Shown piece by piece: positions 1 through 64,000 of a stretch of DNA of 64,000 nt. Position 1 is the first letter of the stretch. Each line of letters begins with the position of its first letter. Position numbers and translations under genes: made by a program. The DNA comes from an uncultured Gammaproteobacteria bacterium (GTDB lineage: Bacteria; Patescibacteriota; Patescibacteriia; UBA9934). Under the pieces are notes generated by a model. That model had not been told where the DNA came from, did no database searches, and worked only from the letters and a program-made list of their open reading frames with translations. The stretch spans positions 14,638 to 78,637 of the forward strand of contig CAYVLY010000001.1 of assembly GCA_964452565.1 (NCBI GenBank), in the 5' to 3' direction.

Positions 1-1
1 T

Positions 2-835
2 TCAGATATTGAATATGAATTAGGTTTTTTGAAGTTTTATCACGAGCAAGGATTTCCAGTACCAAAAATTCATTCAACACTTGCTGGTAAATTTTTTGAA
101 ACAATTGAAATCGATGGGGTAGAAAGATTCTGTGCTGTGTTAGATTTTATTAACGGAGATCTTGAACAAGATTACACACCGCAGATGGTCAAAGAAGTAG
201 CGCGAGCAATGGCTGAGAAGCATAAAGTTGCCCACAAATTTATTGAGCCAAATACGCGTCGATATCCTGGAACGATCATGCAGATGACCATGCAACGTAT
301 TGATGATATTACTGAACTTGCAAAAGAACATGGTGTGAAGGATATTACCGATGAGTTGAACTTTTTTTTCGATCTCGCTCAAGAGTTTAAGGAAAAGCAT
401 GCAGCGGCAGATCTCGACAGTCTCCCGGGTGGGATCATCCATGGAGATATCATGTTTCAAAATGTCCGGTTCAAAGATGAGAAACTAGTTGGTATCTTTG
501 ATTATGATAATTGCCGTTGGTCCCACTTTCTTGAGGATATTGTCAAAAGCATCTTCGACGAACAGTTTAGAATCGACGAAGAGATTGTTATGACTGCAGA
601 GCGTAACCAGGATCACATTGGATTATTCCTTCGTGAATATGAGACAGTGCGACTATTTACTGAAAAAGAAAAGGAATACCTACCGCTATTTTTCCAATCC
701 CGATTTATTTATCAAATTGCTAGAAATTTCCAAAAATACATTACCAGGTCAGATGATATTGGGGACACAATTCCTGTTTTAGTAAAAAGATACAATGAAA
801 ACAAAACCTTCTTCACAGAGCCATTTTATCAGTAA
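2..835 (+). CDS. Kinase-like phosphotransferase (APH/ChoK/homoserine-kinase-II fold), 5' partial at window edge
   Basis: Frame is open from position 2 (annotated TTG at 29 is internal). Brenner motif HGDIMFQNVRF and downstream IFDYDNC (D-x-D) are typical of aminoglycoside/choline-kinase-type phosphotransferases. Terminator hairpin follows at ~862-890. Confidence 0.55.
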   Translation, partial: SDIEYELGFLKFYHEQGFPVPKIHSTLAGKFFETIEIDGVERFCAVLDFINGDLEQDYTPQMVKEVARAMAEKHKVAHKFIEPNTRRYPGTIMQMTMQRIDDITELAKEHGVKDITDELNFFFDLAQEFKEKHAAADLDSLPGGIIHGDIMFQNVRFKDEKLVGIFDYDNCRWSHFLEDIVKSIFDEQFRIDEEIVMTAERNQDHIGLFLREYETVRLFTEKEKEYLPLFFQSRFIYQIARNFQKYITRSDDIGDTIPVLVKRYNENKTFFTEPFYQ

Positions 836-1005
836 TTAAATTGTATTAGAGAGCAATCGACATTTGTCGGTTGTTTTTTGATAATTATGACTAAAGCTTT
901 ATCCTCAGGTGCCTGCATCTTTTTTCTGATCCAATGTTAGAATAATTATGTCAATCATTTTTAATAAAAACATGGCACAACGCGTGCCAATAATAAAAAC
1001 CGAGT

Positions 1006-4000
1006 ATGCAATCTAATAGGGGATTTTTTCGTGTTGATCGAAAAGACTGGGTAGCCAAGTTCATGGCTATTATCCTGGTTTTTATAATTACGAGCTCCAC
1101 GATTTTCTTAGCGTTTGACATTGATTTTGCAAATGCTACAGCGCCAACATTCTCAGTCATGGGATGGAAGGACGGACAAACAAAGGTTGTTCTGGAATTT
1201 GACAACCCTGTTGACAATGGGGCAGATTCAGCTCTGGACGCATCAGACTTTGTTGTATCAGGGGCAAATGCAATATCTATTAGCTCTGTTGATCATTATG
1301 CATGGGCAAATAGTATAATCATTACATTGTCAGGAAACCTTAATTCAGGGGGTGGAACAGATTTTACAATAGCTTGTGCTTCAAGTGCTGTTTATAATTC
1401 TGCTGATGAGGCATGTGGAGCAACAACCGTAAATGTTTATACTTCTGTTTCCGAAGATACAACTGGTCCGGTTGTCCAGCAGGTTGGAACAATGGGAACT
1501 GACGGTTTATATGTTGACTTTGATGAAATAGTTGCGCCAGCTACAATGGTTTCTGGAAACTTTACACTTACTACCTCTGCTGGTGGAGATGATTCAACGA
1601 TAACAGGATCCTCTGCATTTGATTTTGGAATAGATATACAAGCAAGTGGAGCAACTATTGCTTCAGGTTCTGGTAATACTATTCAAGTATCAACTAGCGT
1701 TACAGATATTTATGGCAATGCATCATTAGGAGAGACTATTACAATTTTGCCATCATTAGAGATTAGTGAGGTTAGTGTTGATGGAACAGGAAATGCAAAA
1801 AATGAGTTTATTGAGCTTTATAACTACGGCGATGCAGCTATCGATCTTTCAAACTTGAAGCTTCATATTTACACACACTCAGGCACATCTGATGTAAATG
1901 TGACACTCACACAGTTTGAAACATCAATTCCTTCAAATGGTTATTATTTGATTGGATCTAACTATTATTCATCTTCGACAGGGGTTGAAGCTGATGCTAC
2001 GTATTCATCTAGCGAGGCTACTATGGTTGCAGATGGGGCGGTTTATATTAGCTATTCAGCATCAGCAGACACAGATTTGATTGATATGGTTGGATGGGGA
2101 ACTTCTACAAAGAAAGAGGGTACCGCATTATCTAATGTAACAGCTGGTAGTAGTGTAGAGAGAATTTCTGATTTTGGTGCAACAGCTGCAACAATGGCCT
2201 CAGGTGGTATAGATGAATATAAGGGTAATGGATATGATGATTCAGAAAATTCAACAGATTTTGTAGTTCAAGCTACACCGGTTCCGCAAAATGCAAGCTC
2301 TGCAACAGAGTTTGCATATGGAACATCATTTAATGATGAGGGTGGAGATACATCAGCGCCTACTGTTTTGGATTCATACCCAAGTGCCTCTAGCGCATCA
2401 TATATACCTGCAGATCTGGACATGGCCGGAGTTTCATTTAGTGAGTCGATGGATGACACTTCTTTAACAACCTCAACGATCCAGCTATATCTAGATAGCG
2501 CACCAGGAGTTAATCTGTGTCAAACAGTGAGCTATGATTCAGCAAGTGGTTATGTGATGTGTTATATAAACAGTGCATCATTGCCACTAGCCAGCTCCGC
2601 GCATACTTTCAAAGTTACTACAGGAGCTACTGATATAACTGGAAATGCTCTTGGGTCAGAATATTCAGTAGGGTTTACACCTCTTTCAGGTGAATCATTT
2701 GATTCAACAGCAGCGCCTTATATGATTGGCTCATATCCAATGGATGGATCATCAAGTTTTCCACCAAGCTCAGACTACATGACGATTGATTTTTCTGGAT
2801 CTTTGAGTGCTGCGACTGTCACAACAAGCAATATTACTTTGACAAATCAGGATACAAGTGAAGCAGTTGTGCTTACAGGTATTTCAACACAGACGCTAGA
2901 AGATGCAGATGATTCAGTTATGATAGATGTTTCAGGTGTTACCCTTGGAACAGGAACTAATTATAGGTTGGCAGTTACATCTGATGTTACATCTGCCACT
3001 GGAGTCGCACTGGCGGCCTTTAACATTGATTTCCAAACTGACAGCACTAGCGATCTCACTGGACCACAGGTTATGGGAAGTGAGCCAAGCTCTGCAGAAA
3101 CTGGAGTTGCGGTTGGTAATACGGCGATTCTTATATCATTTGACGAGGGTCTTGACACATCTAGTGTAGATACTGATTCAGTTAAGCTTTATCAAAGTTC
3201 AGATGAAATGTCTGTCTCAGTTAATTACTATTCTTCCTATAATGAGATCGAGATTGTATCAGGGACAGTATTTGAGGCTAGTACGATCTATACTGTAAGA
3301 CTTGACGCTTCTGGAGCAGCAAATCAGATTACAAACACCTCAGGCCTGGCACTTCAAGATACAGACGGTGTTAGTGATAATTACTATTCATTTAGCTTTA
3401 CAACTGGATCAGCAGACTCGACAGCGCCAGATGTAATGTATGCGACCGCTACGCAAAGCAATGTTTCTGTTACATTTACAGAGTCAATGCGTGAATCAAA
3501 GATAACTGACCTGGATAACTGGTCATTAGAAAGTCCGGTTGGTACATCAGTCCCATTGTCGGCGTTAGCTGGAGGTTCTGTTAGTTGGGATGCGGATTCA
3601 TTTACTGCAGAAATTACAGGGATTAGTCTTACGGCAGATGATACATTTCAGATTACGGCCACAACTGCACTTCAGGACATGTCAGGAAATGCATTATCAA
3701 CAAGCAAGGTATTTGGTGGAACGGTTTTCGACTCTGCAGTTTATGGAGATTCAATGGGCCCAGATGATGGATTTAGTGGAGAGATCTACGATTTCCCAGC
3801 AGGATATAGTACTGATGATTTTGGATATGTGCCCCAGGCATCTGTATTCCCAATGAATGCGATGGCAGGTACATCATCCAACTATATTGTTGATTTCCCA
3901 ATTTCAGAGCAAATTAGATCAAGCGCAAATAACGGAAAGGTAGTCCTAACATTCCCTTCAGGATTTGATGTAACAAACGTTGCTGGAGTTACAGGTAACT

Positions 4001-7000
4001 ATGTAAACGATGACGTTAATGGTTATGCACCAGGAACAGTGGCTGTGAATAGTGTTACAGCAAACGTATCTGCAAGGACTGTAACTGTTGATTTTTCAAT
4101 AGCTACTACTTGTGGGTCAGGTAATACAGATCCTTGTGTATCAGGAGATGAGTATGATTACATTAGCTTTGATTTGGAGGGAATTGTGAATACAGATCAG
4201 CCAAGAGACTGGGAGACTTCAGGATATACAATTGATGTTAAGACAATGACAAGTACAACGGTTAATGAAACATTAACCTCAATGCCGTTTTATATAACAG
4301 CAGCTGGAGATAGTTCTTTGGTGGTTGATTTGACTGCTGCTGCTCAGACAAGTGGAACAACAGATGTTCACATCTGGTCTCCGACAACTGGTGAGATGGT
4401 TCAGGCTATAAACTTTGCGACTGAAGCAGATGGAACTGCTCAAACAACATTCACAGGATTGCCTGATGATTACTTTGAGGTTTGGACAGAAGACAGCATT
4501 CTTTCACTAGGAGGGGCTACTGATAACTTTCTGGGAGTGTCAGGTGATCAAGTTTATGTAACGGGCGCCACAACCAAGAGCATTACACTTCTTGCAACAA
4601 GTGGACTTACCGATGTTACTGTGAATATCACAGGGGCAACTGAAAAGTCTATAGATATATGGGCTAGTGGACCTAATGGATTCCAAGAAAAAGAAGTTGC
4701 AAGCACTGATGGATCTGATACATTAACCTTCAAGTTATCAGATGGAGATTGGTTCTTTGGTGTTGGTCCTCACATGCCAGACGATGGTGGATATATGATG
4801 CCTGAACCGCCAGACTATGTTATTTCACCTAATGATGTTCAAGTGAATGTAGATGGAGCAACTGTTACTGAAACTAGTGGAACAGCAAATGACGGTACAG
4901 TTGCATTTGCACTTACAGCAGCGGATTATGCTGTAGTAGTGAATGTTGTTGATGATTCAGGAAATGCAATAATGGACGCAATGGTTTATATGGACTCTAC
5001 CCAGGCTGGGTGGGGAACGTTTGGTCAAACTTCTGGAGCTGGATCAGCAACTTTAAATGTAAATGAAGGAACATATCGTGTTGGAGCATTCCTTGATGGT
5101 GTTCCACCGACTCGTGAGGTTCAAGTCAGAATAGATAGCACTGGAACAATATTCCAAGAAGGTACAGAGGTTTCAACTATCACACTAGAGCTTTCAAAGG
5201 GAGCCCAAGCTATCAGTGGAACGGTCACAGACGGAACAAATGCTGTATCAGGAGCATCAGTTCACGCATTTTGTACTGCAAACTGTGTTGGATACTTTGA
5301 TGCAGGAACTATAACTTCATCGAACGGAACTTACTCGCTTTATGTTGGAAATGGAACCTGGAAAGTTGAAGCATACATTCCAGGCTATGGTCCAACAGCA
5401 CAAACTACAGTAACAATAAACAATGCTGATGAAGATGGAATAAACTTAGCGCCAGACAGTACAGCTACGTTTAGAACTATTTCAGGAACAGTGTGCGAAG
5501 TGGCTGGCGGTGGATCTGATTGTACTGCGGCAACTGGGCTTGATGGAATTGAAGTTTATGCATGGAGCCCTAATGGAGGAAGTAACTTTGTACAAACTGG
5601 AGATGATGGAACTTATTCTTTGCGCGTCCCTGCTGCCTCAGGATACACGGTTGAGGCCTGGGACCCACACAGTGGACCACTTCCAATACTGACAAGTGTT
5701 GATACAACCTCTGCAAATCAAAGCAGCCAGGATATTGTTATTGACACACCAGAAACTGTAACGGTTAATCTTAAGGATTCATCAGGTTCTGCTGTGACCA
5801 TGGGTGAGGTATTTGTAGAGTTCTTTGATGATTCTGCAGATATTAGACAGCATTTATTTATTGAAAGTGCCAGCACTGCAGATATTGATTTACCTGAAGG
5901 GACTTATGATGTGTTTGTCTATACACATGGAGTTGAGGTTGATGAAAGCTCAGATGTATTAACAGACGATGCCGGTACAACAACAGTGTCAGCTGGAGTC
6001 TTGACAGTTGATGGAGCTGAAACAATGCAGATTCAGATGCCAGATCTAAGCACTGTATCAGGAACATTGACTGATGGAACAGATCCTATTACCAATGCTT
6101 ATGTTGAGCTTTCTGATTCGACTAATGGTGTATATATTGGAACTGAGACAGATTCATCAGGAGATTATTCAATTTCAGTGCCAGATGGAACATATCAGGT
6201 AAATGCTTTTAACCCAGGTCTAGTTCTAACTCCAGAAACTATAACTGTGGCAGGTGCTAATGTTGTAAATACTGATCTCGCAGGTTCAATATCTGACCAA
6301 ACAATTAGCGGTACTATCACAGATTTGAATGGTTCAGCTGTTCCATATGCCTTTGTTGAAGCTATAAAAGAAGGTGGTGGATTTACTGCAGTTCAAGCTG
6401 ATGCTGATGGAGAATATTCATTGCCAGTAGATGATGGAACATGGGAGCTAGCTGCAATTGGACATGGATACGATGCTGTATCAGTAGCAACAGAGGTATC
6501 TATCAGCGGAAGTTCATCAACATCAAACGACATTCAGTTTACTACGCTTGCAACTGGACTTAATGAGCCTACTATAAAATCAATTACTCCAGCAGATGGT
6601 GGTACAGTACAAGATTCAGATCTAGGGCTTACTGTGAGCATTCCAGGAAATGCAACAAGTAATTCTGAAAGCGCGGGAACTGTTACTGTAAAAGAGACAA
6701 ATAATGTTGTAAATACTGCAACAGTGGATGTGATTGGAAATGGATTTGAAGTATCAATGGTAGATGCTGGAGGAACAGTTCTTTCTTCAGGATTTGATGA
6801 AGAGGTAACAATCACACGAACTATATCAGTTGTAGACCTAGTAGCAGCAAATAGTATTGATACATATGCAGAAGCAGAAGATCTGACAATTTCATACTTC
6901 TCAGGAAATGGAACATGGATTCCAGAAAACACAACAACAACATATCTTGATGCAAGTGGTGATACAGTTGCATCACCTGCGACAGATTTGTCAAATGTTA

Positions 7001-8187
7001 CAGATGTGCAATTTACAATGGCTGTAGATCACTTTACTGTGTTTTCTATCACGGTCCCATCTGATGGGCTTGCACCAGCAGCGCCAACAGGTGTTGCAGT
7101 CTCTGATAATATGCTGGGAGGTGTACTAGTTTCATGGAGCGCTGTAACTACAAACTCAGATTCTTCAGCAATTTCAGATTTGCTTGGATATGAGGTGTAT
7201 CGCGATACTAGCGCTGGTGGTTCGTTTACAACACAGGTAAATACAGCGGATGTTCTCACCACATCGTTTACCGATTCTACTGTCTCGGTTGGAACAACAT
7301 ATTATTATAAGGTTACTGCAGCAGATACAGGTGGTCTTGAGTCTTCAAAGTCAACTGCTTCAAGTGGTATTGCAGCTGCAGCCGCAAGCCCGGCTGCTTC
7401 AAGTGGAGGTAGTAGTAGCTCGTCAAGTTCTGATACTAGCGATGATGAAGATGACGAGGTAGAAGAAGTTATAGAAACTGAAGAGGACGAAGAAGAGAGT
7501 GATTCAGAAGCTTTATCAGACATAGTGTCAGAGCTATATCCATCGATCGAAGATGCAGAAGCAATGTTGCCAGAAAGTACAGATATTGGGGATCTAGTAA
7601 AATCAGAATCATTATCAACGGTATATGTATTAGGTGGTGATGGAAAGCGACATCCATTCCCTAATGAACTCACATTCTTCTCTTGGTACACAACATTTGA
7701 GAGTGTGAAAGTTGTATCAGATTCTGACTTAAGTTCAATATCTCTAGGAGGCCCTGTGCGAGTTCGTCCAGGAACTTGGATGATAATGATTCAAAGTGAT
7801 CCAAAAGTCTATGCAGTGGAGCCTGGTGGCGTTATACGATGGGTTGAGACTGAAGAGGTAGCAACGGCGTTGTGGGGAGATACATGGAATCAAAAGATTA
7901 TAGATGTAGAACCAACATTCTTTAATAAGTACACAATTGGAGAGTCAATCTCAGATTCAACACTACATCCGCTCGGATCAGTTGTGCGATCGTCAGATGA
8001 CTCTGCATATTATCTTGCAGAAGATGGAACGATTAGATTGTTTGAGGATGAAGATGCTGTTCGTGATAATAATATTCAAACAAGGTTTGAATTACATGCA
8101 ACAACAGAAGATCTGGCAAAAACGATTGGGGATGTAATCTCTGGGCTAGAAGATGTGCTATTCATCTATCAAGACATTGGACGATAG
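1006..8187 (+). CDS. Giant (2393 aa) secreted/surface-anchored protein: N-terminal signal anchor, lamin-tail domain (LTD), multiple CarboxypepD_reg-like and Ig-like beta-sandwich repeats, FN3 domain, poly-Ser/acidic linker, conserved C-terminal ~150-aa module
   Basis: Single uninterrupted ORF. N-terminal TM segment (VAKFMAIILVFIITSSTIFLAF). LTD signature NEFIELYNYGDAAIDLSNLKL. Repeated ISGTVTDG...YSL..DGTY modules. FN3 segment GYEVYRD...YYYKVTAADTGGLESS. Linker SSSSSSSDTSDDEDDEVEEV. C-terminal STVYVLGGDG...WGDTWNQKIIDVEPTFF shared with the 37.4-43.8 kb paralogs. Confidence 0.8.
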   Translation: MQSNRGFFRVDRKDWVAKFMAIILVFIITSSTIFLAFDIDFANATAPTFSVMGWKDGQTKVVLEFDNPVDNGADSALDASDFVVSGANAISISSVDHYAWANSIIITLSGNLNSGGGTDFTIACASSAVYNSADEACGATTVNVYTSVSEDTTGPVVQQVGTMGTDGLYVDFDEIVAPATMVSGNFTLTTSAGGDDSTITGSSAFDFGIDIQASGATIASGSGNTIQVSTSVTDIYGNASLGETITILPSLEISEVSVDGTGNAKNEFIELYNYGDAAIDLSNLKLHIYTHSGTSDVNVTLTQFETSIPSNGYYLIGSNYYSSSTGVEADATYSSSEATMVADGAVYISYSASADTDLIDMVGWGTSTKKEGTALSNVTAGSSVERISDFGATAATMASGGIDEYKGNGYDDSENSTDFVVQATPVPQNASSATEFAYGTSFNDEGGDTSAPTVLDSYPSASSASYIPADLDMAGVSFSESMDDTSLTTSTIQLYLDSAPGVNLCQTVSYDSASGYVMCYINSASLPLASSAHTFKVTTGATDITGNALGSEYSVGFTPLSGESFDSTAAPYMIGSYPMDGSSSFPPSSDYMTIDFSGSLSAATVTTSNITLTNQDTSEAVVLTGISTQTLEDADDSVMIDVSGVTLGTGTNYRLAVTSDVTSATGVALAAFNIDFQTDSTSDLTGPQVMGSEPSSAETGVAVGNTAILISFDEGLDTSSVDTDSVKLYQSSDEMSVSVNYYSSYNEIEIVSGTVFEASTIYTVRLDASGAANQITNTSGLALQDTDGVSDNYYSFSFTTGSADSTAPDVMYATATQSNVSVTFTESMRESKITDLDNWSLESPVGTSVPLSALAGGSVSWDADSFTAEITGISLTADDTFQITATTALQDMSGNALSTSKVFGGTVFDSAVYGDSMGPDDGFSGEIYDFPAGYSTDDFGYVPQASVFPMNAMAGTSSNYIVDFPISEQIRSSANNGKVVLTFPSGFDVTNVAGVTGNYVNDDVNGYAPGTVAVNSVTANVSARTVTVDFSIATTCGSGNTDPCVSGDEYDYISFDLEGIVNTDQPRDWETSGYTIDVKTMTSTTVNETLTSMPFYITAAGDSSLVVDLTAAAQTSGTTDVHIWSPTTGEMVQAINFATEADGTAQTTFTGLPDDYFEVWTEDSILSLGGATDNFLGVSGDQVYVTGATTKSITLLATSGLTDVTVNITGATEKSIDIWASGPNGFQEKEVASTDGSDTLTFKLSDGDWFFGVGPHMPDDGGYMMPEPPDYVISPNDVQVNVDGATVTETSGTANDGTVAFALTAADYAVVVNVVDDSGNAIMDAMVYMDSTQAGWGTFGQTSGAGSATLNVNEGTYRVGAFLDGVPPTREVQVRIDSTGTIFQEGTEVSTITLELSKGAQAISGTVTDGTNAVSGASVHAFCTANCVGYFDAGTITSSNGTYSLYVGNGTWKVEAYIPGYGPTAQTTVTINNADEDGINLAPDSTATFRTISGTVCEVAGGGSDCTAATGLDGIEVYAWSPNGGSNFVQTGDDGTYSLRVPAASGYTVEAWDPHSGPLPILTSVDTTSANQSSQDIVIDTPETVTVNLKDSSGSAVTMGEVFVEFFDDSADIRQHLFIESASTADIDLPEGTYDVFVYTHGVEVDESSDVLTDDAGTTTVSAGVLTVDGAETMQIQMPDLSTVSGTLTDGTDPITNAYVELSDSTNGVYIGTETDSSGDYSISVPDGTYQVNAFNPGLVLTPETITVAGANVVNTDLAGSISDQTISGTITDLNGSAVPYAFVEAIKEGGGFTAVQADADGEYSLPVDDGTWELAAIGHGYDAVSVATEVSISGSSSTSNDIQFTTLATGLNEPTIKSITPADGGTVQDSDLGLTVSIPGNATSNSESAGTVTVKETNNVVNTATVDVIGNGFEVSMVDAGGTVLSSGFDEEVTITRTISVVDLVAANSIDTYAEAEDLTISYFSGNGTWIPENTTTTYLDASGDTVASPATDLSNVTDVQFTMAVDHFTVFSITVPSDGLAPAAPTGVAVSDNMLGGVLVSWSAVTTNSDSSAISDLLGYEVYRDTSAGGSFTTQVNTADVLTTSFTDSTVSVGTTYYYKVTAADTGGLESSKSTASSGIAAAAASPAASSGGSSSSSSSDTSDDEDDEVEEVIETEEDEEESDSEALSDIVSELYPSIEDAEAMLPESTDIGDLVKSESLSTVYVLGGDGKRHPFPNELTFFSWYTTFESVKVVSDSDLSSISLGGPVRVRPGTWMIMIQSDPKVYAVEPGGVIRWVETEEVATALWGDTWNQKIIDVEPTFFNKYTIGESISDSTLHPLGSVVRSSDDSAYYLAEDGTIRLFEDEDAVRDNNIQTRFELHATTEDLAKTIGDVISGLEDVLFIYQDIGR

Positions 8188-8198
8188 AATTCAATCAG

Positions 8199-8260
8199 AA
8201 ACAACCGCCCAAAAGGCGGTTGTTTTGCTTTAAGCAGTGAACCCCGCCAAGTGGCGGGGG
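8199..8260. terminator. Back-to-back rho-independent terminators between convergent genes
   Basis: Hairpin aaacaaccgcc-caaaa-ggcggttgttt plus T-run for the + gene (8199-8230). Hairpin ccccgcc-aagt-ggcgggg (8242-8259) lies 20 nt past the stop of the minus-strand gene. Confidence 0.65.
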
Positions 8261-8279
8261 TGTGAGGTAGTAGAGACCT

Positions 8280-8765
8280 CTAGGTGAGGCGTGCATCGAG
8301 GTCAATCAGCCGGGGCGCTCCAGGTCCTTGCCACCAGAGCATTCCTCGAGACTGCTCAGGAGTCAGTACGACCTGTGCGATAGCCCATTCGAAAAAAGGG
8401 TAGTCGTCGAACCGTTCGAACATTCCTCCAATGCACCAGCGGATGAGCATGACGAGCTGAGCATCCTGACGCCTGCGATAGAGCTCAATCCAGGTCATGT
8501 CCTGGCCTGCTGGCATACGGGTGTAGAACGCACGATATCTTCTGGGGTACTGTGCGCGACCATCCCGCCACCAGAGCCAGTCTTCAGGACCGAGGTTGAC
8601 TCGCTCACCGAGGTGAAGAGGAAGAAGGTGCAGGCGGGCGCATCTAAGGTCGGGGGTCTCCTGCCATAGCAGGGGTACCCGGACCCCATCGACCTGGGCC
8701 ACGAGTCGATTCCAAAGCCTGCCCATTTTGTGATCATCAGTTTCTATCTGTGCGGTGATATCCAT
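8280..8765 (-). CDS. Hypothetical Trp-rich protein in a ~60% GC island (probable horizontally acquired ORFan)
   Basis: 161-aa ORF. GGAGG lies 7 nt upstream of its ATG (reverse complement of 8771-8777). Own terminator hairpin downstream. GC is well above the flanking ~40%. No motif recognised. The antisense ORF 8328..8669 is taken as a GC-compositional artefact. Confidence 0.45.
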   Translation of the reverse strand: MDITAQIETDDHKMGRLWNRLVAQVDGVRVPLLWQETPDLRCARLHLLPLHLGERVNLGPEDWLWWRDGRAQYPRRYRAFYTRMPAGQDMTWIELYRRRQDAQLVMLIRWCIGGMFERFDDYPFFEWAIAQVVLTPEQSRGMLWWQGPGAPRLIDLDARLT

Positions 8766-8852
8766 GGTTCCTCCAGGTTTGGGTGCTATATTTAGCTTAG
8801 CAGCGGATCGTAAAGCTGTAAAATCGTTTTAGCTGTGATACCATAAGCCCGT

Positions 8853-9659
8853 ATGAAGCCCAGCCAAAAGAAGGATCTCAATTATATAAAAGATAAGGTC
8901 GACAACATGGTTGTTGATTTGGGTGAGCGGATTGAGGATCTTGTCAGTATCACGCCAGTGGGGTCTTGCGTAGAGGGTGGTGAGTACTCTGAGTTAAATG
9001 ACTATGATCTTGTTTTTGTTTTTAATACACTAAAAAAGAACTATTACGACAGGGTTGTTGATGAATTGAGCAAACTTGCTAAAGAACTTTCAACAGATGA
9101 GATCGGTGTTATTGTCGAGACTCGTGCTGGATCAGTAAAAACAAAAACAGATAGGCCGATCACTTTTCAAATCCATGCAGTTTTTTTAGATCGGGCTGGG
9201 CTTCGATTATATGAAGATGAGTGTCCAATTGTTTTATATGATTGGTATCGATCAGATTCCATATATGGCAAGCGTCTTGATGAGATTTCATCATGCCAGA
9301 GAACTGTTGAAGATGTGATTCGGTCTTTTGGTGGGATAAATCAATGGGAGAATCGATTACGATCTAAGATGCAGGGTGCGTATAAGATTGTTTTTCAAGA
9401 GGACGGTTCGTATACAGTTAAAGATTCCGTGTTTCCAGTTGAAGATTGGCAAATGGAATCTGAGATCAAGAAAGCAGTCACAATGCCCATGAGGCATCTC
9501 TATAAGGTTGTAAAAGAAAAGAATGAGCGCCCGAGTAATGAAGAGCTGCAAGTGTTTGCACAAGAGACCTTTAATATTGATCTTGAGAAGATAACAACAG
9601 TTGATCTTGCATTAGAGGCCTTGGAGACAATAAAGAAAAGGCTAGATAAAGAATTATGA
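8853..9659 (+). CDS. Pol-beta superfamily nucleotidyltransferase (268 aa), NTase core plus C-terminal helical domain
   Basis: Motif VGSCVEGGEYSELNDYDLVFVF is the G[SG]x9-13Dh[DE]h NTase signature. Size and two-domain layout resemble ANT/Lnu-type or minimal CD-NTase-type enzymes. Family not resolvable by eye. Confidence 0.6.
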   Translation: MKPSQKKDLNYIKDKVDNMVVDLGERIEDLVSITPVGSCVEGGEYSELNDYDLVFVFNTLKKNYYDRVVDELSKLAKELSTDEIGVIVETRAGSVKTKTDRPITFQIHAVFLDRAGLRLYEDECPIVLYDWYRSDSIYGKRLDEISSCQRTVEDVIRSFGGINQWENRLRSKMQGAYKIVFQEDGSYTVKDSVFPVEDWQMESEIKKAVTMPMRHLYKVVKEKNERPSNEELQVFAQETFNIDLEKITTVDLALEALETIKKRLDKEL

Positions 9660-9696
9660 AAGAAGAATCAAATTAAGTAATTTTAACCTATAAATT

Positions 9697-10071
9697 ATGT
9701 CAGGATTTTACGTTGATCTTGAGCAAAAGACGCTTGAGAATGAGAATTACCGCGAGGTTTTGTTTACTGGACCTAAAAGTCAGTTGGTTGTAATGAGTAT
9801 TGAGCCAGGTGATGAGATTGGAATGGAAGTTCATGAGGATCATGATCAGTTTATACGTATCGAGGCGGGTGAGGGAAAAGCAAGTATCGACGGCGAGGAA
9901 TTTGATTTTAAAGACGGCGGTGCGATAGTCGTACCGGCAGGCGCAGAGCATAACGTCTGGAACGTATCGGGCGAATCGAAACTAAAGCTTTATACAGTCT
10001 ATACACCGCCAGAGCATGCTGATGGAACGATACACGCGACAAAAGCAGATGATACAGGGCATGGTCATTAG
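9697..10071 (+). CDS. Cupin-domain protein (cupin_2)
   Basis: Cupin motif 1 G-x5-HxH-x3-E-x6-G (GMEVHEDHDQFIRIEAGEG) and motif 2 PAGAEHNVWN. Terminator hairpin at 10078-10110. Confidence 0.7.
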   Translation: MSGFYVDLEQKTLENENYREVLFTGPKSQLVVMSIEPGDEIGMEVHEDHDQFIRIEAGEGKASIDGEEFDFKDGGAIVVPAGAEHNVWNVSGESKLKLYTVYTPPEHADGTIHATKADDTGHGH

Positions 10072-10077
10072 TTCAAT

Positions 10078-10110
10078 AAAAATCGCGGTTCGATCGAATC
10101 GCGATTTTTT
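10078..10110 (+). terminator. Rho-independent terminator
   Basis: aaatcgcg-gttcgatcgaa-tcgcgatttttt. Confidence 0.7.
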
Positions 10111-10324
10111 GGTTGAACCAACCCAGCTGAACCAAGTTTTCTTGACTTTTTGGTAGTTCCCCCCTATTTTTAAAGGGCTGTTGGGGGTGTCTGACCCCCT
10201 ACGGAAGACAGCGCGTTGTTGGATGCTGGGGCATTTTCGACAGTTCGGTCGATTTTGTTCTGTCTGCCAAGGCGCGTATTCCAACTTGTTGCCTGCACGG
10301 CAGGGGCAAGGAGAGGAGTCGGAA

Positions 10325-11380
10325 ATGAGTGAGAGCAAGTCGGGCGCTCAGCCCATGGTCTCAGTCCCAGAGTGGTGGTTCCACCGTAATATCATGGTGA
10401 TTCCAGTCATCATCCTTGCCCTCTGCATCCTTTTGGTCGTTGTGATGGCTGGTATGTTTGCAGCGTGGCCAGAAGCGATAGATTCTGAGGGTGGCAGGCT
10501 AGCTATCATCTGGGGTGTCACAATCCTAGCAGTTGCAGGTATCTTGACTGCCTTTCTGGGTTTCCATAGGAGATACTGGCAAAGGCGCGAGGCAGCGATC
10601 GTGGCCAACTATGATCTGCAGATCGCAGAGCTGCGGGGGGAGTTGAGGGAATTTGATCAGACCAGGCAGAAGCTCGGGAAGGCGCGCGAGGCCTTGCGCG
10701 GCGCTCAGAAGGAGCATAACGAGCTTTGGAAGTGCATCAAGTTGCTGTTCGAGCGATCAGTAGACTTCCAGGACTTCACCCGCTGGCTGCTCGATGATCC
10801 TGAGCTGCTTGACAAGCTCTGCCAGCGAGTAGGTTCTGCCAATGTATCCGGGTTTGCTGAGATGCTCGAGCAGGCGCATGAGAGCTTCAAGCCTGATCGG
10901 GAGGAGTGGCGGCTGCGCAAGTCACGGGAAGAGCAAGAGCTGGATCGCAAGCGTAGACGGTCGCACGTATGGATGCGCCGACTCATGCACCAGATTTTCT
11001 GGGCAGCCGGACAGCTGGAAAACATGAACCGTGCATCCCCAGAACTTCTTAGGGCGGTACGGCGCGTTCAGGATGAGCTCGTGCTCAAGGTACTCGAGGC
11101 GCTCGCTGACGTGATCCATGTCCACCGCGAGCTCAACGGGCTTCACGAAGCTCACATCGACAGCGGCGACGCCTGGCCCACTGACCTGCCACAAGAGGGT
11201 GTCCAGTACGTGCTGGCAGCTGGGCACAACGACACCGAGGATCTCCGCTGTATCTTGCGGGGTCTACAGGATCACAGAGCCGGCGATTTGGAGGCTCATA
11301 TGGCTGGCATGCCCGAAGATGTCCGCTGGTACCTCATGAAGGTGCTGCTCGGAACGACCGGGCCTGAAATTCCAGAATAG
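10325..11380 (+). CDS. Hypothetical two-TM membrane protein with long coiled-coil/charged C-terminal region, in a ~60% GC island
   Basis: Start chosen at ATG 10325 (GGAGAGGAG 5-13 nt upstream); the ORF track starts at 10181. Two hydrophobic helices (IMVIPVIILALCILLVVVMAGMF; LAIIWGVTILAVAGILTAFLGF) then an R/E-rich helical region. Terminator hairpin at 11403-11431. Confidence 0.5.
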   Translation: MSESKSGAQPMVSVPEWWFHRNIMVIPVIILALCILLVVVMAGMFAAWPEAIDSEGGRLAIIWGVTILAVAGILTAFLGFHRRYWQRREAAIVANYDLQIAELRGELREFDQTRQKLGKAREALRGAQKEHNELWKCIKLLFERSVDFQDFTRWLLDDPELLDKLCQRVGSANVSGFAEMLEQAHESFKPDREEWRLRKSREEQELDRKRRRSHVWMRRLMHQIFWAAGQLENMNRASPELLRAVRRVQDELVLKVLEALADVIHVHRELNGLHEAHIDSGDAWPTDLPQEGVQYVLAAGHNDTEDLRCILRGLQDHRAGDLEAHMAGMPEDVRWYLMKVLLGTTGPEIPE

Positions 11381-11436
11381 CTCGCCTCAAAGGCGATTCG
11401 TACAGCCTGCCCCTTGCGGCAGGCTTTTGGCTTAAA

Positions 11437-11474
11437 ACAAAAAACCGCAGTTCAATAGAATCGCGGTTTTTTGA
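11437..11474. terminator. Bidirectional terminator hairpin
   Basis: aaaaccgc-14 nt loop-gcggtttttt. Serves the minus-strand RRM gene (T-run on the reverse strand) and possibly + strand transcripts. Confidence 0.6.
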
Positions 11475-11480
11475 TGAGGA

Positions 11481-11735
11481 CTAGTCCTCCTTAGGTCGCG
11501 CAACGTTTACTGAGATTGGACGACCCATGAAATCCTTGTCGTTCAAAGCCTCAATAGCAGCTTGTGCTTCCTCAGCTGTGCCCATTTCTACAAAACCGAA
11601 TCCTCGGCTTTTGTTTGTGAATTTGTCCATCACAATTCGGGCTGAAGTAACTTCTCCGAACTCTGCGAAAAGGTTCTTAAGATCCTCATCGCTAGCATCC
11701 CAAGAGATGTTACCTACAAATAGCTTGTTTTCCAT
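11481..11735 (-). CDS. RRM-type RNA-binding protein (glycine-poor, single RRM)
   Basis: RNP-2 LFVGNI and RNP-1 RGFGFVEM in an 84-aa protein. Confidence 0.9.
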   Translation of the reverse strand: MENKLFVGNISWDASDEDLKNLFAEFGEVTSARIVMDKFTNKSRGFGFVEMGTAEEAQAAIEALNDKDFMGRPISVNVARPKED

Positions 11736-11864
11736 AAAGGGAAAGTAGCTTAGTTGTCATCCTATGATGACTGTGAATTAACGTTCTGAGCCAATTACCT
11801 TTTAGGGAAAACGGGCCAGGACACGGAAAGAATAGCATAATGTTAGCAAAATGTCAATGGGGGA

Positions 11865-11978
11865 GCAGAACCCAGAATGCAGAACCCAGAATACAGTCTA
11901 GTTATGCTGCGTTCTGCTTTCTGCGTTCCAGCCGACGCTACTTCGTAGCTATGGCCGGCAGGCTGTATTCTGCGTTAT
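11865..11978. repeat. Palindromic repeat element, family A (cagaacccaga units in an imperfect inverted arrangement)
   Basis: cagaacccagaatgcagaacccagaatacag ... ctgcgttctgctttctgcgttc ... ctgtattctgcg. Related copies at 30376-30392, 32041-32134, 32690-32782 and 48041-48068. Confidence 0.7.
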
Positions 11979-11989
11979 AATCACAACAT

Positions 11990-12295
11990 ATGAAAAAACA
12001 TCCTATTTTAATTGGGCTATTGCAGGCCCTTGGCGTGGCTGGTTATGTGGCCATTATTAGTGTAGTTCTTTACGGACTTGAAAATATCTCAGCAGAACCG
12101 CCATTATATCTTTCAATGGTTACTATACTATTGCTGTTGGTTTTTTCAGCAGCTGTAACTGGGTCATTAATCTTTGCATATCCCGCAGTGCTTGCAATGA
12201 ATAAGAAGGTCAAAGCCGCACTTCAGGTGCTTGGGAGCACTCTTGCTTGGTTGGTGGTATTTCTGATCATATTCTTGCTCATCGTTTTGATTTAA
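11990..12295 (+). CDS. Small integral membrane protein (3 TM), hypothetical
   Basis: 101 aa, three hydrophobic helices. Immediately upstream of the ZIP transporter. Confidence 0.5.
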   Translation: MKKHPILIGLLQALGVAGYVAIISVVLYGLENISAEPPLYLSMVTILLLLVFSAAVTGSLIFAYPAVLAMNKKVKAALQVLGSTLAWLVVFLIIFLLIVLI

Positions 12296-12299
12296 CATT

Positions 12300-13100
12300 A
12301 TGACATTGCTGTACATAATTATTGCGACAGTTGCAGTTAGTTTAATTTCATTCATTGGAGCTTTGACATTGAGCTTCTCAAAAAAGGTTCTTGAGAAGAT
12401 AATCTTGATCCTTGTTGCCCTTGCTGCTGGAGGATTGCTAGGAGGCGCGTTTTTGCATCTGATTCCAGAGGCGCTTCATGAGTTCTCAGAAAGTCGTGGT
12501 CATGAGGCATCATCGATGATATTTTTATTTGTACTAATCGGCTTTTGTCTCTTTTTACTAACTGAGCAGTTCCTACATTGGCATCACGGGCATCATGGTG
12601 AGCATTGCTGTGGAGATGGGTGTGATAAACGTGCCAAAAAAGAACTGTCAACATTGATTTTATTTGGTGATGGAATTCATAATCTTATCGATGGATTAGT
12701 GATCGGAGCGGCATTCATGGTTAATATCGAAACCGGAATCATCGCAACCATCGCTGTAGCGCTTCATGAGATTCCACAGGAGATTGGAGACTTTGGTGTA
12801 TTGGTTTATAGCGGGTTGAAGCGCGCAAAGGCACTTATGTTTAACTTTCTGTCCGGACTTACTGCAGTGCTTGGTGGTGTGATCGGCTTTTTCTTTGCAC
12901 AAGCGTCAGAGGGTATTGCGCTCTACATTATTCCGATCGCTGCGGGCGGCTTTATTTACTTGGCAGCGTCTGATCTTATTCCAGAGATTAAACATGGCGA
13001 AAGTCTTAAGCGTATGGCAGTGCACTTTGGAGTTATGCTTCTGGGAATAGCGGTTATGTATTTATTACTTCACATTCCTTTTTTAGAGCATTCACATTAA
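12300..13100 (+). CDS. zupT: ZIP-family divalent metal transporter (ZupT-like)
   Basis: ZIP signature HEIPQEIGDFGVLV. His-rich loop HWHHGHHGEHCCGDGC. Eight predicted TM helices. Confidence 0.85.
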   Translation: MTLLYIIIATVAVSLISFIGALTLSFSKKVLEKIILILVALAAGGLLGGAFLHLIPEALHEFSESRGHEASSMIFLFVLIGFCLFLLTEQFLHWHHGHHGEHCCGDGCDKRAKKELSTLILFGDGIHNLIDGLVIGAAFMVNIETGIIATIAVALHEIPQEIGDFGVLVYSGLKRAKALMFNFLSGLTAVLGGVIGFFFAQASEGIALYIIPIAAGGFIYLAASDLIPEIKHGESLKRMAVHFGVMLLGIAVMYLLLHIPFLEHSH

Positions 13101-13107
13101 ATGAAAT

Positions 13108-13143
13108 AAAAAACACCCGTGAGATAATCGCGGGTGTTTTTTT
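13108..13143. terminator. Bidirectional terminator between convergent genes
   Basis: acacccg-tgagataatcg-cgggtgt flanked by A-run and T-run. Confidence 0.7.
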
Positions 13144-13147
13144 GACC

Positions 13148-13621
13148 TTATTTAACAGTTGAGTATTCAGCTACAAGCTCAAATCCGAGATCATCTGAAG
13201 TTAGAACCAGCATATCATCGACTAGTTCGTATTCATATTCAATGGTCTCAAACCCAGCAACAATGTCACAGTTATGCTCAGTTATCGTCATTGTCATAAG
13301 AGCACCTTCCACAAAAAGAGTACCTGAGTTAGTACAATCTCCTGATACACTTGTGAAAGCTCCATCTTCCAAAGTTAGCATTGCTTCTGACTCATCAAAT
13401 AGGTCGCCATTAGCATATGTTGCAACCTTTTCCCAGGTTCCATAGTAGTCTTCTGCATCTGCGATAGCATCTTCCTCAGCTTCGATTTCGACTTCTACCT
13501 CTGTAGTCGTTGTGTCTCCAACTTCAACATCTTCAGAAGTATCTACATCTGCAACTGGACCACATCCAGCTAGAGTTAGAGCGAAAATCGCAAAGAGTCC
13601 GAATAATTTAAGTGAACGCAT
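13148..13621 (-). CDS. Putative lipoprotein, acidic, function unknown
   Basis: Signal peptide with lipobox LTLAGC. D/E-rich mature protein. Confidence 0.6.
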   Translation of the reverse strand: MRSLKLFGLFAIFALTLAGCGPVADVDTSEDVEVGDTTTTEVEVEIEAEEDAIADAEDYYGTWEKVATYANGDLFDESEAMLTLEDGAFTSVSGDCTNSGTLFVEGALMTMTITEHNCDIVAGFETIEYEYELVDDMLVLTSDDLGFELVAEYSTVK

Positions 13622-13761
13622 ATAGTTTGTTATGAATAATCATCATAAGTTTATCAGTTGTTTTTAGATCTTGCCAGATTGATTGGTAAAACGATTTAGT
13701 TATCCACGTTTTGCCGCGAAGAAAAGACAAGAACTGATATAATAAAAACAAATAAATACAT

Positions 13762-14130
13762 ATGGCAAAGAACAAAAAAATTCTCATCGTGGAGGACGAG
13801 AAGTCTATTGCAAATGCTCTCAAGTTGAAACTTGAGAACTCTGGCTATGAGTCAGATATTGCGCTAAATGGCAGGGAGGCACTCGAGATGCTCGAGGGCA
13901 ACGGCTATTCATTGGTTCTCCTTGACCTGGTCATGCCAGTCATGGATGGCTTTGGTGTATTGGAGGAAATGAAAAAAAAGGGGATCACAACTCCTGTGCT
14001 CATCTCTACTAACTTGAGCCAAGAGGAAGACGAAAAGCGTGCAAAAGAGCTTGGTGCAAAAGACTTTTTCGTAAAGTCTGATACGCCGATTACGGAAGTA
14101 ATAAATCAAGTAGATAAGTACTTAGACTAA
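13762..14130 (+). CDS. Stand-alone response-regulator receiver domain (CheY-like)
   Basis: ILIVEDE ... LVLLDLVMPVMDG ... KDFFVK. Paralog of 22555..22929. First gene of the T4P cluster. Confidence 0.8.
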   Translation: MAKNKKILIVEDEKSIANALKLKLENSGYESDIALNGREALEMLEGNGYSLVLLDLVMPVMDGFGVLEEMKKKGITTPVLISTNLSQEEDEKRAKELGAKDFFVKSDTPITEVINQVDKYLD

Positions 14131-14133
14131 TGC

Positions 14134-15885
14134 ATGGTTGAGGAGGGTAAGATTTTAGAGCTTCTTGTTGCCCAGCACTATGTATCAAAAGAAGATGTAG
14201 AAAGTGCTAAGCGTGCAGCAGCAACTGGTCAAATGAGTGAGCTGGAGTTTTTGCTTTCCCAGAATATTGTTACCAAGGATCTTGTCGGTCAAGCAATTGC
14301 AGAAAATTATAAGGTGATGTATGCGGACCTTAATACATATATTCCAACAAAGGATCAGGTTTTGAAGATACCACTTATAGTTGCACAAAAGTATCGCACT
14401 GTTTTGTTTAGCGCAGACGGCAAGGGAACTATTGTTACAACAGATGATCCAACACAAACAGGTCTTTTGCCTGCAGTTCAAAAAGCGCTAGGTGTTAAGG
14501 ATGTAAAGATCGCATTTTCACTCCCAGATGATATTGATCAGGTAATGCTCTACTATAAGAAGCCATTGAAAGAGCGGTTAGATAATATCATCGAGACCCA
14601 CGATAAGATTACACCAGATATTGTGACTGAAATTCTGGATGAAGCAGTTGTGTTAAGGGCTTCTGATATTCACTTTGAGCCACAAGAAAAGCAGGTGTTA
14701 ATTAGATATCGTATTGATGGTGTGATGCAAATAGTAGCAACACTTAAGAAAGATCAATACATGAATGTAGTGAATCGCGTTAAGGTAATGTCTCATCTTC
14801 GCACTGATCAGCATTTAGCAGCACAGGATGGCGCGATTCGATATAAAACACCAAAAGAGACTGTTGATATTCGTGTCTCAATTGTTCCGATTTTTGATGG
14901 TGAAAAGGTTGTGATGCGACTGCTCTCTGCTTATGCACGTAGCTTTGCATTGAGTGATTTAGGGCTGCAGCCCAAAGATGAGAAGATGATCGTTGCTGAG
15001 TCAAAAAAGCCGTTTGGGATGATTCTTGTAGCCGGCCCTACTGGATCTGGAAAAACAACAACACTTTATGGTGTTTTAAAGCTTTTAAATAGGCCTGAGG
15101 TAAATATTGCAACCATTGAGGATCCAGTTGAGTACAAAATCCAGGGAGTGAACCACATTCAGGTTAATATTCAAACTGAACTAACATTTGCACGTGGATT
15201 GCGCTCAATTGTTCGTCAAGATCCAGATGTTATTCTTGTTGGAGAGATTCGCGATGTAGAGACTGCAGAGATATCAGTTAACGCAGCATTAACTGGGCAC
15301 CTTCTCCTATCAACATTCCATGCAAACGATGCTGCAACATCGATTCCGCGGCTTTTGGATATGAATATTGAGCCGTTCCTGCTTTCATCAACATTGCAGG
15401 CGATTTTGGCTCAGCGACTTGTGCGAAAGATTTGTGATCATTGTCGACACTCAGAGGTTGTTTTAAATGCTGAACTTAAGAGTCGATCTGCTGTTGCAGC
15501 TCAATTTTTTGGCGCAAAAGCAACGCTTTATAAAGGTAAGGGATGTGTGAGTTGTGCAGATACTGGGTATAAGGGTCGAGTGGGAATATTTGAGTTGATC
15601 AGAATGACATCTGAGATGCAGGAGTTAATCATGACAAACCCAACCTCGCAGGATGTATGGAAGTTAGCTATGAGCCAAGGTGCAAGTTCAATGTTTGAAG
15701 ATGGGATTCAAAAAGTTAAAGAAGGATTAACAACGATCGAAGAACTGGAGCGTGTTGTTGCGCCTCCAATTTATTTACGTTATGGCAAAGCCCAAGGGCA
15801 AAATCAAAAAGCCGTTGCCCAAGCCCCAAGTAAAGAAGCCGGTCAAGGAATTGAAAAAAACAAAGCAGAAGCAGAGAAAGCGTAG
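14134..15885 (+). CDS. pilB: Type IV pilus assembly ATPase PilB (GspE family)
   Basis: N-terminal GspII_E_N-like domain, Walker A GPTGSGKTTT, Asp/His boxes, tetracysteine CDHC...CVSC. A ~45-aa low-complexity C-terminal tail (KAQGQNQKAVAQAPSKEAGQ...) extends beyond the usual ...ELERVV end. Confidence 0.9.
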   Translation: MVEEGKILELLVAQHYVSKEDVESAKRAAATGQMSELEFLLSQNIVTKDLVGQAIAENYKVMYADLNTYIPTKDQVLKIPLIVAQKYRTVLFSADGKGTIVTTDDPTQTGLLPAVQKALGVKDVKIAFSLPDDIDQVMLYYKKPLKERLDNIIETHDKITPDIVTEILDEAVVLRASDIHFEPQEKQVLIRYRIDGVMQIVATLKKDQYMNVVNRVKVMSHLRTDQHLAAQDGAIRYKTPKETVDIRVSIVPIFDGEKVVMRLLSAYARSFALSDLGLQPKDEKMIVAESKKPFGMILVAGPTGSGKTTTLYGVLKLLNRPEVNIATIEDPVEYKIQGVNHIQVNIQTELTFARGLRSIVRQDPDVILVGEIRDVETAEISVNAALTGHLLLSTFHANDAATSIPRLLDMNIEPFLLSSTLQAILAQRLVRKICDHCRHSEVVLNAELKSRSAVAAQFFGAKATLYKGKGCVSCADTGYKGRVGIFELIRMTSEMQELIMTNPTSQDVWKLAMSQGASSMFEDGIQKVKEGLTTIEELERVVAPPIYLRYGKAQGQNQKAVAQAPSKEAGQGIEKNKAEAEKA

Positions 15886-15961
15886 AAAGGGTCCGCACAT
15901 TCCTTGGTACAAAAAACTGACCGCAATCTCGTTTGGTGGTGGAGCGCAAAAAGAGTATGTC

Positions 15962-17353
15962 ATGGAAGATTTGGCAATGCTTGTTGATGCTGGAATGGAT
16001 GCGTCCACTGCTTTGACTGCGATTGAAAAGGATGTTCGCGCACCATGGATGAAGTATTTATTGATGCGTGCGCAGTATCATATTGAAGCCGGATCTCCGA
16101 TCTGGGACGCATTTGCTAAAACAAAATTTGCAGCACCGCACATTGTAGCGCTCATAAGAATTGGTGAAGCTGCTGGAAGGTTGCCAGACAATCTAAGAAC
16201 TGTAGTGCTCCAACAGCAGAAGGAGCGGATCTTTAGATCAAAGATTCAGGCTGCAATGACATATCCTGTCTTTGTTCTTGGACTAACAGTGATTGTTGGA
16301 CTCGGAGTTGCCTGGTTTATCTTGCCACGTTTAGCAACTGTGTTTGGGTCGCTTGATATGGATCTACCGCTTGTAACAGAGATATTGATGGCGCTTGGTG
16401 CTTTCCTTCAAGAATATGGTTCATACGCAGTTCCAATTGCAGTGGTCATTTTCATTTTTTTAATGTGGGTTATTTTTGCTGCACCAAAAACAAAAGTAAT
16501 CGGCCAGTGGATGCTTTTCGCCATGCCTGGAGTAAGAAAGTTGATTCGTGAGGTTGAGGTTTCTCGCTTAGGGTTTGTTACAGGAACACTTTTGCAGTCT
16601 GGCTTACCAATTGTTGAGGCAATTAATGCACTTGAGAAGGCGGCAATATTCCATAGGTATAAAAAGTTTTATCAATTTTTAGGTGAGAAAGTCGAAGAAG
16701 GGGGTACGTTTGCTGAGGCGTTTAAAGAAAAGAAGCGATCATATGTGATGATACCATCATCAATCCAGCAGATGATTGTAACTGCAGAACAATCAGGTCA
16801 TTTGCCAGATGTATTACTCCAAATCGGAAAAACATTTGAAGAAAAAATTGACACTACAACAAAGAATCTTTCAGTTATTCTTGAACCGATCCTATTGGTT
16901 ATTGTGTGGCTTGGTGTTGTTGCAGTTGCAATGGCGATCATCCTACCGATTTATAGTTTGGTTGGAGGGCTTACTGCAGCATCAACTCCAGGTATTGAGA
17001 TTCAAGAGGAGGAAGTTGTAGAGGTTGAACTTTCGCTTGAGGATGTTTTAGCAACAGTTGGAGATGTAGTAGAAGATTCTTTTGGACCAGAGCAGCCGTT
17101 GGGACCAGAGCAGCAAGAGCAAAATCCAGTTATTGTGATTAGTTCGCCAACTGGTGTAGTAAATGTGCGCGTTGGGCGAGGCACTGATAACGAAATTCTT
17201 TTTCAAGCAATAAATGGATGGAGGTATGAGGTCATTGGCGAGGATAATGGCTGGTATGAAATCGAACTTAGTGATGAAACCGGAGAGATTGGATGGGTTG
17301 CAATAGAATACGTTGAGCTGTATGAACCAGAAGAAAATCCAGACGAAGATTAG
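15962..17353 (+). CDS. pilC: Type IV pilus platform protein PilC (GspF) with C-terminal acidic linker + SH3b (SH3_3) domain
   Basis: Two GspF repeats and three TM helices. After the last TM: an acidic linker, then VVISSPTGVVNVRVGRGTDNEILFQAINGWRYEVIGEDNGWYEIELSDETGEIGWVAIEYVEL, a clear bacterial SH3 pattern. Start uncertain: ATG 15962, or GTG 15752/ATG 15782 overlapping the pilB 3' end by >100 nt. Confidence 0.8.
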   Translation: MEDLAMLVDAGMDASTALTAIEKDVRAPWMKYLLMRAQYHIEAGSPIWDAFAKTKFAAPHIVALIRIGEAAGRLPDNLRTVVLQQQKERIFRSKIQAAMTYPVFVLGLTVIVGLGVAWFILPRLATVFGSLDMDLPLVTEILMALGAFLQEYGSYAVPIAVVIFIFLMWVIFAAPKTKVIGQWMLFAMPGVRKLIREVEVSRLGFVTGTLLQSGLPIVEAINALEKAAIFHRYKKFYQFLGEKVEEGGTFAEAFKEKKRSYVMIPSSIQQMIVTAEQSGHLPDVLLQIGKTFEEKIDTTTKNLSVILEPILLVIVWLGVVAVAMAIILPIYSLVGGLTAASTPGIEIQEEEVVEVELSLEDVLATVGDVVEDSFGPEQPLGPEQQEQNPVIVISSPTGVVNVRVGRGTDNEILFQAINGWRYEVIGEDNGWYEIELSDETGEIGWVAIEYVELYEPEENPDED

Positions 17354-17792
17354 TAAAAAGCAACTCTCAGGATTCACACTTCCTGAGTTGCTTTTATCAG
17401 TGGCGCTTTTAGGCATGCTTGTGGCATTGTCAATTCCTGTTTTTTATTCTGTGCAAGTTCAGGATGATCTTTCTGTTGCAGTTGCGCAAACTGGTCAGTC
17501 TTGGCGGCGCGCGCAAACATTGTCGATTGCATCAAAAGATGATGAGACTTGGGGAGTGTATGTTCAGACCGGAAGCATTACTCTGTTCCAGGGCGCAAGT
17601 TATGCAGCGCGCGATGCAGACTATGATGAGGTTTTTGATATTGCGGATTCGATTAGCGCGAGCGGGCCGACTGAGATTGTGTTTGATCAGATGACAGGAG
17701 ATCCAGATACAACAGGAACGTTAACGTTTACAGGTATGAATGCGCAGGAGTTTACAGTTTCGATTAATTCAAAAGGCATGGTTGAGTACTAA
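17313..17792 (+). CDS. Prepilin-type (type IV pilin-like) minor pilin/pseudopilin
   Basis: Class III signal ...KKQLSGFTLPELLLSVALLGMLVA (G|FTLPE, E at +5). Overlaps the pilC 3' end by ~40 nt; ATG 17322 is an alternative start. Confidence 0.7.
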   Translation: MSCMNQKKIQTKISKKQLSGFTLPELLLSVALLGMLVALSIPVFYSVQVQDDLSVAVAQTGQSWRRAQTLSIASKDDETWGVYVQTGSITLFQGASYAARDADYDEVFDIADSISASGPTEIVFDQMTGDPDTTGTLTFTGMNAQEFTVSINSKGMVEY

Positions 17793-17793
17793 T

Positions 17794-20220
17794 ATGCGAT
17801 TGCGTGGTTTTGTTGAAGCTGAAGTTCTATTGGCAGCAGCTCTGCTGTCCATGTTTGTAGTTGCGATTACTGGATCTTTCTATTATGCGCAACAAAGTGC
17901 AGTTTTATTTGGTGGGCGAACAGCTGCTATTCGATTGCTTGACGAGGGCGCAGAAGCTGCGCGCAATATCCGCGATGGAGCGTTTAATGAGCTTATTTAC
18001 GATCAAAGCGCTGTTGAGACAAGTGGCGGTCAATGGATATTCTCAGGAGAGGGAACTGACGAGACGATAGGAGACTATACCCGCACAATCACATTCGAGG
18101 AGGTATGTCGCGACGCCTCAGAAGCGATCACTACTTGCCCGGGCGATCACGTTGATATTGAAACGCAAGAGGTAACTGTAACAATTGATTACACAACATT
18201 CCTAGGCGTTACACAGAGTCTATCTCGTGATTTTTACGTTACTAACTGGCGGGGTGTTGACTGGGTGCAGTCGGACTGGTCTGGAGGAGATGGGCAAACA
18301 ATTTGGGTTAGTCAGAACAAGTATGACAATGATGACGGAAATCTTGAGGTCCAGGCTGCCGGCGAAGTTACTCTCCTCAACGGAGAGCCAGATGATCCAG
18401 GGTTTGATGTAACATCAGATACTGATTCATACGACTGGCCGTTCACGACCCCGAGTAATTACATTTATGACACGGCTGATATTGAAGTAACGGGCGGCGT
18501 TGCTCAACTTAAGTCTGGGGCCGCAACTTTAGAAGGAGATACATTGAACCCAGATTTTGATGTGGATTCATCTTATTGGACTTATAACGACTGGGAAGAA
18601 ACTGGTGGTCGAGTTATTGGCTCGCATCAGGCAACCGGCGGAAGTCCCAATGGATACGTTGATATAACCATTGATGAAGCTAAAAACAGGACACTTTCAG
18701 GATACTGGGAGCAGCCGTTCACAACGCTTGTGGATAATCCAACTACGGCTACATTAGACCTAGATTGGATAATCGATACCTATGACGGCAGTTTTGTCAC
18801 TTCATTTCAAGTCTATGCTTTTGTTGATTCTTCATCTGGATCTCCAAGTGTTGGCACCCAGGTTTGGTCAAGCGGAGAGATAACCGGAACAACGTCTTGG
18901 GCAAGTATTTCAACCGTTGACGTTTCTTCGTCACTGGGAGCGGCTGGTACTTACTACTTAAAGATTGCAGCGCGTGTGATTACAGGTGGTGGTGGAGGTC
19001 CGGCAAGTGGTGAGCAGGTTATTGGCTTTGACAATGTGGATCTCCACTGGGAGTCGGCCACAACTGCATATCCAACAGATGAGCCTGAAATTTATCCAAC
19101 AACAGATTTTACTGTTGCAACTTCTGGAACATGGAGTGCATTTGTGGAGACATCTTCAAAGGGTACGGGTGAGATTTATTATCAGCTTTCTGATGACAGC
19201 GGAACAACTTGGCAATATTGGAATGGCTCCTCCTGGGCCACGGCCGGGGCCGCGGATTACAATACAGCGACAGAAGTTAATTCAAACATAGCCAGTTTTA
19301 ACTCAGCTGCTGGAACGATAAGGTTTAAGGCATTTTTGGAAAGTAACGGTGTTCAGCAGATTCAATTAGATAATGTATATATTGAGTTTACTGAGAGTGG
19401 ATCGCCATGGACCTTTGTCACATGGGATGTGGATGGTGGAGAAGAGACGCCAACTGGCAGCTTACAAACAACAGGCGGAAATCCAGATGGATACGCAGAT
19501 GTTACAGTACTTGCTGGAAATAACGACGAAGTCGGAGGTCTCTGGAAGCAGTCTTTTACAAACTATAAAACAAATCCAACACCAGTAACGCTTGATTTTG
19601 ATTACAAAGTTTTTACATACACTGGCACCCCGGATTTAGCAGAAATCCGTATTTACATTGATACAGCTGACGGAGATCCTGTAACACAAGTTGGCAGTTC
19701 GATTAGTTTGACAGGAACGGGTTCGTGGATAGCGGCATCGCAATACGACCTATCAAGTGCCGTGACTGCAACAGGAGATTACTATCTTAAAGTTGTTCTT
19801 TATGTTGAAACTGGAACTGGTGGAGGTTCAGGTCCGTTTAATGTTGGATTCGACAATGTGAGTTTGGACCTTGGAGATGGCGCGCATCCTTTGAGTGGAA
19901 CTCTTACATCTTCTGCGTTTGATACAGGCGCAACTTCACAGATCCAGATTATTGAATGGGATGAGGATATGAGTATCTGCGACCCAAATTGCGATATTGA
20001 CTTTGAAGTTCGTGCAGCGCCTGATTCTGGCGGATCACCTGGAACATGGTCAAGTTGGTATGGTGCAACTGGATCTGGAACAACGTTTGATGACGCAAAC
20101 GGTACCCTGATCTCAACCGATCTGAACGGCAATCAATGGATTCAATATCGTGTTGAGCTAACCTCAGACGGTGTTGAAACACCTGTTCTTGATGAGGTTC
20201 GAATAAACTACTTGCAATAG
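17794..20220 (+). CDS. Giant (808 aa) pilin-like protein: prepilin N-terminus plus two ~270-aa tandem beta-rich repeat modules (candidate pilus-associated adhesin)
   Basis: Start at ATG 17794, right after the upstream stop (MRLRGFVEAEVLLAAALLSMFVVAITG). Internal repeats: GGSPNGYVDITIDE...YYLKIAARVITGGGGGPASGEQVIGFDNVDL versus GGNPDGYADVTVLAG...YYLKVVLYVETGTGGGSGPFNVGFDNVSL. Confidence 0.7.
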   Translation: MRLRGFVEAEVLLAAALLSMFVVAITGSFYYAQQSAVLFGGRTAAIRLLDEGAEAARNIRDGAFNELIYDQSAVETSGGQWIFSGEGTDETIGDYTRTITFEEVCRDASEAITTCPGDHVDIETQEVTVTIDYTTFLGVTQSLSRDFYVTNWRGVDWVQSDWSGGDGQTIWVSQNKYDNDDGNLEVQAAGEVTLLNGEPDDPGFDVTSDTDSYDWPFTTPSNYIYDTADIEVTGGVAQLKSGAATLEGDTLNPDFDVDSSYWTYNDWEETGGRVIGSHQATGGSPNGYVDITIDEAKNRTLSGYWEQPFTTLVDNPTTATLDLDWIIDTYDGSFVTSFQVYAFVDSSSGSPSVGTQVWSSGEITGTTSWASISTVDVSSSLGAAGTYYLKIAARVITGGGGGPASGEQVIGFDNVDLHWESATTAYPTDEPEIYPTTDFTVATSGTWSAFVETSSKGTGEIYYQLSDDSGTTWQYWNGSSWATAGAADYNTATEVNSNIASFNSAAGTIRFKAFLESNGVQQIQLDNVYIEFTESGSPWTFVTWDVDGGEETPTGSLQTTGGNPDGYADVTVLAGNNDEVGGLWKQSFTNYKTNPTPVTLDFDYKVFTYTGTPDLAEIRIYIDTADGDPVTQVGSSISLTGTGSWIAASQYDLSSAVTATGDYYLKVVLYVETGTGGGSGPFNVGFDNVSLDLGDGAHPLSGTLTSSAFDTGATSQIQIIEWDEDMSICDPNCDIDFEVRAAPDSGGSPGTWSSWYGATGSGTTFDDANGTLISTDLNGNQWIQYRVELTSDGVETPVLDEVRINYLQ

Positions 20221-20222
20221 CT

Positions 20223-20729
20223 ATGCTTTCCAAGTGCAAAGGATTCACACTGGTAGAGATGTTGCTGTATTCGGTTACGGTTAGTTTTGTTATGTTTGGA
20301 ATTGTGGCTTTTCTGACTCTTTCTTTAGAGAATCGAGTTGAAAACACTGTTATTTACGAAGTAGAGCAGCAAGGGAATTACGTTATGAATCTTATAATGC
20401 AAACCATTCGAAATGCAGAGAACGTGACTGCGCCGACTTCTGGAAGCTCAGGATCGTCATTGACTCTCGATGTTTTTGATGTCGGAGTTGATCCAACTGT
20501 GTTTTCATTGTCAGGAACGACTTTGCAGGTGACTGAAGCAGGCGGGGGTGCTGTTGACTTAACATCAGATCAAATCGAAGCCTCGAGTTTAAGCTTTGAG
20601 CATTTATCAAACGGATTTGACCATTCAAGTGTACGGATCGAATTTACACTAACTCACATCAATCCAATTAACAGGCAAGAGTGGGATTATGCAAAAACAT
20701 TCACCACAACAGCGTCACTGCGACAGTAG
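20223..20729 (+). CDS. Pseudopilin (prepilin-type N-terminal cleavage/methylation domain)
   Basis: MLSKCKGFTLVEMLLYSVTVSFVMFGIVAFL, a canonical G|FTLVE signal. Confidence 0.75.
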   Translation: MLSKCKGFTLVEMLLYSVTVSFVMFGIVAFLTLSLENRVENTVIYEVEQQGNYVMNLIMQTIRNAENVTAPTSGSSGSSLTLDVFDVGVDPTVFSLSGTTLQVTEAGGGAVDLTSDQIEASSLSFEHLSNGFDHSSVRIEFTLTHINPINRQEWDYAKTFTTTASLRQ

Positions 20730-21204
20730 ATCGGCGAGTAGATTCTTCGGCCTGTGGCCTCAGAATGACAAAACGACTTGTCATCCTGAGCGAGCCGTAG
20801 GCGAGTCGAAGGATCTACTGGAGGGCTTCACAACATTAGTGGCTGTTTTGATTGTGGGAGCAGTTGCAACAGCCGCAGTTGTCTCAATGCTTGTGTCTGG
20901 TGTTGGTTCACTTCAATCCAGTTTAGCGATCCAAAGATCAGGACTTGCCCGTCATTATGCCGACACGTGTGCAGAAGAGGCACTTCACCAGCTTTCAGAA
21001 GACACGTCGTATGCAGCTGGTGCAACTCTTGTGTTTGATTATGGAAATTGTGCGGTAAATGCCATAAGTGGCTCGGGTGCTACGAATCGAGTTATACAAG
21101 TTACGGGTGCTGTGGATACAGTTGCTAGAAGAGTTGAAGTAGATGTCTCTGACCTTAGCGGACCAGTTATCCTCAATTCATGGCAAGAAGTAGCAAGTTT
21201 TTAG
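20689..21204 (+). CDS. Pilin-like/pseudopilin protein whose N-terminal (leader) region is largely encoded by an in-frame palindromic repeat element
   Basis: Hydrophobic pilin-type helix EGFTTLVAVLIVGAVATAAVVSMLVSG follows an unusually long leader. The leader overlaps the family-C palindrome at 20726-20819. Start is ambiguous: ATG 20689 overlaps the upstream gene by 41 nt; GTG 20839 is an alternative. Confidence 0.45.
   Translation: MQKHSPQQRHCDSRSASRFFGLWPQNDKTTCHPERAVGESKDLLEGFTTLVAVLIVGAVATAAVVSMLVSGVGSLQSSLAIQRSGLARHYADTCAEEALHQLSEDTSYAAGATLVFDYGNCAVNAISGSGATNRVIQVTGAVDTVARRVEVDVSDLSGPVILNSWQEVASF
20726..20819. repeat. Palindromic repeat element, family C (H2-loop-H1 arrangement), inside the 5' end of a pilin-like CDS
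   Basis: agtagattcttcggcctgtggcctcagaatgaca-aaacgactt-gtcatcctgagcgagccgtaggcgagtcgaaggatctact. Same arms as the copy in ugd at 36340-36402. Confidence 0.75.
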
Positions 21205-21235
21205 TATAATGAAAACATATTATTGAACTATTTTT

Positions 21236-21685
21236 ATGAGAAAGGGTTTTACTCTCCTAGAGATTCTTCTAGTTGTTGCAGCGATTGGTATTTTGGCAGG
21301 GATTGTCATCTTAGCACTTAACCCAGGAAAGCAGTTGGCAGACACACGAAATGCTCAACGTCAGGCTGATGTCAACACAATTCTAAATGCTGTTTATCAA
21401 TACGCTATCGATAATGATGGTGATCTTCCCGGTTCAATCCCATCAGATGCAACATGTGGTGATACTGCAACAGAGGAGATTTGCGTGACAGGTGGAACAT
21501 GCACGAGCTTGGTTGATCTTTCAGATTTGACGACGAGCGAGACGTATCTGGTCACGATGCCAGAAGATCCAACAGGTGCAACTACGAATGGTGCTGGATA
21601 TCACATTGTTCAAAGTACAAATGGGCGTGTCACGGTTTGTGCGCCTGATGCAGAAGAAAGCTTGACTATTTCGGTAACACGATAA
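21236..21685 (+). CDS. Type IV pilin (candidate major pilin), tandem paralog 1
   Basis: MRKGFTLLEILLVVAAIGILAGIVILALNP. Cys pair in the C-terminal region. Confidence 0.85.
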   Translation: MRKGFTLLEILLVVAAIGILAGIVILALNPGKQLADTRNAQRQADVNTILNAVYQYAIDNDGDLPGSIPSDATCGDTATEEICVTGGTCTSLVDLSDLTTSETYLVTMPEDPTGATTNGAGYHIVQSTNGRVTVCAPDAEESLTISVTR

Positions 21686-21686
21686 T

Positions 21687-22133
21687 ATGAAAAAAGGATT
21701 TACATTAATGGAAATCTTATTAGTAGTGGCAGCAATAGGAATATTGGCTGGAATTGTGATTTTGGCATTAAATCCTAGCAAACAACTTGCAGATACTCGC
21801 AACGCGCAGCGTTGGTCAGATGTCAACACGATTTTAAATGCAATCTACCAATATTCGATTGATAATGATGGCGATCTACCAACAAGCATCCCATCTTCTT
21901 CAAATTGTAATGCCGCTACTCAGGAAATTTGCAAGACAGATACGTCTTGCACAGGTTTAACAGATTTATCAGATCTAACTGACGGAGAGGTTTACTTGGT
22001 TGCAATGCCATATGATCCATCTGAAGCAACAACAACCTCAACAGATTACGGTGTAGTTAAAAGTGATGACGGACGAATAACAGTTTGTGCTCCTAGCGCT
22101 GAAGAGAGTGAAACAATCGAAGTAACCCGATAA
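21687..22133 (+). CDS. Type IV pilin (candidate major pilin), tandem paralog 2
   Basis: MKKGFTLMEILLVVAAIGILAGIVILALNP. ~60% identical to the preceding gene. Confidence 0.85.
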   Translation: MKKGFTLMEILLVVAAIGILAGIVILALNPSKQLADTRNAQRWSDVNTILNAIYQYSIDNDGDLPTSIPSSSNCNAATQEICKTDTSCTGLTDLSDLTDGEVYLVAMPYDPSEATTTSTDYGVVKSDDGRITVCAPSAEESETIEVTR

Positions 22134-22143
22134 TAACTATCAT

Positions 22144-22554
22144 ATGGCTGAAGATTTCCTAAGCGATAAAGTCATTCTCATTATCGAAGATGAGGAGGCT
22201 TTATATAAAGCCATTAAGAAAAAGCTTGATAATTTGGGCTGCAATACTCTCACGGCTCGGAGTGTTAAGCAGGCATTGGATTATCTTGAAGAAGGCGTAC
22301 AGGTAGATGCTGTGTGGCTTGATCATTATCTTCTTGGAGGTGAGAGCGGACTTGATTTTGTTGTTAAGGTAAAAGAGCCAGATTCGCCTTGGCATAATAT
22401 TCCAGTGTTTGTGATCTCAAACAGCTCATCTGGAGACAAAGTCGAAGCATATTTAAAGTTGGGTGTGTCTAAGTATTATGTTAAGGCAGAGCACTCGCTA
22501 ACAGAGATTGTTGAGGATCTTAAAAAAACAATGATGGAGGCTGATAAAACCTAA
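22144..22554 (+). CDS. Receiver-domain protein (atypical CheY-like)
   Basis: VILIIEDEE ... AVWLDHYL ... ISNSS ... KYYVK. Possibly a degenerate phospho-acceptor site. Confidence 0.6.
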   Translation: MAEDFLSDKVILIIEDEEALYKAIKKKLDNLGCNTLTARSVKQALDYLEEGVQVDAVWLDHYLLGGESGLDFVVKVKEPDSPWHNIPVFVISNSSSGDKVEAYLKLGVSKYYVKAEHSLTEIVEDLKKTMMEADKT

Positions 22555-22929
22555 ATGATTCATATGGATAAAAAGAAAATTCTAATCGTGGAGGACGAAG
22601 ATGTGCAGGCTAAGGCCATGGAGATGAAGCTTACCGATAGGCATGAGCTTATGATTGCAAAGGACGGAGACGAGGGACTTAAGATGGCTCTTAAAGAGCA
22701 CCCGGATTTGATCATTCTCGATCTTGTAATGCCAAAGATGGATGGATTCATGATGTTTGAGGAGTTACGAAAAGATAACTGGGGAGCAACAGTAAAGGTC
22801 TTGGTTCTTACCAACCTGAGTAATCGTGAGGAAGATTTCATCAATAAGGGTGACGTTGAGTATATCGAGAAGACAGACATAAGTTTGCAAAAGCTTGGGG
22901 AAAAGGTGGAGAAAATGTTAGGTGCATAA
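22555..22929 (+). CDS. Stand-alone response-regulator receiver domain (CheY-like)
   Basis: ILIVEDED ... LIILDLVMPKMDG ... TNLS ... K. Confidence 0.8.
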   Translation: MIHMDKKKILIVEDEDVQAKAMEMKLTDRHELMIAKDGDEGLKMALKEHPDLIILDLVMPKMDGFMMFEELRKDNWGATVKVLVLTNLSNREEDFINKGDVEYIEKTDISLQKLGEKVEKMLGA

Positions 22930-23674
22930 TGTGCTGATCGGGGTTTACATTTTTAGTTTTATAGTTGGGACAAGTTTTGGTAGCGCACTTTTGTGCGCTG
23001 CTATGCGTTATGCTGATAAAAAGCCTTGGTGGCGTGGAAGATCGGTTTGTGATCATTGCAGTAAAAAACTTGATTGGGATCAGTTGATTCCCATTGTGAG
23101 TTTTTTGATCTATGCAGGTAGGTGCAAGCAATGCAAAAAGAAGTTGAGGTGGTTTTATTTAGTATTTGAAGTTGTTACAGGGTTGGCAGCTCTGATCGTG
23201 GCTGCTCGATTCATCGAATTCGGTGATTATTGGATACTTGCACGAGATATTGTGATCGTACTTATCGGACTTTTTGCAATGGCTTTAGATTGGCACAAGA
23301 TGCTTGTAAGTGCTCGGCTTATGTTGATTGGATCGATTCTCGTGTTTTTAATCCCATCAACACTCACGGTTGTGGATATGTTGGCAGGTGCTAGTGTAGG
23401 TATTGCATTTTTCGGGATTCAGTATCTTTTGACGCGTGGAAAGGGGATTGGATCGGGTGACACATTCTTGGGGCTTTTTATGGGTTTTGCCTTGGGTTGG
23501 CCTTCAGTGATCATTTCGATATTTATTGGATACATACTAGGAGCAGGACATGCTATTTATCTTCTTGGAACAAAGAAAGCAAATAGAAAAACCAAGCTTT
23601 CGCTTGGGATGTACCTAATGATGGGGCTGATTTTAACGCTCGCAGTTCAACTGCTATCACTTTCGATTTTTTGA
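22922..23674 (+). CDS. pilD: Prepilin peptidase PilD (A24 family)
   Basis: N-terminal CDHC...CKQC zinc motif. Catalytic-region motif GIGSGDTFLGLFMGFALGW. Multi-TM protein. Confidence 0.85.
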   Translation: MHNVLIGVYIFSFIVGTSFGSALLCAAMRYADKKPWWRGRSVCDHCSKKLDWDQLIPIVSFLIYAGRCKQCKKKLRWFYLVFEVVTGLAALIVAARFIEFGDYWILARDIVIVLIGLFAMALDWHKMLVSARLMLIGSILVFLIPSTLTVVDMLAGASVGIAFFGIQYLLTRGKGIGSGDTFLGLFMGFALGWPSVIISIFIGYILGAGHAIYLLGTKKANRKTKLSLGMYLMMGLILTLAVQLLSLSIF

Positions 23675-23853
23675 AAACATCCCGACGATAGGAAGGGCCT
23701 CGGTTGGCCTGACGGAATTATCAGCCAACCGATGAAAATTGGATGCAGTTTACCCCAGGCTGAGAGCCTGGGGGTTGAGGTTGAGGTTGACACCAAGTCC
23801 TACGGAAATTGCATCTTTTCAGATGCCTTTTCTGCATTGCTTGGGGTCTGTTC

Positions 23854-24495
23854 TCATTGAGTGTAGACGGTCATCGCTTCTGTGTGCTTGAGTTCTTTCT
23901 TAACACGCTGCATTCGCTGATCAGCACGGTTGATGATCGAAGTCACGGTTTCTTGTGAGGTTTCAGCGATCGCCCATCCGATGCTGGCACTTTGATTGTG
24001 TTCAGTGCCTTCGTTGGTTGTTATCGGAGTTCTGGCGATTGCCTTGTACACCGAGACTGCCAGTCCCTGAGCACGTTCAGGTCCTGGACATGCGAAGAAG
24101 ATGAGAAACTCCTCTCCACCAAAGCGAACCACAAGGTCGCCTGGTCGGGCGGTTATGAGGATGCGTTTGGCTACTTCGCGAAGGACGAAGTTGCCAACAT
24201 CCTGACCAAAGCGCTTGTTGACTTGTCCGAAGTCGTTGATGTCGATGAACAGGACTCCCAGGGAAGTGGAGGCCCTACCCTCGATGACGAACTCAGCGCG
24301 TTTGCGGAAGTGCTCGATCCTCTCTTCCATGCCACGCATGTTGAGTAGACCTGTAAGGAAGTCATGGCGCGCCTCTTTGAAGTACCTGTCCCGCTGGCGT
24401 AGGAGATACAGGCAGAAGATTCCCAGGCAGATCATGACAACCACCTGAACTCCATTCGCAGCCAGAGAGACTTTGAGGTCGATGAGAGTCTCCAT
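23854..24495 (-). CDS. Membrane-anchored GGDEF-domain diguanylate cyclase
   Basis: N-terminal TM helix. RFGGEEFLIFF (GGEEF) active site. Substrate-binding residues DINDFGQVN conserved. Confidence 0.85.
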   Translation of the reverse strand: METLIDLKVSLAANGVQVVVMICLGIFCLYLLRQRDRYFKEARHDFLTGLLNMRGMEERIEHFRKRAEFVIEGRASTSLGVLFIDINDFGQVNKRFGQDVGNFVLREVAKRILITARPGDLVVRFGGEEFLIFFACPGPERAQGLAVSVYKAIARTPITTNEGTEHNQSASIGWAIAETSQETVTSIINRADQRMQRVKKELKHTEAMTVYTQ

Positions 24496-24889
24496 GAGGA
24501 CTCCTTCTGCCCATTGGGCGATGGTAGGTTGAGAAATAGATTTGGGGGAGAAATAAGATGGTACGGTCTAGAAATATAGCAAAAATTAGGGGTTTTGTCA
24601 ATCCTGTGATTTGACAAGTGAAAACGAATCTGCACTGATTTGTACACAGGAACCCCTTTGTTTATTGAGTAATCAAAAGAAAAGTGCTACGATTTAAGTG
24701 GTATAGCTTTATCAAAACAAGATTGCACATTTTAACTTTATCTTTTTACCTGTAGCACACTTTCAAAATACTCAATGTAGCTAAGGCTATATGTCGCATT
24801 TTGCAAGCGCACTACAGGCAAAAATATTTTGTAAAAAGGCGCAACTTTGTTTTGAAAAAGCTAAAAAACAATTATTAACCTATTTTGTT

Positions 24890-25174
24890 ATGGATAAGCG
24901 ACTTACAAAATCCCAGCTCATGACCGCTATGGCTGAGAAGTGGGGTGTATCTAAGAAAGAGGCAATTGAGACATACGAAAGTCTTGTTGGTCTAATTTAT
25001 GAAGAGATCGGACGGTGTGGAGAGATAATGATGCCAGGTCTTGGAAAGATGGCTAAGAAGCATCGAAAGGCTCGAATGGGACGCAATCCTGCTACAGGTG
25101 AAGCAATCCACATTCCTGCAAAGACAGTTCTAAAGTTTGGAGTTAATAAGGCAGCAAAGGACGCACTTTTGTAA
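24890..25174 (+). CDS. hup: HU/IHF-family nucleoid DNA-binding protein
   Basis: MDKRLTKSQL ... arm RMGRNPATGEAIHIPAKTVLKFGVNKAAKD. The ORF track extends upstream to 24791; ATG 24890 gives the canonical 94-aa size. Confidence 0.85.
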   Translation: MDKRLTKSQLMTAMAEKWGVSKKEAIETYESLVGLIYEEIGRCGEIMMPGLGKMAKKHRKARMGRNPATGEAIHIPAKTVLKFGVNKAAKDALL

Positions 25175-25183
25175 GAAAAGATG

Positions 25184-25213
25184 AAAATCAGCCCGAAAGG
25201 GCTGATTTTTGAT
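25184..25213 (+). terminator. Rho-independent terminator
   Basis: aatcagccc-gaaa-gggctgatttttg. Confidence 0.7.
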
Positions 25214-25300
25214 TTACCCACATCTTGATTAGATTTTAGTTGGGGGCACTCCGTCCCCCAAACCCCTGCCTACCGGCAGGCAGGCCCAGGGCCCCATTTC
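25214..25300. repeat. Cluster of GC-rich perfect hairpins (includes family-B palindrome cctgcctaccggcaggcagg)
   Basis: gggggcactccgtccccc; ccctgcctaccggcaggcagg; ccccatttctttg-aagcagc-aaagaaatgggg. Lies within a 320-nt non-coding stretch. Confidence 0.6.
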
Positions 25301-25531
25301 TTTGAAGCAGCAAAGAAATGGGGAAAAGAAAGGGCGGCCACAGTGCTGCGCTGTCCAGGTATTACCTCAGGCATACGAACGGGCATTTTGAGCTCCATTT
25401 GCATATATGGATAAATGTCACGCAAAATGCTATTCCATTCTCCTGCCCGAGGATAGACCTGGACGTGCTCACAGTGTGGCTGAGATCAGAATCTTGATCT
25501 AAATATAAAAAAGCAGTAATCTATTGCCAGT

Positions 25532-26701
25532 ATGCAGCGCAAGGGACTACTATTTCTGACGTCATTAATCATCTTAGCGGTTCTTGTGTTTGGTTTAAGT
25601 GCCATTGCAGAAGATTGGTCGTGGAACGATGCTCAGATGGCACAGGTTGATAATATTCTTAATGAAGTCTCTGCAGCTAGATTAGATGCAGACGACTCTG
25701 AGATTAATTTCGGGGAGAGCTCTCAAGTAAATGTCTTGCTTTTGGGCCTTGATTCTCGCAAAGAAGACGAAGAACCACATTGTGATGCCATCCACATGTT
25801 CACGCTTGATCTAGTTGATTGGGACATTGTGATAACCACTGTGCCACGTGGGACCTATGCATATATTCCACAGTATCTTGAGGAGACTGAATACTATCTG
25901 GCCAATGCCTGTTCTTATGAAGGGCTTGAGTATGGGATAGATCAAATTGAAAAAGTTGTTGGTGTACAGGCCGACTATGTAGCAACTGTAAACTTTTCAC
26001 AAACACTTGGCATCCTTCGATTGCTCGATTTGCCAACTACTGAAACACTGCAGTGGCTTCGCCATCGTCAAAGTTATCAGATCGGAGAGCCACAACGTGC
26101 TCATAATCAGGCAGTATTTTTGAAGGACATGATCATTGACCATCTTCAAAAGTTTGAAAGTAGCTTTACATTGCCTATGCAGTATCTCTTATATTCTTTT
26201 GTAGATACTGACATGGATTTCTCTACTGCACGCGCTTTGCTGCAAGGGTATATCGATGCGGACATTGATGAGAATCCAGACGAGATTTGGCTCACAATGC
26301 GACCATACTACGAGACTGTGGACTATCATTATGACCCAGAAACTGTAGGCGAGCAGATTGAGGATTGGATTGAGTTTTTGCGACCATACTTATCCTCAGA
26401 TGATTTAACTGAGCTGTCGTTGGATGAGATCCAGGCATCAATCATTGCGTACATGTGGGACTCGATTGAATCTCTTGAGTCGATTGAAGACATTGTGGAC
26501 GATCAACTATGGTTACAAGTTGAAGACGATGATACTCGGGAGGAGCTTCATTATGCAGCAATTGAAGCATACGTAGGACAGCTTGATGATCAAGAAGTAA
26601 TTATCGATACGCTGAGTTTATATATTTTAGAAAAGGAAACACTAGAGCTCGAAGATTGGGCACAAAAGGGAAAAGAGCTATTAGCAAATATGGTAGAATA
26701 G
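25532..26701 (+). CDS. LytR-CpsA-Psr (LCP) family cell-envelope glycopolymer transferase, signal-anchored, with acidic C-terminal extension
   Basis: VLLLGLDSR ... HCDAIHMFTLD ... ITTVPRGTYAYIPQ ... LRHRQSYQIGEPQRAHNQ match LCP core motifs. Terminator hairpin at 26701-26730. Confidence 0.65.
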   Translation: MQRKGLLFLTSLIILAVLVFGLSAIAEDWSWNDAQMAQVDNILNEVSAARLDADDSEINFGESSQVNVLLLGLDSRKEDEEPHCDAIHMFTLDLVDWDIVITTVPRGTYAYIPQYLEETEYYLANACSYEGLEYGIDQIEKVVGVQADYVATVNFSQTLGILRLLDLPTTETLQWLRHRQSYQIGEPQRAHNQAVFLKDMIIDHLQKFESSFTLPMQYLLYSFVDTDMDFSTARALLQGYIDADIDENPDEIWLTMRPYYETVDYHYDPETVGEQIEDWIEFLRPYLSSDDLTELSLDEIQASIIAYMWDSIESLESIEDIVDDQLWLQVEDDDTREELHYAAIEAYVGQLDDQEVIIDTLSLYILEKETLELEDWAQKGKELLANMVE

Positions 26702-26739
26702 ACACGTAATGAGCGTGTCTGTTTTATTTTGAGTTCTAA

Positions 26740-26761
26740 CCCCTTCCTTACGAAGGAGGGG
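26740..26761 (+). promoter_or_regulatory. SD/anti-SD hairpin (family D) in 5' leader of the DUF559 gene
   Basis: ccccttcctt-acg-aaggagggg pairs a Shine-Dalgarno-like AAGGAGG with a 16S-3'-end-like CCTCCTT. A second free SD (gataggggagg) follows immediately, before the ATG. Confidence 0.45.
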
Positions 26762-26776
26762 ATAGGGGAGGTTTTC

Positions 26777-27130
26777 ATGACTGAGTTATTTAACAAAAAA
26801 CAAGAAAAAGAGAAGCGGAGGAATTTACGTTTTAATCAGACATTTGCCGAAAAGACAATTTGGTCACATTTAAGGAGAAAACAGTTAGGGGTTCGATTCA
26901 GGAGGCAGTTTGGTATTGGTACTTATGTAGTTGATTTCTACTGCCCAAAGAAATATTTGATCATTGAGATAGACGGGGATACTCATTTTGAAGTTCATCA
27001 GATCGAATATGATCTAAAACGTTCGAAATACTTTGAAAGTCTTGGGATGAAAGTTGTTAGATTTACAAATCAGGAGATATATCAGGATCTTGATAGAGTA
27101 TTGTTAACAATTAGGAATTTAATTAACTAA
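26777..27130 (+). CDS. DUF559 / Vsr-like endonuclease-domain protein
   Basis: YVVDFYCPKKYLIIEIDGDTH ... KVVRFTNQEI, the PD-(D/E)xK very-short-patch-repair-like fold. Start placed after the hairpin; the ORF track starts at 26729. Confidence 0.7.
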   Translation: MTELFNKKQEKEKRRNLRFNQTFAEKTIWSHLRRKQLGVRFRRQFGIGTYVVDFYCPKKYLIIEIDGDTHFEVHQIEYDLKRSKYFESLGMKVVRFTNQEIYQDLDRVLLTIRNLIN

Positions 27131-27143
27131 TTACCCCCTCCAT

Positions 27144-27200
27144 CTCCCCCTTCGAAAGGGGGAGGGTTGAGAAGCTAACCCCCTCCTTACGAAGGAGGGG
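27144..27200 (+). promoter_or_regulatory. Duplicated family-D hairpin leader (two hairpins incl. SD/anti-SD stem) upstream of 27219 gene
   Basis: ctccccc-ttcgaaa-gggggag then cccctcctt-acg-aaggagggg-ataggggagg. Near-identical to the 26740-26775 leader. Confidence 0.45.
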
Positions 27201-27218
27201 ATAGGGGAGGTTATTGAT

Positions 27219-28052
27219 ATGTTCATAATAAAATCAAGTGGAGAGAAGGCTGAGTTTGATCCAGCCAAAGTAAAACGCAGCATGTTGCGCTCAGGTGCAG
27301 ATGAAAAAACTGCAGATGAAGTTCTGAAGGATTTAGAAAAGAAGTTGCACAGTGGCATGACCACAAAGCAAGTCTATAAGATTGTTTTTGACGAGCTTAA
27401 GAATCGAAAGGCGTGTATTGCATGTCGGTATGACCTTCGCAATGCTCTGCTTCGATTGGGCCCGGCTGGTTACAAGTTTGAAAAATACGTTGCATCGATT
27501 TTGAACGCTTATAGTTATGAAGCATTTGTGCCAGAAGAAGAATATGAGGGATCATGCGTGATGCATGAAGTTGATGTTGTAGCAGAGAAGGATCATAGAA
27601 GGATATTTATTGAGGCAAAGTTTCGGAATCGTTTTAACGATTCTGTAAATCTAAAGGACACAATGGCAACATGGGCCCGGTTTCTCGACTTAGTTGATGG
27701 ATCAACTGTTGGCAAGTGTCCACATTTTGATGAGCCATGGATTGTAACTAATGCGAGGTTTTCTGATCGTGCGCGTCAATTTGGCATATGCAAGGGTATA
27801 CATATGATAGGTTGGAATGTTCCAAAGGAAAGAACTTTTGCGCAAATGGTAGATATCAATGCTGTATATCCTGTTACAGTTCTTGATGAATTAACGCAGG
27901 TCGAACTTGATAAGCTATCACATCATGGAATCATGCTTTGTAAGGAAATGTCGGAAATGGATTCAAATGAACTACAAGAAAAGCTTGATATATCTGAGCA
28001 TCGGGTTTTGGAGCTTATGCAAATGTGCTCAGATGTGATAGGGGAGGAATAA
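27219..28052 (+). CDS. ATP-cone domain fused to PD-(D/E)xK (restriction-endonuclease-like) nuclease domain
   Basis: N-terminal FIIKSSGEKAEFDPAKVKRSMLRSGADEK matches the ATP-cone. Central HEVDVVAEKDH...IFIEAKFR provides the D...EAK catalytic triad. Confidence 0.6.
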   Translation: MFIIKSSGEKAEFDPAKVKRSMLRSGADEKTADEVLKDLEKKLHSGMTTKQVYKIVFDELKNRKACIACRYDLRNALLRLGPAGYKFEKYVASILNAYSYEAFVPEEEYEGSCVMHEVDVVAEKDHRRIFIEAKFRNRFNDSVNLKDTMATWARFLDLVDGSTVGKCPHFDEPWIVTNARFSDRARQFGICKGIHMIGWNVPKERTFAQMVDINAVYPVTVLDELTQVELDKLSHHGIMLCKEMSEMDSNELQEKLDISEHRVLELMQMCSDVIGEE

Positions 28053-28103
28053 ATAATTACCATCCCGACGTTAGGACCTGCCTGCCGGCAGGCAGGGGGA
28101 TCC

Positions 28104-28143
28104 CGGCCGGCCTTATGAGATTCGCAGTCGGCCGTTTATTTTC
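28104..28143 (+). terminator. Terminator hairpin with T-run (preceded by family-B palindrome at 28062-28100)
   Basis: cggccg-loop-cggccg-tttattttc. Upstream: catcccgacg...cctgcctgccggcaggcagg. Confidence 0.5.
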
Positions 28144-28200
28144 TACAAAGCATGAACACCCCGTCGAGGCGGGGTGTTGTGTGTACGTTGCTAGTCATTA

Positions 28201-28491
28201 CTAGCAGGTATCTTTCAGGATGAAGAAGAGGGCGTTGTCACTCTCGAGGGCTACATAGTTGGCCAGCATCAGGTTCGAGACGCTCGCGATCAGGTGGGCG
28301 ATAGCCTCGTACTGGTGGGGCTCAAGCCCAGCGACAGTGAAGCCCTCGTTGCCGTTGTTGAGGATCAGTTGACCTTCAGCATCCCTCAGGATGATGCGGC
28401 CCCGGATCTGCTTGTCGAAGCAGATACGACATCCGGCAACTAGCTGCGTGCCCTCGCAACGCAGACTTCCCGTGTCCTTCGTGGTGAGCAT
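28201..28491 (-). CDS. Hypothetical protein, ~58% GC ORFan
   Basis: 96-aa ORF with higher GC than its surroundings. Hairpin acaccccg-tcgag-cggggtgt lies ~25 nt past the stop. No motif recognised. Confidence 0.35.
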   Translation of the reverse strand: MLTTKDTGSLRCEGTQLVAGCRICFDKQIRGRIILRDAEGQLILNNGNEGFTVAGLEPHQYEAIAHLIASVSNLMLANYVALESDNALFFILKDTC

Positions 28492-28601
28492 GGTCGCTCC
28501 TTTCCGGGTTTCATGCCGGAGTTCGGGGTCGAGGTATTCGACGCGTAATATTAGGCGAATTTCGAGATTTTGTCAATAGTTTTAGCTTTGGTGGTAGTTT
28601 G

Positions 28602-28630
28602 TTGACAGAATCTGGAGTATCCGTTACTAT
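28602..28630 (+). promoter_or_regulatory. Sigma70-like promoter for rpmB
   Basis: TTGACA-17 nt-TACTAT, ~25 nt upstream of the L28 ATG. An inverted TGTCAA...TTGACA pair at 28571-28607 may be an operator. Confidence 0.45.
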
Positions 28631-28652
28631 TACGCCTGTGAATACACCAACT

Positions 28653-28883
28653 ATGGCAAAGAAATGTGCTTTAACTGGCAAGAAACCACTAACTGGACAC
28701 AACGTCAGTCACTCAAAAGTAAAAACAAAGCGACGACAGAACCCAAACCTTCAAAAGAAGCGTTTGCTTAATCCTGCGACTGGAAGGCTGAAAACTGTCT
28801 TGATCTCAGCTCGAGGACTGCGAACACTTGCAAAGTGGCAGAAGGAAGGAAAGAAGTACGACCTGCGAGACCTGAAAGTATAA
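28653..28883 (+). CDS. rpmB: 50S ribosomal protein L28
   Basis: MAKKCALTGKKPLTGHNVSHSKVKTKRRQNPNLQ. Start at the internal ATG; the ORF track begins at 28599. Confidence 0.85.
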   Translation: MAKKCALTGKKPLTGHNVSHSKVKTKRRQNPNLQKKRLLNPATGRLKTVLISARGLRTLAKWQKEGKKYDLRDLKV

Positions 28884-28925
28884 ACAAAAAAGCATCCGGC
28901 AATAGCTGGGTGTTTTTGTTTTACC

Positions 28926-28960
28926 TGAGGACTGTGCACTGAGCACTGCGTACTGTATAC
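28926..28960 (+). promoter_or_regulatory. Conserved ~35-nt upstream motif (ACTGYGTACTGTRTACT)
   Basis: actgtgcactgagcactgcgtactgtatactatgag, immediately upstream of the 28982 start. Near-identical sequence at 54510-54550 and reverse-complemented at 52951-52988. Confidence 0.4.
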
Positions 28961-28981
28961 TATGAGTATAGAAGGAGGAAT

Positions 28982-30334
28982 ATGTCTAAAACAAAAAAAT
29001 CACTAGCGCATGTTGTAGCCGTAAACATGGGATATGGTCATGAACGACCAGCGCACTCACTTCGCCACTTGGCAACAAGAGGTAAAGTTGTGATTGCAAA
29101 TGACTATAATGGAATCCCAGAGGCCGATCAAAAGTTGTGGGAGGATGGTCGTAAGTTGTACGAAAAGATTTCTAGATTTAAGAAAGTTCCGATTCTTGGA
29201 AAAGTTGTTTTTGGAATCATGGATGAGTTACAAAAGATCCCTGAGTTTTATCCGAGACGTGATCTTTCAAAGTCGTCTCTTCAGGTGTGGCAATTTTATC
29301 AATTGATCCGACGTAAGCATTGGATGAAACATTTGATTGATGAGCTTGCAAAAAATCCAAAGCCATTAATCTGCACATTCATGACACCAGCATTTGCGGC
29401 AGAAGAGCATGGATACCCAGGTGAGATTTTTGTACTAGCAACAGATGCAGACATTTCCAGAGCTTGGGCTCCATTACACCCAAAGAAGTCACGTATTAAA
29501 TACCTGGCTCCAACTGGTCGCGTGCAGGAGCGCCTTAAGTTATATGGGGTTCCAGAGGAGAATATCGAACTAACTGGATTTCCACTTCCGATTAGTGCAG
29601 TTGGTGGTCCAGAGCCAAGGGCGATTTATAAAGATCTCGCCCGACGTATTTGCCACCTAGATCCAAAGGGTATATTTCTTCCAAGAGCATCAAAGACATT
29701 AGAGGCTCACATGGGGGTGAAGTTTTGCCCGTCATTGAAAAAGAAGAATGGAAAAGCGATTTCGCTTGCATTTTTAGTAGGGGGAGCTGGTGCACAGCGT
29801 GAGATCGGAGCTACAATAGCGCATAGTCTTAGACGTGAGATTAAGCAGGGTAAGATCAAGTTTACTCTTGTAGCTGGAACTAGACCTGAAGTAGCACAGT
29901 ATTTTGAAGACGCTATTCGAAAAGCTGGATTATCAAAAGAGCGGAAGAAGCAGCAGATCGATGTGCTTTATGAGACAGATCGTCAAAAGTATTTCACTGA
30001 GTTTGAAAAGCAGATTCGATTATTTGATATTATGTGGACTAAGCCGTCTGAAATCTCATTCTATACCGGATTAGGAATTCCGATCATCATGGCCCCAACC
30101 GTTGGGTCGCAAGAGGACTTTAATCGCCAGTGGATTGTGCAGATGGCAGGAGGTATGGAACAGTTTGATCCAAAGTATGCAAATGAATGGCTGTTTGACT
30201 GGATCAACTCCGGGGCACTAGCGCGTATGGCGTGGAATGGATACATTGAAGCACCAACACATGGAGCCTATCGAATTGAAGACGTTGTTGCGGGAAGGCC
30301 AAATACAATTCATGATTTACCGTTGGTGGTTTAG
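28982..30334 (+). CDS. GT28-family glycosyltransferase (MGDG-synthase/MurG-like fold)
   Basis: N-terminal VVAVNMGYGHERPAHSL (G-x-GH-xxA-xxL). C-terminal LAFLVGGAGAQ and GLGIPIIMAPTVGSQEDFNRQWIVQMAGG resemble the GT28 C-domain. Confidence 0.55.
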   Translation: MSKTKKSLAHVVAVNMGYGHERPAHSLRHLATRGKVVIANDYNGIPEADQKLWEDGRKLYEKISRFKKVPILGKVVFGIMDELQKIPEFYPRRDLSKSSLQVWQFYQLIRRKHWMKHLIDELAKNPKPLICTFMTPAFAAEEHGYPGEIFVLATDADISRAWAPLHPKKSRIKYLAPTGRVQERLKLYGVPEENIELTGFPLPISAVGGPEPRAIYKDLARRICHLDPKGIFLPRASKTLEAHMGVKFCPSLKKKNGKAISLAFLVGGAGAQREIGATIAHSLRREIKQGKIKFTLVAGTRPEVAQYFEDAIRKAGLSKERKKQQIDVLYETDRQKYFTEFEKQIRLFDIMWTKPSEISFYTGLGIPIIMAPTVGSQEDFNRQWIVQMAGGMEQFDPKYANEWLFDWINSGALARMAWNGYIEAPTHGAYRIEDVVAGRPNTIHDLPLVV

Positions 30335-30342
30335 CAGCCGAA

Positions 30343-30392
30343 GGTCCTGAGCGACTGAAGGGAGTCGAAGGGAATACAGAACCCAGAATGCA
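30343..30392. repeat. Composite repeat: family-C arm (cctgagcga...gagtcgaaggg) fused to family-A unit (cagaacccagaatgcaga), at left edge of GC-rich island
   Basis: gtcctgagcgactgaagggagtcgaagggaatacagaacccagaatgcaga. Confidence 0.6.
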
Positions 30393-30395
30393 GAT

Positions 30396-30423
30396 AAAAC
30401 CGGTTAAAAAACCGGTTTTTTTG
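30396..30423 (+). terminator. Rho-independent terminator
   Basis: aaaaccgg-ttaaaaa-ccggtttttttg. Confidence 0.7.
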
Positions 30424-30432
30424 TTTAATCTG

Positions 30433-30461
30433 TTGACATTTTTGCTAATGTTTGGTTAAAT
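30433..30461 (+). promoter_or_regulatory. Sigma70-like promoter at start of GC-rich island
   Basis: TTGACA-17 nt-TTAAAT, ~80 nt upstream of ATG 30540, which carries a strong SD AAAGGAGGAGGG. Confidence 0.35.
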
Positions 30462-30539
30462 CACCTGTTCCCACAAACCTTCGTGAGAGGGGCGTGAGTG
30501 GGATTGTACAACCCCAGCCCCCCGAAAGGAGGAGGGACT

Positions 30540-31352
30540 ATGAGAATCATCAGGAAGAGAATGCCCGAAGACTGGGCGCCCGACATTCCGGAATGGATGG
30601 ACCGTGACGATGCGCTCGAGCTCTACTGGCAGGCAGCGCTCAGGCACATGGCTTCGACGATGTTGAAGGTCTTCGCCCTCGGCGTGCTGGCCCCCATCGC
30701 TCTGCTGGTCATGCTCTGGCTCGGCTACAAGGGGATCGAGTGGAACTACAGCCTGTACTCGCTCGATCCGGTCGAGGTCTGCAGTGATGCGGACATGGAG
30801 CTCTGGCGTCACTTCGACCAGGACGGCAAGCGCACCGTGGCATGCATCATGGGTATCAAGCTTGATGACTTCGAGGACGACGTCTACGAGCACGATCTCT
30901 ATTTCTACAGCCAGGCCAAGTCCGACTTCTGGCCCTGGCCTGCGGAAGAGCTCTACTCCGAGAGCTTCGTGGTGCTCGAGACTGGAGAGCAGACCGATAA
31001 GTACCTCGAAGGAGAAGACATCGATCAGTTCATGGCTATGTGTTCAATCGGCGGTGGCGAGCTCATCGCTCGCAGTGGCGGGCAGTTGGAGATCGATGCC
31101 AAGATACTGGAGGGCACCCTCTCGGTCGAGGGCATCCAGCTCCACACCCGTGCTATGACCTGGTGCGAGAGTACCGGCGCCGGCGTTTTCTTCTACAGCG
31201 CTGATGCCCTGCGTCCGATCTGGGTGTGTGAGGGTGACGAGCCTGAGGAGGGTGAGTCGGACGAGCGCGAGTGCGACTGGAAGGTGACGGGCGACGACAA
31301 CAACGCTCAGCATCGCACGGTCGTCTCCGAAGATACGACCAGCGAATCCTAG
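30540..31352 (+). CDS. Hypothetical membrane protein (GC ~60%), island gene 1
   Basis: ATG with a canonical SD; the ORF track starts at 30498. One TM helix (VFALGVLAPIALLVMLWLGY), acidic Cys-containing C-terminal region. Terminator hairpin at ~31370-31420. Confidence 0.5.
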   Translation: MRIIRKRMPEDWAPDIPEWMDRDDALELYWQAALRHMASTMLKVFALGVLAPIALLVMLWLGYKGIEWNYSLYSLDPVEVCSDADMELWRHFDQDGKRTVACIMGIKLDDFEDDVYEHDLYFYSQAKSDFWPWPAEELYSESFVVLETGEQTDKYLEGEDIDQFMAMCSIGGGELIARSGGQLEIDAKILEGTLSVEGIQLHTRAMTWCESTGAGVFFYSADALRPIWVCEGDEPEEGESDERECDWKVTGDDNNAQHRTVVSEDTTSES

Positions 31353-31432
31353 CTGCAGGGCTAGAGGATGTCTACAACAGACACCGCCAAGGGAAGCTCC
31401 CTGTGGCGGTGTTCGTGCTTTTTGGCTAATAC

Positions 31433-31491
31433 TTGATTTATTTGGCGATTAATGTAAAACTAATGCGTCGAATCCGGAACTCAAACCGGCG
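31433..31491 (+). promoter_or_regulatory. Cassette promoter + conserved leader, copy 1
   Basis: TTGATT-16 nt-TAAAAC then leader gcgtcgaatccggaactcaaaccggcg (small hairpin ccgg-aactcaaa-ccgg). 43/45 identical to the copy at 32136-32194. Confidence 0.45.
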
Positions 31492-31513
31492 ACTAGCGGA
31501 TCCAGAGGATCGC

Positions 31514-31981
31514 ATGGGAAATAGCAAGTCCGGACGCATGCCGGCCCACAAGGCACTCATCGAGGGTCTTGACTACTTCATCGGCTGCGGTGGTATCGGT
31601 GAACCCCACAAACACGGCCAGCTCGAAAGGAGCAAGGGTGAGGATTGCGAGGTTCGCGAGGTCAACCATCTCGACGTGCTCGAGCCCTGGGTCAGGTATG
31701 TGATCCTGCCCAACGGCAAGGGTGAGGCACGCGGCATCGCTGAGCAAATCATTGGTCGTCTCGGTGAGCTGCATGAGATGGCGCTCTCCGAGGTATCCAA
31801 GAGCTTGATCTCGGGCATGATCCAGTCCCTGCAGGCCGACTACCTCAAGTCCGACAGCGACGCCGATGGGCACAGCGACAGCCACGTAGGTGAGGATCAC
31901 CTCGGGCCTGGCGAGTGCTCGCCTGGCATGGGGCAGGCTGCTGCGGCCATGATCGAGGACGAGCTCGAGCGGCAGGGCTGA
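31514..31981 (+). CDS. Hypothetical protein (GC ~60%), island cassette gene 2
   Basis: ATG 31514 downstream of the conserved leader. The opposite-strand ORF 31493..32020 has an L/A/V/R-rich composition typical of GC antisense and was rejected. Confidence 0.4.
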   Translation: MGNSKSGRMPAHKALIEGLDYFIGCGGIGEPHKHGQLERSKGEDCEVREVNHLDVLEPWVRYVILPNGKGEARGIAEQIIGRLGELHEMALSEVSKSLISGMIQSLQADYLKSDSDADGHSDSHVGEDHLGPGECSPGMGQAAAAMIEDELERQG

Positions 31982-32002
31982 GCGGCCTCGATCAGCGCGC
32001 AA

Positions 32003-32134
32003 GCGCACTACTACGTACACATCCCCGGTTATCGCGACCGGGGATTGAAGCTTTTTACAGAATGCAGAACCCAGAAGACAGAACCCAGATTGGAGTTTGC
32101 GGGTTCTGGTGTCTGGCGTCTGGGTTCTGTTATG
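32003..32134 (+). repeat. Cassette 3' module copy 1: terminator hairpin + family-A imperfect palindrome (~130 bp)
   Basis: cgcactactacgtacacat-ccccggttatcgcgaccgggg-attgaagcttttt then cagaacccagaagacagaacccagat-tggagtttg-cgggttctggtgtctggcgtctgggttctgttatg. >95% identical to 32652-32782. Confidence 0.75.
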
Positions 32135-32135
32135 C

Positions 32136-32194
32136 TTGACTTATGATCCGGCTAATGTAAAACTAACACGTCGAATCCGGAACTCAAACCGGCG
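32136..32194 (+). promoter_or_regulatory. Cassette promoter + conserved leader, copy 2
   Basis: TTGACT-16 nt-TAAAAC plus leader ...cacgtcgaatccggaactcaaaccggcgg. Confidence 0.45.
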
Positions 32195-32232
32195 GCAGGA
32201 AATTCATGAAGTGGCAAATAGGAGGAGAAAGC

Positions 32233-32640
32233 ATGGAATTTCAAGGTGGGCATTGGGATGTCACAGTTCTGTTAAAGGGACTGAGCGAGAGTGACGGCTT
32301 GGTGGGAATAGATCCGCGTATCGATACCTGTACAGGTCCCGAAGCCGGTACGTTGGAGGTAGTATGTTGCCTCTTGGGAACAGAACGCATTCCCAGGGAT
32401 CAGCTGTTGGGGTCAGTTCCGATTATGGTCCACTATCTTGAGCGTCTTATTGATGTGGCGATTGCAGAGAGAACCAAGTTGAAGCTTCTGCAAGAGATCC
32501 ACATCCTGCGTGATCAATGCGCACGGGCAGGCTTGGTGATTCTCACTGGGATCATCGATGACACTTTGAACTCTCTCAAGCTCAAGATCGCGGGTTGTGG
32601 TGAGGTCCGTTGCCATCGACATCGCAGAGGCCTTGGCTGA
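32233..32640 (+). CDS. Hypothetical protein (GC ~58%), island cassette gene 3
   Basis: ATG 32233 with SD AGGAGGAGAAAGC. No recognisable motif. Confidence 0.4.
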   Translation: MEFQGGHWDVTVLLKGLSESDGLVGIDPRIDTCTGPEAGTLEVVCCLLGTERIPRDQLLGSVPIMVHYLERLIDVAIAERTKLKLLQEIHILRDQCARAGLVILTGIIDDTLNSLKLKIAGCGEVRCHRHRRGLG

Positions 32641-32651
32641 TACACCCTGCG

Positions 32652-32782
32652 CGCACTACTACGTACACATCCCCGGTCATCGCGACCGGGGATTGAAGCT
32701 TTTTACAGAATGCAGAACCCAGAAGACAGAACCCAGATTGGAGTTTGCGGGTTCTGGAGTCTGACGTCTGGGTTCTGTTATG
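32652..32782 (+). repeat. Cassette 3' module copy 2 (terminator hairpin + family-A palindrome); right edge of GC-rich island
   Basis: Near-identical to 32003-32134. Its end overlaps an extended -10 (TGATAAAAT) for uvrD. Confidence 0.75.
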
Positions 32783-32798
32783 ATAAAATGCACAAGCT

Positions 32799-34895
32799 AT
32801 GAGCGAGTTTGTTTTATCCCCAAAACCAACAAAAGACCTAAAAATCGACTATGCAAATGATCTGAATGATCAGCAGTTTGATGTTGTACAGCAGGGTGAC
32901 GGCCCTGTTTTAGTGTTAGCAGGCGCTGGATCGGGTAAGACTCGCACTATTACTTATCGAGTGGCATGGCTCCTTGAACACGGTGTACAGCCAAACAATA
33001 TTTTGCTTTTGACATTTACAAATAAAGCAGCTCGAGAAATGATTTCACGCGTTGAAGGCTTGCTGGGCGACTCAGCTCAGGGTCTGTGGGCTGGAACATT
33101 TCACTCAGTAGCAAATCGACTACTTCGAAAGTACGCACCGAAATTAGGGTTTGAATCTAACTTTTCGATATTGGATCAAGAAGACTCGCGCGACCTTATC
33201 TCTTTGTGTGTTAAAGAGCTCAAGATCGATACAAAAGCTAAACGATTTCCATCAGCTAGAGTTTTGCAGGAGATCTTATCGTATTCTAGAAACTCGGGTA
33301 TATCGATTCCTGAAATGGTTGAGACGCGTCGACCGCATTTTGTAGCGCTTGTAAATGACATTACAGCTGTTGCCGATGCATACGAAGCTTACAAAAAGGT
33401 AAATAACTCAATGGACTTTGATGATCTGCTTTTGAAACTCTTGATGTTATTGGAAATCGATCCACAGGTCCGCGAGCGTTTAGCATCACAATTCCAATAC
33501 GTTTTAGTCGACGAGTTTCAAGATACCAATCATATCCAAGCGCGGATTGTGCAATGGCTTTCAAGCGTACATAGGAATATCTTTGTTGTTGGAGACGATG
33601 CACAGAGCATTTATTCGTTCCGCGCGGCTGATATTCAGAACATTTTGCAATTTCCAAACTCGTTTCATGATACAAAAACTTTTCATCTGACTCGTAATTA
33701 TCGATCAACTCCGCAGATTTTGGATATTGCAAACGATGTTATCGCATACAACACAAAACAGTTTGAGAAAAACCTCGAAGCAATGGCTGAGAGTGGTGAG
33801 GCTCCGCAGTTTGTTCCAGCCAATAGTCAAGGTCAGGAGGCGCATTATATTGTTGATCAAATATCAAAATTGCAACTACGAGGTGAATCACCAACTGAGA
33901 TCGCAGTTTTGTTCCGTGCTGCGTTTCACTCGCAGGCTTTGGAGTTCGAACTTATGCGGCGGGACATTTCTTATGAGTACCGCGGTGGTTTGAAGTTTTT
34001 CGAGCGCGCACATGTTAAGGATGCTATTGCTCATCTTAGATTGATTCACAATACAAAGGATGTATCTGCTTGGATGCGAGCTCTTAGGATTCATCCAGGG
34101 ATTGGAATGGTAACAGCGCAAAAGATTGCTCAGGCTGCATCAGAAGTTGATTATATTGACACAGTTTTCGAAATCATGCCTGTGAAAGGTGCAAAAGCTC
34201 TCCAAGGTTGGCAGTTATTTTTGAATTTATTGCGCGAGTTGCGATCGTCACTTCAAACTCCAGCTGATTATATTCGAGCACTTGCAGGATCAGGCACCTA
34301 TAAGGACTATTTAGAACATGAGTATCCAAATGCACCAGAGCGCTTGGATGATCTAGAGCAGTTCATCACCTTTGCAGAGCAGTATACTGATCTTCAAAGT
34401 TTTCTTGATGATGTGGCGCTTACACAAGAGTATGGTCAAGACGATGATCAGGATGTTTCAGATCGAATTATTTTATCAACCGTGCATCAGGCAAAGGGCC
34501 TTGAGTGGAACCATGTCTTTGTGATCAATGTCGCAGAAGGTGCTTTTCCGCATAAGAACTGCTCGTCTGATGAGGAGATCGAAGAGGAGCGTCGATTGTT
34601 CTATGTAGCTATAACACGTGCACGCAGCCAATTATATCTGACTTATCCAATGACAAGTGGTAGAGGCTATGACTATCAGCAGCATTCGATGTTTATTGAT
34701 GAAATCGAGGATAATCGATTAGATCGAGTTCAGCTTAAGACTTCTGGGCTTCGATTCAGCCAAGGCTTGAAGCAAAGATCAAACTCTGACAAGATGTACG
34801 ATGAACCTACAATTGTTCTTAGTGATGATGGGGAGGTTATAAGTCGGCCAAAACCAGCGTCATTTTTAAAAGATGTAGATGATTTGGGATGGTGA
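32799..34895 (+). CDS. uvrD: UvrD/PcrA-family ATP-dependent DNA helicase
   Basis: Motif I AGAGSGKTRTITYR, Ia LLLTFTNKAAREM, II VDEFQDTN, and C-terminal helicase motifs. 698 aa. Confidence 0.9.
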   Translation: MSEFVLSPKPTKDLKIDYANDLNDQQFDVVQQGDGPVLVLAGAGSGKTRTITYRVAWLLEHGVQPNNILLLTFTNKAAREMISRVEGLLGDSAQGLWAGTFHSVANRLLRKYAPKLGFESNFSILDQEDSRDLISLCVKELKIDTKAKRFPSARVLQEILSYSRNSGISIPEMVETRRPHFVALVNDITAVADAYEAYKKVNNSMDFDDLLLKLLMLLEIDPQVRERLASQFQYVLVDEFQDTNHIQARIVQWLSSVHRNIFVVGDDAQSIYSFRAADIQNILQFPNSFHDTKTFHLTRNYRSTPQILDIANDVIAYNTKQFEKNLEAMAESGEAPQFVPANSQGQEAHYIVDQISKLQLRGESPTEIAVLFRAAFHSQALEFELMRRDISYEYRGGLKFFERAHVKDAIAHLRLIHNTKDVSAWMRALRIHPGIGMVTAQKIAQAASEVDYIDTVFEIMPVKGAKALQGWQLFLNLLRELRSSLQTPADYIRALAGSGTYKDYLEHEYPNAPERLDDLEQFITFAEQYTDLQSFLDDVALTQEYGQDDDQDVSDRIILSTVHQAKGLEWNHVFVINVAEGAFPHKNCSSDEEIEEERRLFYVAITRARSQLYLTYPMTSGRGYDYQQHSMFIDEIEDNRLDRVQLKTSGLRFSQGLKQRSNSDKMYDEPTIVLSDDGEVISRPKPASFLKDVDDLGW

Positions 34896-34946
34896 TAAAA
34901 AGTGATAAGAGGTGATGAAAGGTTAAAAAAGTGGTAAGAGGATAAT

Positions 34947-35303
34947 ATGACGAGATGGCAGCCATATCACAAGCTAGTAGCATACAAAGAGGCAGATGCA
35001 TTTTTGAAGAAAGTCTATGGGGCGACTGCATGTTTTCCAAAATCGGAAATGTATAATTTGACATCGCAGTTTAGAAGAGCAGCGCTGTCTGTCGTTTTGA
35101 ATATAGTAGAAGGTCAGGCAAGGGGTTCTAAGGCAGATATGAGAAGGTTCCTGTTTATATCCAGAGGTTCATTAGCTGAGTGCGCTTACCTACTAGAATT
35201 TTCTCGAGAAATAGGATATATAGATGCCAGTAAATACGAGGAGTTGGAGTCACAAAGGCGTAAAGCTGGATATCTTTTGCAAAGACTGGTTGATAGCCTC
35301 TAA
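34947..35303 (+). CDS. Four-helix-bundle protein (TIGR02436 / Avd-like, '23S rRNA intervening-sequence protein' family)
   Basis: YKLVAYKEADAFLKKVY ... NLTSQFRRAALSVVLNIVEGQARGS ... FLFISRGSLAECAYLLEF is the characteristic family pattern. Flanked by short inverted repeats (tgataagaggt) at 34891-34941 and 35301-35345. Confidence 0.8.
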   Translation: MTRWQPYHKLVAYKEADAFLKKVYGATACFPKSEMYNLTSQFRRAALSVVLNIVEGQARGSKADMRRFLFISRGSLAECAYLLEFSREIGYIDASKYEELESQRRKAGYLLQRLVDSL

Positions 35304-35345
35304 TCACTTCTGATCACTTCTAAAACCTCTTATCATTTTCATAAC

Positions 35346-35924
35346 ATGAAATACGCGCAGCATAGGTCGAACATGAGGAAATCAAGTAGAAAAGTGCCAT
35401 GGAAGATCATTGGCGGAATTTTTGGTGGATTGATTGTCATCCTTATTCTGTTTATTGTTTTTTCAGGGGGCGAAAATACACAGGAGATAGATCAAGTGGT
35501 AGAAGTGGATGATTCAAACCAAGACTTAACAGTTGAAGTTATCCAATCAGATTCGTCAGATGATGCAAGTGTTGAGTATGAAGAGATTGAGTTAATTGTT
35601 GTAGATGGTTCGGGAAGCTCTGGGATTGCTCGTATAGGATACACTGGCGATTTGTTCACTCATGTTGTTGTAGCCTCTTTGCCAGGGATTGACACAGGGT
35701 TTTATTTTTATGAAGGTTGGTTGGTTAAGCCTGGCATTGTAGATTTCTTTTCAACAGGTGAAATGTTTCCACGCGAAGATGGTAAGTGGGGACTTGTTTG
35801 GGAGGTTGATGAATTAAATGCTCTGGATGATCTTGATGAATATACTCAAGTTGTTATTACTCTTGAGCCGCGAGACGATAATCCAGCACCTGCGGCACAT
35901 CATATACTTGAGGGGGAGTTCTAA
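35346..35924 (+). CDS. Signal-anchored hypothetical protein with acidic linker and C-terminal beta-rich domain
   Basis: TM WKIIGGIFGGLIVILILFIVF, then a D/E-rich segment, then YEGWLVKPG...STGEMFPREDGKWGLVWEV (weakly RskA-C-like). Confidence 0.5.
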   Translation: MKYAQHRSNMRKSSRKVPWKIIGGIFGGLIVILILFIVFSGGENTQEIDQVVEVDDSNQDLTVEVIQSDSSDDASVEYEEIELIVVDGSGSSGIARIGYTGDLFTHVVVASLPGIDTGFYFYEGWLVKPGIVDFFSTGEMFPREDGKWGLVWEVDELNALDDLDEYTQVVITLEPRDDNPAPAAHHILEGEF

Positions 35925-35927
35925 TTT

Positions 35928-37271
35928 ATGAAAATCGCAATCATCGGAACCGGCTATGCCGGATTAGTTACAGGAGCATGTCTTGCATCGCGCGGACATG
36001 AGGTTGTTTGTGTTGATATTGATGAGAGTAAGATCAATGCGCTGAAGAATGGTGAGATACCAATCTACGAGCCAGGTCTCACAGAAATCGTGCAAGAGGG
36101 CATTGATCGAAATTTGCTAACATTCACTACTTTGGCTTCTGAAGCTATTCCAGGGGTTCAGGTTGTGTTTTTGGCAGTAGGAACTCCGCCAGCTGACGAT
36201 GGTTCTGCAGATCTAAAGTATGTATTTCAGGCAGTTGAGGATATTGCACCATATTTATCAGAATCATGCGTGGTTGTTAGTAAAAGTACTGTGCCAGTTG
36301 GTACAAATGCGAAAATCAAGGATAGGATTCTCATACTCCGTCATCCTGAACGCAGTGAAGGATCTACTCGAGTAGATTCTTCGGCAGTGCCTCAGAATGA
36401 CAGTGGCGATATTTTTGTAGCATCAAACCCTGAGTTTTTGCGCGAAGGTAAGGCAATAGATGATTTTATGAAGCCTGATCGTATTGTGTTGGGTGTTGAC
36501 TCACCGCAGGCGACAGCTGTTCTAAAAGAGGTTTATAAGGATTTTGACTGTCCGATCTTGGACGTCTCAATCGAATCAGCTGAGATGATCAAGTACGCAT
36601 CAAATGCATTTTTGGCTGCAAAGATTTCATTTATTAACGAGATTGCCAATATTTGTGAAGGAGTTGGAGCAGATGTGAAGGATGTGGCGCGTGGGATGGG
36701 GTCAGACCCAAGAATCGGACCTGCATTTTTAAATGCAGGAATTGGATATGGGGGTTCCTGTTTTCCCAAGGATGTGCGAGCGCTTGATCAGATCGCTGGT
36801 GTGAATGGCTACGATTTCAAGCTTTTAAAGTCAGTTATCCAAGTCAACAATGACCAGCGCTGGAGATTTTATAAAAAGGTAGAAAAGGTTTTAAAGGGGG
36901 TAGAGGGAAAAAAGATCGCAATTCTTGGCTTGGCATTCAAGGCAGGAACTGATGATATTCGTGAATCAATTGGAATTGACTTTGCTCAAAAGTTTATCGA
37001 AAATGGCGCGCGAGTTTCAGTTTACGATCCTCAAGCTATGGATAATGCTCGTGAGGTTCTTGAAAGAGTTGGGTTTTACGATTCGATCGAAGAAGCTGCT
37101 AAAGGATCAGATGCGATCGTAATTACCACTGAGTGGAATGAATTTAAAGACTTTGATTTTTCAAAAGTCGCGGATCAAGTTAGCCAAAAACTAGTATTTG
37201 ACGGCCGTAATATCTTGTCTAGAAAAAATATCGAGAATCAAGGATTTAGGTACTTTGGAATCGGTCGTTAG
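35928..37271 (+). CDS. ugd: UDP-glucose 6-dehydrogenase carrying an in-frame 63-nt palindromic element insertion
   Basis: N-terminal MKIAIIGTGYAGLVTGACLA Rossmann motif, SNPEFLREGKA, catalytic GGSCFPKD. Between VPVGT and NPEFLREG it carries ~20 extra residues (LRHPERSEGSTRVDSSAVPQNDS) encoded by the family-C palindrome. Confidence 0.9.
   Translation: MKIAIIGTGYAGLVTGACLASRGHEVVCVDIDESKINALKNGEIPIYEPGLTEIVQEGIDRNLLTFTTLASEAIPGVQVVFLAVGTPPADDGSADLKYVFQAVEDIAPYLSESCVVVSKSTVPVGTNAKIKDRILILRHPERSEGSTRVDSSAVPQNDSGDIFVASNPEFLREGKAIDDFMKPDRIVLGVDSPQATAVLKEVYKDFDCPILDVSIESAEMIKYASNAFLAAKISFINEIANICEGVGADVKDVARGMGSDPRIGPAFLNAGIGYGGSCFPKDVRALDQIAGVNGYDFKLLKSVIQVNNDQRWRFYKKVEKVLKGVEGKKIAILGLAFKAGTDDIRESIGIDFAQKFIENGARVSVYDPQAMDNAREVLERVGFYDSIEEAAKGSDAIVITTEWNEFKDFDFSKVADQVSQKLVFDGRNILSRKNIENQGFRYFGIGR
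36340..36402. repeat. Palindromic repeat element, family C (H1-H2 arrangement), inserted in-frame in ugd
   Basis: gtcatcctgaacgcagtgaaggatctact-cg-agtagattcttcggcagtgcctcagaatgaca. 63 nt = 21 codons. Confidence 0.8.
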
Positions 37272-37356
37272 AGTGTGGACAAGTTTCTTTAGAAAAACCA
37301 GCAAAAAACGTATAATAGTCACGTAAATTTAAATACATTTTTAATTAAATTGTTTT

Positions 37357-39498
37357 ATGTCAGAAACATTAAGAAAACGACTTACATCCTATCTTGGCAT
37401 TGCGGTCATTGCTATGATGGTGTTTGGCGTTCTAGCTTCAACCTTCCAGGTGCCGACAGCGAGGGCAGTTGCAGGTGACGGAGCATCAAGTGCTATAACA
37501 TTACTTGATACAAATGCAAACGGAAAACTTGACCGAATTACATTTAGTGTTGCAAATCCAAACACAGAAACCTGGTCATTGACAGGAGCCTCACCTAATG
37601 GATTTTCAGTAACTGACGATGGTGCAGATATTACTATTACTACAGTTTCAATTACATCTGCAGCTGATGCTAACCCAGTTCTCGTGCAGGTAAATCTTGA
37701 TGAGTCAGATACGGACTTAAGTGTAGATACAGCCAATACAGGTGCAACTGGATTGGAGCTTATCTATACTCAGGGGAATTTAGGGTCAAACTGTGTGGCT
37801 CAGGCTTGTCTAACAGATGACACAGATGAAGAGCTTAATGTTATAGCAACTGGGGATAGCGGCGGAACGGATACAGAGGCAGATGGTGCCGCACCGCAGA
37901 TTGCGTCATTCTCATATGCTGATGGTGGAACAGGAGATGGAAAGGTGAGTGCAATGACTGTTACATTTACTGAGACTCTTGATACAGCATCAGTCTTGGG
38001 AGCAAATGATCTCACTTTTACTAATGTTGGAGATTTTACAGCAGCAGCTTTTGGAAGTGATGCAACAGATCTGGTAACGTCTGGTGTTTCTAGTGTTACT
38101 GTGACATTAGGTACAGGTTCAACAGCAGTGGATACTCGTGAAAATTCTGGAACAATCGCTGTTAGTTCACAAAATTTATTCTCACTAACAGATGGGACTA
38201 CTGCCAACACCACACTGGGAGCTCAGACGCAGGCAACATTCCTAGATACAATGAAACCAGTTATAACCTCAACTACACCAACAGATGCTTCCTCAGTACA
38301 GTCACGAACAAATGCACTTGTTTGGAACTTCTCAGAGGCTATGGCTACTGCCGGAGGATGGACAGAGGGTGCAGCTGCAGCTGCTGAGTTTGAGGCATCT
38401 CCAGATCCAGGAGGATGGGGAACTCCAGCATGGAGTAACAGTGACAAGACGGTTACTATCTCTCACGCACCATTCTTGTGTATTACAGATTACACAATGA
38501 CAACCGACGATACTCAAATCAATGCTGCAAACGGTGAAAGCGGATTTGTAGCGCTTAATGATGCGGCCACAACTCCAGTAGGTGTTGCATCAACCTTCAC
38601 AACAATGTCTTGTGGAACAGCATCAACATCTGCGGCTGAAGATACAGAGACAACCTACGAAATAGATGTTCTTACACCAAACGGCGGCGAAACTCTTACA
38701 GAAGGTGAAGAGTATGAGATCACATGGGAAGCAGATCCTGAAGGAGAATATTACATTGATCTTTACTATCTAGACGGCGAGGATTACGTGGAGATTGCAA
38801 CACAAGAAACAAACGATGGATCGTACACATGGGAGGTCCCAGCAGATGTTGAGGATTCATTAGTGAAAGTTGTATGGACAGACCTCGCAGATGAGCTAGA
38901 TTCAGATACATCAGATGCTGATTTTAATGATACAGACGGAGTTAGCGAAGCTGAAGAAGAGGAAGTAGCAGACGAAGAAGAGGAAGTAGCAGACGCTGAA
39001 GCAGCAGAAGCACCATCTGGAACAGGAATATCTCCTGTGACAGGTGAAGAAGAAGAGATAACAGCTGTAGAACCAGGAGATTTCATCACAAGCCCTTCAT
39101 TCTCTACTGTCTACTATGTAACAGAAGACTTTGAACGAAGAGCGTTCATAAGTTCAGCAGTATTCTTCACATATGCTGATTCATACGATGAAATCAAGGA
39201 TGTAACAGATGCAACACTTACAGCATTAACTCTTGGAGACAACATGCTTCCAAACCCAGGAGTAGTACTAGTGAAAGTACAGTCTGATGCTAAGACATAT
39301 GCTGTAGATGACAGCTATAACCTAAGATGGATTACATCTGAGGAAGTAGCAGAAGATCTATACGGAACAGACTGGGCAGATTACATCATTGATATAGAAG
39401 CAACATTCTTTGCATCATTTGGAGCAGGAGACGATGTTGATTCAACTGATGACCTTACCGTGGGTGATATGAAGACACGGGAGGAAGTCTCACAATAA
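37357..39498 (+). CDS. Large secreted surface protein, paralog 1 of tandem family (beta-sandwich repeats, acidic linker, conserved C-terminal module)
   Basis: Signal peptide MSETLRKRLTSYLGIAVIAMMVFGVLASTFQVPTARA. Shares an N-terminal region with the 41750 gene and a Kre9/KNH-like small beta module (GEEYEITWEADPEGEYYIDLYY...GSYTWEVP). Its E-rich linker and C-terminal module are identical over ~100 aa to the 39626 gene. Confidence 0.75.
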   Translation: MSETLRKRLTSYLGIAVIAMMVFGVLASTFQVPTARAVAGDGASSAITLLDTNANGKLDRITFSVANPNTETWSLTGASPNGFSVTDDGADITITTVSITSAADANPVLVQVNLDESDTDLSVDTANTGATGLELIYTQGNLGSNCVAQACLTDDTDEELNVIATGDSGGTDTEADGAAPQIASFSYADGGTGDGKVSAMTVTFTETLDTASVLGANDLTFTNVGDFTAAAFGSDATDLVTSGVSSVTVTLGTGSTAVDTRENSGTIAVSSQNLFSLTDGTTANTTLGAQTQATFLDTMKPVITSTTPTDASSVQSRTNALVWNFSEAMATAGGWTEGAAAAAEFEASPDPGGWGTPAWSNSDKTVTISHAPFLCITDYTMTTDDTQINAANGESGFVALNDAATTPVGVASTFTTMSCGTASTSAAEDTETTYEIDVLTPNGGETLTEGEEYEITWEADPEGEYYIDLYYLDGEDYVEIATQETNDGSYTWEVPADVEDSLVKVVWTDLADELDSDTSDADFNDTDGVSEAEEEEVADEEEEVADAEAAEAPSGTGISPVTGEEEEITAVEPGDFITSPSFSTVYYVTEDFERRAFISSAVFFTYADSYDEIKDVTDATLTALTLGDNMLPNPGVVLVKVQSDAKTYAVDDSYNLRWITSEEVAEDLYGTDWADYIIDIEATFFASFGAGDDVDSTDDLTVGDMKTREEVSQ

Positions 39499-39520
39499 AA
39501 TCTGACATAGATTAAAAGTA

Positions 39521-39548
39521 AAAACCCCCGCTCTTGCGGGGGTTTTTG
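39521..39548 (+). terminator. Rho-independent terminator
   Basis: aaaacccccgc-tctt-gcgggggttttt. Confidence 0.7.
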
Positions 39549-39583
39549 TATCCACACATTAACTCAAGCGCAAGTGAATATCT

Positions 39584-39592
39584 TGTTATAAT
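39584..39592 (+). promoter_or_regulatory. Extended -10 element (TGtTATAAT) upstream of paralog 2; same motif at 41723-41731 upstream of paralog 3
   Basis: cttgTTATAATgat is duplicated in front of both downstream paralogs. Confidence 0.35.
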
Positions 39593-39625
39593 GATCAATG
39601 AAGTATTACTCTGAACCACCAACTT

Positions 39626-41671
39626 ATGTTGAAAATTCTATCAGGAAGTTTTTTTGCGATCATACTGTGTATGATCTGGTTTGTATTGCCAGCAGGAAAT
39701 GCTCATGCTGCAAATGCAATTTCGGCAAAGGTATGGATAGATGCAGATGCAGATGGGACAGTCGATCACATCAAGCTTACCTGGGATGCAAACATTACCC
39801 AGTGTACTTATGAAGCAGGGGATTGGACGGTTAATAATGCCAGTCCCCTGACCATTGCGATTACTGGAATTAATACTTCCGATCCAGAAGGGAATGGCGA
39901 TGGAGCCTGTGACGGAAACGATGCAGTTATTTATGTATCTGTCACAGCAGACGCTGGTGAGACAAGCTCTGGAGCTGCTCCAGTTATTTCATATACTAAT
40001 CAGGGAACAGCTAATTCACTTCAAGACTCCGGCGTTATTACAAACAAGCCGAGTATTTCATGTCTAGACGGGGCTCCCCCGCAAATAATCACAGCTAAAT
40101 ATTCAGATCTAGACGCAGACGGAATGATTGATCAGTTTACAATTGATTTTTCAGAGGTTCTGGTTGCGGCATCTGTTTTAGCGGCAGATAATCTCACATT
40201 AACAAATGTAGGAGATTTCACTTCTGCGGCATTTGGAAGCAGTACAACTGATTTAATTACAGGCGTTGTCGGTAATGCAAATGTGACACTTGGCACTGAG
40301 GCGTCTGTCAAAGATACGTTTGAAGGTTCTAGTAATATTGCTATTACAACGGTAGATGGAAACGCAGCTTTTACATTAGAAGATACAAATGGGAACATAA
40401 ATACAACTCCAAAGCTAGAGACGCAGATTACTTTTGAGGACAATGCTAAGCCAATTATTACAAGTGTGACTCCAGATGTAGGCTCTGTTGCTCAATCAAG
40501 AACAGACGCGTTTGTATGGAATTTTTCAGAGCAAATAGATTCATCAGGGGGTTGGGTAAGTGGCGCCGAGTTTTTACCAATACAATCTATAAGTGGCTTT
40601 GGAGCCGCTGTTTGGAGTAATAGCGATACAACAGTAACTATCACACATGCACCACTATTATGTGTAACTAACTATGTTATCGATACTATACCCATGGAGA
40701 TTGATGCTGTTAATGGCAGTGTTGGGTATACACAGCTGCAACCAGGTTTTGGTATGGATTTCACAACCATGTCCTGTTCCACAGATTCAGACTCAGATTC
40801 ATCAACAGCAGTTGAGGTGACCTATGACATCGAGGTACTCACACCAAACGGGGGCGAGACTCTAACAGAAGGTGAAGAGTATGAGGTCACATGGGAAGCA
40901 GATCCTGAAGGTGAGTATTATATTGATCTTTACTACCTAGACGGCGAGGATTATGTAGAGATTGCTACACAAGAAGCAAATGATGGATCATACACATGGG
41001 AAGTGCCAGAGGGTGTCGAAGATTCGATGATTAAGGTTATATGGAATGATTTGGCCGATGAGTTAGATTCAGACACGTCAGATTCAGTATTTAATGCAAC
41101 CGAGGATGCTACTGATACAGATGATGATGCTGATACAACCGATGATGAAGACACCACTGAGGACGCAGACGAAGAGGCAGCAGAAGCACCATCTGGAACA
41201 GGAATATCTCCTGTGACAGGTGAAGAAGAAGAGATTACAGCTGTAGAAGCAGGTGACTTCATCACAAGCCCTTCATTCTCTACTGTCTACTATGTAACAG
41301 AAGACTTTGAGAGACGAGCATTCATTAGCTCAGCAGTATTCTTCACATATGCTGATTCATACGATGAGATCAAAGATGTAACAGATGCAACGCTTACAGC
41401 ATTAACACTGGGTGACAACATGCTTCCAAATCCAGGAGTAGTACTAGTTAAAGTGCAATCTGATGCTAAGACGTATGCTGTGACTAGTGATTCTCAGCTC
41501 GGGTGGATTGAGAGCGAGGACGATGCCATTGAGATTTATGGAGAGGATTGGGCGGATTATGTTATTGACATCGAATCTGTTTTCTTTGGTCAATTTACGA
41601 TCGGAGACGATGTTGATGACCCAGAAGATGTTGAGCTTATCGAAATGAAGACACGTGAGTCCTTACAATAG
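39626..41671 (+). CDS. Large secreted surface protein, paralog 2
   Basis: Signal peptide MLKILSGSFFAIILCMIWFVLPAGNAHA. 40830-41470 is ~85-90% nt-identical to 38660-39300 in paralog 1 (gene conversion). Confidence 0.75.
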   Translation: MLKILSGSFFAIILCMIWFVLPAGNAHAANAISAKVWIDADADGTVDHIKLTWDANITQCTYEAGDWTVNNASPLTIAITGINTSDPEGNGDGACDGNDAVIYVSVTADAGETSSGAAPVISYTNQGTANSLQDSGVITNKPSISCLDGAPPQIITAKYSDLDADGMIDQFTIDFSEVLVAASVLAADNLTLTNVGDFTSAAFGSSTTDLITGVVGNANVTLGTEASVKDTFEGSSNIAITTVDGNAAFTLEDTNGNINTTPKLETQITFEDNAKPIITSVTPDVGSVAQSRTDAFVWNFSEQIDSSGGWVSGAEFLPIQSISGFGAAVWSNSDTTVTITHAPLLCVTNYVIDTIPMEIDAVNGSVGYTQLQPGFGMDFTTMSCSTDSDSDSSTAVEVTYDIEVLTPNGGETLTEGEEYEVTWEADPEGEYYIDLYYLDGEDYVEIATQEANDGSYTWEVPEGVEDSMIKVIWNDLADELDSDTSDSVFNATEDATDTDDDADTTDDEDTTEDADEEAAEAPSGTGISPVTGEEEEITAVEAGDFITSPSFSTVYYVTEDFERRAFISSAVFFTYADSYDEIKDVTDATLTALTLGDNMLPNPGVVLVKVQSDAKTYAVTSDSQLGWIESEDDAIEIYGEDWADYVIDIESVFFGQFTIGDDVDDPEDVELIEMKTRESLQ

Positions 41672-41682
41672 AAAGTATAAAT

Positions 41683-41725
41683 AATAAGCACCGAGTGTCC
41701 ACAGGGCATTAGGTGCTTATTTTGT
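41683..41725 (+). terminator. Terminator hairpin
   Basis: aataagcacc-19 nt loop-ggtgcttatttt. Confidence 0.55.
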
Positions 41726-41749
41726 TATAATGATTAAAGATTACGGCCT

Positions 41750-43813
41750 GTGAATTGCGCAGTTTTTGAATATTACAAATCGTTTATCGCCTCAGTCCTC
41801 ATGTTTGGGCTTGTTTTTGGTTTTGTAATCCAGATTGAGTCAAATCAGGTACATGCAGCAGGTGGAGATGGCGCAACAAGTGATATCTCTTTGTTAGATA
41901 CTGATGCAGACGGTGTACTTGACAGAATAACGTTTAGAATTGCAAATCCAAATACTGAGACATGGAGCCTAACTGGACTATCACCACATGGTCTTCAGGC
42001 CCAGTGGAGCGGATCAGACGTAACAATAAATAGCGTTTCAATAACTTCAGCAGCTGATGCGAATCCAGTTTTAATTCAAGTCGATTTAGATGAGAGTGAT
42101 GCAGATTTGTTAGCAGATACATCAAATACGAATTTGGAGCTTGGCTATGTTCAGGGTAATCTCGGATCGAATTGCACAACAGAAGCTTGTATCACTGATG
42201 ATACAGACGAGGAGATGAATGCCATAGTCTTAGGCTCTAATACTGGTCCAACAAACATCGAAAACGATGGAGCAGCGCCCGTAATAGCACAATTTCGATA
42301 TAAAGACCGTTCAGGTGATGGGATTGTTGATCGTGTTCAGCTGAGGTTCACAGAGACAATAACAGCTGCATCATCTTTAGCCAGGAATGACTTATTAATA
42401 ACAAATGTTGGTGATTTTACTGATGCTGCGTTTGGAGGAAATACTGATGATCTGGTTACTGGGTCTTTGCAAGAAGTAAACATTAACTTGGGCACGGATG
42501 CTTCAGTGGTTGATACATATGACGATACTGCAACCTTTGCAATAAGTACTCAAAATGGATTTTCAATTACAGACGGAACAAACACCAATAGCACTCTTGG
42601 TGCACAAACACAGGCATCGGTGAGGGATAGGGCAAATCCAGTTATCACAAGCACAACTCCAACCGATGATACTACAGTACAATCAAGAACAAACTCTGTT
42701 GTGTTCAACTTTTCAGAGCCGATGGTGACGACCTTTGCGGAGGGAACCCAGTTTGAATCAACCCCAGATCCAGGAAACTGGAGTGCAACAGCTAGTAATG
42801 GTGATGAGACGATCACACTTACTCACAATAACTTCCTATGCATAACCGATTATGTAATCACAACAACTGAAGCATTTGTTCTTTCTGCGAATGGTGACGC
42901 ATTATTTAAGCCATTAATTGAAACCGGACCATTTGATGGAACGCTGTCTTTTACAACAATGTCATGTGGCTCAGAGTTTATCGAGGCACCTGAGTATTCA
43001 TTAGAAGTTGATGATCTATCTTGTGATGCTCAATTGCTCGAAGGGGATGAATACGAGATAACCTGGAGCAGTTCACATGATGATCAGTACTATATTGATC
43101 TCTTTTATACTGATTCGAGCGGTGAATATGTAGAGATTGCAACAAATGAGTCAAATGATGAGAGTTACACATGGATTGTCCCTGAAGATCTAGATTCAAC
43201 AACTATCAAGGTTGTGTGGCAAGATCTGGCAGATGAGATTGACTCAGGTGAGGTGGAGCTCACATGCGGGGATCAGGTCGTCGATGACCAAGATGACCAA
43301 GAAGATGGCGATCAAAGTGGTGACGGGGAGCTTGACGATGAGGAAGAAGAGGAAGTTGAGGTTGAAGAAGGTGAATTTAGTGAAGGTGATCTACTGCGCC
43401 TAGATTTCTCCCCGATTGTTTATCATGTGACCTCGGAAGGTACTCGGCGGCCGTTTGCAGACCCGTATACCTATTTCACGCATTATGATTCATTTGAAGG
43501 CGTACAAGTGGTTAGTACTGATCAGATTAGTCAGTTAGAAATTGGAATGCCAATGATGCCAGCGCCTGGAATAGTTTTGGTTAAGACCCCATCAAATCCT
43601 CAAGTATTTGCTATTAATGAGGCTGAAGAGCTGCAATGGGTTGTTTCAGAAGAGCTTGCAATTGTGTTATTTGGAGATAATTGGGCTGACTATGTAATTG
43701 ATATAAACTCCGCAATACTATTTAGATTTACCAAGGGGCAATCAATAGTAACGATTGAAGATTGGAGGTTAGAAGGAAAAGAGATGAAGAGGCGCATAGA
43801 TTTAGCAGGATAA
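41750..43813 (+). CDS. Large secreted surface protein, paralog 3
   Basis: GTG start. Hydrophobic N-terminus ...SVLMFGLVFGFVIQIESNQVHA. N-terminal 250 aa parallel paralog 1 (AGGDGATSDISLLDTDADGVLDRITFRIANPNTETWSLTG...). C-terminal module IVYHVTSEGTRRPF...FGDNWADYVIDINSAILF. Confidence 0.7.
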   Translation: MNCAVFEYYKSFIASVLMFGLVFGFVIQIESNQVHAAGGDGATSDISLLDTDADGVLDRITFRIANPNTETWSLTGLSPHGLQAQWSGSDVTINSVSITSAADANPVLIQVDLDESDADLLADTSNTNLELGYVQGNLGSNCTTEACITDDTDEEMNAIVLGSNTGPTNIENDGAAPVIAQFRYKDRSGDGIVDRVQLRFTETITAASSLARNDLLITNVGDFTDAAFGGNTDDLVTGSLQEVNINLGTDASVVDTYDDTATFAISTQNGFSITDGTNTNSTLGAQTQASVRDRANPVITSTTPTDDTTVQSRTNSVVFNFSEPMVTTFAEGTQFESTPDPGNWSATASNGDETITLTHNNFLCITDYVITTTEAFVLSANGDALFKPLIETGPFDGTLSFTTMSCGSEFIEAPEYSLEVDDLSCDAQLLEGDEYEITWSSSHDDQYYIDLFYTDSSGEYVEIATNESNDESYTWIVPEDLDSTTIKVVWQDLADEIDSGEVELTCGDQVVDDQDDQEDGDQSGDGELDDEEEEEVEVEEGEFSEGDLLRLDFSPIVYHVTSEGTRRPFADPYTYFTHYDSFEGVQVVSTDQISQLEIGMPMMPAPGIVLVKTPSNPQVFAINEAEELQWVVSEELAIVLFGDNWADYVIDINSAILFRFTKGQSIVTIEDWRLEGKEMKRRIDLAG

Positions 43814-43863
43814 AAATATGCATCCGGTGTTCTGGGGACATCGGATGTTTTGTTTCGTGATAA

Positions 43864-45000
<1,137 letters not shown>

Positions 45001-45015
45001 TGATATACTTAGCTT

Positions 45016-45387
45016 ATGCAAACCTTTTTACTGGGGTTACGATATTTCTTTATTGACCTCGTCGGAGGAATTGTGCGTTGGCCAGTGTGGTGGTACACGC
45101 GCGGTCTTTTGTTTGTAGCAAAAGGCGGCGGAGGCTGGATTGGTGGTTATGCAAAATCACTAGCATTAAAGGTGTGGGTGAAGAATCTTTTTGTTCCAAT
45201 GTATGGGATGTATGACTGGCAGAGTAGATTGATCAGCTTTTTAATGCGCTTGGCACAGATTGTTTTCCGTGCGATTGGAGTTTTCCTTTTAAGTATTCTA
45301 GTTTTGGTTGCGATTGTGGTTTATGTTATTGCACCGCCGCTAACCATTGTCACACTGTTTTATCAAATAGTAGCACTTTATGGTTGA
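45016..45387 (+). CDS. Small membrane protein, hypothetical
   Basis: 123 aa, two or three TM helices. 8-nt overlap with the downstream clpC-like gene. Confidence 0.5.
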   Translation: MQTFLLGLRYFFIDLVGGIVRWPVWWYTRGLLFVAKGGGGWIGGYAKSLALKVWVKNLFVPMYGMYDWQSRLISFLMRLAQIVFRAIGVFLLSILVLVAIVVYVIAPPLTIVTLFYQIVALYG

Positions 45388-48028
45388 GGAAATGGAACAA
45401 GTTGAGAAGCCGATTGTTGATCAAAGCGGGGTCCCTGGAGTTTCAGTCCAAGGTGTGTTTTGGTATTGGAAGGAAAAACTAACAGAACCTTCGATTGCAT
45501 TGCGTAAAGTCCGCGATAAGATCGAAAAGGTAATAAATGGAGTTGTTGCAGCGTTGCTATTGGCGTCATTAGTTGTGGTTGTTTTGACAGTTGTATTTGG
45601 GGAAGCTGACGAGATTTTTGTCATTGATTATTGGACAAAGCCGAATATCACGAGCATCGTCGGACTTTTCGGGCTTTTATGTTTATATTTTTTGTTCTTT
45701 CGTTTTCAGGACAAGAAAATGCGCGTGGAGCATTTACCTCGAGATGTGAAACAGATCGGAGAGGTTCAAAGCATTCCTTCACTTGATGTTGTTGAAAAGC
45801 GCAAAGACATTGGCACCGTGCTTTCCCAAGAGTCTAGAGATGCTATTGAAGATGCTTATCACATTGCAAGAAAGGGTGGTCATGCACAAGTAACAGCAGT
45901 TCATTTGTTCCTTGGGTCGCTTTCGACTAGGTCAGTCTCATTACTGTTCGTTAGGTTGGGAATTACTTTTGATCAAATTAGAGACGCTTTGCGACGTAGA
46001 TTGTCTACTCTTGAAAAAGCTGACACAGTCTTTGGATATGAGGCGCAAGATATTATAGCCAATGCTTTGAAAAATGCAATGACTTTTCGAAAGTCGCAGA
46101 TAAGTGCTGTGGAGGTCTTTATGGCCGCTTATACCAAGGATGAGTTTTTGCAGGAGCTATTGTTTTCATTGGACATTGAACCAAAGGAACTTGAAAACGC
46201 TGTGATGTGGATACGTATCAATGAAGAGCTACGTGATAGATATGAAGAGTTCCGTAAGGCAGCAAGCTTTAAGCCAACAAAGGGAATGGACAGGGCAATG
46301 ACAGCAGTCGCAACGCCATTTTTGGATAAAGTATCCGAGGATCTCACCAGATCTGCTGTGTTTGGTGCATTGCCAATGTTGATTGGTAGAGATCGTGAGA
46401 TGGAAAATCTTTTGCGTGCGATCGAGGGTGGACGTCAAAGTATCGTACTTGTTGGTCCGTCTGGTGTTGGAAAAGACGCAATCGTTTATGGCTTGGCTCA
46501 GCGTATGGTTGAGGAGCGAGTCCCAAAGAGTCTTGAAGATAAGCGCTTGATAAAGATTTCAGTCCCGCATATTGCATCAGCACAAGGTGGTGCAGGAGCT
46601 GAAGAGCGGTTGCTCTATGCTATGAGCGAGGTAGCACGTGCAGGTAATGCTATTTTAGTTATCGAAAACATTGATCAACTTGTTGGTGCTGGAGGTATGG
46701 ATTTATCCGCAGTGCTTTCATCAGAGCTCGAAAAGGGCTATACGTTCGTGATTGCCACTACAACACCTCAAGGTTACTCTGGAGCGCTTGAGCAGTCTGC
46801 ATTAGGTCAAAAGCTTGAGAAGGTTGTTGTAGAAGAGCCTGGACGTGATGACGCGATTCAAGTGCTTGAGTCAAAGATCGGTGGAATCGAGAATAAAGAA
46901 AAGGTTGTATTCACTTATGAGGCTGTGGCTAGCATTGTTGATCTTTCAAGTCGCTACATGCATGATCAGTACTTGCCGCATAAAGCAATCATCCTAGCCC
47001 AAGAAGTTGGGCATATGGTTGGTGCGCAATCTCAGGATTGGGCACGTGTGGATAAGTCTCATGTTGCAAAGATGATTTCAGATAAGACAAATATCCCAGT
47101 TACTCAGGTTTCACAAGAAGAAAGTGAGAAACTTTTGAATCTAGAGGCTCGCATGCATGAGCGAATCATTGGTCAAGATGATGCAGTTAAGGCAGTATCG
47201 TCTGCGCTTCGACGTGCGCGAGTCGAGTTGCGATCTCAAGGTCGGCCGATCGCAAACTTTTTATTCTTAGGACCTACTGGAGTTGGAAAAACTGAGCTAG
47301 CAAAGACTACTGCTGAAGTCTACTTTGGAAGTGAGAATACGATGTTGCGTTTTGATATGTCTGAGTATCAGGACAAGGCATCTATATCGCGCTTGATAGG
47401 TGCTGCTGGTCAAGGTGGATTGTTAACTGAGGCTGTTCGAAAGGAGCCGTTCTCATTATTGCTGCTTGATGAGCTTGAAAAGGCGCATCCTGATATTCTT
47501 AATCTATTTTTGCAGGTTATGGATGATGGACGATTAACAGATGGCGCGGGTCGCACAGTAGACTTCACAAATGTCATTCTTATTTCAACCTCAAACGCTG
47601 GAACGCAATATATTCAAGACGAGGTCGCAAAAGAAACGCCAATGGAGCAGATTAAACAGCATTTGATGGAAGAGGAGTTAAAGCAAGTATATCGTCCAGA
47701 GTTTTTGAACCGTTTTGATGGCATCATGGTCTTTAAGCCGTTGTCACAGGAAGATGTGGTAGCAATCGCTTACTTGATGATCAAAAAGGTTGCACAGCGA
47801 CTTGATGCAAAGGGAATTAGGTTCGAAGCTTCCGATGAGGCTGTGCATGAGCTTGCAAAGCTTGGATATGATCCTAAGTTTGGAGCGCGACCTTTACGAC
47901 GTGTGATTCAAGAACGTGTTGATAATGCGATCGCTGAGTTCTTACTTCAAGGGAAGGTATCGCGCAGAGATACGCTTCTACTGCAAGCCGGCGGAGCAAT
48001 CGAAGTCCAAAAGGCCGAGGCTCTCTAA
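45380..48028 (+). CDS. ClpC/ClpA-like double-AAA+ chaperone ATPase with N-terminal membrane anchor and apparently degenerate D1 active site
   Basis: Two N-terminal hydrophobic helices, two Clp_N repeats. D1 Walker A is GPSGVGKDAI (Thr->Asp) and D1 Walker B is ILVIENIDQL (DE->EN). D2 is intact (GPTGVGKTELAKT, LLLLDELEKAH, sensor/arginine finger GARPLRR). Confidence 0.85.
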   Translation: MVEEMEQVEKPIVDQSGVPGVSVQGVFWYWKEKLTEPSIALRKVRDKIEKVINGVVAALLLASLVVVVLTVVFGEADEIFVIDYWTKPNITSIVGLFGLLCLYFLFFRFQDKKMRVEHLPRDVKQIGEVQSIPSLDVVEKRKDIGTVLSQESRDAIEDAYHIARKGGHAQVTAVHLFLGSLSTRSVSLLFVRLGITFDQIRDALRRRLSTLEKADTVFGYEAQDIIANALKNAMTFRKSQISAVEVFMAAYTKDEFLQELLFSLDIEPKELENAVMWIRINEELRDRYEEFRKAASFKPTKGMDRAMTAVATPFLDKVSEDLTRSAVFGALPMLIGRDREMENLLRAIEGGRQSIVLVGPSGVGKDAIVYGLAQRMVEERVPKSLEDKRLIKISVPHIASAQGGAGAEERLLYAMSEVARAGNAILVIENIDQLVGAGGMDLSAVLSSELEKGYTFVIATTTPQGYSGALEQSALGQKLEKVVVEEPGRDDAIQVLESKIGGIENKEKVVFTYEAVASIVDLSSRYMHDQYLPHKAIILAQEVGHMVGAQSQDWARVDKSHVAKMISDKTNIPVTQVSQEESEKLLNLEARMHERIIGQDDAVKAVSSALRRARVELRSQGRPIANFLFLGPTGVGKTELAKTTAEVYFGSENTMLRFDMSEYQDKASISRLIGAAGQGGLLTEAVRKEPFSLLLLDELEKAHPDILNLFLQVMDDGRLTDGAGRTVDFTNVILISTSNAGTQYIQDEVAKETPMEQIKQHLMEEELKQVYRPEFLNRFDGIMVFKPLSQEDVVAIAYLMIKKVAQRLDAKGIRFEASDEAVHELAKLGYDPKFGARPLRRVIQERVDNAIAEFLLQGKVSRRDTLLLQAGGAIEVQKAEAL

Positions 48029-48040
48029 CCCGCGTTATCT

Positions 48041-48068
48041 CGACTGGGTTCTGTGTTCTGGGTTCTGA
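48041..48068. repeat. Family-A repeat copy (reverse orientation) followed by bidirectional terminator hairpin ccacgcc-tcaagg-ggcgtgg (48081-48100)
   Basis: gactgggttctgtgttctgggttctg is the reverse complement of cagaacccagaacacagaacccagtc. Adjacent to the GC-rich pentapeptide-repeat gene. Confidence 0.6.
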
Positions 48069-48126
48069 AAAGCATTGAACCACGCCTCAAGGGGCGTGGT
48101 TTCGCGTACGTGCTGGCTCTCCAGCA

Positions 48127-48867
48127 CTAGTCGATCAGTTCGAGGCGCTTGTGCCGATGAGCGTCTGGGTCCCACTTGAACAGGATCGCGCCGCGCGTGT
48201 TGGCTTCATCGAAGTCGCGTTGGTACATCCGAGCTCCGGCCAGTTTGGCGCGCACGAGCTCGGTCTCGAAGTTGAACCGGGCGCCGCACATGTTAGCATC
48301 CTCAAGGCTAGCATTGGTGAGGTCCGTACCACGCAAGTCCTGCGTGCCCAGATGGAGGCCGTCGAGCTTGCAGCCCTGCAGGTCCGCATCAGGCGGGAGC
48401 CTGCTGCCAGAGGCGATCCCGCGCAGGTCTGCACCAGCCAGTCTTGCTTGCGCAAAGTTCTCGTCGATGCATACGCCCTTGAGGATTGCCCATTGCATGG
48501 TTGTTTTATCGAGCGAGGCATCACGGAAGCTCGCGTTGGTCAGGTCGGCCTCCATCAGCGTGGCGCCGTCGAGCGTTGCACGATCGAAGATCGTTCCGTG
48601 GCACTTGGCGCCGGTAAGATGCGCGCCAGTCAGGTCAGATCCGAAAAGGTTCATGCCTGAGATGTCGATCCCGCTGAGGTCGATGCCGCGCAGCCGATTG
48701 GTACCGATCCCACGGCCCTTGAAGTCGATCTCACAGTCTGGGTTGAGATGCCGGAAGCGGTTGAACCAATCAGCACCATGCTTATTGACCATGCTTGCGA
48801 AGTTGGGCAGGTCCTTGCGATACCGGGCCTTTCTTTCGTCTGGGGACTTGAAGCGGTCTTTCCTCAT
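48127..48867 (-). CDS. Pentapeptide-repeat protein (GC ~60%)
   Basis: Consecutive A(D/N)LxG pentapeptides (ADLTNASFRDASLDKT...AGADLRGIASG...). Plus-strand ORFs 48151..48660 and 48176..48925 have R/S/A-rich antisense composition and were rejected. Confidence 0.7.
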   Translation of the reverse strand: MRKDRFKSPDERKARYRKDLPNFASMVNKHGADWFNRFRHLNPDCEIDFKGRGIGTNRLRGIDLSGIDISGMNLFGSDLTGAHLTGAKCHGTIFDRATLDGATLMEADLTNASFRDASLDKTTMQWAILKGVCIDENFAQARLAGADLRGIASGSRLPPDADLQGCKLDGLHLGTQDLRGTDLTNASLEDANMCGARFNFETELVRAKLAGARMYQRDFDEANTRGAILFKWDPDAHRHKRLELID

Positions 48868-49001
48868 GTGCGTTCCTTGTCTTGTCTTTGGGTTTTTCTT
48901 GGCTGAGGATAGCGCTCTCTCGTAAAACGATACGAGTTTTTAAGCTATCACAAAGAAGGGCTTTTGTCAATCCCGCTCTGGTACGTTAAACTATATGCAT
49001 T

Positions 49002-50036
49002 ATGCCTTCATGGTGGATATATCCAGTAATACTTAGTTTTCTGATCTCATTGCTTTTGTGTGATGTGGGACGTACTTTGGGTCGTAAGTGGGGGTTTATT
49101 GATGAGCCGCGTGTTAGCCGTAAAAAACAAAAAGGCGGGGTATCGACTCTTGGTGGAGTTGCGATTTTTATTGCGGTTTCGATTAGTTCGATTGGCGTCT
49201 TGCTATTTTCAGATGTTTTAACTGGTGGCGCGATGAAAAACCTTCATTTTATTGGGTATCTCCTTGGAGGTTCAACCTTGGTGATTGGAGGCTTGATTGA
49301 TGATAGGTTCGATCTCAGAGCGCGATATTCGATCTTATTCCCGATCGCAGCAGCTTTGATCGCGGCAGGCTTTGGTATCGGTGTATCAAAAATAACAAAC
49401 CCTCTTGGTGGTTTTTTCGAAGTCGGAGATCTCTTGTCGTTTGGTGTGACTTTTGTGTGGCTTTTGGGTATGACGTACGTGACCAAGTTGCTCGATGGAC
49501 TCGATGGCCTTGCATCAGGGGTAAGTTCAATCGCAGGCCTTATGATGGGCTTTCTGGCGCTCTCTGTTGCGTTTTACCAACCAGATGCGGCACTACTCTC
49601 GTTTTTGATCGTTGCGGCATTCCTAGGCTTTTTAGTGTGGAATTGGAACCCTGCAAGTATTTATCATGGTGAAGCAGGAAGTACCTTTGTTGGTTATTCA
49701 ATTGGAGTTTTAGCTGTGATTGGAGGAGGGAAGTTTGCTACTGCTTTACTAGTCGTTGCGATTCCGTTATTTGATATTCTTTTCGTGCTTTGGGACCGAT
49801 ATCGTAGCGGGGTACCACTTTTTGCAGGAGATAGGCGGCATTTACATTTCAGACTTCGTGATCTTGGGCTTAGTACACGTTCGATAGTCTTGATCTACTA
49901 TGGAGTCGCGCTTTTGTTTGGACTTTCAACATTGGTTTTTGAAAGTTGGCAAAAGATAGTGGCGCTTGCAGTTCTGTTTGTCGGTTTACTCATTTCGATT
50001 TATTACATTCAAAAATGTCAAAAGAAGACGCGCTAA
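49002..50036 (+). CDS. MraY/WecA-family polyprenyl-phosphate N-acetylhexosamine-1-phosphate transferase (GT4 family)
   Basis: Multi-TM protein. IDDRFDL and TKLLDGLDGLASG are hallmark MraY/WecA motifs. 344 aa is closer to WecA/TagO than to MraY. Confidence 0.75.
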   Translation: MPSWWIYPVILSFLISLLLCDVGRTLGRKWGFIDEPRVSRKKQKGGVSTLGGVAIFIAVSISSIGVLLFSDVLTGGAMKNLHFIGYLLGGSTLVIGGLIDDRFDLRARYSILFPIAAALIAAGFGIGVSKITNPLGGFFEVGDLLSFGVTFVWLLGMTYVTKLLDGLDGLASGVSSIAGLMMGFLALSVAFYQPDAALLSFLIVAAFLGFLVWNWNPASIYHGEAGSTFVGYSIGVLAVIGGGKFATALLVVAIPLFDILFVLWDRYRSGVPLFAGDRRHLHFRLRDLGLSTRSIVLIYYGVALLFGLSTLVFESWQKIVALAVLFVGLLISIYYIQKCQKKTR

Positions 50037-50476
50037 AAATCGCTTTGGTGATAATGGGATTGGTTATCGCAGCAATTTTGGTGATGTTTGTGTTTCTACA
50101 GGAGCAGGAAATAGAAAGAACACAGATTATAATCAATGATCATGTACTTGATGTGTACATTGCGCAGACTTCAGCTGAACATGCGCAGGGGTTATCAGGC
50201 ATTGATTTATCTGAATTCGATGCCGATGGAATGTTATTTATATTTGAGGATCCAATCGAGCGAACGTTTTGGATGAAGGATATGGAGTTTGCAATAGATA
50301 TAGTATGGATCAGAGACAGTGAAATAGTTGAGATCGAAGAGGGGCTTTCTGTTCCTAATAATCAAGATATTCTATATATGTACTCTGATCCATACAAGGT
50401 CGACGCTGCCCTTGAGCTGCCTGCCGGGGATGTGGATAAGTATGGTATTGACTTAAATCAAAAAGTGAGCTTTTGA
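50015..50476 (+). CDS. DUF192-family protein (signal-anchored)
   Basis: ATG 50015 overlaps the upstream gene by 22 nt. TM LKIALVIMGLVIAAILVMFVFL then FWMKDMEFAIDIVWI, typical of DUF192. Confidence 0.6.
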   Translation: MSKEDALKIALVIMGLVIAAILVMFVFLQEQEIERTQIIINDHVLDVYIAQTSAEHAQGLSGIDLSEFDADGMLFIFEDPIERTFWMKDMEFAIDIVWIRDSEIVEIEEGLSVPNNQDILYMYSDPYKVDAALELPAGDVDKYGIDLNQKVSF

Positions 50477-50482
50477 ATGAGT

Positions 50483-50550
50483 AAATGCCAACTCTCGGTG
50501 TTGGCATTTAAAAAAGCAGTGAAGCCGCCCCGTGCGGGCGGCTTTTGGGG
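50483..50550. terminator. Bidirectional terminator region (two hairpins)
   Basis: aaatgccaac-tctcggt-gttggcattt and aagccgccc-cgtgc-gggcggcttttgggg. On the reverse strand it reads hairpin + ttttttaaa for the 50564..50788 gene. Confidence 0.65.
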
Positions 50551-50563
50551 TTCGCGAGTTAGG

Positions 50564-50788
50564 CTATATAAGGAATGCTACGGGCATGAGCAGCAATCCG
50601 AGGATCGCGAGTACGATCGAAGCGATCCGCTTGCGTCGGATCGAACGCTTGGCGCCGCTCCAACACATTCCACGGCTTGAGGAGCCCTCGAATGCTTCAT
50701 CAAGCCTGATCTCGTCATCTGCAGCATCGAGCCATAGGTAGACGGCGGCACCAATGGCCAAGAGAGAAGCTATTATGAGCCAGAGCAT
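50564..50788 (-). CDS. Small GC-rich membrane protein, hypothetical
   Basis: 74 aa, two hydrophobic helices separated by a charged loop. GC-rich. May instead be non-coding. Confidence 0.35.
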   Translation of the reverse strand: MLWLIIASLLAIGAAVYLWLDAADDEIRLDEAFEGSSSRGMCWSGAKRSIRRKRIASIVLAILGLLLMPVAFLI

Positions 50789-50848
50789 ATTTCACCTGAA
50801 GAGATTGGGGTTGAAGATGGGACAAAGACTTCAACAACCTTATCACTA

Positions 50849-50877
50849 TTGACGAAGTTTGGCTATTTTGTTACTAT
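50849..50877 (+). promoter_or_regulatory. Sigma70-like promoter for rplU
   Basis: TTGACG-17 nt-TACTAT, ~85 nt upstream of the ATG. Confidence 0.35.
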
Positions 50878-50961
50878 TTCGGCGTTAAATAAGTAAGGCT
50901 CGCAGGTGGTATCAACATATCGATTCAGATCGATAGACCCTATGCGGCCGTAAAAAACTAT

Positions 50962-51276
50962 ATGTTCGCAATTATTCAAACTGGTGGAAAACAGTACTTG
51001 GTCGAGGAAGGTCAGACCTTGAAGGTCGAAAAGCTCGATAACAAGGACGGTGATAAGATCGAGTTCGATGCATTGCTAGTTTCTGATGACAAAGGAAAAG
51101 AAACAAAAGTAGGGACTCCACTTGTACCAAATGCAAAGGTAACGGCTTCAGTAATCGAAACTGGAAAAGGCAAGAAGATTACAATCATCAAGTATAAGCC
51201 AAAGTCAAAGTATAGACGAAAGTCTGGTCACCGACAGCCATACACGGCTATCAAGATCGAAAAGATCACAGCATAA
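50962..51276 (+). CDS. rplU: 50S ribosomal protein L21
   Basis: MFAIIQTGGKQYLVEEGQTLKVEKL ... KITIIKYKPKSKYRRKSGHRQPYTAIKIEKI. Confidence 0.9.
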   Translation: MFAIIQTGGKQYLVEEGQTLKVEKLDNKDGDKIEFDALLVSDDKGKETKVGTPLVPNAKVTASVIETGKGKKITIIKYKPKSKYRRKSGHRQPYTAIKIEKITA

Positions 51277-51290
51277 ACACACAAGCAAAA

Positions 51291-51326
51291 AAGCACCCGT
51301 TCGATATTCTCGAGCGGGTGTTTTGT
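51291..51326 (+). terminator. Terminator hairpin, left copy of an inverted-repeat pair
   Basis: gcacccg-ttcgatattctcgag-cgggtg-ttttg. Its reverse complement recurs at 52010-52047. Confidence 0.7.
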
Positions 51327-51375
51327 TGAGCCTAATGTAAAAAAGTTATATTATGTACCCAATTAACAGTGATTT

Positions 51376-52005
51376 ATGGGTAAGGTACTAAGTTTTCCTG
51401 GGTCTGGAGGTGTTGCAGGGGAAGGGGCTGGCAGGCGTCCAGGTGAGGATGATCGAAAGCAGGCCGAAGATGAGCGTCTGGATGGAGGTGAGTTAAAAGA
51501 AGACGCTGGCGAAGGTCAAGAAGCTTATGAAGATGGAGGGGTGGATTTAGGGCCCGAGGAAGAGGATAAGGAGCGTGGTCAGCTTATTTCGTTTGCTGAT
51601 GCAGCTAGGGCTGAAGCCCAGGCCCGTCAAGATGAGCAAGACGAAGATCCACTTGATCTTGATCAGTATGGCGACGATATGCTTTTTGGTTTGGGCTCTT
51701 TGAGGGGTGGAGGTGCCTTTGAGGGTAGTCACGGTGCCTATATGTCACGATTAATGGATGCATTGGAGCATGGCTCGAGATGGAGTAAGAAGGGTCAGAT
51801 AATGTCGGTATTGAGAACTTTACAAAGAGGATCGGCCTCACAAGTCGCAAGGAACGTGGCTCTTAGAAGAGACATGATTAAAGAATACAAAACAGAAGAG
51901 TTAGCAGATATCCTCGAAGGCAGCAAAGAACCTGATTGGACGGCCCAACCTAGTTACTATCAGGCAGTAATCCAGGAGCTAGATTCGCGTGATTATAGAG
52001 AATAG
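51376..52005 (+). CDS. Hypothetical acidic protein (disordered D/E/G-rich N-half, structured C-half), bracketed by inverted identical terminator hairpins
   Basis: 209-aa ORF, moderately GC-enriched (~52-55%). No recognisable motif. Sits between rplU and recR. Confidence 0.5.
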   Translation: MGKVLSFPGSGGVAGEGAGRRPGEDDRKQAEDERLDGGELKEDAGEGQEAYEDGGVDLGPEEEDKERGQLISFADAARAEAQARQDEQDEDPLDLDQYGDDMLFGLGSLRGGGAFEGSHGAYMSRLMDALEHGSRWSKKGQIMSVLRTLQRGSASQVARNVALRRDMIKEYKTEELADILEGSKEPDWTAQPSYYQAVIQELDSRDYRE

Positions 52006-52009
52006 AGAC

Positions 52010-52047
52010 AAAAAAACACCCGCTCGAGAATATCGAACGGGTGCTTT
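52010..52047 (-). terminator. Terminator hairpin for recR, right (inverted) copy of the pair
   Basis: Reverse strand reads cacccg-ttcgatattctcgag-cgggtg-ttttttt. Stem and loop match 51294-51320 on the other strand. Confidence 0.7.
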
Positions 52048-52050
52048 GTA

Positions 52051-52650
52051 TTACATTTCAGATCTACCGAGAAGCGCGTCGCCGAGGGTTACCTCGTCGG
52101 TATATTCGAGATCTGCGCCGATTGGGAGTCCGCGGGCTAATCGGGTCGCGCGTCGATCTAACTCTTTCACCTTACGCGCTAAGAACATCATGGTTGTCTC
52201 TCCGTGAACATCTGGAGAAAATGCAAGAATCACCTCTCGGATATCCGGATTCGATTCGATTCGATCAACCATCTCCTCAACCTTTAGCGTTTCCGGAGTC
52301 ATCCCATCGATCGGATTCAAGACCCCACCCAAGACGAGATACCTTCCATTATATGCATTAGCCGCCTCGATAGTTGAGATGTCTCGAGATTCCGACACAA
52401 CGCACAGCACGTCGCTCGATCGTTTATCATCAGTACATATCGAACAAATCGGATCTTCTGCATGCGCAAAACATTGTGAGCAGGTTTGAACATGCTGCAA
52501 ATCAACAATGGCGCGAGCTAATTGCTCGCGCTCATCTTGCCGCATCCGCAATAGAGTAAAGGCGTATCGAAGAGCTGTCTTTGGTCCTACGCCTGGAAAT
52601 CGAGTTAACGCTGCAACAACATTGTGAATTGGAGCAGGGAATTTTCGCAT
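52051..52650 (-). CDS. recR: Recombination protein RecR
   Basis: HhH FPGVGPKTALRYAF, C4 zinc finger CSQCFAHAEDPICSIC, Toprim VLCVVSESRD ... DGE. Confidence 0.9.
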   Translation of the reverse strand: MRKFPAPIHNVVAALTRFPGVGPKTALRYAFTLLRMRQDEREQLARAIVDLQHVQTCSQCFAHAEDPICSICTDDKRSSDVLCVVSESRDISTIEAANAYNGRYLVLGGVLNPIDGMTPETLKVEEMVDRIESNPDIREVILAFSPDVHGETTMMFLARKVKELDRRATRLARGLPIGADLEYTDEVTLGDALLGRSEM

Positions 52651-52651
52651 G

Positions 52652-52945
52652 TTAGCCCATCATGTCTTTAAGAGCATCAAGCCCTCCCATGTCTTTCATC
52701 TTTGCAGCCATTTCTTGCTGAAGTTTCTTTGACGCATCATTAAAAGCGTCTTGGACACCCTTTTCAATCTTTTCACGCTCAAGCTCTGGATTTATCTTAA
52801 CACCTTGAACCTTTTGATTTCCATCAACTGTGATCATGATCTTACCGCCCATGGCTTTCCCCACAATCATAATCTCAGCAAGTGCTGCCTGCATAGTTTT
52901 TGCCTGCGAACGCATGTCTTTTATCTGTTTGATCTTGTTGAACAT
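52652..52945 (-). CDS. ybaB: YbaB/EbfC nucleoid-associated protein
   Basis: MFNKIKQIKDMRSQAKTMQAALAEI...ITVDGNQKVQGVKINPEL...DAFNDASKKLQQEMAAKM. The adjacent ybaB-recR pair is conserved. Confidence 0.85.
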   Translation of the reverse strand: MFNKIKQIKDMRSQAKTMQAALAEIMIVGKAMGGKIMITVDGNQKVQGVKINPELEREKIEKGVQDAFNDASKKLQQEMAAKMKDMGGLDALKDMMG

Positions 52946-52950
52946 AGTAT

Positions 52951-52988
52951 ATTGTTAATTTAAGTATGCAGTAGGCAGTATACAGTAT
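52951..52988 (-). promoter_or_regulatory. Conserved upstream motif copy (reverse strand) immediately 5' of ybaB
   Basis: Reverse complement reads actgcatactgtatactgcctactgcatact, matching the ACTGYGTACTGTRTACT element at 28926-28960 and 54510-54550. Confidence 0.4.
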
Positions 52989-52992
52989 GCAG

Positions 52993-54450
52993 TTATTTTT
53001 GTGGAATATCAGCTCCTTTTGGCGGAACTCCTGGTGGCAGACCCACATTTGCAGGATTTGATTCAACTTGTTGCGTTTGAGCAGGAGGAGCAATGTGCTT
53101 TGTATCAAGGTTTTTGAAACTTGCGCGTTTCGCATCCCAAAATAGCTTTACCATTCCTGTTGGTCCGTTACGATGCTTTGCAATATGTACTTCTCCAGAG
53201 TTTCGCTCCTCAGGAGTAAGCTCTTCAAGCGAATAGTTTCTGTCCGCTGCTTTTCGATATAGGAACATCACCACATCAGCGTCTTGCTCAATGGATCCAG
53301 ATTCACGCAAATGTGAAAGTTTTGGAATTGCTGGTTTAGTTTGCTCAACTGCACGAGATAGCTGCGCCAATGCAAGAACTGGGACTTGAAGCTCACGACC
53401 GATCTGCTTGAGGCCTCTGCTGATTTCCGCAACTTCGTTAACACGGTTGTCGCTATTATTTGTTCGACCCTCCATAAGCTGGAGATAATCAATAACGATC
53501 ATTGACAGGCCGTGTTCTGCCTTGAGTCTACGAGCCTTAGCTCTAATATTCATGATATTAGCTGCAGGTGTGTCATCAATGTAAATCGGCGCGTCTGATA
53601 GTTTTGCAAGCGCATCGCCGATTCGAGGAAAATCATCATCACGATCAGATAGCCGTCCTGTGCGAAGTTTCCAAAGGTCGATATTACCTTCTGCGCAAAT
53701 CAAACGATCAACAAGCTGTTCCTTTGCCATTTCCAAAGAGAAGAGTCCGACAGGTTCTTTTGAGCGAAGTGCACAGTTGCGAATAATATCAAGCGCGAGT
53801 GATGTCTTACCAACAGAAGGGCGAGCTGCAAGAATAACAAGATCAGATTTCTGAAGTCCAGCAAGCAAGTTGTCAATTCCAGTGAATCCAGTGGGAATAC
53901 CGCGCAATTTACCTCGTTCTTTGTGAAGTTTATCAATTCGATCAAATGCGTCAGTCAGAATCGATCGAATTGGAGTAAATGCCTTTTGGATAAAGTTTGA
54001 AGAAACGTCAAACAGTTTTTGCTCAGCTTCATCAATAATTGAATCAATCTCATCGGTTTCGTTATATCCAAGTTCAGTAATTCGAGATGCTGCACCTAAA
54101 AGCCTGCGTAAAGTCGCTTTCTTTTGGATGATCTTTCCATAGTTTGCAACATGCGCCGAGGTAGTAACCCGATTGGTGATCTCAACAAGTGCTGTACGAC
54201 CGCCGATTCGATCAAGCATTTTCTTTTCCTCAAGCCTATTTCCAACAGTTAAGACATCTATCGGTTCGTGTCGCTCAAACAAGTCCAGCATTGTTTCAAA
54301 GATGATGCGGTGCGATTCTTTGTAAAAGTCATCTCCACGCACAACATCCATGACCCTAGCTAAGGATTCTTGATCAATGAAAATACTACCCAAAAGCGAC
54401 TCTTCAGCCTCTAGGTTGTGTGGAGGGATTTTTGATAATTCGCTCGGCAT
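52993..54450 (-). CDS. dnaB: Replicative DNA helicase DnaB
   Basis: N-terminal PPHNLEAEESLLGSIF, Walker A AARPSVGKTSLAL, H3/H4 motifs. 485 aa, no intein. Confidence 0.9.
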   Translation of the reverse strand: MPSELSKIPPHNLEAEESLLGSIFIDQESLARVMDVVRGDDFYKESHRIIFETMLDLFERHEPIDVLTVGNRLEEKKMLDRIGGRTALVEITNRVTTSAHVANYGKIIQKKATLRRLLGAASRITELGYNETDEIDSIIDEAEQKLFDVSSNFIQKAFTPIRSILTDAFDRIDKLHKERGKLRGIPTGFTGIDNLLAGLQKSDLVILAARPSVGKTSLALDIIRNCALRSKEPVGLFSLEMAKEQLVDRLICAEGNIDLWKLRTGRLSDRDDDFPRIGDALAKLSDAPIYIDDTPAANIMNIRAKARRLKAEHGLSMIVIDYLQLMEGRTNNSDNRVNEVAEISRGLKQIGRELQVPVLALAQLSRAVEQTKPAIPKLSHLRESGSIEQDADVVMFLYRKAADRNYSLEELTPEERNSGEVHIAKHRNGPTGMVKLFWDAKRASFKNLDTKHIAPPAQTQQVESNPANVGLPPGVPPKGADIPQK

Positions 54451-54509
54451 GTGTGTATCTTACCGAAGACCGTGCGATTATCAAGTGTGAACTGTGTAGA
54501 GAGTGGGGA

Positions 54510-54555
54510 TCCCCTGTGAACTGAGCACCGTGTACTGTGTACTGTGATATAATTA
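54510..54555 (+). promoter_or_regulatory. Conserved upstream motif copy + -10 (GATATAAT) for permease gene
   Basis: cctgtgaactgagcaccgtgtactgtgtactgtgatataat is ~85% identical to 28926-28960. Confidence 0.4.
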
Positions 54556-54563
54556 AGTCAATT

Positions 54564-55703
54564 ATGACCACAAAATCAAAGAAATTTATTAGTGGCGCGC
54601 AGTCATTGATCGGTGCAGTAATTGGGGTTGGGATCTTTGGATTGCCTTACATTTTTTCGCAAGCAGGTTATGCGATAGGACTTACCCATTTGATTGTTAT
54701 TGGCGCTGTTAGTCTTACAATAGTCTTAGCATATGCTGAGATTGTACTGCATGCTAATGGACATCATCGACTATCTGGAAATGTAGAAGGTTTTTTGGGT
54801 CATTTTTGGGGACATGTCACAAGTATATCCCTATTTGCTGCAAACTGGGGGGCAATGCTTGCTTACATTATTTTGGGCGGAGAGTTTTTACATGCGCTTA
54901 CCGCATGGTTTTTTGGTGGAAGTGTTCTCATATTCCAGTTTGTATTTTTTGCAATCTGTGCCGCAATTTTGATTGGTGGCCTTGGATTTGTTTCACGCAC
55001 AGAATCAATATTTGTGTTTATTCTTATTGCGCTGTTGATTATCATAATCGGTGGCTCAGCACCTTATGTCGATGTCTCAAACTTGATGACAATCGAGCCC
55101 GCGCTTGCTTTTGCACCATTTGGAGTGGTGTTCTTTGCATTTGGTGGAACTGCAACTGTACCAGAAATGAAGGCCATATTGGGGCGACATAAGAGGCTAC
55201 TTAAAAAAGCAATTCTTTTGGCTTTTGGTGTTATAACAGCGGTTTATGTTTTGTTTACTGCGGCGGTTGTGAGTGTGACTGGAAATGATACGACTGAGGA
55301 GGCCATTCTCGGATTAGGAGATTATCTTGGCGATTGGGCAGTAATAGTTGGATCTTTGATAGGATTATTTGCAGTGTTTACAAGCTTCTTGATTCTTGGC
55401 GTGCAAGTGATGGATACGGCAATATACGATTACAAGGCTCGATACATGACTGGATGGGCTTGGGCCATCGCAGCTCCGTTCATTCTTTTTATCGTGGGCG
55501 CACGTGATTTCATTGGAGTAATCGGGTTCACTGGAGGTGTGTTTGGTGTGATTATTGGGTTGGTGGTAGTTTCAATGTACAAGAAGGCTAAAAAGAGTGC
55601 ACTGGCAACTAAGCGAAGATTCACAATCCCAAATTGGCTTTTGAATGTTGTGATTGTAATACTACTTCTAGGTATGGTCTCAACAATTGCAGGTGTGCTA
55701 TAG
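54564..55703 (+). CDS. Amino-acid permease, aromatic amino acid (Mtr/TnaB/TyrP-like) transporter family
   Basis: N-terminal SLIGAVIGVGIFGLPYIFSQAGY. ~11 TM helices. ATG 54564 chosen over GTG 54537 because the promoter motif overlaps the latter. Confidence 0.7.
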   Translation: MTTKSKKFISGAQSLIGAVIGVGIFGLPYIFSQAGYAIGLTHLIVIGAVSLTIVLAYAEIVLHANGHHRLSGNVEGFLGHFWGHVTSISLFAANWGAMLAYIILGGEFLHALTAWFFGGSVLIFQFVFFAICAAILIGGLGFVSRTESIFVFILIALLIIIIGGSAPYVDVSNLMTIEPALAFAPFGVVFFAFGGTATVPEMKAILGRHKRLLKKAILLAFGVITAVYVLFTAAVVSVTGNDTTEEAILGLGDYLGDWAVIVGSLIGLFAVFTSFLILGVQVMDTAIYDYKARYMTGWAWAIAAPFILFIVGARDFIGVIGFTGGVFGVIIGLVVVSMYKKAKKSALATKRRFTIPNWLLNVVIVILLLGMVSTIAGVL

Positions 55704-55757
55704 ATTGACGGCCCAGGTTGTCCATTTCTAAAAACCAAACACCCAGCCACACCCCCT

Positions 55758-55812
55758 CCATCCCGAGCGAGCGGAGACCCGTCCGACGGGTCGGAGCGAG
55801 TCGAGGGATCTC
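55758..55812. repeat. Palindromic repeat, family C-related (catcccgagcgag...gagcgagtcgagggatct)
   Basis: ccatcccgagcgagcggagacccgtc-cga-cgggtcggagcgagtcgagggatctc. A partial partner (agatccctcggcgttgctcgggatgg) lies at 56111-56136 on the other side of the GIY-YIG gene. Confidence 0.65.
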
Positions 55813-56095
55813 AAGTTATATCTTCATACAAATCGCGAAATAGCAGATTCATTTGTCTAATGAGTCTATTTTTCTTTTTCCTACTCCAGCGTTTGATTTG
55901 GTACTCGCGATGGATTGCTTCATTTATATCGTCATATGTCTCGTAATAGATTAACTTGTGTACATTGTATTTTTCAGTAAAACCTTTAACAAAATTATTT
56001 TTGTGTTGATAAACACGTCTAATTAAGTCGGCAGTTGATCCGCAGTACACCACCACATTGTTCTTGTTTGCGAGTATGTAGAAATAGCCTTGCAT
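55811..56095 (-). CDS. GIY-YIG nuclease-domain protein (UPF0213/YhbQ-like), flanked by palindromic repeats
   Basis: YFYILANKNNVVVYCGSTADLIRRVYQHK ... KGFTEKY ... LIYYE ... EYQIKRWSRKKK. Three alternative ATGs sit between 56095 and 56110. Confidence 0.75.
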   Translation of the reverse strand: MQGYFYILANKNNVVVYCGSTADLIRRVYQHKNNFVKGFTEKYNVHKLIYYETYDDINEAIHREYQIKRWSRKKKNRLIRQMNLLFRDLYEDIT

Positions 56096-56166
56096 AGACA
56101 TAAGCTTCAAGAGATCCCTCGGCGTTGCTCGGGATGGAAAGAATTAAGATTAGGACAAAATAAAAA

Positions 56167-56193
56167 CCAGGAACGCGTCCTGGAATTTATTTT
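56167..56193. terminator. Bidirectional terminator hairpin
   Basis: ccaggaacgcgtcctgg flanked by A-run and T-run. Confidence 0.6.
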
Positions 56194-56255
56194 GACATCG
56201 AAAGTTGACTTTCGCCTCGTCCGTAATTATATTTCAGCATCTTGAATCCCCCATG

Positions 56256-56483
56256 TCAATCGTTATTGTGGAGAAGTTTGTTGTATATTTCGTTAAGTAC
56301 GTTTTTGCCAAGGTTCCTGGTTATCCATTCATCCCACTCTCCAGATTTAAACTCCTCATAGCTCATCATCTTGGCGTTATCAGTGTGGCCACTGCCTTGA
56401 TGACTGCCGATGGTTACACTGTTGCGATCGATATGCACGTAATGCGTTGTGTTTCCCTTAACTTTTTCCCAGACACCATTCAT
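56256..56483 (-). CDS. Small hypothetical protein downstream of folD
   Basis: 75 aa. Its start abuts the folD stop (operonic). Confidence 0.45.
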   Translation of the reverse strand: MNGVWEKVKGNTTHYVHIDRNSVTIGSHQGSGHTDNAKMMSYEEFKSGEWDEWITRNLGKNVLNEIYNKLLHNND

Positions 56484-56484
56484 A

Positions 56485-57312
56485 CTATTTCTGCATCTCA
56501 GCTGCCTCGGTAACGTTCTTTAAAAGAAATGCAACTGTAAGCGGCCCAACACCTCCTGGAACTGGACTTATAAAACCTGCAATGTCGTGAGTATCTTCTG
56601 CAACATCGCCGACATTCTTCCCGTCTTTCTTATTAGTACCAACATCGATAATTATTGCACCCTCTTTGACCATGTCAACTTTCACGAAGTCGGCTTCACC
56701 AACAGCTACTACGATTATATCTGCTGCACGAGTCTTACTAGCTAGAGCAGATTCATCTTTTCCAAAACGCTGAGATTCTATCTTATTTTCACTAAGAAGT
56801 ACTTTTATCGGTTCTGCAAAGATATCGCTATTACTGATAATCACAGCCTGCTTTCCTTCAAGTGGTTGATGGCTAGCTTTGATCAATTTTTCGATCGCGA
56901 GCGCTACAGGCGGAAAAATGGCCTCGTCTTTTTTACCCCAACGTGTTTTGTTCTCATCATGAAAGCCGTCAATGTCTTTTTTAGGGTCAAGCGCCGCAAT
57001 TATTTTATCTTCATCCTGATTTGGAAGAGGGAACTGTACAAGTATTCCATGAATATCATCGCGATCATTAAGTTCTTTGATTTGATCAATGAGTTCTCCA
57101 TTGCTCACATTCTCATCAAACTCAAAACGTTCAAAGTACATTCCAACCTCTTTAGCTGCTTTTTCTTTCAGTAATACATACAGCTTTGACGCTGGATTAT
57201 TGCCAACCAAAATAGCTGCAAGTCCCAATGGCTTATCATGCTTCTTTATTTCCTTTGCAACCTTGTCGCGGATTGTTTGTGCTAATTGTTTTCCTTGTAA
57301 TATTTCGGACAT
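56485..57312 (-). CDS. folD: Bifunctional methylenetetrahydrofolate dehydrogenase/cyclohydrolase
   Basis: LAAILVGNNPASKLYV..K, GILVQFPLP, and C-terminal dinucleotide fold GRSKIVG-like region. Confidence 0.9.
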   Translation of the reverse strand: MSEILQGKQLAQTIRDKVAKEIKKHDKPLGLAAILVGNNPASKLYVLLKEKAAKEVGMYFERFEFDENVSNGELIDQIKELNDRDDIHGILVQFPLPNQDEDKIIAALDPKKDIDGFHDENKTRWGKKDEAIFPPVALAIEKLIKASHQPLEGKQAVIISNSDIFAEPIKVLLSENKIESQRFGKDESALASKTRAADIIVVAVGEADFVKVDMVKEGAIIIDVGTNKKDGKNVGDVAEDTHDIAGFISPVPGGVGPLTVAFLLKNVTEAAEMQK

Positions 57313-57313
57313 A

Positions 57314-58555
57314 CTAGTATTTAAGCTCTGGATATAGCGGGAACTTATCTGTTAGTTCTTTAACCGCAGAGCGAATACTAGCAAGTTTCTCTGTATTTTG
57401 CCAGTCTGTAATAGCTTCATCGATCCATCCTGCTATCTGTTTCATTTCTTCTTCTTTAAGACCGCGAGTAGTAATCGCGGGTGTTCCAAGCCGAATCCCA
57501 GAAGGATCCATTGGTGAACGTGGGTCATCTGGGATCATGTTTTTGTTAACTGTGATACCAGCTTCATCAAGCGCATGTTCAGCCTCGGCTCCTGATAAGT
57601 TCTTATTTGATACATCGATCAAAAGCAGATGATTATCAGTTCCGCCAAACATAAGCCTGTAGTCACGCGATCGAAGTTCTTCTTCAAGGACCTTGGCATT
57701 CTTCCGGATCTGAGCTGCATATTCTTTGAAAGACGGATCGAGGATCTCTTTAAATGCAACTGCTTTGGCAGCAATCACATTCTCATGGGGTCCGCCTTGA
57801 AGTCCAGGGAACACAGCTTTGTTCACAGCCTTTGCATGTTTTTTCTTACACATAATCATTCCACCACGTGGACCACGCAATGTTTTATGTGTTGTTGTTG
57901 TGACAACATCAAATATTGGCACTGGATTGTCCATCTCACCTCCAGCAATCAATCCAGCAATGTGTGCAATGTCTGCCATTGTGTAAGCACTAACCTCGTC
58001 TGCTATTTTTTTGATCTTTTCGTATTCAATCTCGCGAGAGTAAGCAGAGTAGCCAACAAGTACCAGCTTAGGCTTATGTTCTTGTGCAATCTCGCGCAAG
58101 TTATCAAGATCGATCAATCCTTCGGCATCTGTTTTGTATCGAACAAAGTTGTAGATTTTCGAAGATTGAGTTACTGGATGTCCGTGGGTTAAATGCCCAC
58201 CATGCGAGAGGTCCATTCCTAAAACAGTATCTCCAGGTTTGAGTAATGCTTCGTAAGCAGCGATGTTTGCTGGTGCTCCTGAAAGCGGCTGCACATTAAC
58301 ATGTTCAGCGCTAAAGATTTGTTTCGCGCGATCAATTGCAAGTGACTCAAGTGTATCAATGTGTATACACCCACCATAATAGCGTTTTCCAGGATAGCCT
58401 TCTGAGTATTTGTTTGTTGCAACAGATCCAAGTGCTTCGAGCACAGCCTCACTGACAAAGTTTTCTGACGGAATCATCTCAAGCCCTTCACGCTGTCTCC
58501 CAAGTTCACATTCAAGCGCGGTCGCAACATCAATATCGTAGTTTCGTAGTTTCAT
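57314..58555 (-). CDS. glyA: Serine hydroxymethyltransferase
   Basis: LEMIPSENFVSEAVLEALGSVATNKYSEGYPGKRYYGGC and PLP site TTTTHKTLRGPRGG. Confidence 0.9.
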   Translation of the reverse strand: MKLRNYDIDVATALECELGRQREGLEMIPSENFVSEAVLEALGSVATNKYSEGYPGKRYYGGCIHIDTLESLAIDRAKQIFSAEHVNVQPLSGAPANIAAYEALLKPGDTVLGMDLSHGGHLTHGHPVTQSSKIYNFVRYKTDAEGLIDLDNLREIAQEHKPKLVLVGYSAYSREIEYEKIKKIADEVSAYTMADIAHIAGLIAGGEMDNPVPIFDVVTTTTHKTLRGPRGGMIMCKKKHAKAVNKAVFPGLQGGPHENVIAAKAVAFKEILDPSFKEYAAQIRKNAKVLEEELRSRDYRLMFGGTDNHLLLIDVSNKNLSGAEAEHALDEAGITVNKNMIPDDPRSPMDPSGIRLGTPAITTRGLKEEEMKQIAGWIDEAITDWQNTEKLASIRSAVKELTDKFPLYPELKY

Positions 58556-58726
58556 AAATAAAATTATCGGTCAGCTAAGTCCAATAGGACCAGTAGGACC
58601 AGTGAATCAAGTAGATCAGATAGAAGTCGGATCACGTTGCATAATGAACTTATTGTACCTTCTGATCTTTCATTGTCCAACTCCCGGTGTTGGACAGAAC
58701 AGAAATCTGCTAAAATAGAGATAGAT

Positions 58727-60046
58727 ATGATGAATGCGAAAAAGGTACATATTATTGGGCTCGGTGGCATTGGAACGTCTGCTGTAGCTCGTTTATTTTT
58801 GGCTAAGGGTGCTAAGGTTAGTGGCTCTGACGTTGATCAAAGTTCTATCATCGATGATCTGCAGAATGAAGGGGTTGAGTTTCGTCTTGGGCACTTTGCG
58901 GAGAATGTTCCGCGCGAGTGTGATTTGGTTGTGTATTCACGTGCAGTTCCAGCTGACAATGTTGAGCGTCAGATTGTATTTGAGCGTTCGATTAGGGAGT
59001 TTTCATATCCTGAGTTCTTGGGAGAGTTTGCAAAAACAAAAAAGACAATTGCTGTGAGTGGGACAAATGGAAAAAGTACAACAACGGCGATGATAGCATC
59101 GATCCTCATCGAAGCGGGTTTAGATCCAACTGCAATAGTTGGGACACAGGTTCCAGGATGGGAAAAGCACAACTTACAAATCGGTGAGTCAGAATGGTTT
59201 GTAGTTGAGGCATGTGAACACATGGCGAGCATGCTTGAAATTACACCTGACATTGCTGTGATCACAAACATTGCTGAGGATCATCTTGACTTTTATTCTG
59301 ATCTTGATCAGATTGTCGATACGTTTCAAAAGTGGGCATCAAGCATTGAGCCTGGAGGCACATGCGTATTGAACGCGCAGGATAAGGAATCGCAGAAGAT
59401 AAAATTCGATCAAATTATTAAGTTCGAAGTTGGAGATCGTCACATAGACGGTGAGCATCAATCATTCATGGTTGACGGTGATCCGTACAAGCTTATGATC
59501 CCTGGTGACTTTAACGCACAGAATGCAGCAGCAGCTATCATGGCAGCAAAGCACATTGGCGTATCAGCTGGAGTTTGCGCGCAGGCTTTGGAGAAGTTTA
59601 AAGGCACGTGGCGGCGATTTGAATACTTGGGAGTTTGGCAGGATGCTGATATATACTCTGACTATGCCCATCATCCAGAGGCTGTTCGGGGTGCTATTGA
59701 GGCTTTTAGAGAGGCTTATCCACAACGTCGAATTGTTTTAGTTTTTGAACCGCATCAGCAGTCAAGGACTCAGGAGTTGTTTGATGATTTTGTGAAATGC
59801 TTTGATGGTGTGCAGGAATTAGTATTATCGGAAATCTACGAAGTTGAGGGCCGTAATGAGGATGATAAGATTTCATCAAAAGATCTGGCTGATAAGATCG
59901 AAGCCCGCAGATCGATACCACATGTACATTTCGCCCAGGATCACGATGCAGCTGAAAAGATTTTGGCTGACCGAGTACAACCAAACGACCTTGTAATAAT
60001 CATGGGCGCAGGTGACATTGATAATTTAGCTCGTAAGTTGGTTTAG
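58727..60046 (+). CDS. murC: UDP-N-acetylmuramate--L-alanine ligase
   Basis: VHIIGLGGIGTSAVARLF, GTNGKSTTTAMIA (P-loop), C-terminal Mur ligase domain. ATG 58727 chosen; the ORF track starts at 58637. Confidence 0.85.
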   Translation: MMNAKKVHIIGLGGIGTSAVARLFLAKGAKVSGSDVDQSSIIDDLQNEGVEFRLGHFAENVPRECDLVVYSRAVPADNVERQIVFERSIREFSYPEFLGEFAKTKKTIAVSGTNGKSTTTAMIASILIEAGLDPTAIVGTQVPGWEKHNLQIGESEWFVVEACEHMASMLEITPDIAVITNIAEDHLDFYSDLDQIVDTFQKWASSIEPGGTCVLNAQDKESQKIKFDQIIKFEVGDRHIDGEHQSFMVDGDPYKLMIPGDFNAQNAAAAIMAAKHIGVSAGVCAQALEKFKGTWRRFEYLGVWQDADIYSDYAHHPEAVRGAIEAFREAYPQRRIVLVFEPHQQSRTQELFDDFVKCFDGVQELVLSEIYEVEGRNEDDKISSKDLADKIEARRSIPHVHFAQDHDAAEKILADRVQPNDLVIIMGAGDIDNLARKLV

Positions 60047-60047
60047 T

Positions 60048-61010
60048 ATGACTGAAGAATTAAAAGAAATTTTTGGTGATCGATTGCTTGAAAACGAGCC
60101 ACTCTCAAAGCACTTGGTTTTCCGTGTTGGTGGGCCTGCAAAGTGGTTTGCTACAGCAGAGAGTGTTGATGAGGTGAAGGCTGCAATCGATCTGTGCCGT
60201 GAGAACAGTATACATTGGGAGATCCTTGGCGGAGGATCAAACGCAATTGCAAGCGATGAGGGTTATGATGGACTTGTAATGAAGATCGGCATGATGGGAG
60301 TCCAGATCGATAATTCAACTGCCACAGTTGATGCAGGTATGCCCTCAGTTGCATTGGCGCGGCAGATGGCCGATCAAGGACTCTCAGGTCTTGAATGGAT
60401 GGTGTCTCTTCCTGGAACTGTTGGAGGAGCTATTCGTGGTAATGCTGGATGCTTTGGTGGCGAAATAAAGGATAGTATAAAAAAAGTCACAGTATTGCGT
60501 GATGGTGAGATAGTCGAGGTTGATACAAAAGATTTACAGTTTGGTTATAGGCATTCGTTCTTTAAAGAGCATGAGAATCGTGATGTCATTCTAAGAGCAG
60601 CTTTCAAGCTTCAAAAGGATGAACCAATGATGATCAAAGAGCGCATGCACGTAATTCTCGACAAGCGCAAGGATTCACAGCCCATAGCTTCAGGAACTGC
60701 TGGATGTACGTTTAAGAATTTCGAAATACCGAGTGATAAAGAGCGAATGCGGCTTGAGGATGAGACTGAAATTCCTACTCAGATGCTTGATTCTGGTCGT
60801 GTTAGTGCTGGCTGGCTGGTAGATCAACAAAACCTGAAAGGAACAAAGATTGGCGGAGCGCATATTAGTGAAGATCATGCCAACTTCATCATTAATGATG
60901 GGTCAGCAAAAGCTGACGATGTTCTTCAGCTAATATCATTAATGAAAACCAAAGTTCGTAACGCTTATGGCATCCAGCTGGATGAGGAGATCCAATATAT
61001 TGGGTTTTAG
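60048..61010 (+). CDS. murB: UDP-N-acetylenolpyruvoylglucosamine reductase
   Basis: FAD-binding FRVGGPAKWF ... ILGGGSN, C-terminal MurB domain. Confidence 0.85.
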   Translation: MTEELKEIFGDRLLENEPLSKHLVFRVGGPAKWFATAESVDEVKAAIDLCRENSIHWEILGGGSNAIASDEGYDGLVMKIGMMGVQIDNSTATVDAGMPSVALARQMADQGLSGLEWMVSLPGTVGGAIRGNAGCFGGEIKDSIKKVTVLRDGEIVEVDTKDLQFGYRHSFFKEHENRDVILRAAFKLQKDEPMMIKERMHVILDKRKDSQPIASGTAGCTFKNFEIPSDKERMRLEDETEIPTQMLDSGRVSAGWLVDQQNLKGTKIGGAHISEDHANFIINDGSAKADDVLQLISLMKTKVRNAYGIQLDEEIQYIGF

Positions 61011-61018
61011 ATAATTAC

Positions 61019-61106
61019 AGGCAACCACCCCCAGCCCCTCCTTGGGAAGGAGGGGAAATTCGATCAAAGTCCTCCCCATTCCCAAGGGGGAGATAGAGGG
61101 GGTTGC
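61019..61106. repeat. Nested palindromic element, family D (SD/anti-SD-type hairpins inside an outer inverted repeat)
   Basis: ggcaaccaccccc-[cccctcctt-ggg-aaggagggg]-...-[ctcccc-attcccaa-ggggag]-...-gggggttgcc. Confidence 0.65.
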
Positions 61107-61154
61107 CATTTAGAATAAACATCTTAAACATTTCAACACTTAAACAATCATCAT

Positions 61155-61466
61155 ATGCGAATTACACAAATTAACGGAACAAACCTAGAGCTTACGCAAG
61201 CAATCAAGGATTATGTAGAAAAGCGATTGTTTAAACTGGAAAAGTTTGCACAAGGTATAGAGCCATGCGACTGTGCTGCTGACGTTGGAAAAACAACTGC
61301 TGGACAACAAAAGGGGCGCATCTTTCGTGCTGAGTTCAACCTAACAGTTCCAGGAACTCTTTTGAGAGCTGAGGAGGTAGAGGAAGATCTGTATGCAGCG
61401 ATCGACGGTGCAACTGATCAGCTTGCGCGGCAGATTAAAGCATATAAGGAGAAGCTCCAGGGATAG
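61155..61466 (+). CDS. hpf: Ribosome hibernation-promoting factor / RaiA (short form)
   Basis: MRITQINGTNLELTQAIKDYVEKRLFKLEKF ... EDLYAAIDGATDQLARQIKAYKEKL. Confidence 0.8.
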   Translation: MRITQINGTNLELTQAIKDYVEKRLFKLEKFAQGIEPCDCAADVGKTTAGQQKGRIFRAEFNLTVPGTLLRAEEVEEDLYAAIDGATDQLARQIKAYKEKLQG

Positions 61467-61504
61467 TTATAGAACATAGGGCATAGATTGGGACTGGTGC
61501 ATCA

Positions 61505-61583
61505 TTTTCCATCCCGAGCGTAGCCGAGGGATCTCCCTGCCTGCCGGCAGGCAGGTCGATTCGCTTCGCTCTCTCGAAATGGA
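61505..61583. repeat. Nested palindromic element combining family-C arm (catcccgagcg...cgagggatct) and family-B core (cctgcctgccggcaggcagg)
   Basis: ttccatcccgagcgtagccgagggatctc-cctgcctgccggcaggcagg-...-ctctcgaaatggaa. Confidence 0.65.
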
Positions 61584-61649
61584 AGTGTGGGTCAGTCTTT
61601 TTGAATCAAGCCTTGAAAAAAAGGCGTAAATAAGGCAGAATGCGAATGA

Positions 61650-64000
61650 TATGAACAAAGTTTTAACCAAGATTTTTGGCGATCCAAACGTTAAGATCCT
61701 CAAAAAGCTCAAAAGTGATACAGAAAAGGTGAATGCTCTCGAGGAGAGCATTTCTAAGCTTAGTGATGACGAGCTTAAGGCAAAGACTGCAGAGTTTAAG
61801 TCAAAGCTTGAGGCCGGGGCCAAACTTGAAGATATTCAGTATGAGGCTTTTGCGGTTGTTCGGGCAGCTGCACAGCGAACAATCAAACAGCGTCACTATG
61901 ATGTGCAAATCATTGGTGGAATGGCACTGCACCGTGGAATGATCGCTGAGATGCGTACTGGTGAGGGTAAGACTCTTACGTCAACATGTTCGATCTATCT
62001 TAATGCGCTTGAAGGCAAAGGCGCACATGTCATTACGGTAAACGACTATCTTGCCAAGCGCGACACTGTCTGGATGGGACAGATTTTTCATTTTCTAGGA
62101 CTTTCTATTGGATGCATTCAGCAAGAGAGTGGATATCTTTATGACGAAGGATTTACAGCTGATGCACAAGAGGAAGAAGAGCTGGATGAAGAGCGCGATG
62201 CAACTGGATCGTTCAAAGTTCAGATGGATTACTTGCGACCAGCGGAACGATCAGACGCTTACAACGCAGACGTTACATATGGAACAAACAACCAGTTTGG
62301 TTTTGATTACTTGCGCGACAACATGGCAATGGATCTAAAGCAAAAGGTTCAGCGTGATCTTCACTATGCAATCATCGATGAGGTTGATTCAATTTTGATT
62401 GATGAGGCGCGTACACCTTTGATCATCTCGGCTCCAGCTGAAGAGTCAGCTGATTTGTATTATCGGTTTTCACATATCGTGTTAGGGCTTAAGGAAAATT
62501 TAGACTATAACCTTGATGAAAAACTTCGAGTTGCAACTTTCACAGAGGCTGGGTTCAAGAAGGTTGAAGAACGTTTAGGAATCGAAAACCTGTACGCCGA
62601 GGGCTTGCAGATGATTCACCATGCCGAACAAGCGCTTAAAGCTTATGTGCTTTTCAAAAAGGATAAGCATTATGTTGTTGCAGACGGTGAGGTGAAAATC
62701 GTGGACGAGTTTACTGGTCGAATCCTTGAGGGTCGACGATACTCAGAGGGTCTACATCAGGCCATTGAGGCTAAAGAGGGTGTTGATATCAAAAAAGAAA
62801 GTCGAACACTGGCGACGATCACTTTCCAGAACTACTTCAGAATGTACAGAAAGTTGGCTGGAATGACTGGTACTGCTGAGACTGAAGCAGAGGAGTTTGC
62901 AAAGATTTACAACCTAGACGTTGCAGTTGTTCCAACAAATCGTGAGATTCGACGAAAAGACTCTGTGGATAAGATTTTTAAGACTGAAAAGGGTAAGTTT
63001 TTGGCTGTTGTTGAGGAGATAAAGCGGTTAAGAGAGACTGGTCAGCCGGTTTTGGTCGGAACTGCATCTATCGAAAAGAACGAACTTCTTGACCAGCTTC
63101 TTACTAAGGCTGGAGTTCCACATGCAGCATTGAATGCTAAGAACCATGAAGGTGAGGCGCAGATCATTGCACAGGCTGGTAAAAAAAGCGCTGTGACTCT
63201 AGCTACCAATATGGCTGGTCGTGGTGTGGATATTATTCTTGGTGGAAATCCTTGCACAAAAGAAGAGCAGAGTTCGATCAAAGACTTTGGAGGTTTGCAT
63301 GTTTTAGGAACTGAGCGTCATGAGTCTAGGCGCATCGACAATCAGTTGCGTGGACGATCTGGTCGTCAAGGTGACCCGGGAAGTACACAGTTCTTTGTAT
63401 CCCTCGAAGATGATCTAATGCGTATCTTTGCATCTGATCGAGTCAAAAAGATGATGGATACATTCCAGATTGATGAGACAACACCAATTGAAAGTAAGAT
63501 GATCACTCGCTCGATCGAAAAGGCACAGGAACGCGTCGAAGGTCAGCACTTTGATACTCGTAAGCATGTTCTTGAATACGACGATGTTCTGAACCGTCAC
63601 CGCATGCATGTTTACAACTGGCGTGATCGAGTTCTTGAGCATGCGCAAGGATCAGAGGATGCGATTCTTGAAATGATTGAAGATGAAGTAGAGCGCGTGG
63701 TTTATTTCCACACAGAGCCAAAAACTAAGGCTGATGTGCCAGATCAGTTTAAGGATGCAAAGCAAGATGAAAAGAAGCAGGGTGACTGGGATCCAAAAGA
63801 GATTGTCGAAAGCCTTGTTACAATACTGCCAGTCGACGGTAAGTTTGAAGAGCTTGTGAGGACCGAGTTCGCAACACGTGAAAAGGATCAGCTGGTTCTA
63901 GCTGGCAAGCGAACTAAAGTTATCGAAGCCTTCATGATGCTTGCTAAGGCGCGATTGAATGAGCTCAAAGAGCAGATCGAGGAAGAAGAGAAGTATCACC
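61650..64000 (+). CDS. secA: Preprotein translocase ATPase SecA, 3' partial (runs off window)
   Basis: [19 protein letters not shown]...[25 protein letters not shown] (Walker A), ...[11 protein letters not shown]...[12 protein letters not shown]. Absent from the ORF track because no stop occurs before 64000. Confidence 0.9.

What the first reader, a model, noticed from the sequence alone, without database searches (positions are those of the whole stretch)
51287..52050. Single gene bracketed by inverted copies of one terminator hairpin, inserted between rplU and recR
The rplU terminator (51291-51326, cacccg-ttcgatattctcgag-cgggtg-tttt) and the recR terminator (52010-52047) are the same ~38-nt sequence in inverted orientation, so both convergent transcripts end in an identical stem-loop. 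Between them is a 630-bp ORF (51376-52005) for a highly acidic protein with a disordered N-half. Its GC is somewhat above background. Two explanations fit: a 38-bp-TIR element with cargo, or an insertion into a bidirectional terminator that was then duplicated or inverted.
Basis: seen in the sequence. Interest (0 to 1): 0.6.

Follow-up and report, generated by a model that had tools for sequence, protein, structure and literature searches.

The report
Accessory gene inside a duplicated terminator
In this Candidatus Uhrbacteria genome a fast-evolving accessory gene of unknown function lies between the ribosomal gene rplU and the repair gene recR, flanked by two copies of the terminator hairpin native to that junction; it is a tidy gene gain/loss hotspot, not a transposon.

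Summary
A 35-nt stem-loop (51290-51324) recurs as an exact inverted copy (52013-52047) around one 209-aa ORF, between convergent rplU and recR. The organism is a Candidatus Uhrbacteria (CPR) bacterium.

The hairpin is the resident bidirectional terminator of this conserved junction. Six relatives have rplU and recR 20-150 bp apart with one hairpin and no gene. One of them is about as close as any relative found (L093) and carries nearly the same stem.

The nearest relative that has the gene (L001) also has two hairpin copies, but in direct orientation. Both window copies share a derived 5-nt loop in opposite orientation, so one copy was secondarily flipped or converted. Each flanking essential gene now transcribes the stronger stem (about -23 versus -16 kcal/mol).

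In other Uhrbacteria, unrelated cassettes after rplU are bracketed by direct copies of the rplU 3' end plus terminator. This points to a recurrent insertion hotspot.

No transposase, target-site duplication or dispersed copies were found, so the TIR-element reading is not supported.

The ORF is a real gene of an unannotated family that, wherever a source could be checked, comes from CPR genomes or unidentified metagenome contigs. It has an N-terminal MGKxLxFP motif, an acidic disordered linker and a confident helical C-domain. It evolves about 10 times faster than its neighbours. Its function is unknown.

The parts
50962..51276 (+). rplU (ribosomal protein L21), left flanking gene; stop TAA at 51274-51276
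   Evidence: Pfam Ribosomal_L21p E 1.7e-39. Conserved synteny mraY-like/DUF192/rplU facing recR/ybaB/dnaB in the Uhrbacteria loci and in loci labelled Falkowbacteria, Parcubacteria, Doudnabacteria and Saccharibacteria.
51290..51324 (+). Hairpin copy A. The extended stem-loop is AAAG-CACCCGTTCGA-TATTC-TCGAGCGGGTG-TTTT (core 51294-51320), followed by a GTTG tail. It is the intrinsic terminator of rplU. Its interior is in flipped orientation relative to the orthologous hairpin of relatives.
   Evidence: RNA dG is -23.7 kcal/mol on the + strand (z -7.2) against -16.5 on the - strand. The loop is TATTC here, but GAAA on the same strand in L093 and in both L001 copies, and GAATA in window copy B.
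51326..51354 (+). Promoter-like site for the ORF: TTGAGC-17 nt-TATTAT. The -35 hexamer starts right after the hairpin's T-tract.
   Evidence: Consensus scan, 9 of 12 matches. L001 has TTGAAT-17-TACAAT at the equivalent position directly after its rplU-side hairpin. Each match alone is at chance level, so only the positional conservation is suggestive. Inferred, not shown.
51376..52005 (+). ORFX, 209 aa. Residues 1-9 form the motif MGKVLSFPG. Residues about 10-130 form an acidic, Gly-rich disordered linker. Residues about 131-205 form a helical domain containing NVALRR...S-x-E-x-DW-x3-PSYYQAVIQELDSR.
   Evidence: 21 remote homologues (20 credible after excluding the repeat protein P0012) among 1.84 billion representatives, all matching the C-domain. 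Alignment A1 has invariant S183, W188 and P192 and a shared N-terminal motif. AF2 pLDDT exceeds 90 for residues about 141-209. No Pfam, NCBIfam, PHROGs, PADLOC, PDB-sequence, Foldseek-PDB or BFVD match. dN versus the L001 orthologue is 0.65, against 0.06-0.07 for rplU and recR.
52013..52047 (-). Hairpin copy B (core 52017-52043). On the - strand it is identical to copy A and is followed by TTTTTTTG, making it the intrinsic terminator of recR. On the + strand it is a weaker stem (C.A mismatch, tail CTTTGTAT) lying 11 nt after the ORFX stop codon.
   Evidence: Terminator scan hit on the - strand with 15 pairs. dG is -23.2 on the recR-sense strand and -16.0 on the ORFX-sense strand.
52051..52650 (-). 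recR, right flanking gene, first of the recR-ybaB-dnaB block on the - strand
   Evidence: Pfam Toprim_4, RecR_HhH and RecR_C. 91% identical to the L001 protein and 90% to the L093 protein.

Best explanation
The two hairpins are two copies of the bidirectional intrinsic terminator that belongs to the conserved convergent rplU/recR junction of Candidatus Uhrbacteria. Between them sits a lineage-restricted, independently transcribed accessory gene (ORFX).

Shown:
- The junction normally holds one hairpin and no gene.
- The hairpin predates the gene.
- The gene-bearing sister lineage has the two copies in direct orientation.
- Other Uhrbacteria carry unrelated cassettes after rplU, bracketed by direct copies of the rplU 3' end plus terminator.

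Inferred:
1. ORFX was inserted immediately after the rplU terminator by an event that duplicated the terminator. The likeliest route is single-crossover (Campbell-type) integration of DNA carrying a copy of that region. A trans-acting site-specific recombinase is not excluded.
2. The copies then exchanged sequence (concerted evolution).
3. In this genome one copy was overwritten or flipped in inverted register after the loop had acquired a derived extra base.
4. The result is that rplU and recR each transcribe the fully paired (G.U) version of the stem, about -23 kcal/mol. ORFX, driven by a promoter that begins at the T-tract of copy A, ends at the weaker face of copy B.
5. Direct copies also offer a simple route to precise loss, which may explain the empty site in L093.

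ORFX itself is most likely a non-enzymatic binding protein: an N-terminal docking motif, an acidic flexible linker and a small helical domain. Its partner is unknown.
For: Empty sites. The rplU-recR gap is 24-75 bp with one hairpin in L002, L003, L010, L014 and L019. In L093 the gap is 146 bp with the single hairpin CACCCGTTCGAGAAATCGAACGGGTG and no ORFX hit. L093 is as close to the window as L001 is: RecR is 90% identical, and the concatenated protein distance is 0.109 against 0.104.

Native hairpin. L002 and L004 have AAAAAACACCC...GGGTGTTTTTT at the same place.

Direct copies in the sister lineage. In L001 (identical to L095) the ORFX orthologue is flanked by copies that are 91% identical as direct repeats and 79% as inverted repeats.

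Flip. On the rplU-sense strand the loop reads GAAA in L093 and in both L001 copies, GAATA in window copy B, and TATTC in window copy A. Both window copies therefore carry the same derived 5-nt loop in opposite orientation, and the 35-nt tract is identical.

Energetics.

Recurrence at the same site.
- In L008 a 165-aa lipoprotein-like gene is bracketed by direct copies of the rplU 3' end plus terminator (59 nt, 81%).
- In L007 about 1.9 kb, holding a HepT/nucleotidyltransferase pair and a membrane protein, is bracketed by copies of the last 12 rplU codons plus a hairpin (40 nt, 90%).

No mobility genes. No mobility domain was found in ORFX or in the large annotated ORFs from 41750 to 61010.

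Promoter-like sites lie at the same position in the window and in L001.

ORFX is a real gene.
Against: - The order of events is not resolved. A four-point bootstrap on 860 aa favours (L001,L093) at 68% over (window,L001) at 30%. The gene may therefore be ancestral to all three lineages and lost in L093, rather than gained after L093 split off.
- An ORFX homologue lies next to a recR fragment in a third lineage (L097/L103), which suggests the arrangement is older still.
- In the window and in L001 the duplication does not detectably extend into the rplU coding end, unlike L007 and L008. The same mechanism is assumed for all four, not shown.
- The flip mechanism is inferred from sequence only. 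It could be inverted-register gene conversion or recombination within the stem.
- Termination and promoter activity are untested. The simple terminator scan lists copy B but not copy A, because once the A-tract is counted as stem, the tail of copy A (GTTG...) fails its T rule.
- Only 64 kb of a contig of about 710 kb could be searched for further copies.
Confidence: 0.7

Rival explanations
1. A non-autonomous mobile element (MITE-like or REP/RAYT-like) bounded by 38-bp terminal inverted repeats and carrying ORFX as cargo, which transposed into the rplU/recR spacer.
For: A near-perfect 39-nt inverted repeat brackets exactly one gene. The gene is absent from several relatives. ORFX-family genes occur at unrelated loci in other genomes.
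Against: - The repeat is the site's own terminator. It is present once in gene-less relatives with the same stem and flanks.
- The sister lineage has direct copies, not inverted ones.
- There are no other copies in 64 kb.
- The metagenome scan gave only the orthologous junction (L093, L095) plus unrelated, mostly high-GC matches.
- No target-site duplication is seen next to the repeats.
- ORFX has no transposase, HUH or recombinase match.
- Family members elsewhere have no flanking hairpin pair.
Confidence: 0.04
2. An invertible DNA segment (inverton). The 35-bp inverted repeats would be recombination sites that let the ORFX cassette flip, switching its expression or its antisense effect on rplU and recR.
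For: The geometry fits known invertons: perfect inverted repeats of tens of bp flanking a few hundred bp that contain a promoter-like site. k-mer assemblies break at both repeats.
Against: - No invertase or recombinase was found in the large annotated ORFs from 41750 to 61010.
- The orthologous cassette in L001 has direct repeats and the same gene orientation, so inversion is not a conserved property.
- Flipping a cassette that carries both its promoter and its gene would not obviously switch anything.
- The contig breaks are expected from repeat length alone.
Confidence: 0.05
3. The rplU terminator hairpin is an attachment site for site-specific, hairpin-directed cassette integration by a recombinase encoded elsewhere. 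This would resemble integron attC or tRNA-gene att sites. ORFX would be one such cassette, and the duplicated hairpins would be attL and attR.
For: - Unrelated cassettes recur at the same site, each with direct duplication of the terminator, with or without the rplU 3' end.
- A precise empty site exists.
- Two further hairpin-bracketed genes were seen: DUF559 in the window, and the two-cassette, three-repeat structure in L103 that contains an ORFX homologue.
Against: - No integrase was seen near any of these sites.
- The repeat lengths and boundaries differ from case to case (35 to about 85 nt). That fits homology-driven integration better than a fixed core site.
- The hairpin lacks the paired RYYYAAC/GTTRRRY cores of attC. 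Only a one-sided GTTGAGC is present, and it doubles as the -35 hexamer.
- The L103 block contains a truncated recR, which indicates an illegitimate breakpoint.
Confidence: 0.15
4. ORFX arrived with a terminator of its own. The present identity of the two hairpins is due only to later gene conversion or to convergent selection for a strong terminator, not to duplication at insertion.
For: Sequence exchange between the copies clearly occurs, since copies within a genome resemble each other more than they resemble their positional orthologues.
Against: Conversion needs initial similarity. L007 and L008 show duplications that include rplU coding sequence, which cannot be an imported terminator. 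Convergence would not reproduce the loop sequence.
Confidence: 0.08

Closest known systems
Bidirectional intrinsic (Rho-independent) terminators between convergent genes, as described in E. coli by SEnd-seq (bioRxiv 10.1101/2022.10.23.513370; PMC13500782)
   Same: A GC-rich stem flanked by an A-tract and a T-tract, placed 7-17 nt after the stop codons of convergent genes and able to fold on both strands. Gene-less relatives have exactly one such hairpin serving both genes.
   Different: Here the terminator exists as two copies with a gene between them. Each copy is asymmetric (G.U versus C.A) and faces its stronger side to the outer gene. Function is untested.
Genomic islands and islets integrated at the 3' end of a tRNA, tmRNA or protein gene and flanked by direct repeats that duplicate the target's 3' end (own knowledge of integrative elements)
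   Same: A conserved site with variable cargo. Direct repeats made of the target's 3' end or terminator occur in L001, L007 and L008. A precise empty site exists in relatives.
   Different: The cargo is only 0.6-1.9 kb with no integrase. The repeat boundaries vary. In the window the repeat is inverted.
Phage 'morons': single accessory transcription units with their own promoter and terminator, inserted between conserved genes (own knowledge; Hendrix and colleagues)
   Same: One gene with a promoter-like site upstream and a hairpin downstream, present in some genomes and absent from close relatives, in an otherwise syntenic block.
   Different: The context is chromosomal and non-phage. There is no phage or plasmid homologue. 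The composition is not clearly foreign. The terminator is a copy of the neighbour's.
REP/REPIN elements with RAYT genes, and MITEs
   Same: A palindromic extragenic hairpin in inverted copies flanking one gene.
   Different: The gene is not a RAYT or HUH transposase. The hairpin is not dispersed. There is no target-site duplication.
Integron gene cassettes (ORF plus attC hairpin)
   Same: Small single-gene units separated by hairpin-forming repeats. The L103 structure, with three direct 70-100-nt repeats and two cassettes, looks array-like.
   Different: No IntI is nearby and there are no paired attC core sites. The hairpin has terminator features (A/T tracts).
Invertons (DNA inversion switches bounded by inverted repeats)
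   Same: A 35-bp perfect inverted repeat around about 680 bp that contains a promoter-like site.
   Different: No invertase was found. The orthologue has direct repeats. Both orientations have not been observed.

Membership tests
Intrinsic bidirectional terminator | Stable GC-rich stem-loop, clearly more stable than shuffled sequence | tested here: met
   dG is -23.7 (copy A, + strand) and -23.2 (copy B, - strand), z about -7, with 0 of 200 shuffles as stable. The reverse faces give -16.5 and -16.0.
Intrinsic bidirectional terminator | U-tract after the stem on the transcribed strand, and an A-tract before it for the opposite direction | tested here: met
   Copy A reads AAAAAAG-stem-TTTTGTTG. 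Copy B on the - strand reads stem-TTTTTTTG. Copy B on the + strand has only CTTTGTAT, which is weak. The scan lists copy B on the - strand. Copy A misses the scan's tail rule once its TTTT is counted as stem.
Intrinsic bidirectional terminator | Position just after the stop codons of convergent genes, conserved in relatives | tested here: met
   The core of copy A starts 17 nt after the rplU stop. The core of copy B starts 7 nt after the recR stop. A single hairpin occupies the same junction in L002, L003, L010, L019 and L093.
Intrinsic bidirectional terminator | Transcripts actually end there | not testable with these tools
   No transcriptome data are available for this organism here.
TIR transposon / MITE | Terminal inverted repeats | tested here: met
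   39 nt, 97% complementary.
TIR transposon / MITE | Target-site duplication directly outside the repeats | tested here: not met
   The flanks are ...cacaagcaaa | repeat ... repeat | gtattacatt... and share no direct repeat.
TIR transposon / MITE | Multiple dispersed copies, or copies at non-orthologous sites | tested here: not met
   Only the two copies exist in 64 kb at up to 3 mismatches. The metagenome scan returned the orthologous junction (L093, L095) plus unrelated sequences. The other ~650 kb of the genome were not available.
TIR transposon / MITE | Empty site lacks the repeat | tested here: not met
   Empty sites retain one copy of the hairpin.
REP/RAYT unit | The enclosed gene is an HUH/Y1 (RAYT) transposase | tested here: not met
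   No Pfam, NCBIfam or PHROGs match at E <= 1. No PDB sequence match was found either.
Integron cassette | attC with paired core sites (RYYYAAC ... GTTRRRY) and an IntI integrase nearby | tested here: not met
   Only a one-sided GTTGAGC follows copy A and its complement is not found upstream. No integrase was found in the large annotated ORFs from 41750 to 61010.
Inverton | Both orientations present in a population, and an invertase | not testable with these tools
No invertase is nearby. The orthologue in L001 has the same orientation and direct repeats.
Islet at a gene 3' end with att-like direct repeats | Direct repeats that duplicate the target's 3' end or terminator, and a precise empty site in relatives | tested here: inconclusive
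   Met in L001, L007 and L008, and the empty site is met. In the window the repeat is inverted and does not reach into rplU. No integrase was identified.
ORFX protein family (unnamed) | N-terminal M-[GA]-[KDE]-[IV]-[IL]-x-F-P motif plus a C-terminal domain with invariant S, W and P (S183, W188, P192) | tested here: met
   Alignment A1 of 21 sequences. phmmer E-values run from 1e-12 to 1e-4. The reciprocal best match is the L001 orthologue, 42% identical in the C-domain.

The most novel reading that the evidence does not exclude
Terminator hairpins, above all the rplU terminator, might serve in Uhrbacteria (and perhaps other CPR bacteria) as attachment sites for a dedicated cassette-insertion process that duplicates the hairpin. 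That would be a minimal, integrase-in-trans or transformation-driven analogue of integrons and tRNA-gene islands, through which these tiny genomes gain and shed single accessory genes.

The examples so far would be:
- the ORFX unit;
- the DUF559 gene bracketed by a 38-nt hairpin element in this window;
- the HepT/MNT and lipoprotein cassettes after rplU in L007 and L008;
- the three-repeat, two-cassette structure in L103.

The inverted copy in this genome would then show that such sites can also flip.
Probability: 0.18. Interest if true: 0.6.

Novelty: new variant of a known kind. Interest (0 to 1): 0.35.

Why it matters
- It is a clean, sequence-resolved example of how a streamlined CPR genome gains, keeps and probably loses a single accessory gene at a terminator between essential genes. 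Empty, direct-repeat and inverted-repeat states are all observed in near relatives.
- It is a caution for annotation. A duplicated native terminator can look like the terminal inverted repeats of a mobile element, and it breaks k-mer assemblies.
- It flags a recurrent insertion hotspot directly after rplU in Uhrbacteria.
- It flags an unannotated, very fast-evolving protein family that could be followed up.
- None of this overturns current understanding.

Tried and rejected
Function of ORFX
- Pfam, NCBIfam, PHROGs and PADLOC gave nothing credible for ORFX or its 20 homologues.
- A profile search against PDB sequences gave nothing at E <= 10.
- Foldseek of the AF2 model against PDB and BFVD gave no hit below E 0.4.
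- tblastn against the phage and plasmid collections gave no match.

Searches for more family members
- The word-indexed protein search found only ORFX itself. With the family alignment it added just two known members.

Guilt by association
- Family members lie in unrelated contexts: after a tRNA, after Gmad2, next to a glycosyl hydrolase, near obg. No functional inference was possible.

Rejected readings
- Foreign origin from GC content: rejected.
- rpmA or ysxB replacement after rplU: no L27 gene is present in the window or in the loci.
- Structured RNA or tRNA at the site: no Rfam or ARAGORN hit anywhere in the window.
- Assembly artefact: rejected. Independent Logan contigs match 100% up to both repeats, and the L001/L095 assemblies show the same anatomy.

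Other
- Literature searches found nothing on Uhrbacteria hairpin repeats.
Full report
**1. What is in the sequence**

rplU (50962-51276, +; Pfam L21, E 1.7e-39) and recR (52051-52650, -; Toprim_4, RecR_HhH, RecR_C) converge on a 774-bp spacer. The spacer holds one ORF, 51376-52005 (+), of 209 aa.

Directly after each flanking gene lies the same stem-loop.
- The repeat finder gives arms 51290-51328 and 52009-52047: 39 nt, 97% complementary, 680 nt apart.
- The 27-nt core CACCCGTTCGATATTCTCGAGCGGGTG is exact on + at 51294 and on - at 52017.
- There is no third copy in the 64-kb window at up to 3 mismatches, and no match in 100 shuffles.
- Identity covers the whole extended hairpin AAAG...TTTT, 35 nt.

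Independent Logan contigs from run SRR8146440 are 100% identical to the window and stop inside each hairpin. So the repeat is real, and it is long enough to break a k-mer assembly.

Only the 'GC above background' point is weak. The ORF is 0.492 against 0.440 for the window, the same as recR. Ten percent of 630-nt windows are as high. The excess sits in the Gly/Glu/Asp-rich N-half.

**2. The hairpins as terminators**

Each copy has an A-tract before the stem and a T-tract after it. The stem carries one asymmetric position, which pairs as G.U on one strand and is a C.A mismatch on the other.

| Copy | Strand | dG (kcal/mol) |
|---|---|---|
| A | rplU sense (+) | -23.7 |
| B | recR sense (-) | -23.2 |
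| A | opposite strand (-) | -16.5 |
| B | ORFX sense (+) | -16.0 |

Each essential outer gene therefore reads the strong face. ORFX ends at the weak face of copy B, whose tail is only CTTTGTAT.

A sigma-70-like site, TTGAGC-17-TATTAT (51326-51354), begins right at the T-tract of copy A. The relative L001 has TTGAAT-17-TACAAT at the same relative position. Each match alone is at chance level. Only their shared position suggests a promoter.

**3. Organism and synteny**

RecR relatives place the window in Candidatus Uhrbacteria, within Patescibacteria/CPR. The block mraY-like/DUF192/rplU facing recR/ybaB/dnaB is conserved through the Uhrbacteria loci. It also appears in loci labelled Falkowbacteria, Parcubacteria, Doudnabacteria and Saccharibacteria.

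The rplU-recR gap varies widely.
- It is 24-75 bp with one hairpin and no gene in L002 (RecR 81%), L003, L010, L014 and L019.
- It ranges from 140 bp to more than 4 kb in other relatives.
- The single hairpins of L002 and L004 read AAAAAACACCC...GGGTGTTTTTT. That is the same stem base and flanks as the window hairpin.

A metagenome scan for the hairpin pattern returned two relevant contigs.
- L095 is identical to L001.
- L093 is as close to the window as L001 is (RecR 90%; concatenated protein distance 0.109 against 0.104). It has a 146-bp gap, a single hairpin CACCCGTTCGAGAAATCGAACGGGTG and no ORFX.

The other ten hits are unrelated sequences, mostly high-GC, none with rplU or recR nearby. 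The hairpin is therefore native to the junction and predates the gene.

**4. The sister state and the flip**

L001 (RecR 91%) has an ORFX orthologue, co-directional with rplU, between two hairpin copies. There the copies are direct: 91% identical as direct repeats against 79% as inverted repeats.

Read on the rplU-sense strand, the loops are:

| Hairpin | Loop |
|---|---|
| L093 (single) | GAAA |
| L001, both copies | GAAA |
| Window copy B | GAATA |
| Window copy A | TATTC |

Both window copies thus share a derived extra loop base but in opposite orientation. The T-tract and promoter flank of copy A (TTTTGTTGA) is unchanged relative to L001.

The simplest reading is as follows.
1. The copies were originally direct.
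2. They exchanged sequence. Copies within a genome resemble each other more than they resemble their positional orthologues.
3. In this lineage the rplU-side copy was overwritten or flipped in inverted register.

The possible mechanisms are gene conversion using the palindromic stem as homology, or recombination between the stem arms. This step is inferred. It is favoured functionally because it gives rplU the -23.7 face instead of the -16.5 face.

**5. A recurrent hotspot**

Other Uhrbacteria show the same theme at the same place.
- In L008 a 165-aa lipoprotein-like gene after rplU is bracketed by direct copies of the rplU 3' end, stop codon and terminator (59 nt, 81%).
- In L007 about 1.9 kb is bracketed by copies of the last 12 rplU codons plus a hairpin (40 nt, 90%), with a third hairpin in between. 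The insert holds a HepT-like RNase with a nucleotidyltransferase, and a membrane protein.

Duplications that include rplU coding sequence cannot be imported element ends. They are what a single-crossover integration of DNA carrying a copy of that region would leave, or what a recombinase acting at a site overlapping the gene end would leave. Direct copies also allow precise deletion back to one hairpin.

**6. Gain or loss?**

The window, L001 and L093 are nearly equidistant: 75-76% nt identity and protein distances of 0.104-0.109. A four-point bootstrap gives (L001,L093) 68%, (window,L001) 30% and (window,L093) 1%.

A third lineage (P0006/P0024; loci L097, L098, L103-L106) has an ORFX homologue convergent to a truncated, frameshifted recR fragment. 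That fragment is 71-77% identical at the nt level to recR of this clade. The context is different (YraN ... nusA), and the whole block is bracketed by direct copies of a 70-100-nt repeat.

The ORFX-recR adjacency is therefore older than the window/L001 split, and it has itself been mobilised. The gene is derived relative to the wider family, but L093 may well be a secondary loss. The direction is not settled.

**7. Why not a TIR element, integron cassette or inverton**

- There is no target-site duplication.
- There are no dispersed copies.
- Empty sites keep a hairpin.
- The sister lineage has direct repeats.
- No transposase or recombinase domain was found in ORFX or in the large annotated ORFs from 41750 to 61010. 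Those ORFs are an Ig-like-domain protein, TGT, ClpB, a pentapeptide protein, an MraY-like protein, DUF192, a 74-aa ORF, L21, RecR, YbaB, a permease, FolD, SHMT, a Mur ligase and MurB. DnaB was identified by homology only.
- Family members elsewhere lack flanking hairpin pairs.
- Paired attC core sites are absent.
- Inversion cannot be tested without reads. It is not a conserved property.

**8. The protein**

ORFX is a real gene.
- An exhaustive HMMER search of 1.84 billion representatives found 21 remote homologues. One of them (P0012) is a repetitive protein that I excluded as spurious. All match the C-terminal 60-75 residues.
- The alignment shows a shared N-terminal motif M-[GA]-[KDE]-[IV]-[IL]-x-F-P and a variable acidic linker. 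The C-domain carries NVALRR and S-x-E-x-DW-x3-PSYY-x-A-x3-EL-x2-R, with invariant S183, W188 and P192. Some members carry the domain twice.
- AlphaFold gives pLDDT above 90 for residues about 141-209. Helices span 119-204, and the N-half is disordered.
- No family, structure, phage, plasmid or defence-system match was found.
- The best reciprocal match is the L001 orthologue, at only 42% identity in the C-domain. dN is 0.65, against 0.06-0.07 for rplU and recR. That is roughly tenfold faster, yet still below the (saturated) synonymous divergence.

The architecture suggests a non-enzymatic binding or adaptor protein with an N-terminal docking motif. This is a low-confidence inference, and the partner is unknown.

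**9. Verdict**

This is a genuine and well-resolved feature, but of a familiar kind: an accessory gene lodged in a duplicated native terminator at an insertion hotspot. Three details are uncommon.
- An inverted-register copy gives both outer genes the strong hairpin face.
- Unrelated cassettes recurrently use the rplU terminator.
- The protein family is unannotated and fast-evolving.

Interest is modest. The most novel reading not excluded is a dedicated hairpin-targeted cassette-insertion process in CPR genomes.

Noticed in passing
window 26736-27212: Two direct copies (97%) of a 38-nt hairpin element, CTAACCCC[T/C]TCCTTACGAAGGAGGGGATAGGGGAGGTT, lie at 26736-26773 and 27175-27212. They bracket a single DUF559 gene (26777-27130, Pfam E 3e-32), which has a further CCCCCTTCGAAAGGGGG hairpin after its stop. 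Weaker copies lie at 61030-61104, and a similar element occurs in relative L097 near 287-325. This is a second 'one gene between copies of one hairpin' case.
   Followed up: partly
L103 4090-6123 (also L097, L098, L104-L106): Three direct copies of a 70-100-nt repeat (AGTCACTCCGTCTTAGACATTAAGACTTAGACAA[A/G]GAGACTTAGACATTTTGTCTAAGTCTTGGAGAGAA...) separate two 'cassettes'. One is a GC-rich ORF. The other is the block [ORFX homologue - hairpin - truncated, frameshifted recR]. Both are inserted between a UPF0102/YraN gene and nusA. The layout is array-like, and no recombinase was seen.
   Followed up: partly
L008 6829-7543; L007 7945-9918: Unrelated cargo inserted after rplU is bracketed by direct duplications of the rplU 3' coding end plus terminator. 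The cargo is a lipoprotein-like gene in L008, and a HepT/nucleotidyltransferase toxin-antitoxin-like pair plus a membrane protein in L007.
   Followed up: yes
L004 rplU-recR spacer (277 bp); L001 between the recR-side hairpin and recR (~100 bp): L004 has three tandem ~33-nt units, CCCCACTTCGACCGTAGGGAGAAGTCTTCTAT, plus an inverted partial copy (..CTCGAGATGGGGAC..). L001 has a related remnant. This small repeat family occupies the same junction in gene-less or gene-bearing relatives. It was seen only by eye.
   Followed up: no
window 31429-32782: Direct repeats of 132 nt (98%; 32003-32134 and 32651-32782) and of 63 nt (84%; 31429-31491 and 32132-32194) define tandem ~650-700-bp units. The units contain ORFs with no Pfam match (31433-31981, 32206-32640).
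   Followed up: no
window 11859, 30370, 32058, 32706, 52962; L001 and L093 just after rplU: Short periodic intergenic repeats (14-nt period, CAGAATGCAGAACC / GTATGCAGTAGGCAGT type) recur in several spacers. These include the ybaB-dnaB spacer and, in relatives, the stretch between rplU and its hairpin, which the window lacks.
   Followed up: no
window 25265-25289, 28075-28104, 61528-61560; 56111-56140 / 61506-61535: The palindrome CCTGCCTGCCGGCAGGCAGG occurs three times, and a separate 30-nt inverted pair is 90% complementary. These are further dispersed extragenic palindromes in this small genome.
   Followed up: no
window 48127-48867 (-): A pentapeptide-repeat protein gene has GC 0.60 against 0.44 for the window. 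It is the clearest compositional outlier near the finding.
   Followed up: no
window 50477-50961: The DUF192-rplU spacer holds a 74-aa ORF (50564-50788, -) with a hydrophobic N-terminal stretch and only weak Pfam matches (E 0.04-0.2), GC about 0.52, and its own hairpin at 50522-50544. The size of this spacer also varies among relatives, for example about 270 bp in L002 and about 1.2 kb in L001.
   Followed up: no
L005 835-5594: In this relative (which also encodes ORFX-family member P0014 on another contig, L083) the dnaB-ybaB-recR block is inverted. All genes run co-directionally after rplU, so the convergent junction is lost.
   Followed up: no
window 50962-51276 and all recR loci: rplU is not followed by rpmA (L27) here or in any fetched locus, whereas many bacteria have an rplU-rpmA operon. 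No L27 gene occurs within the 64-kb window.
   Followed up: partly
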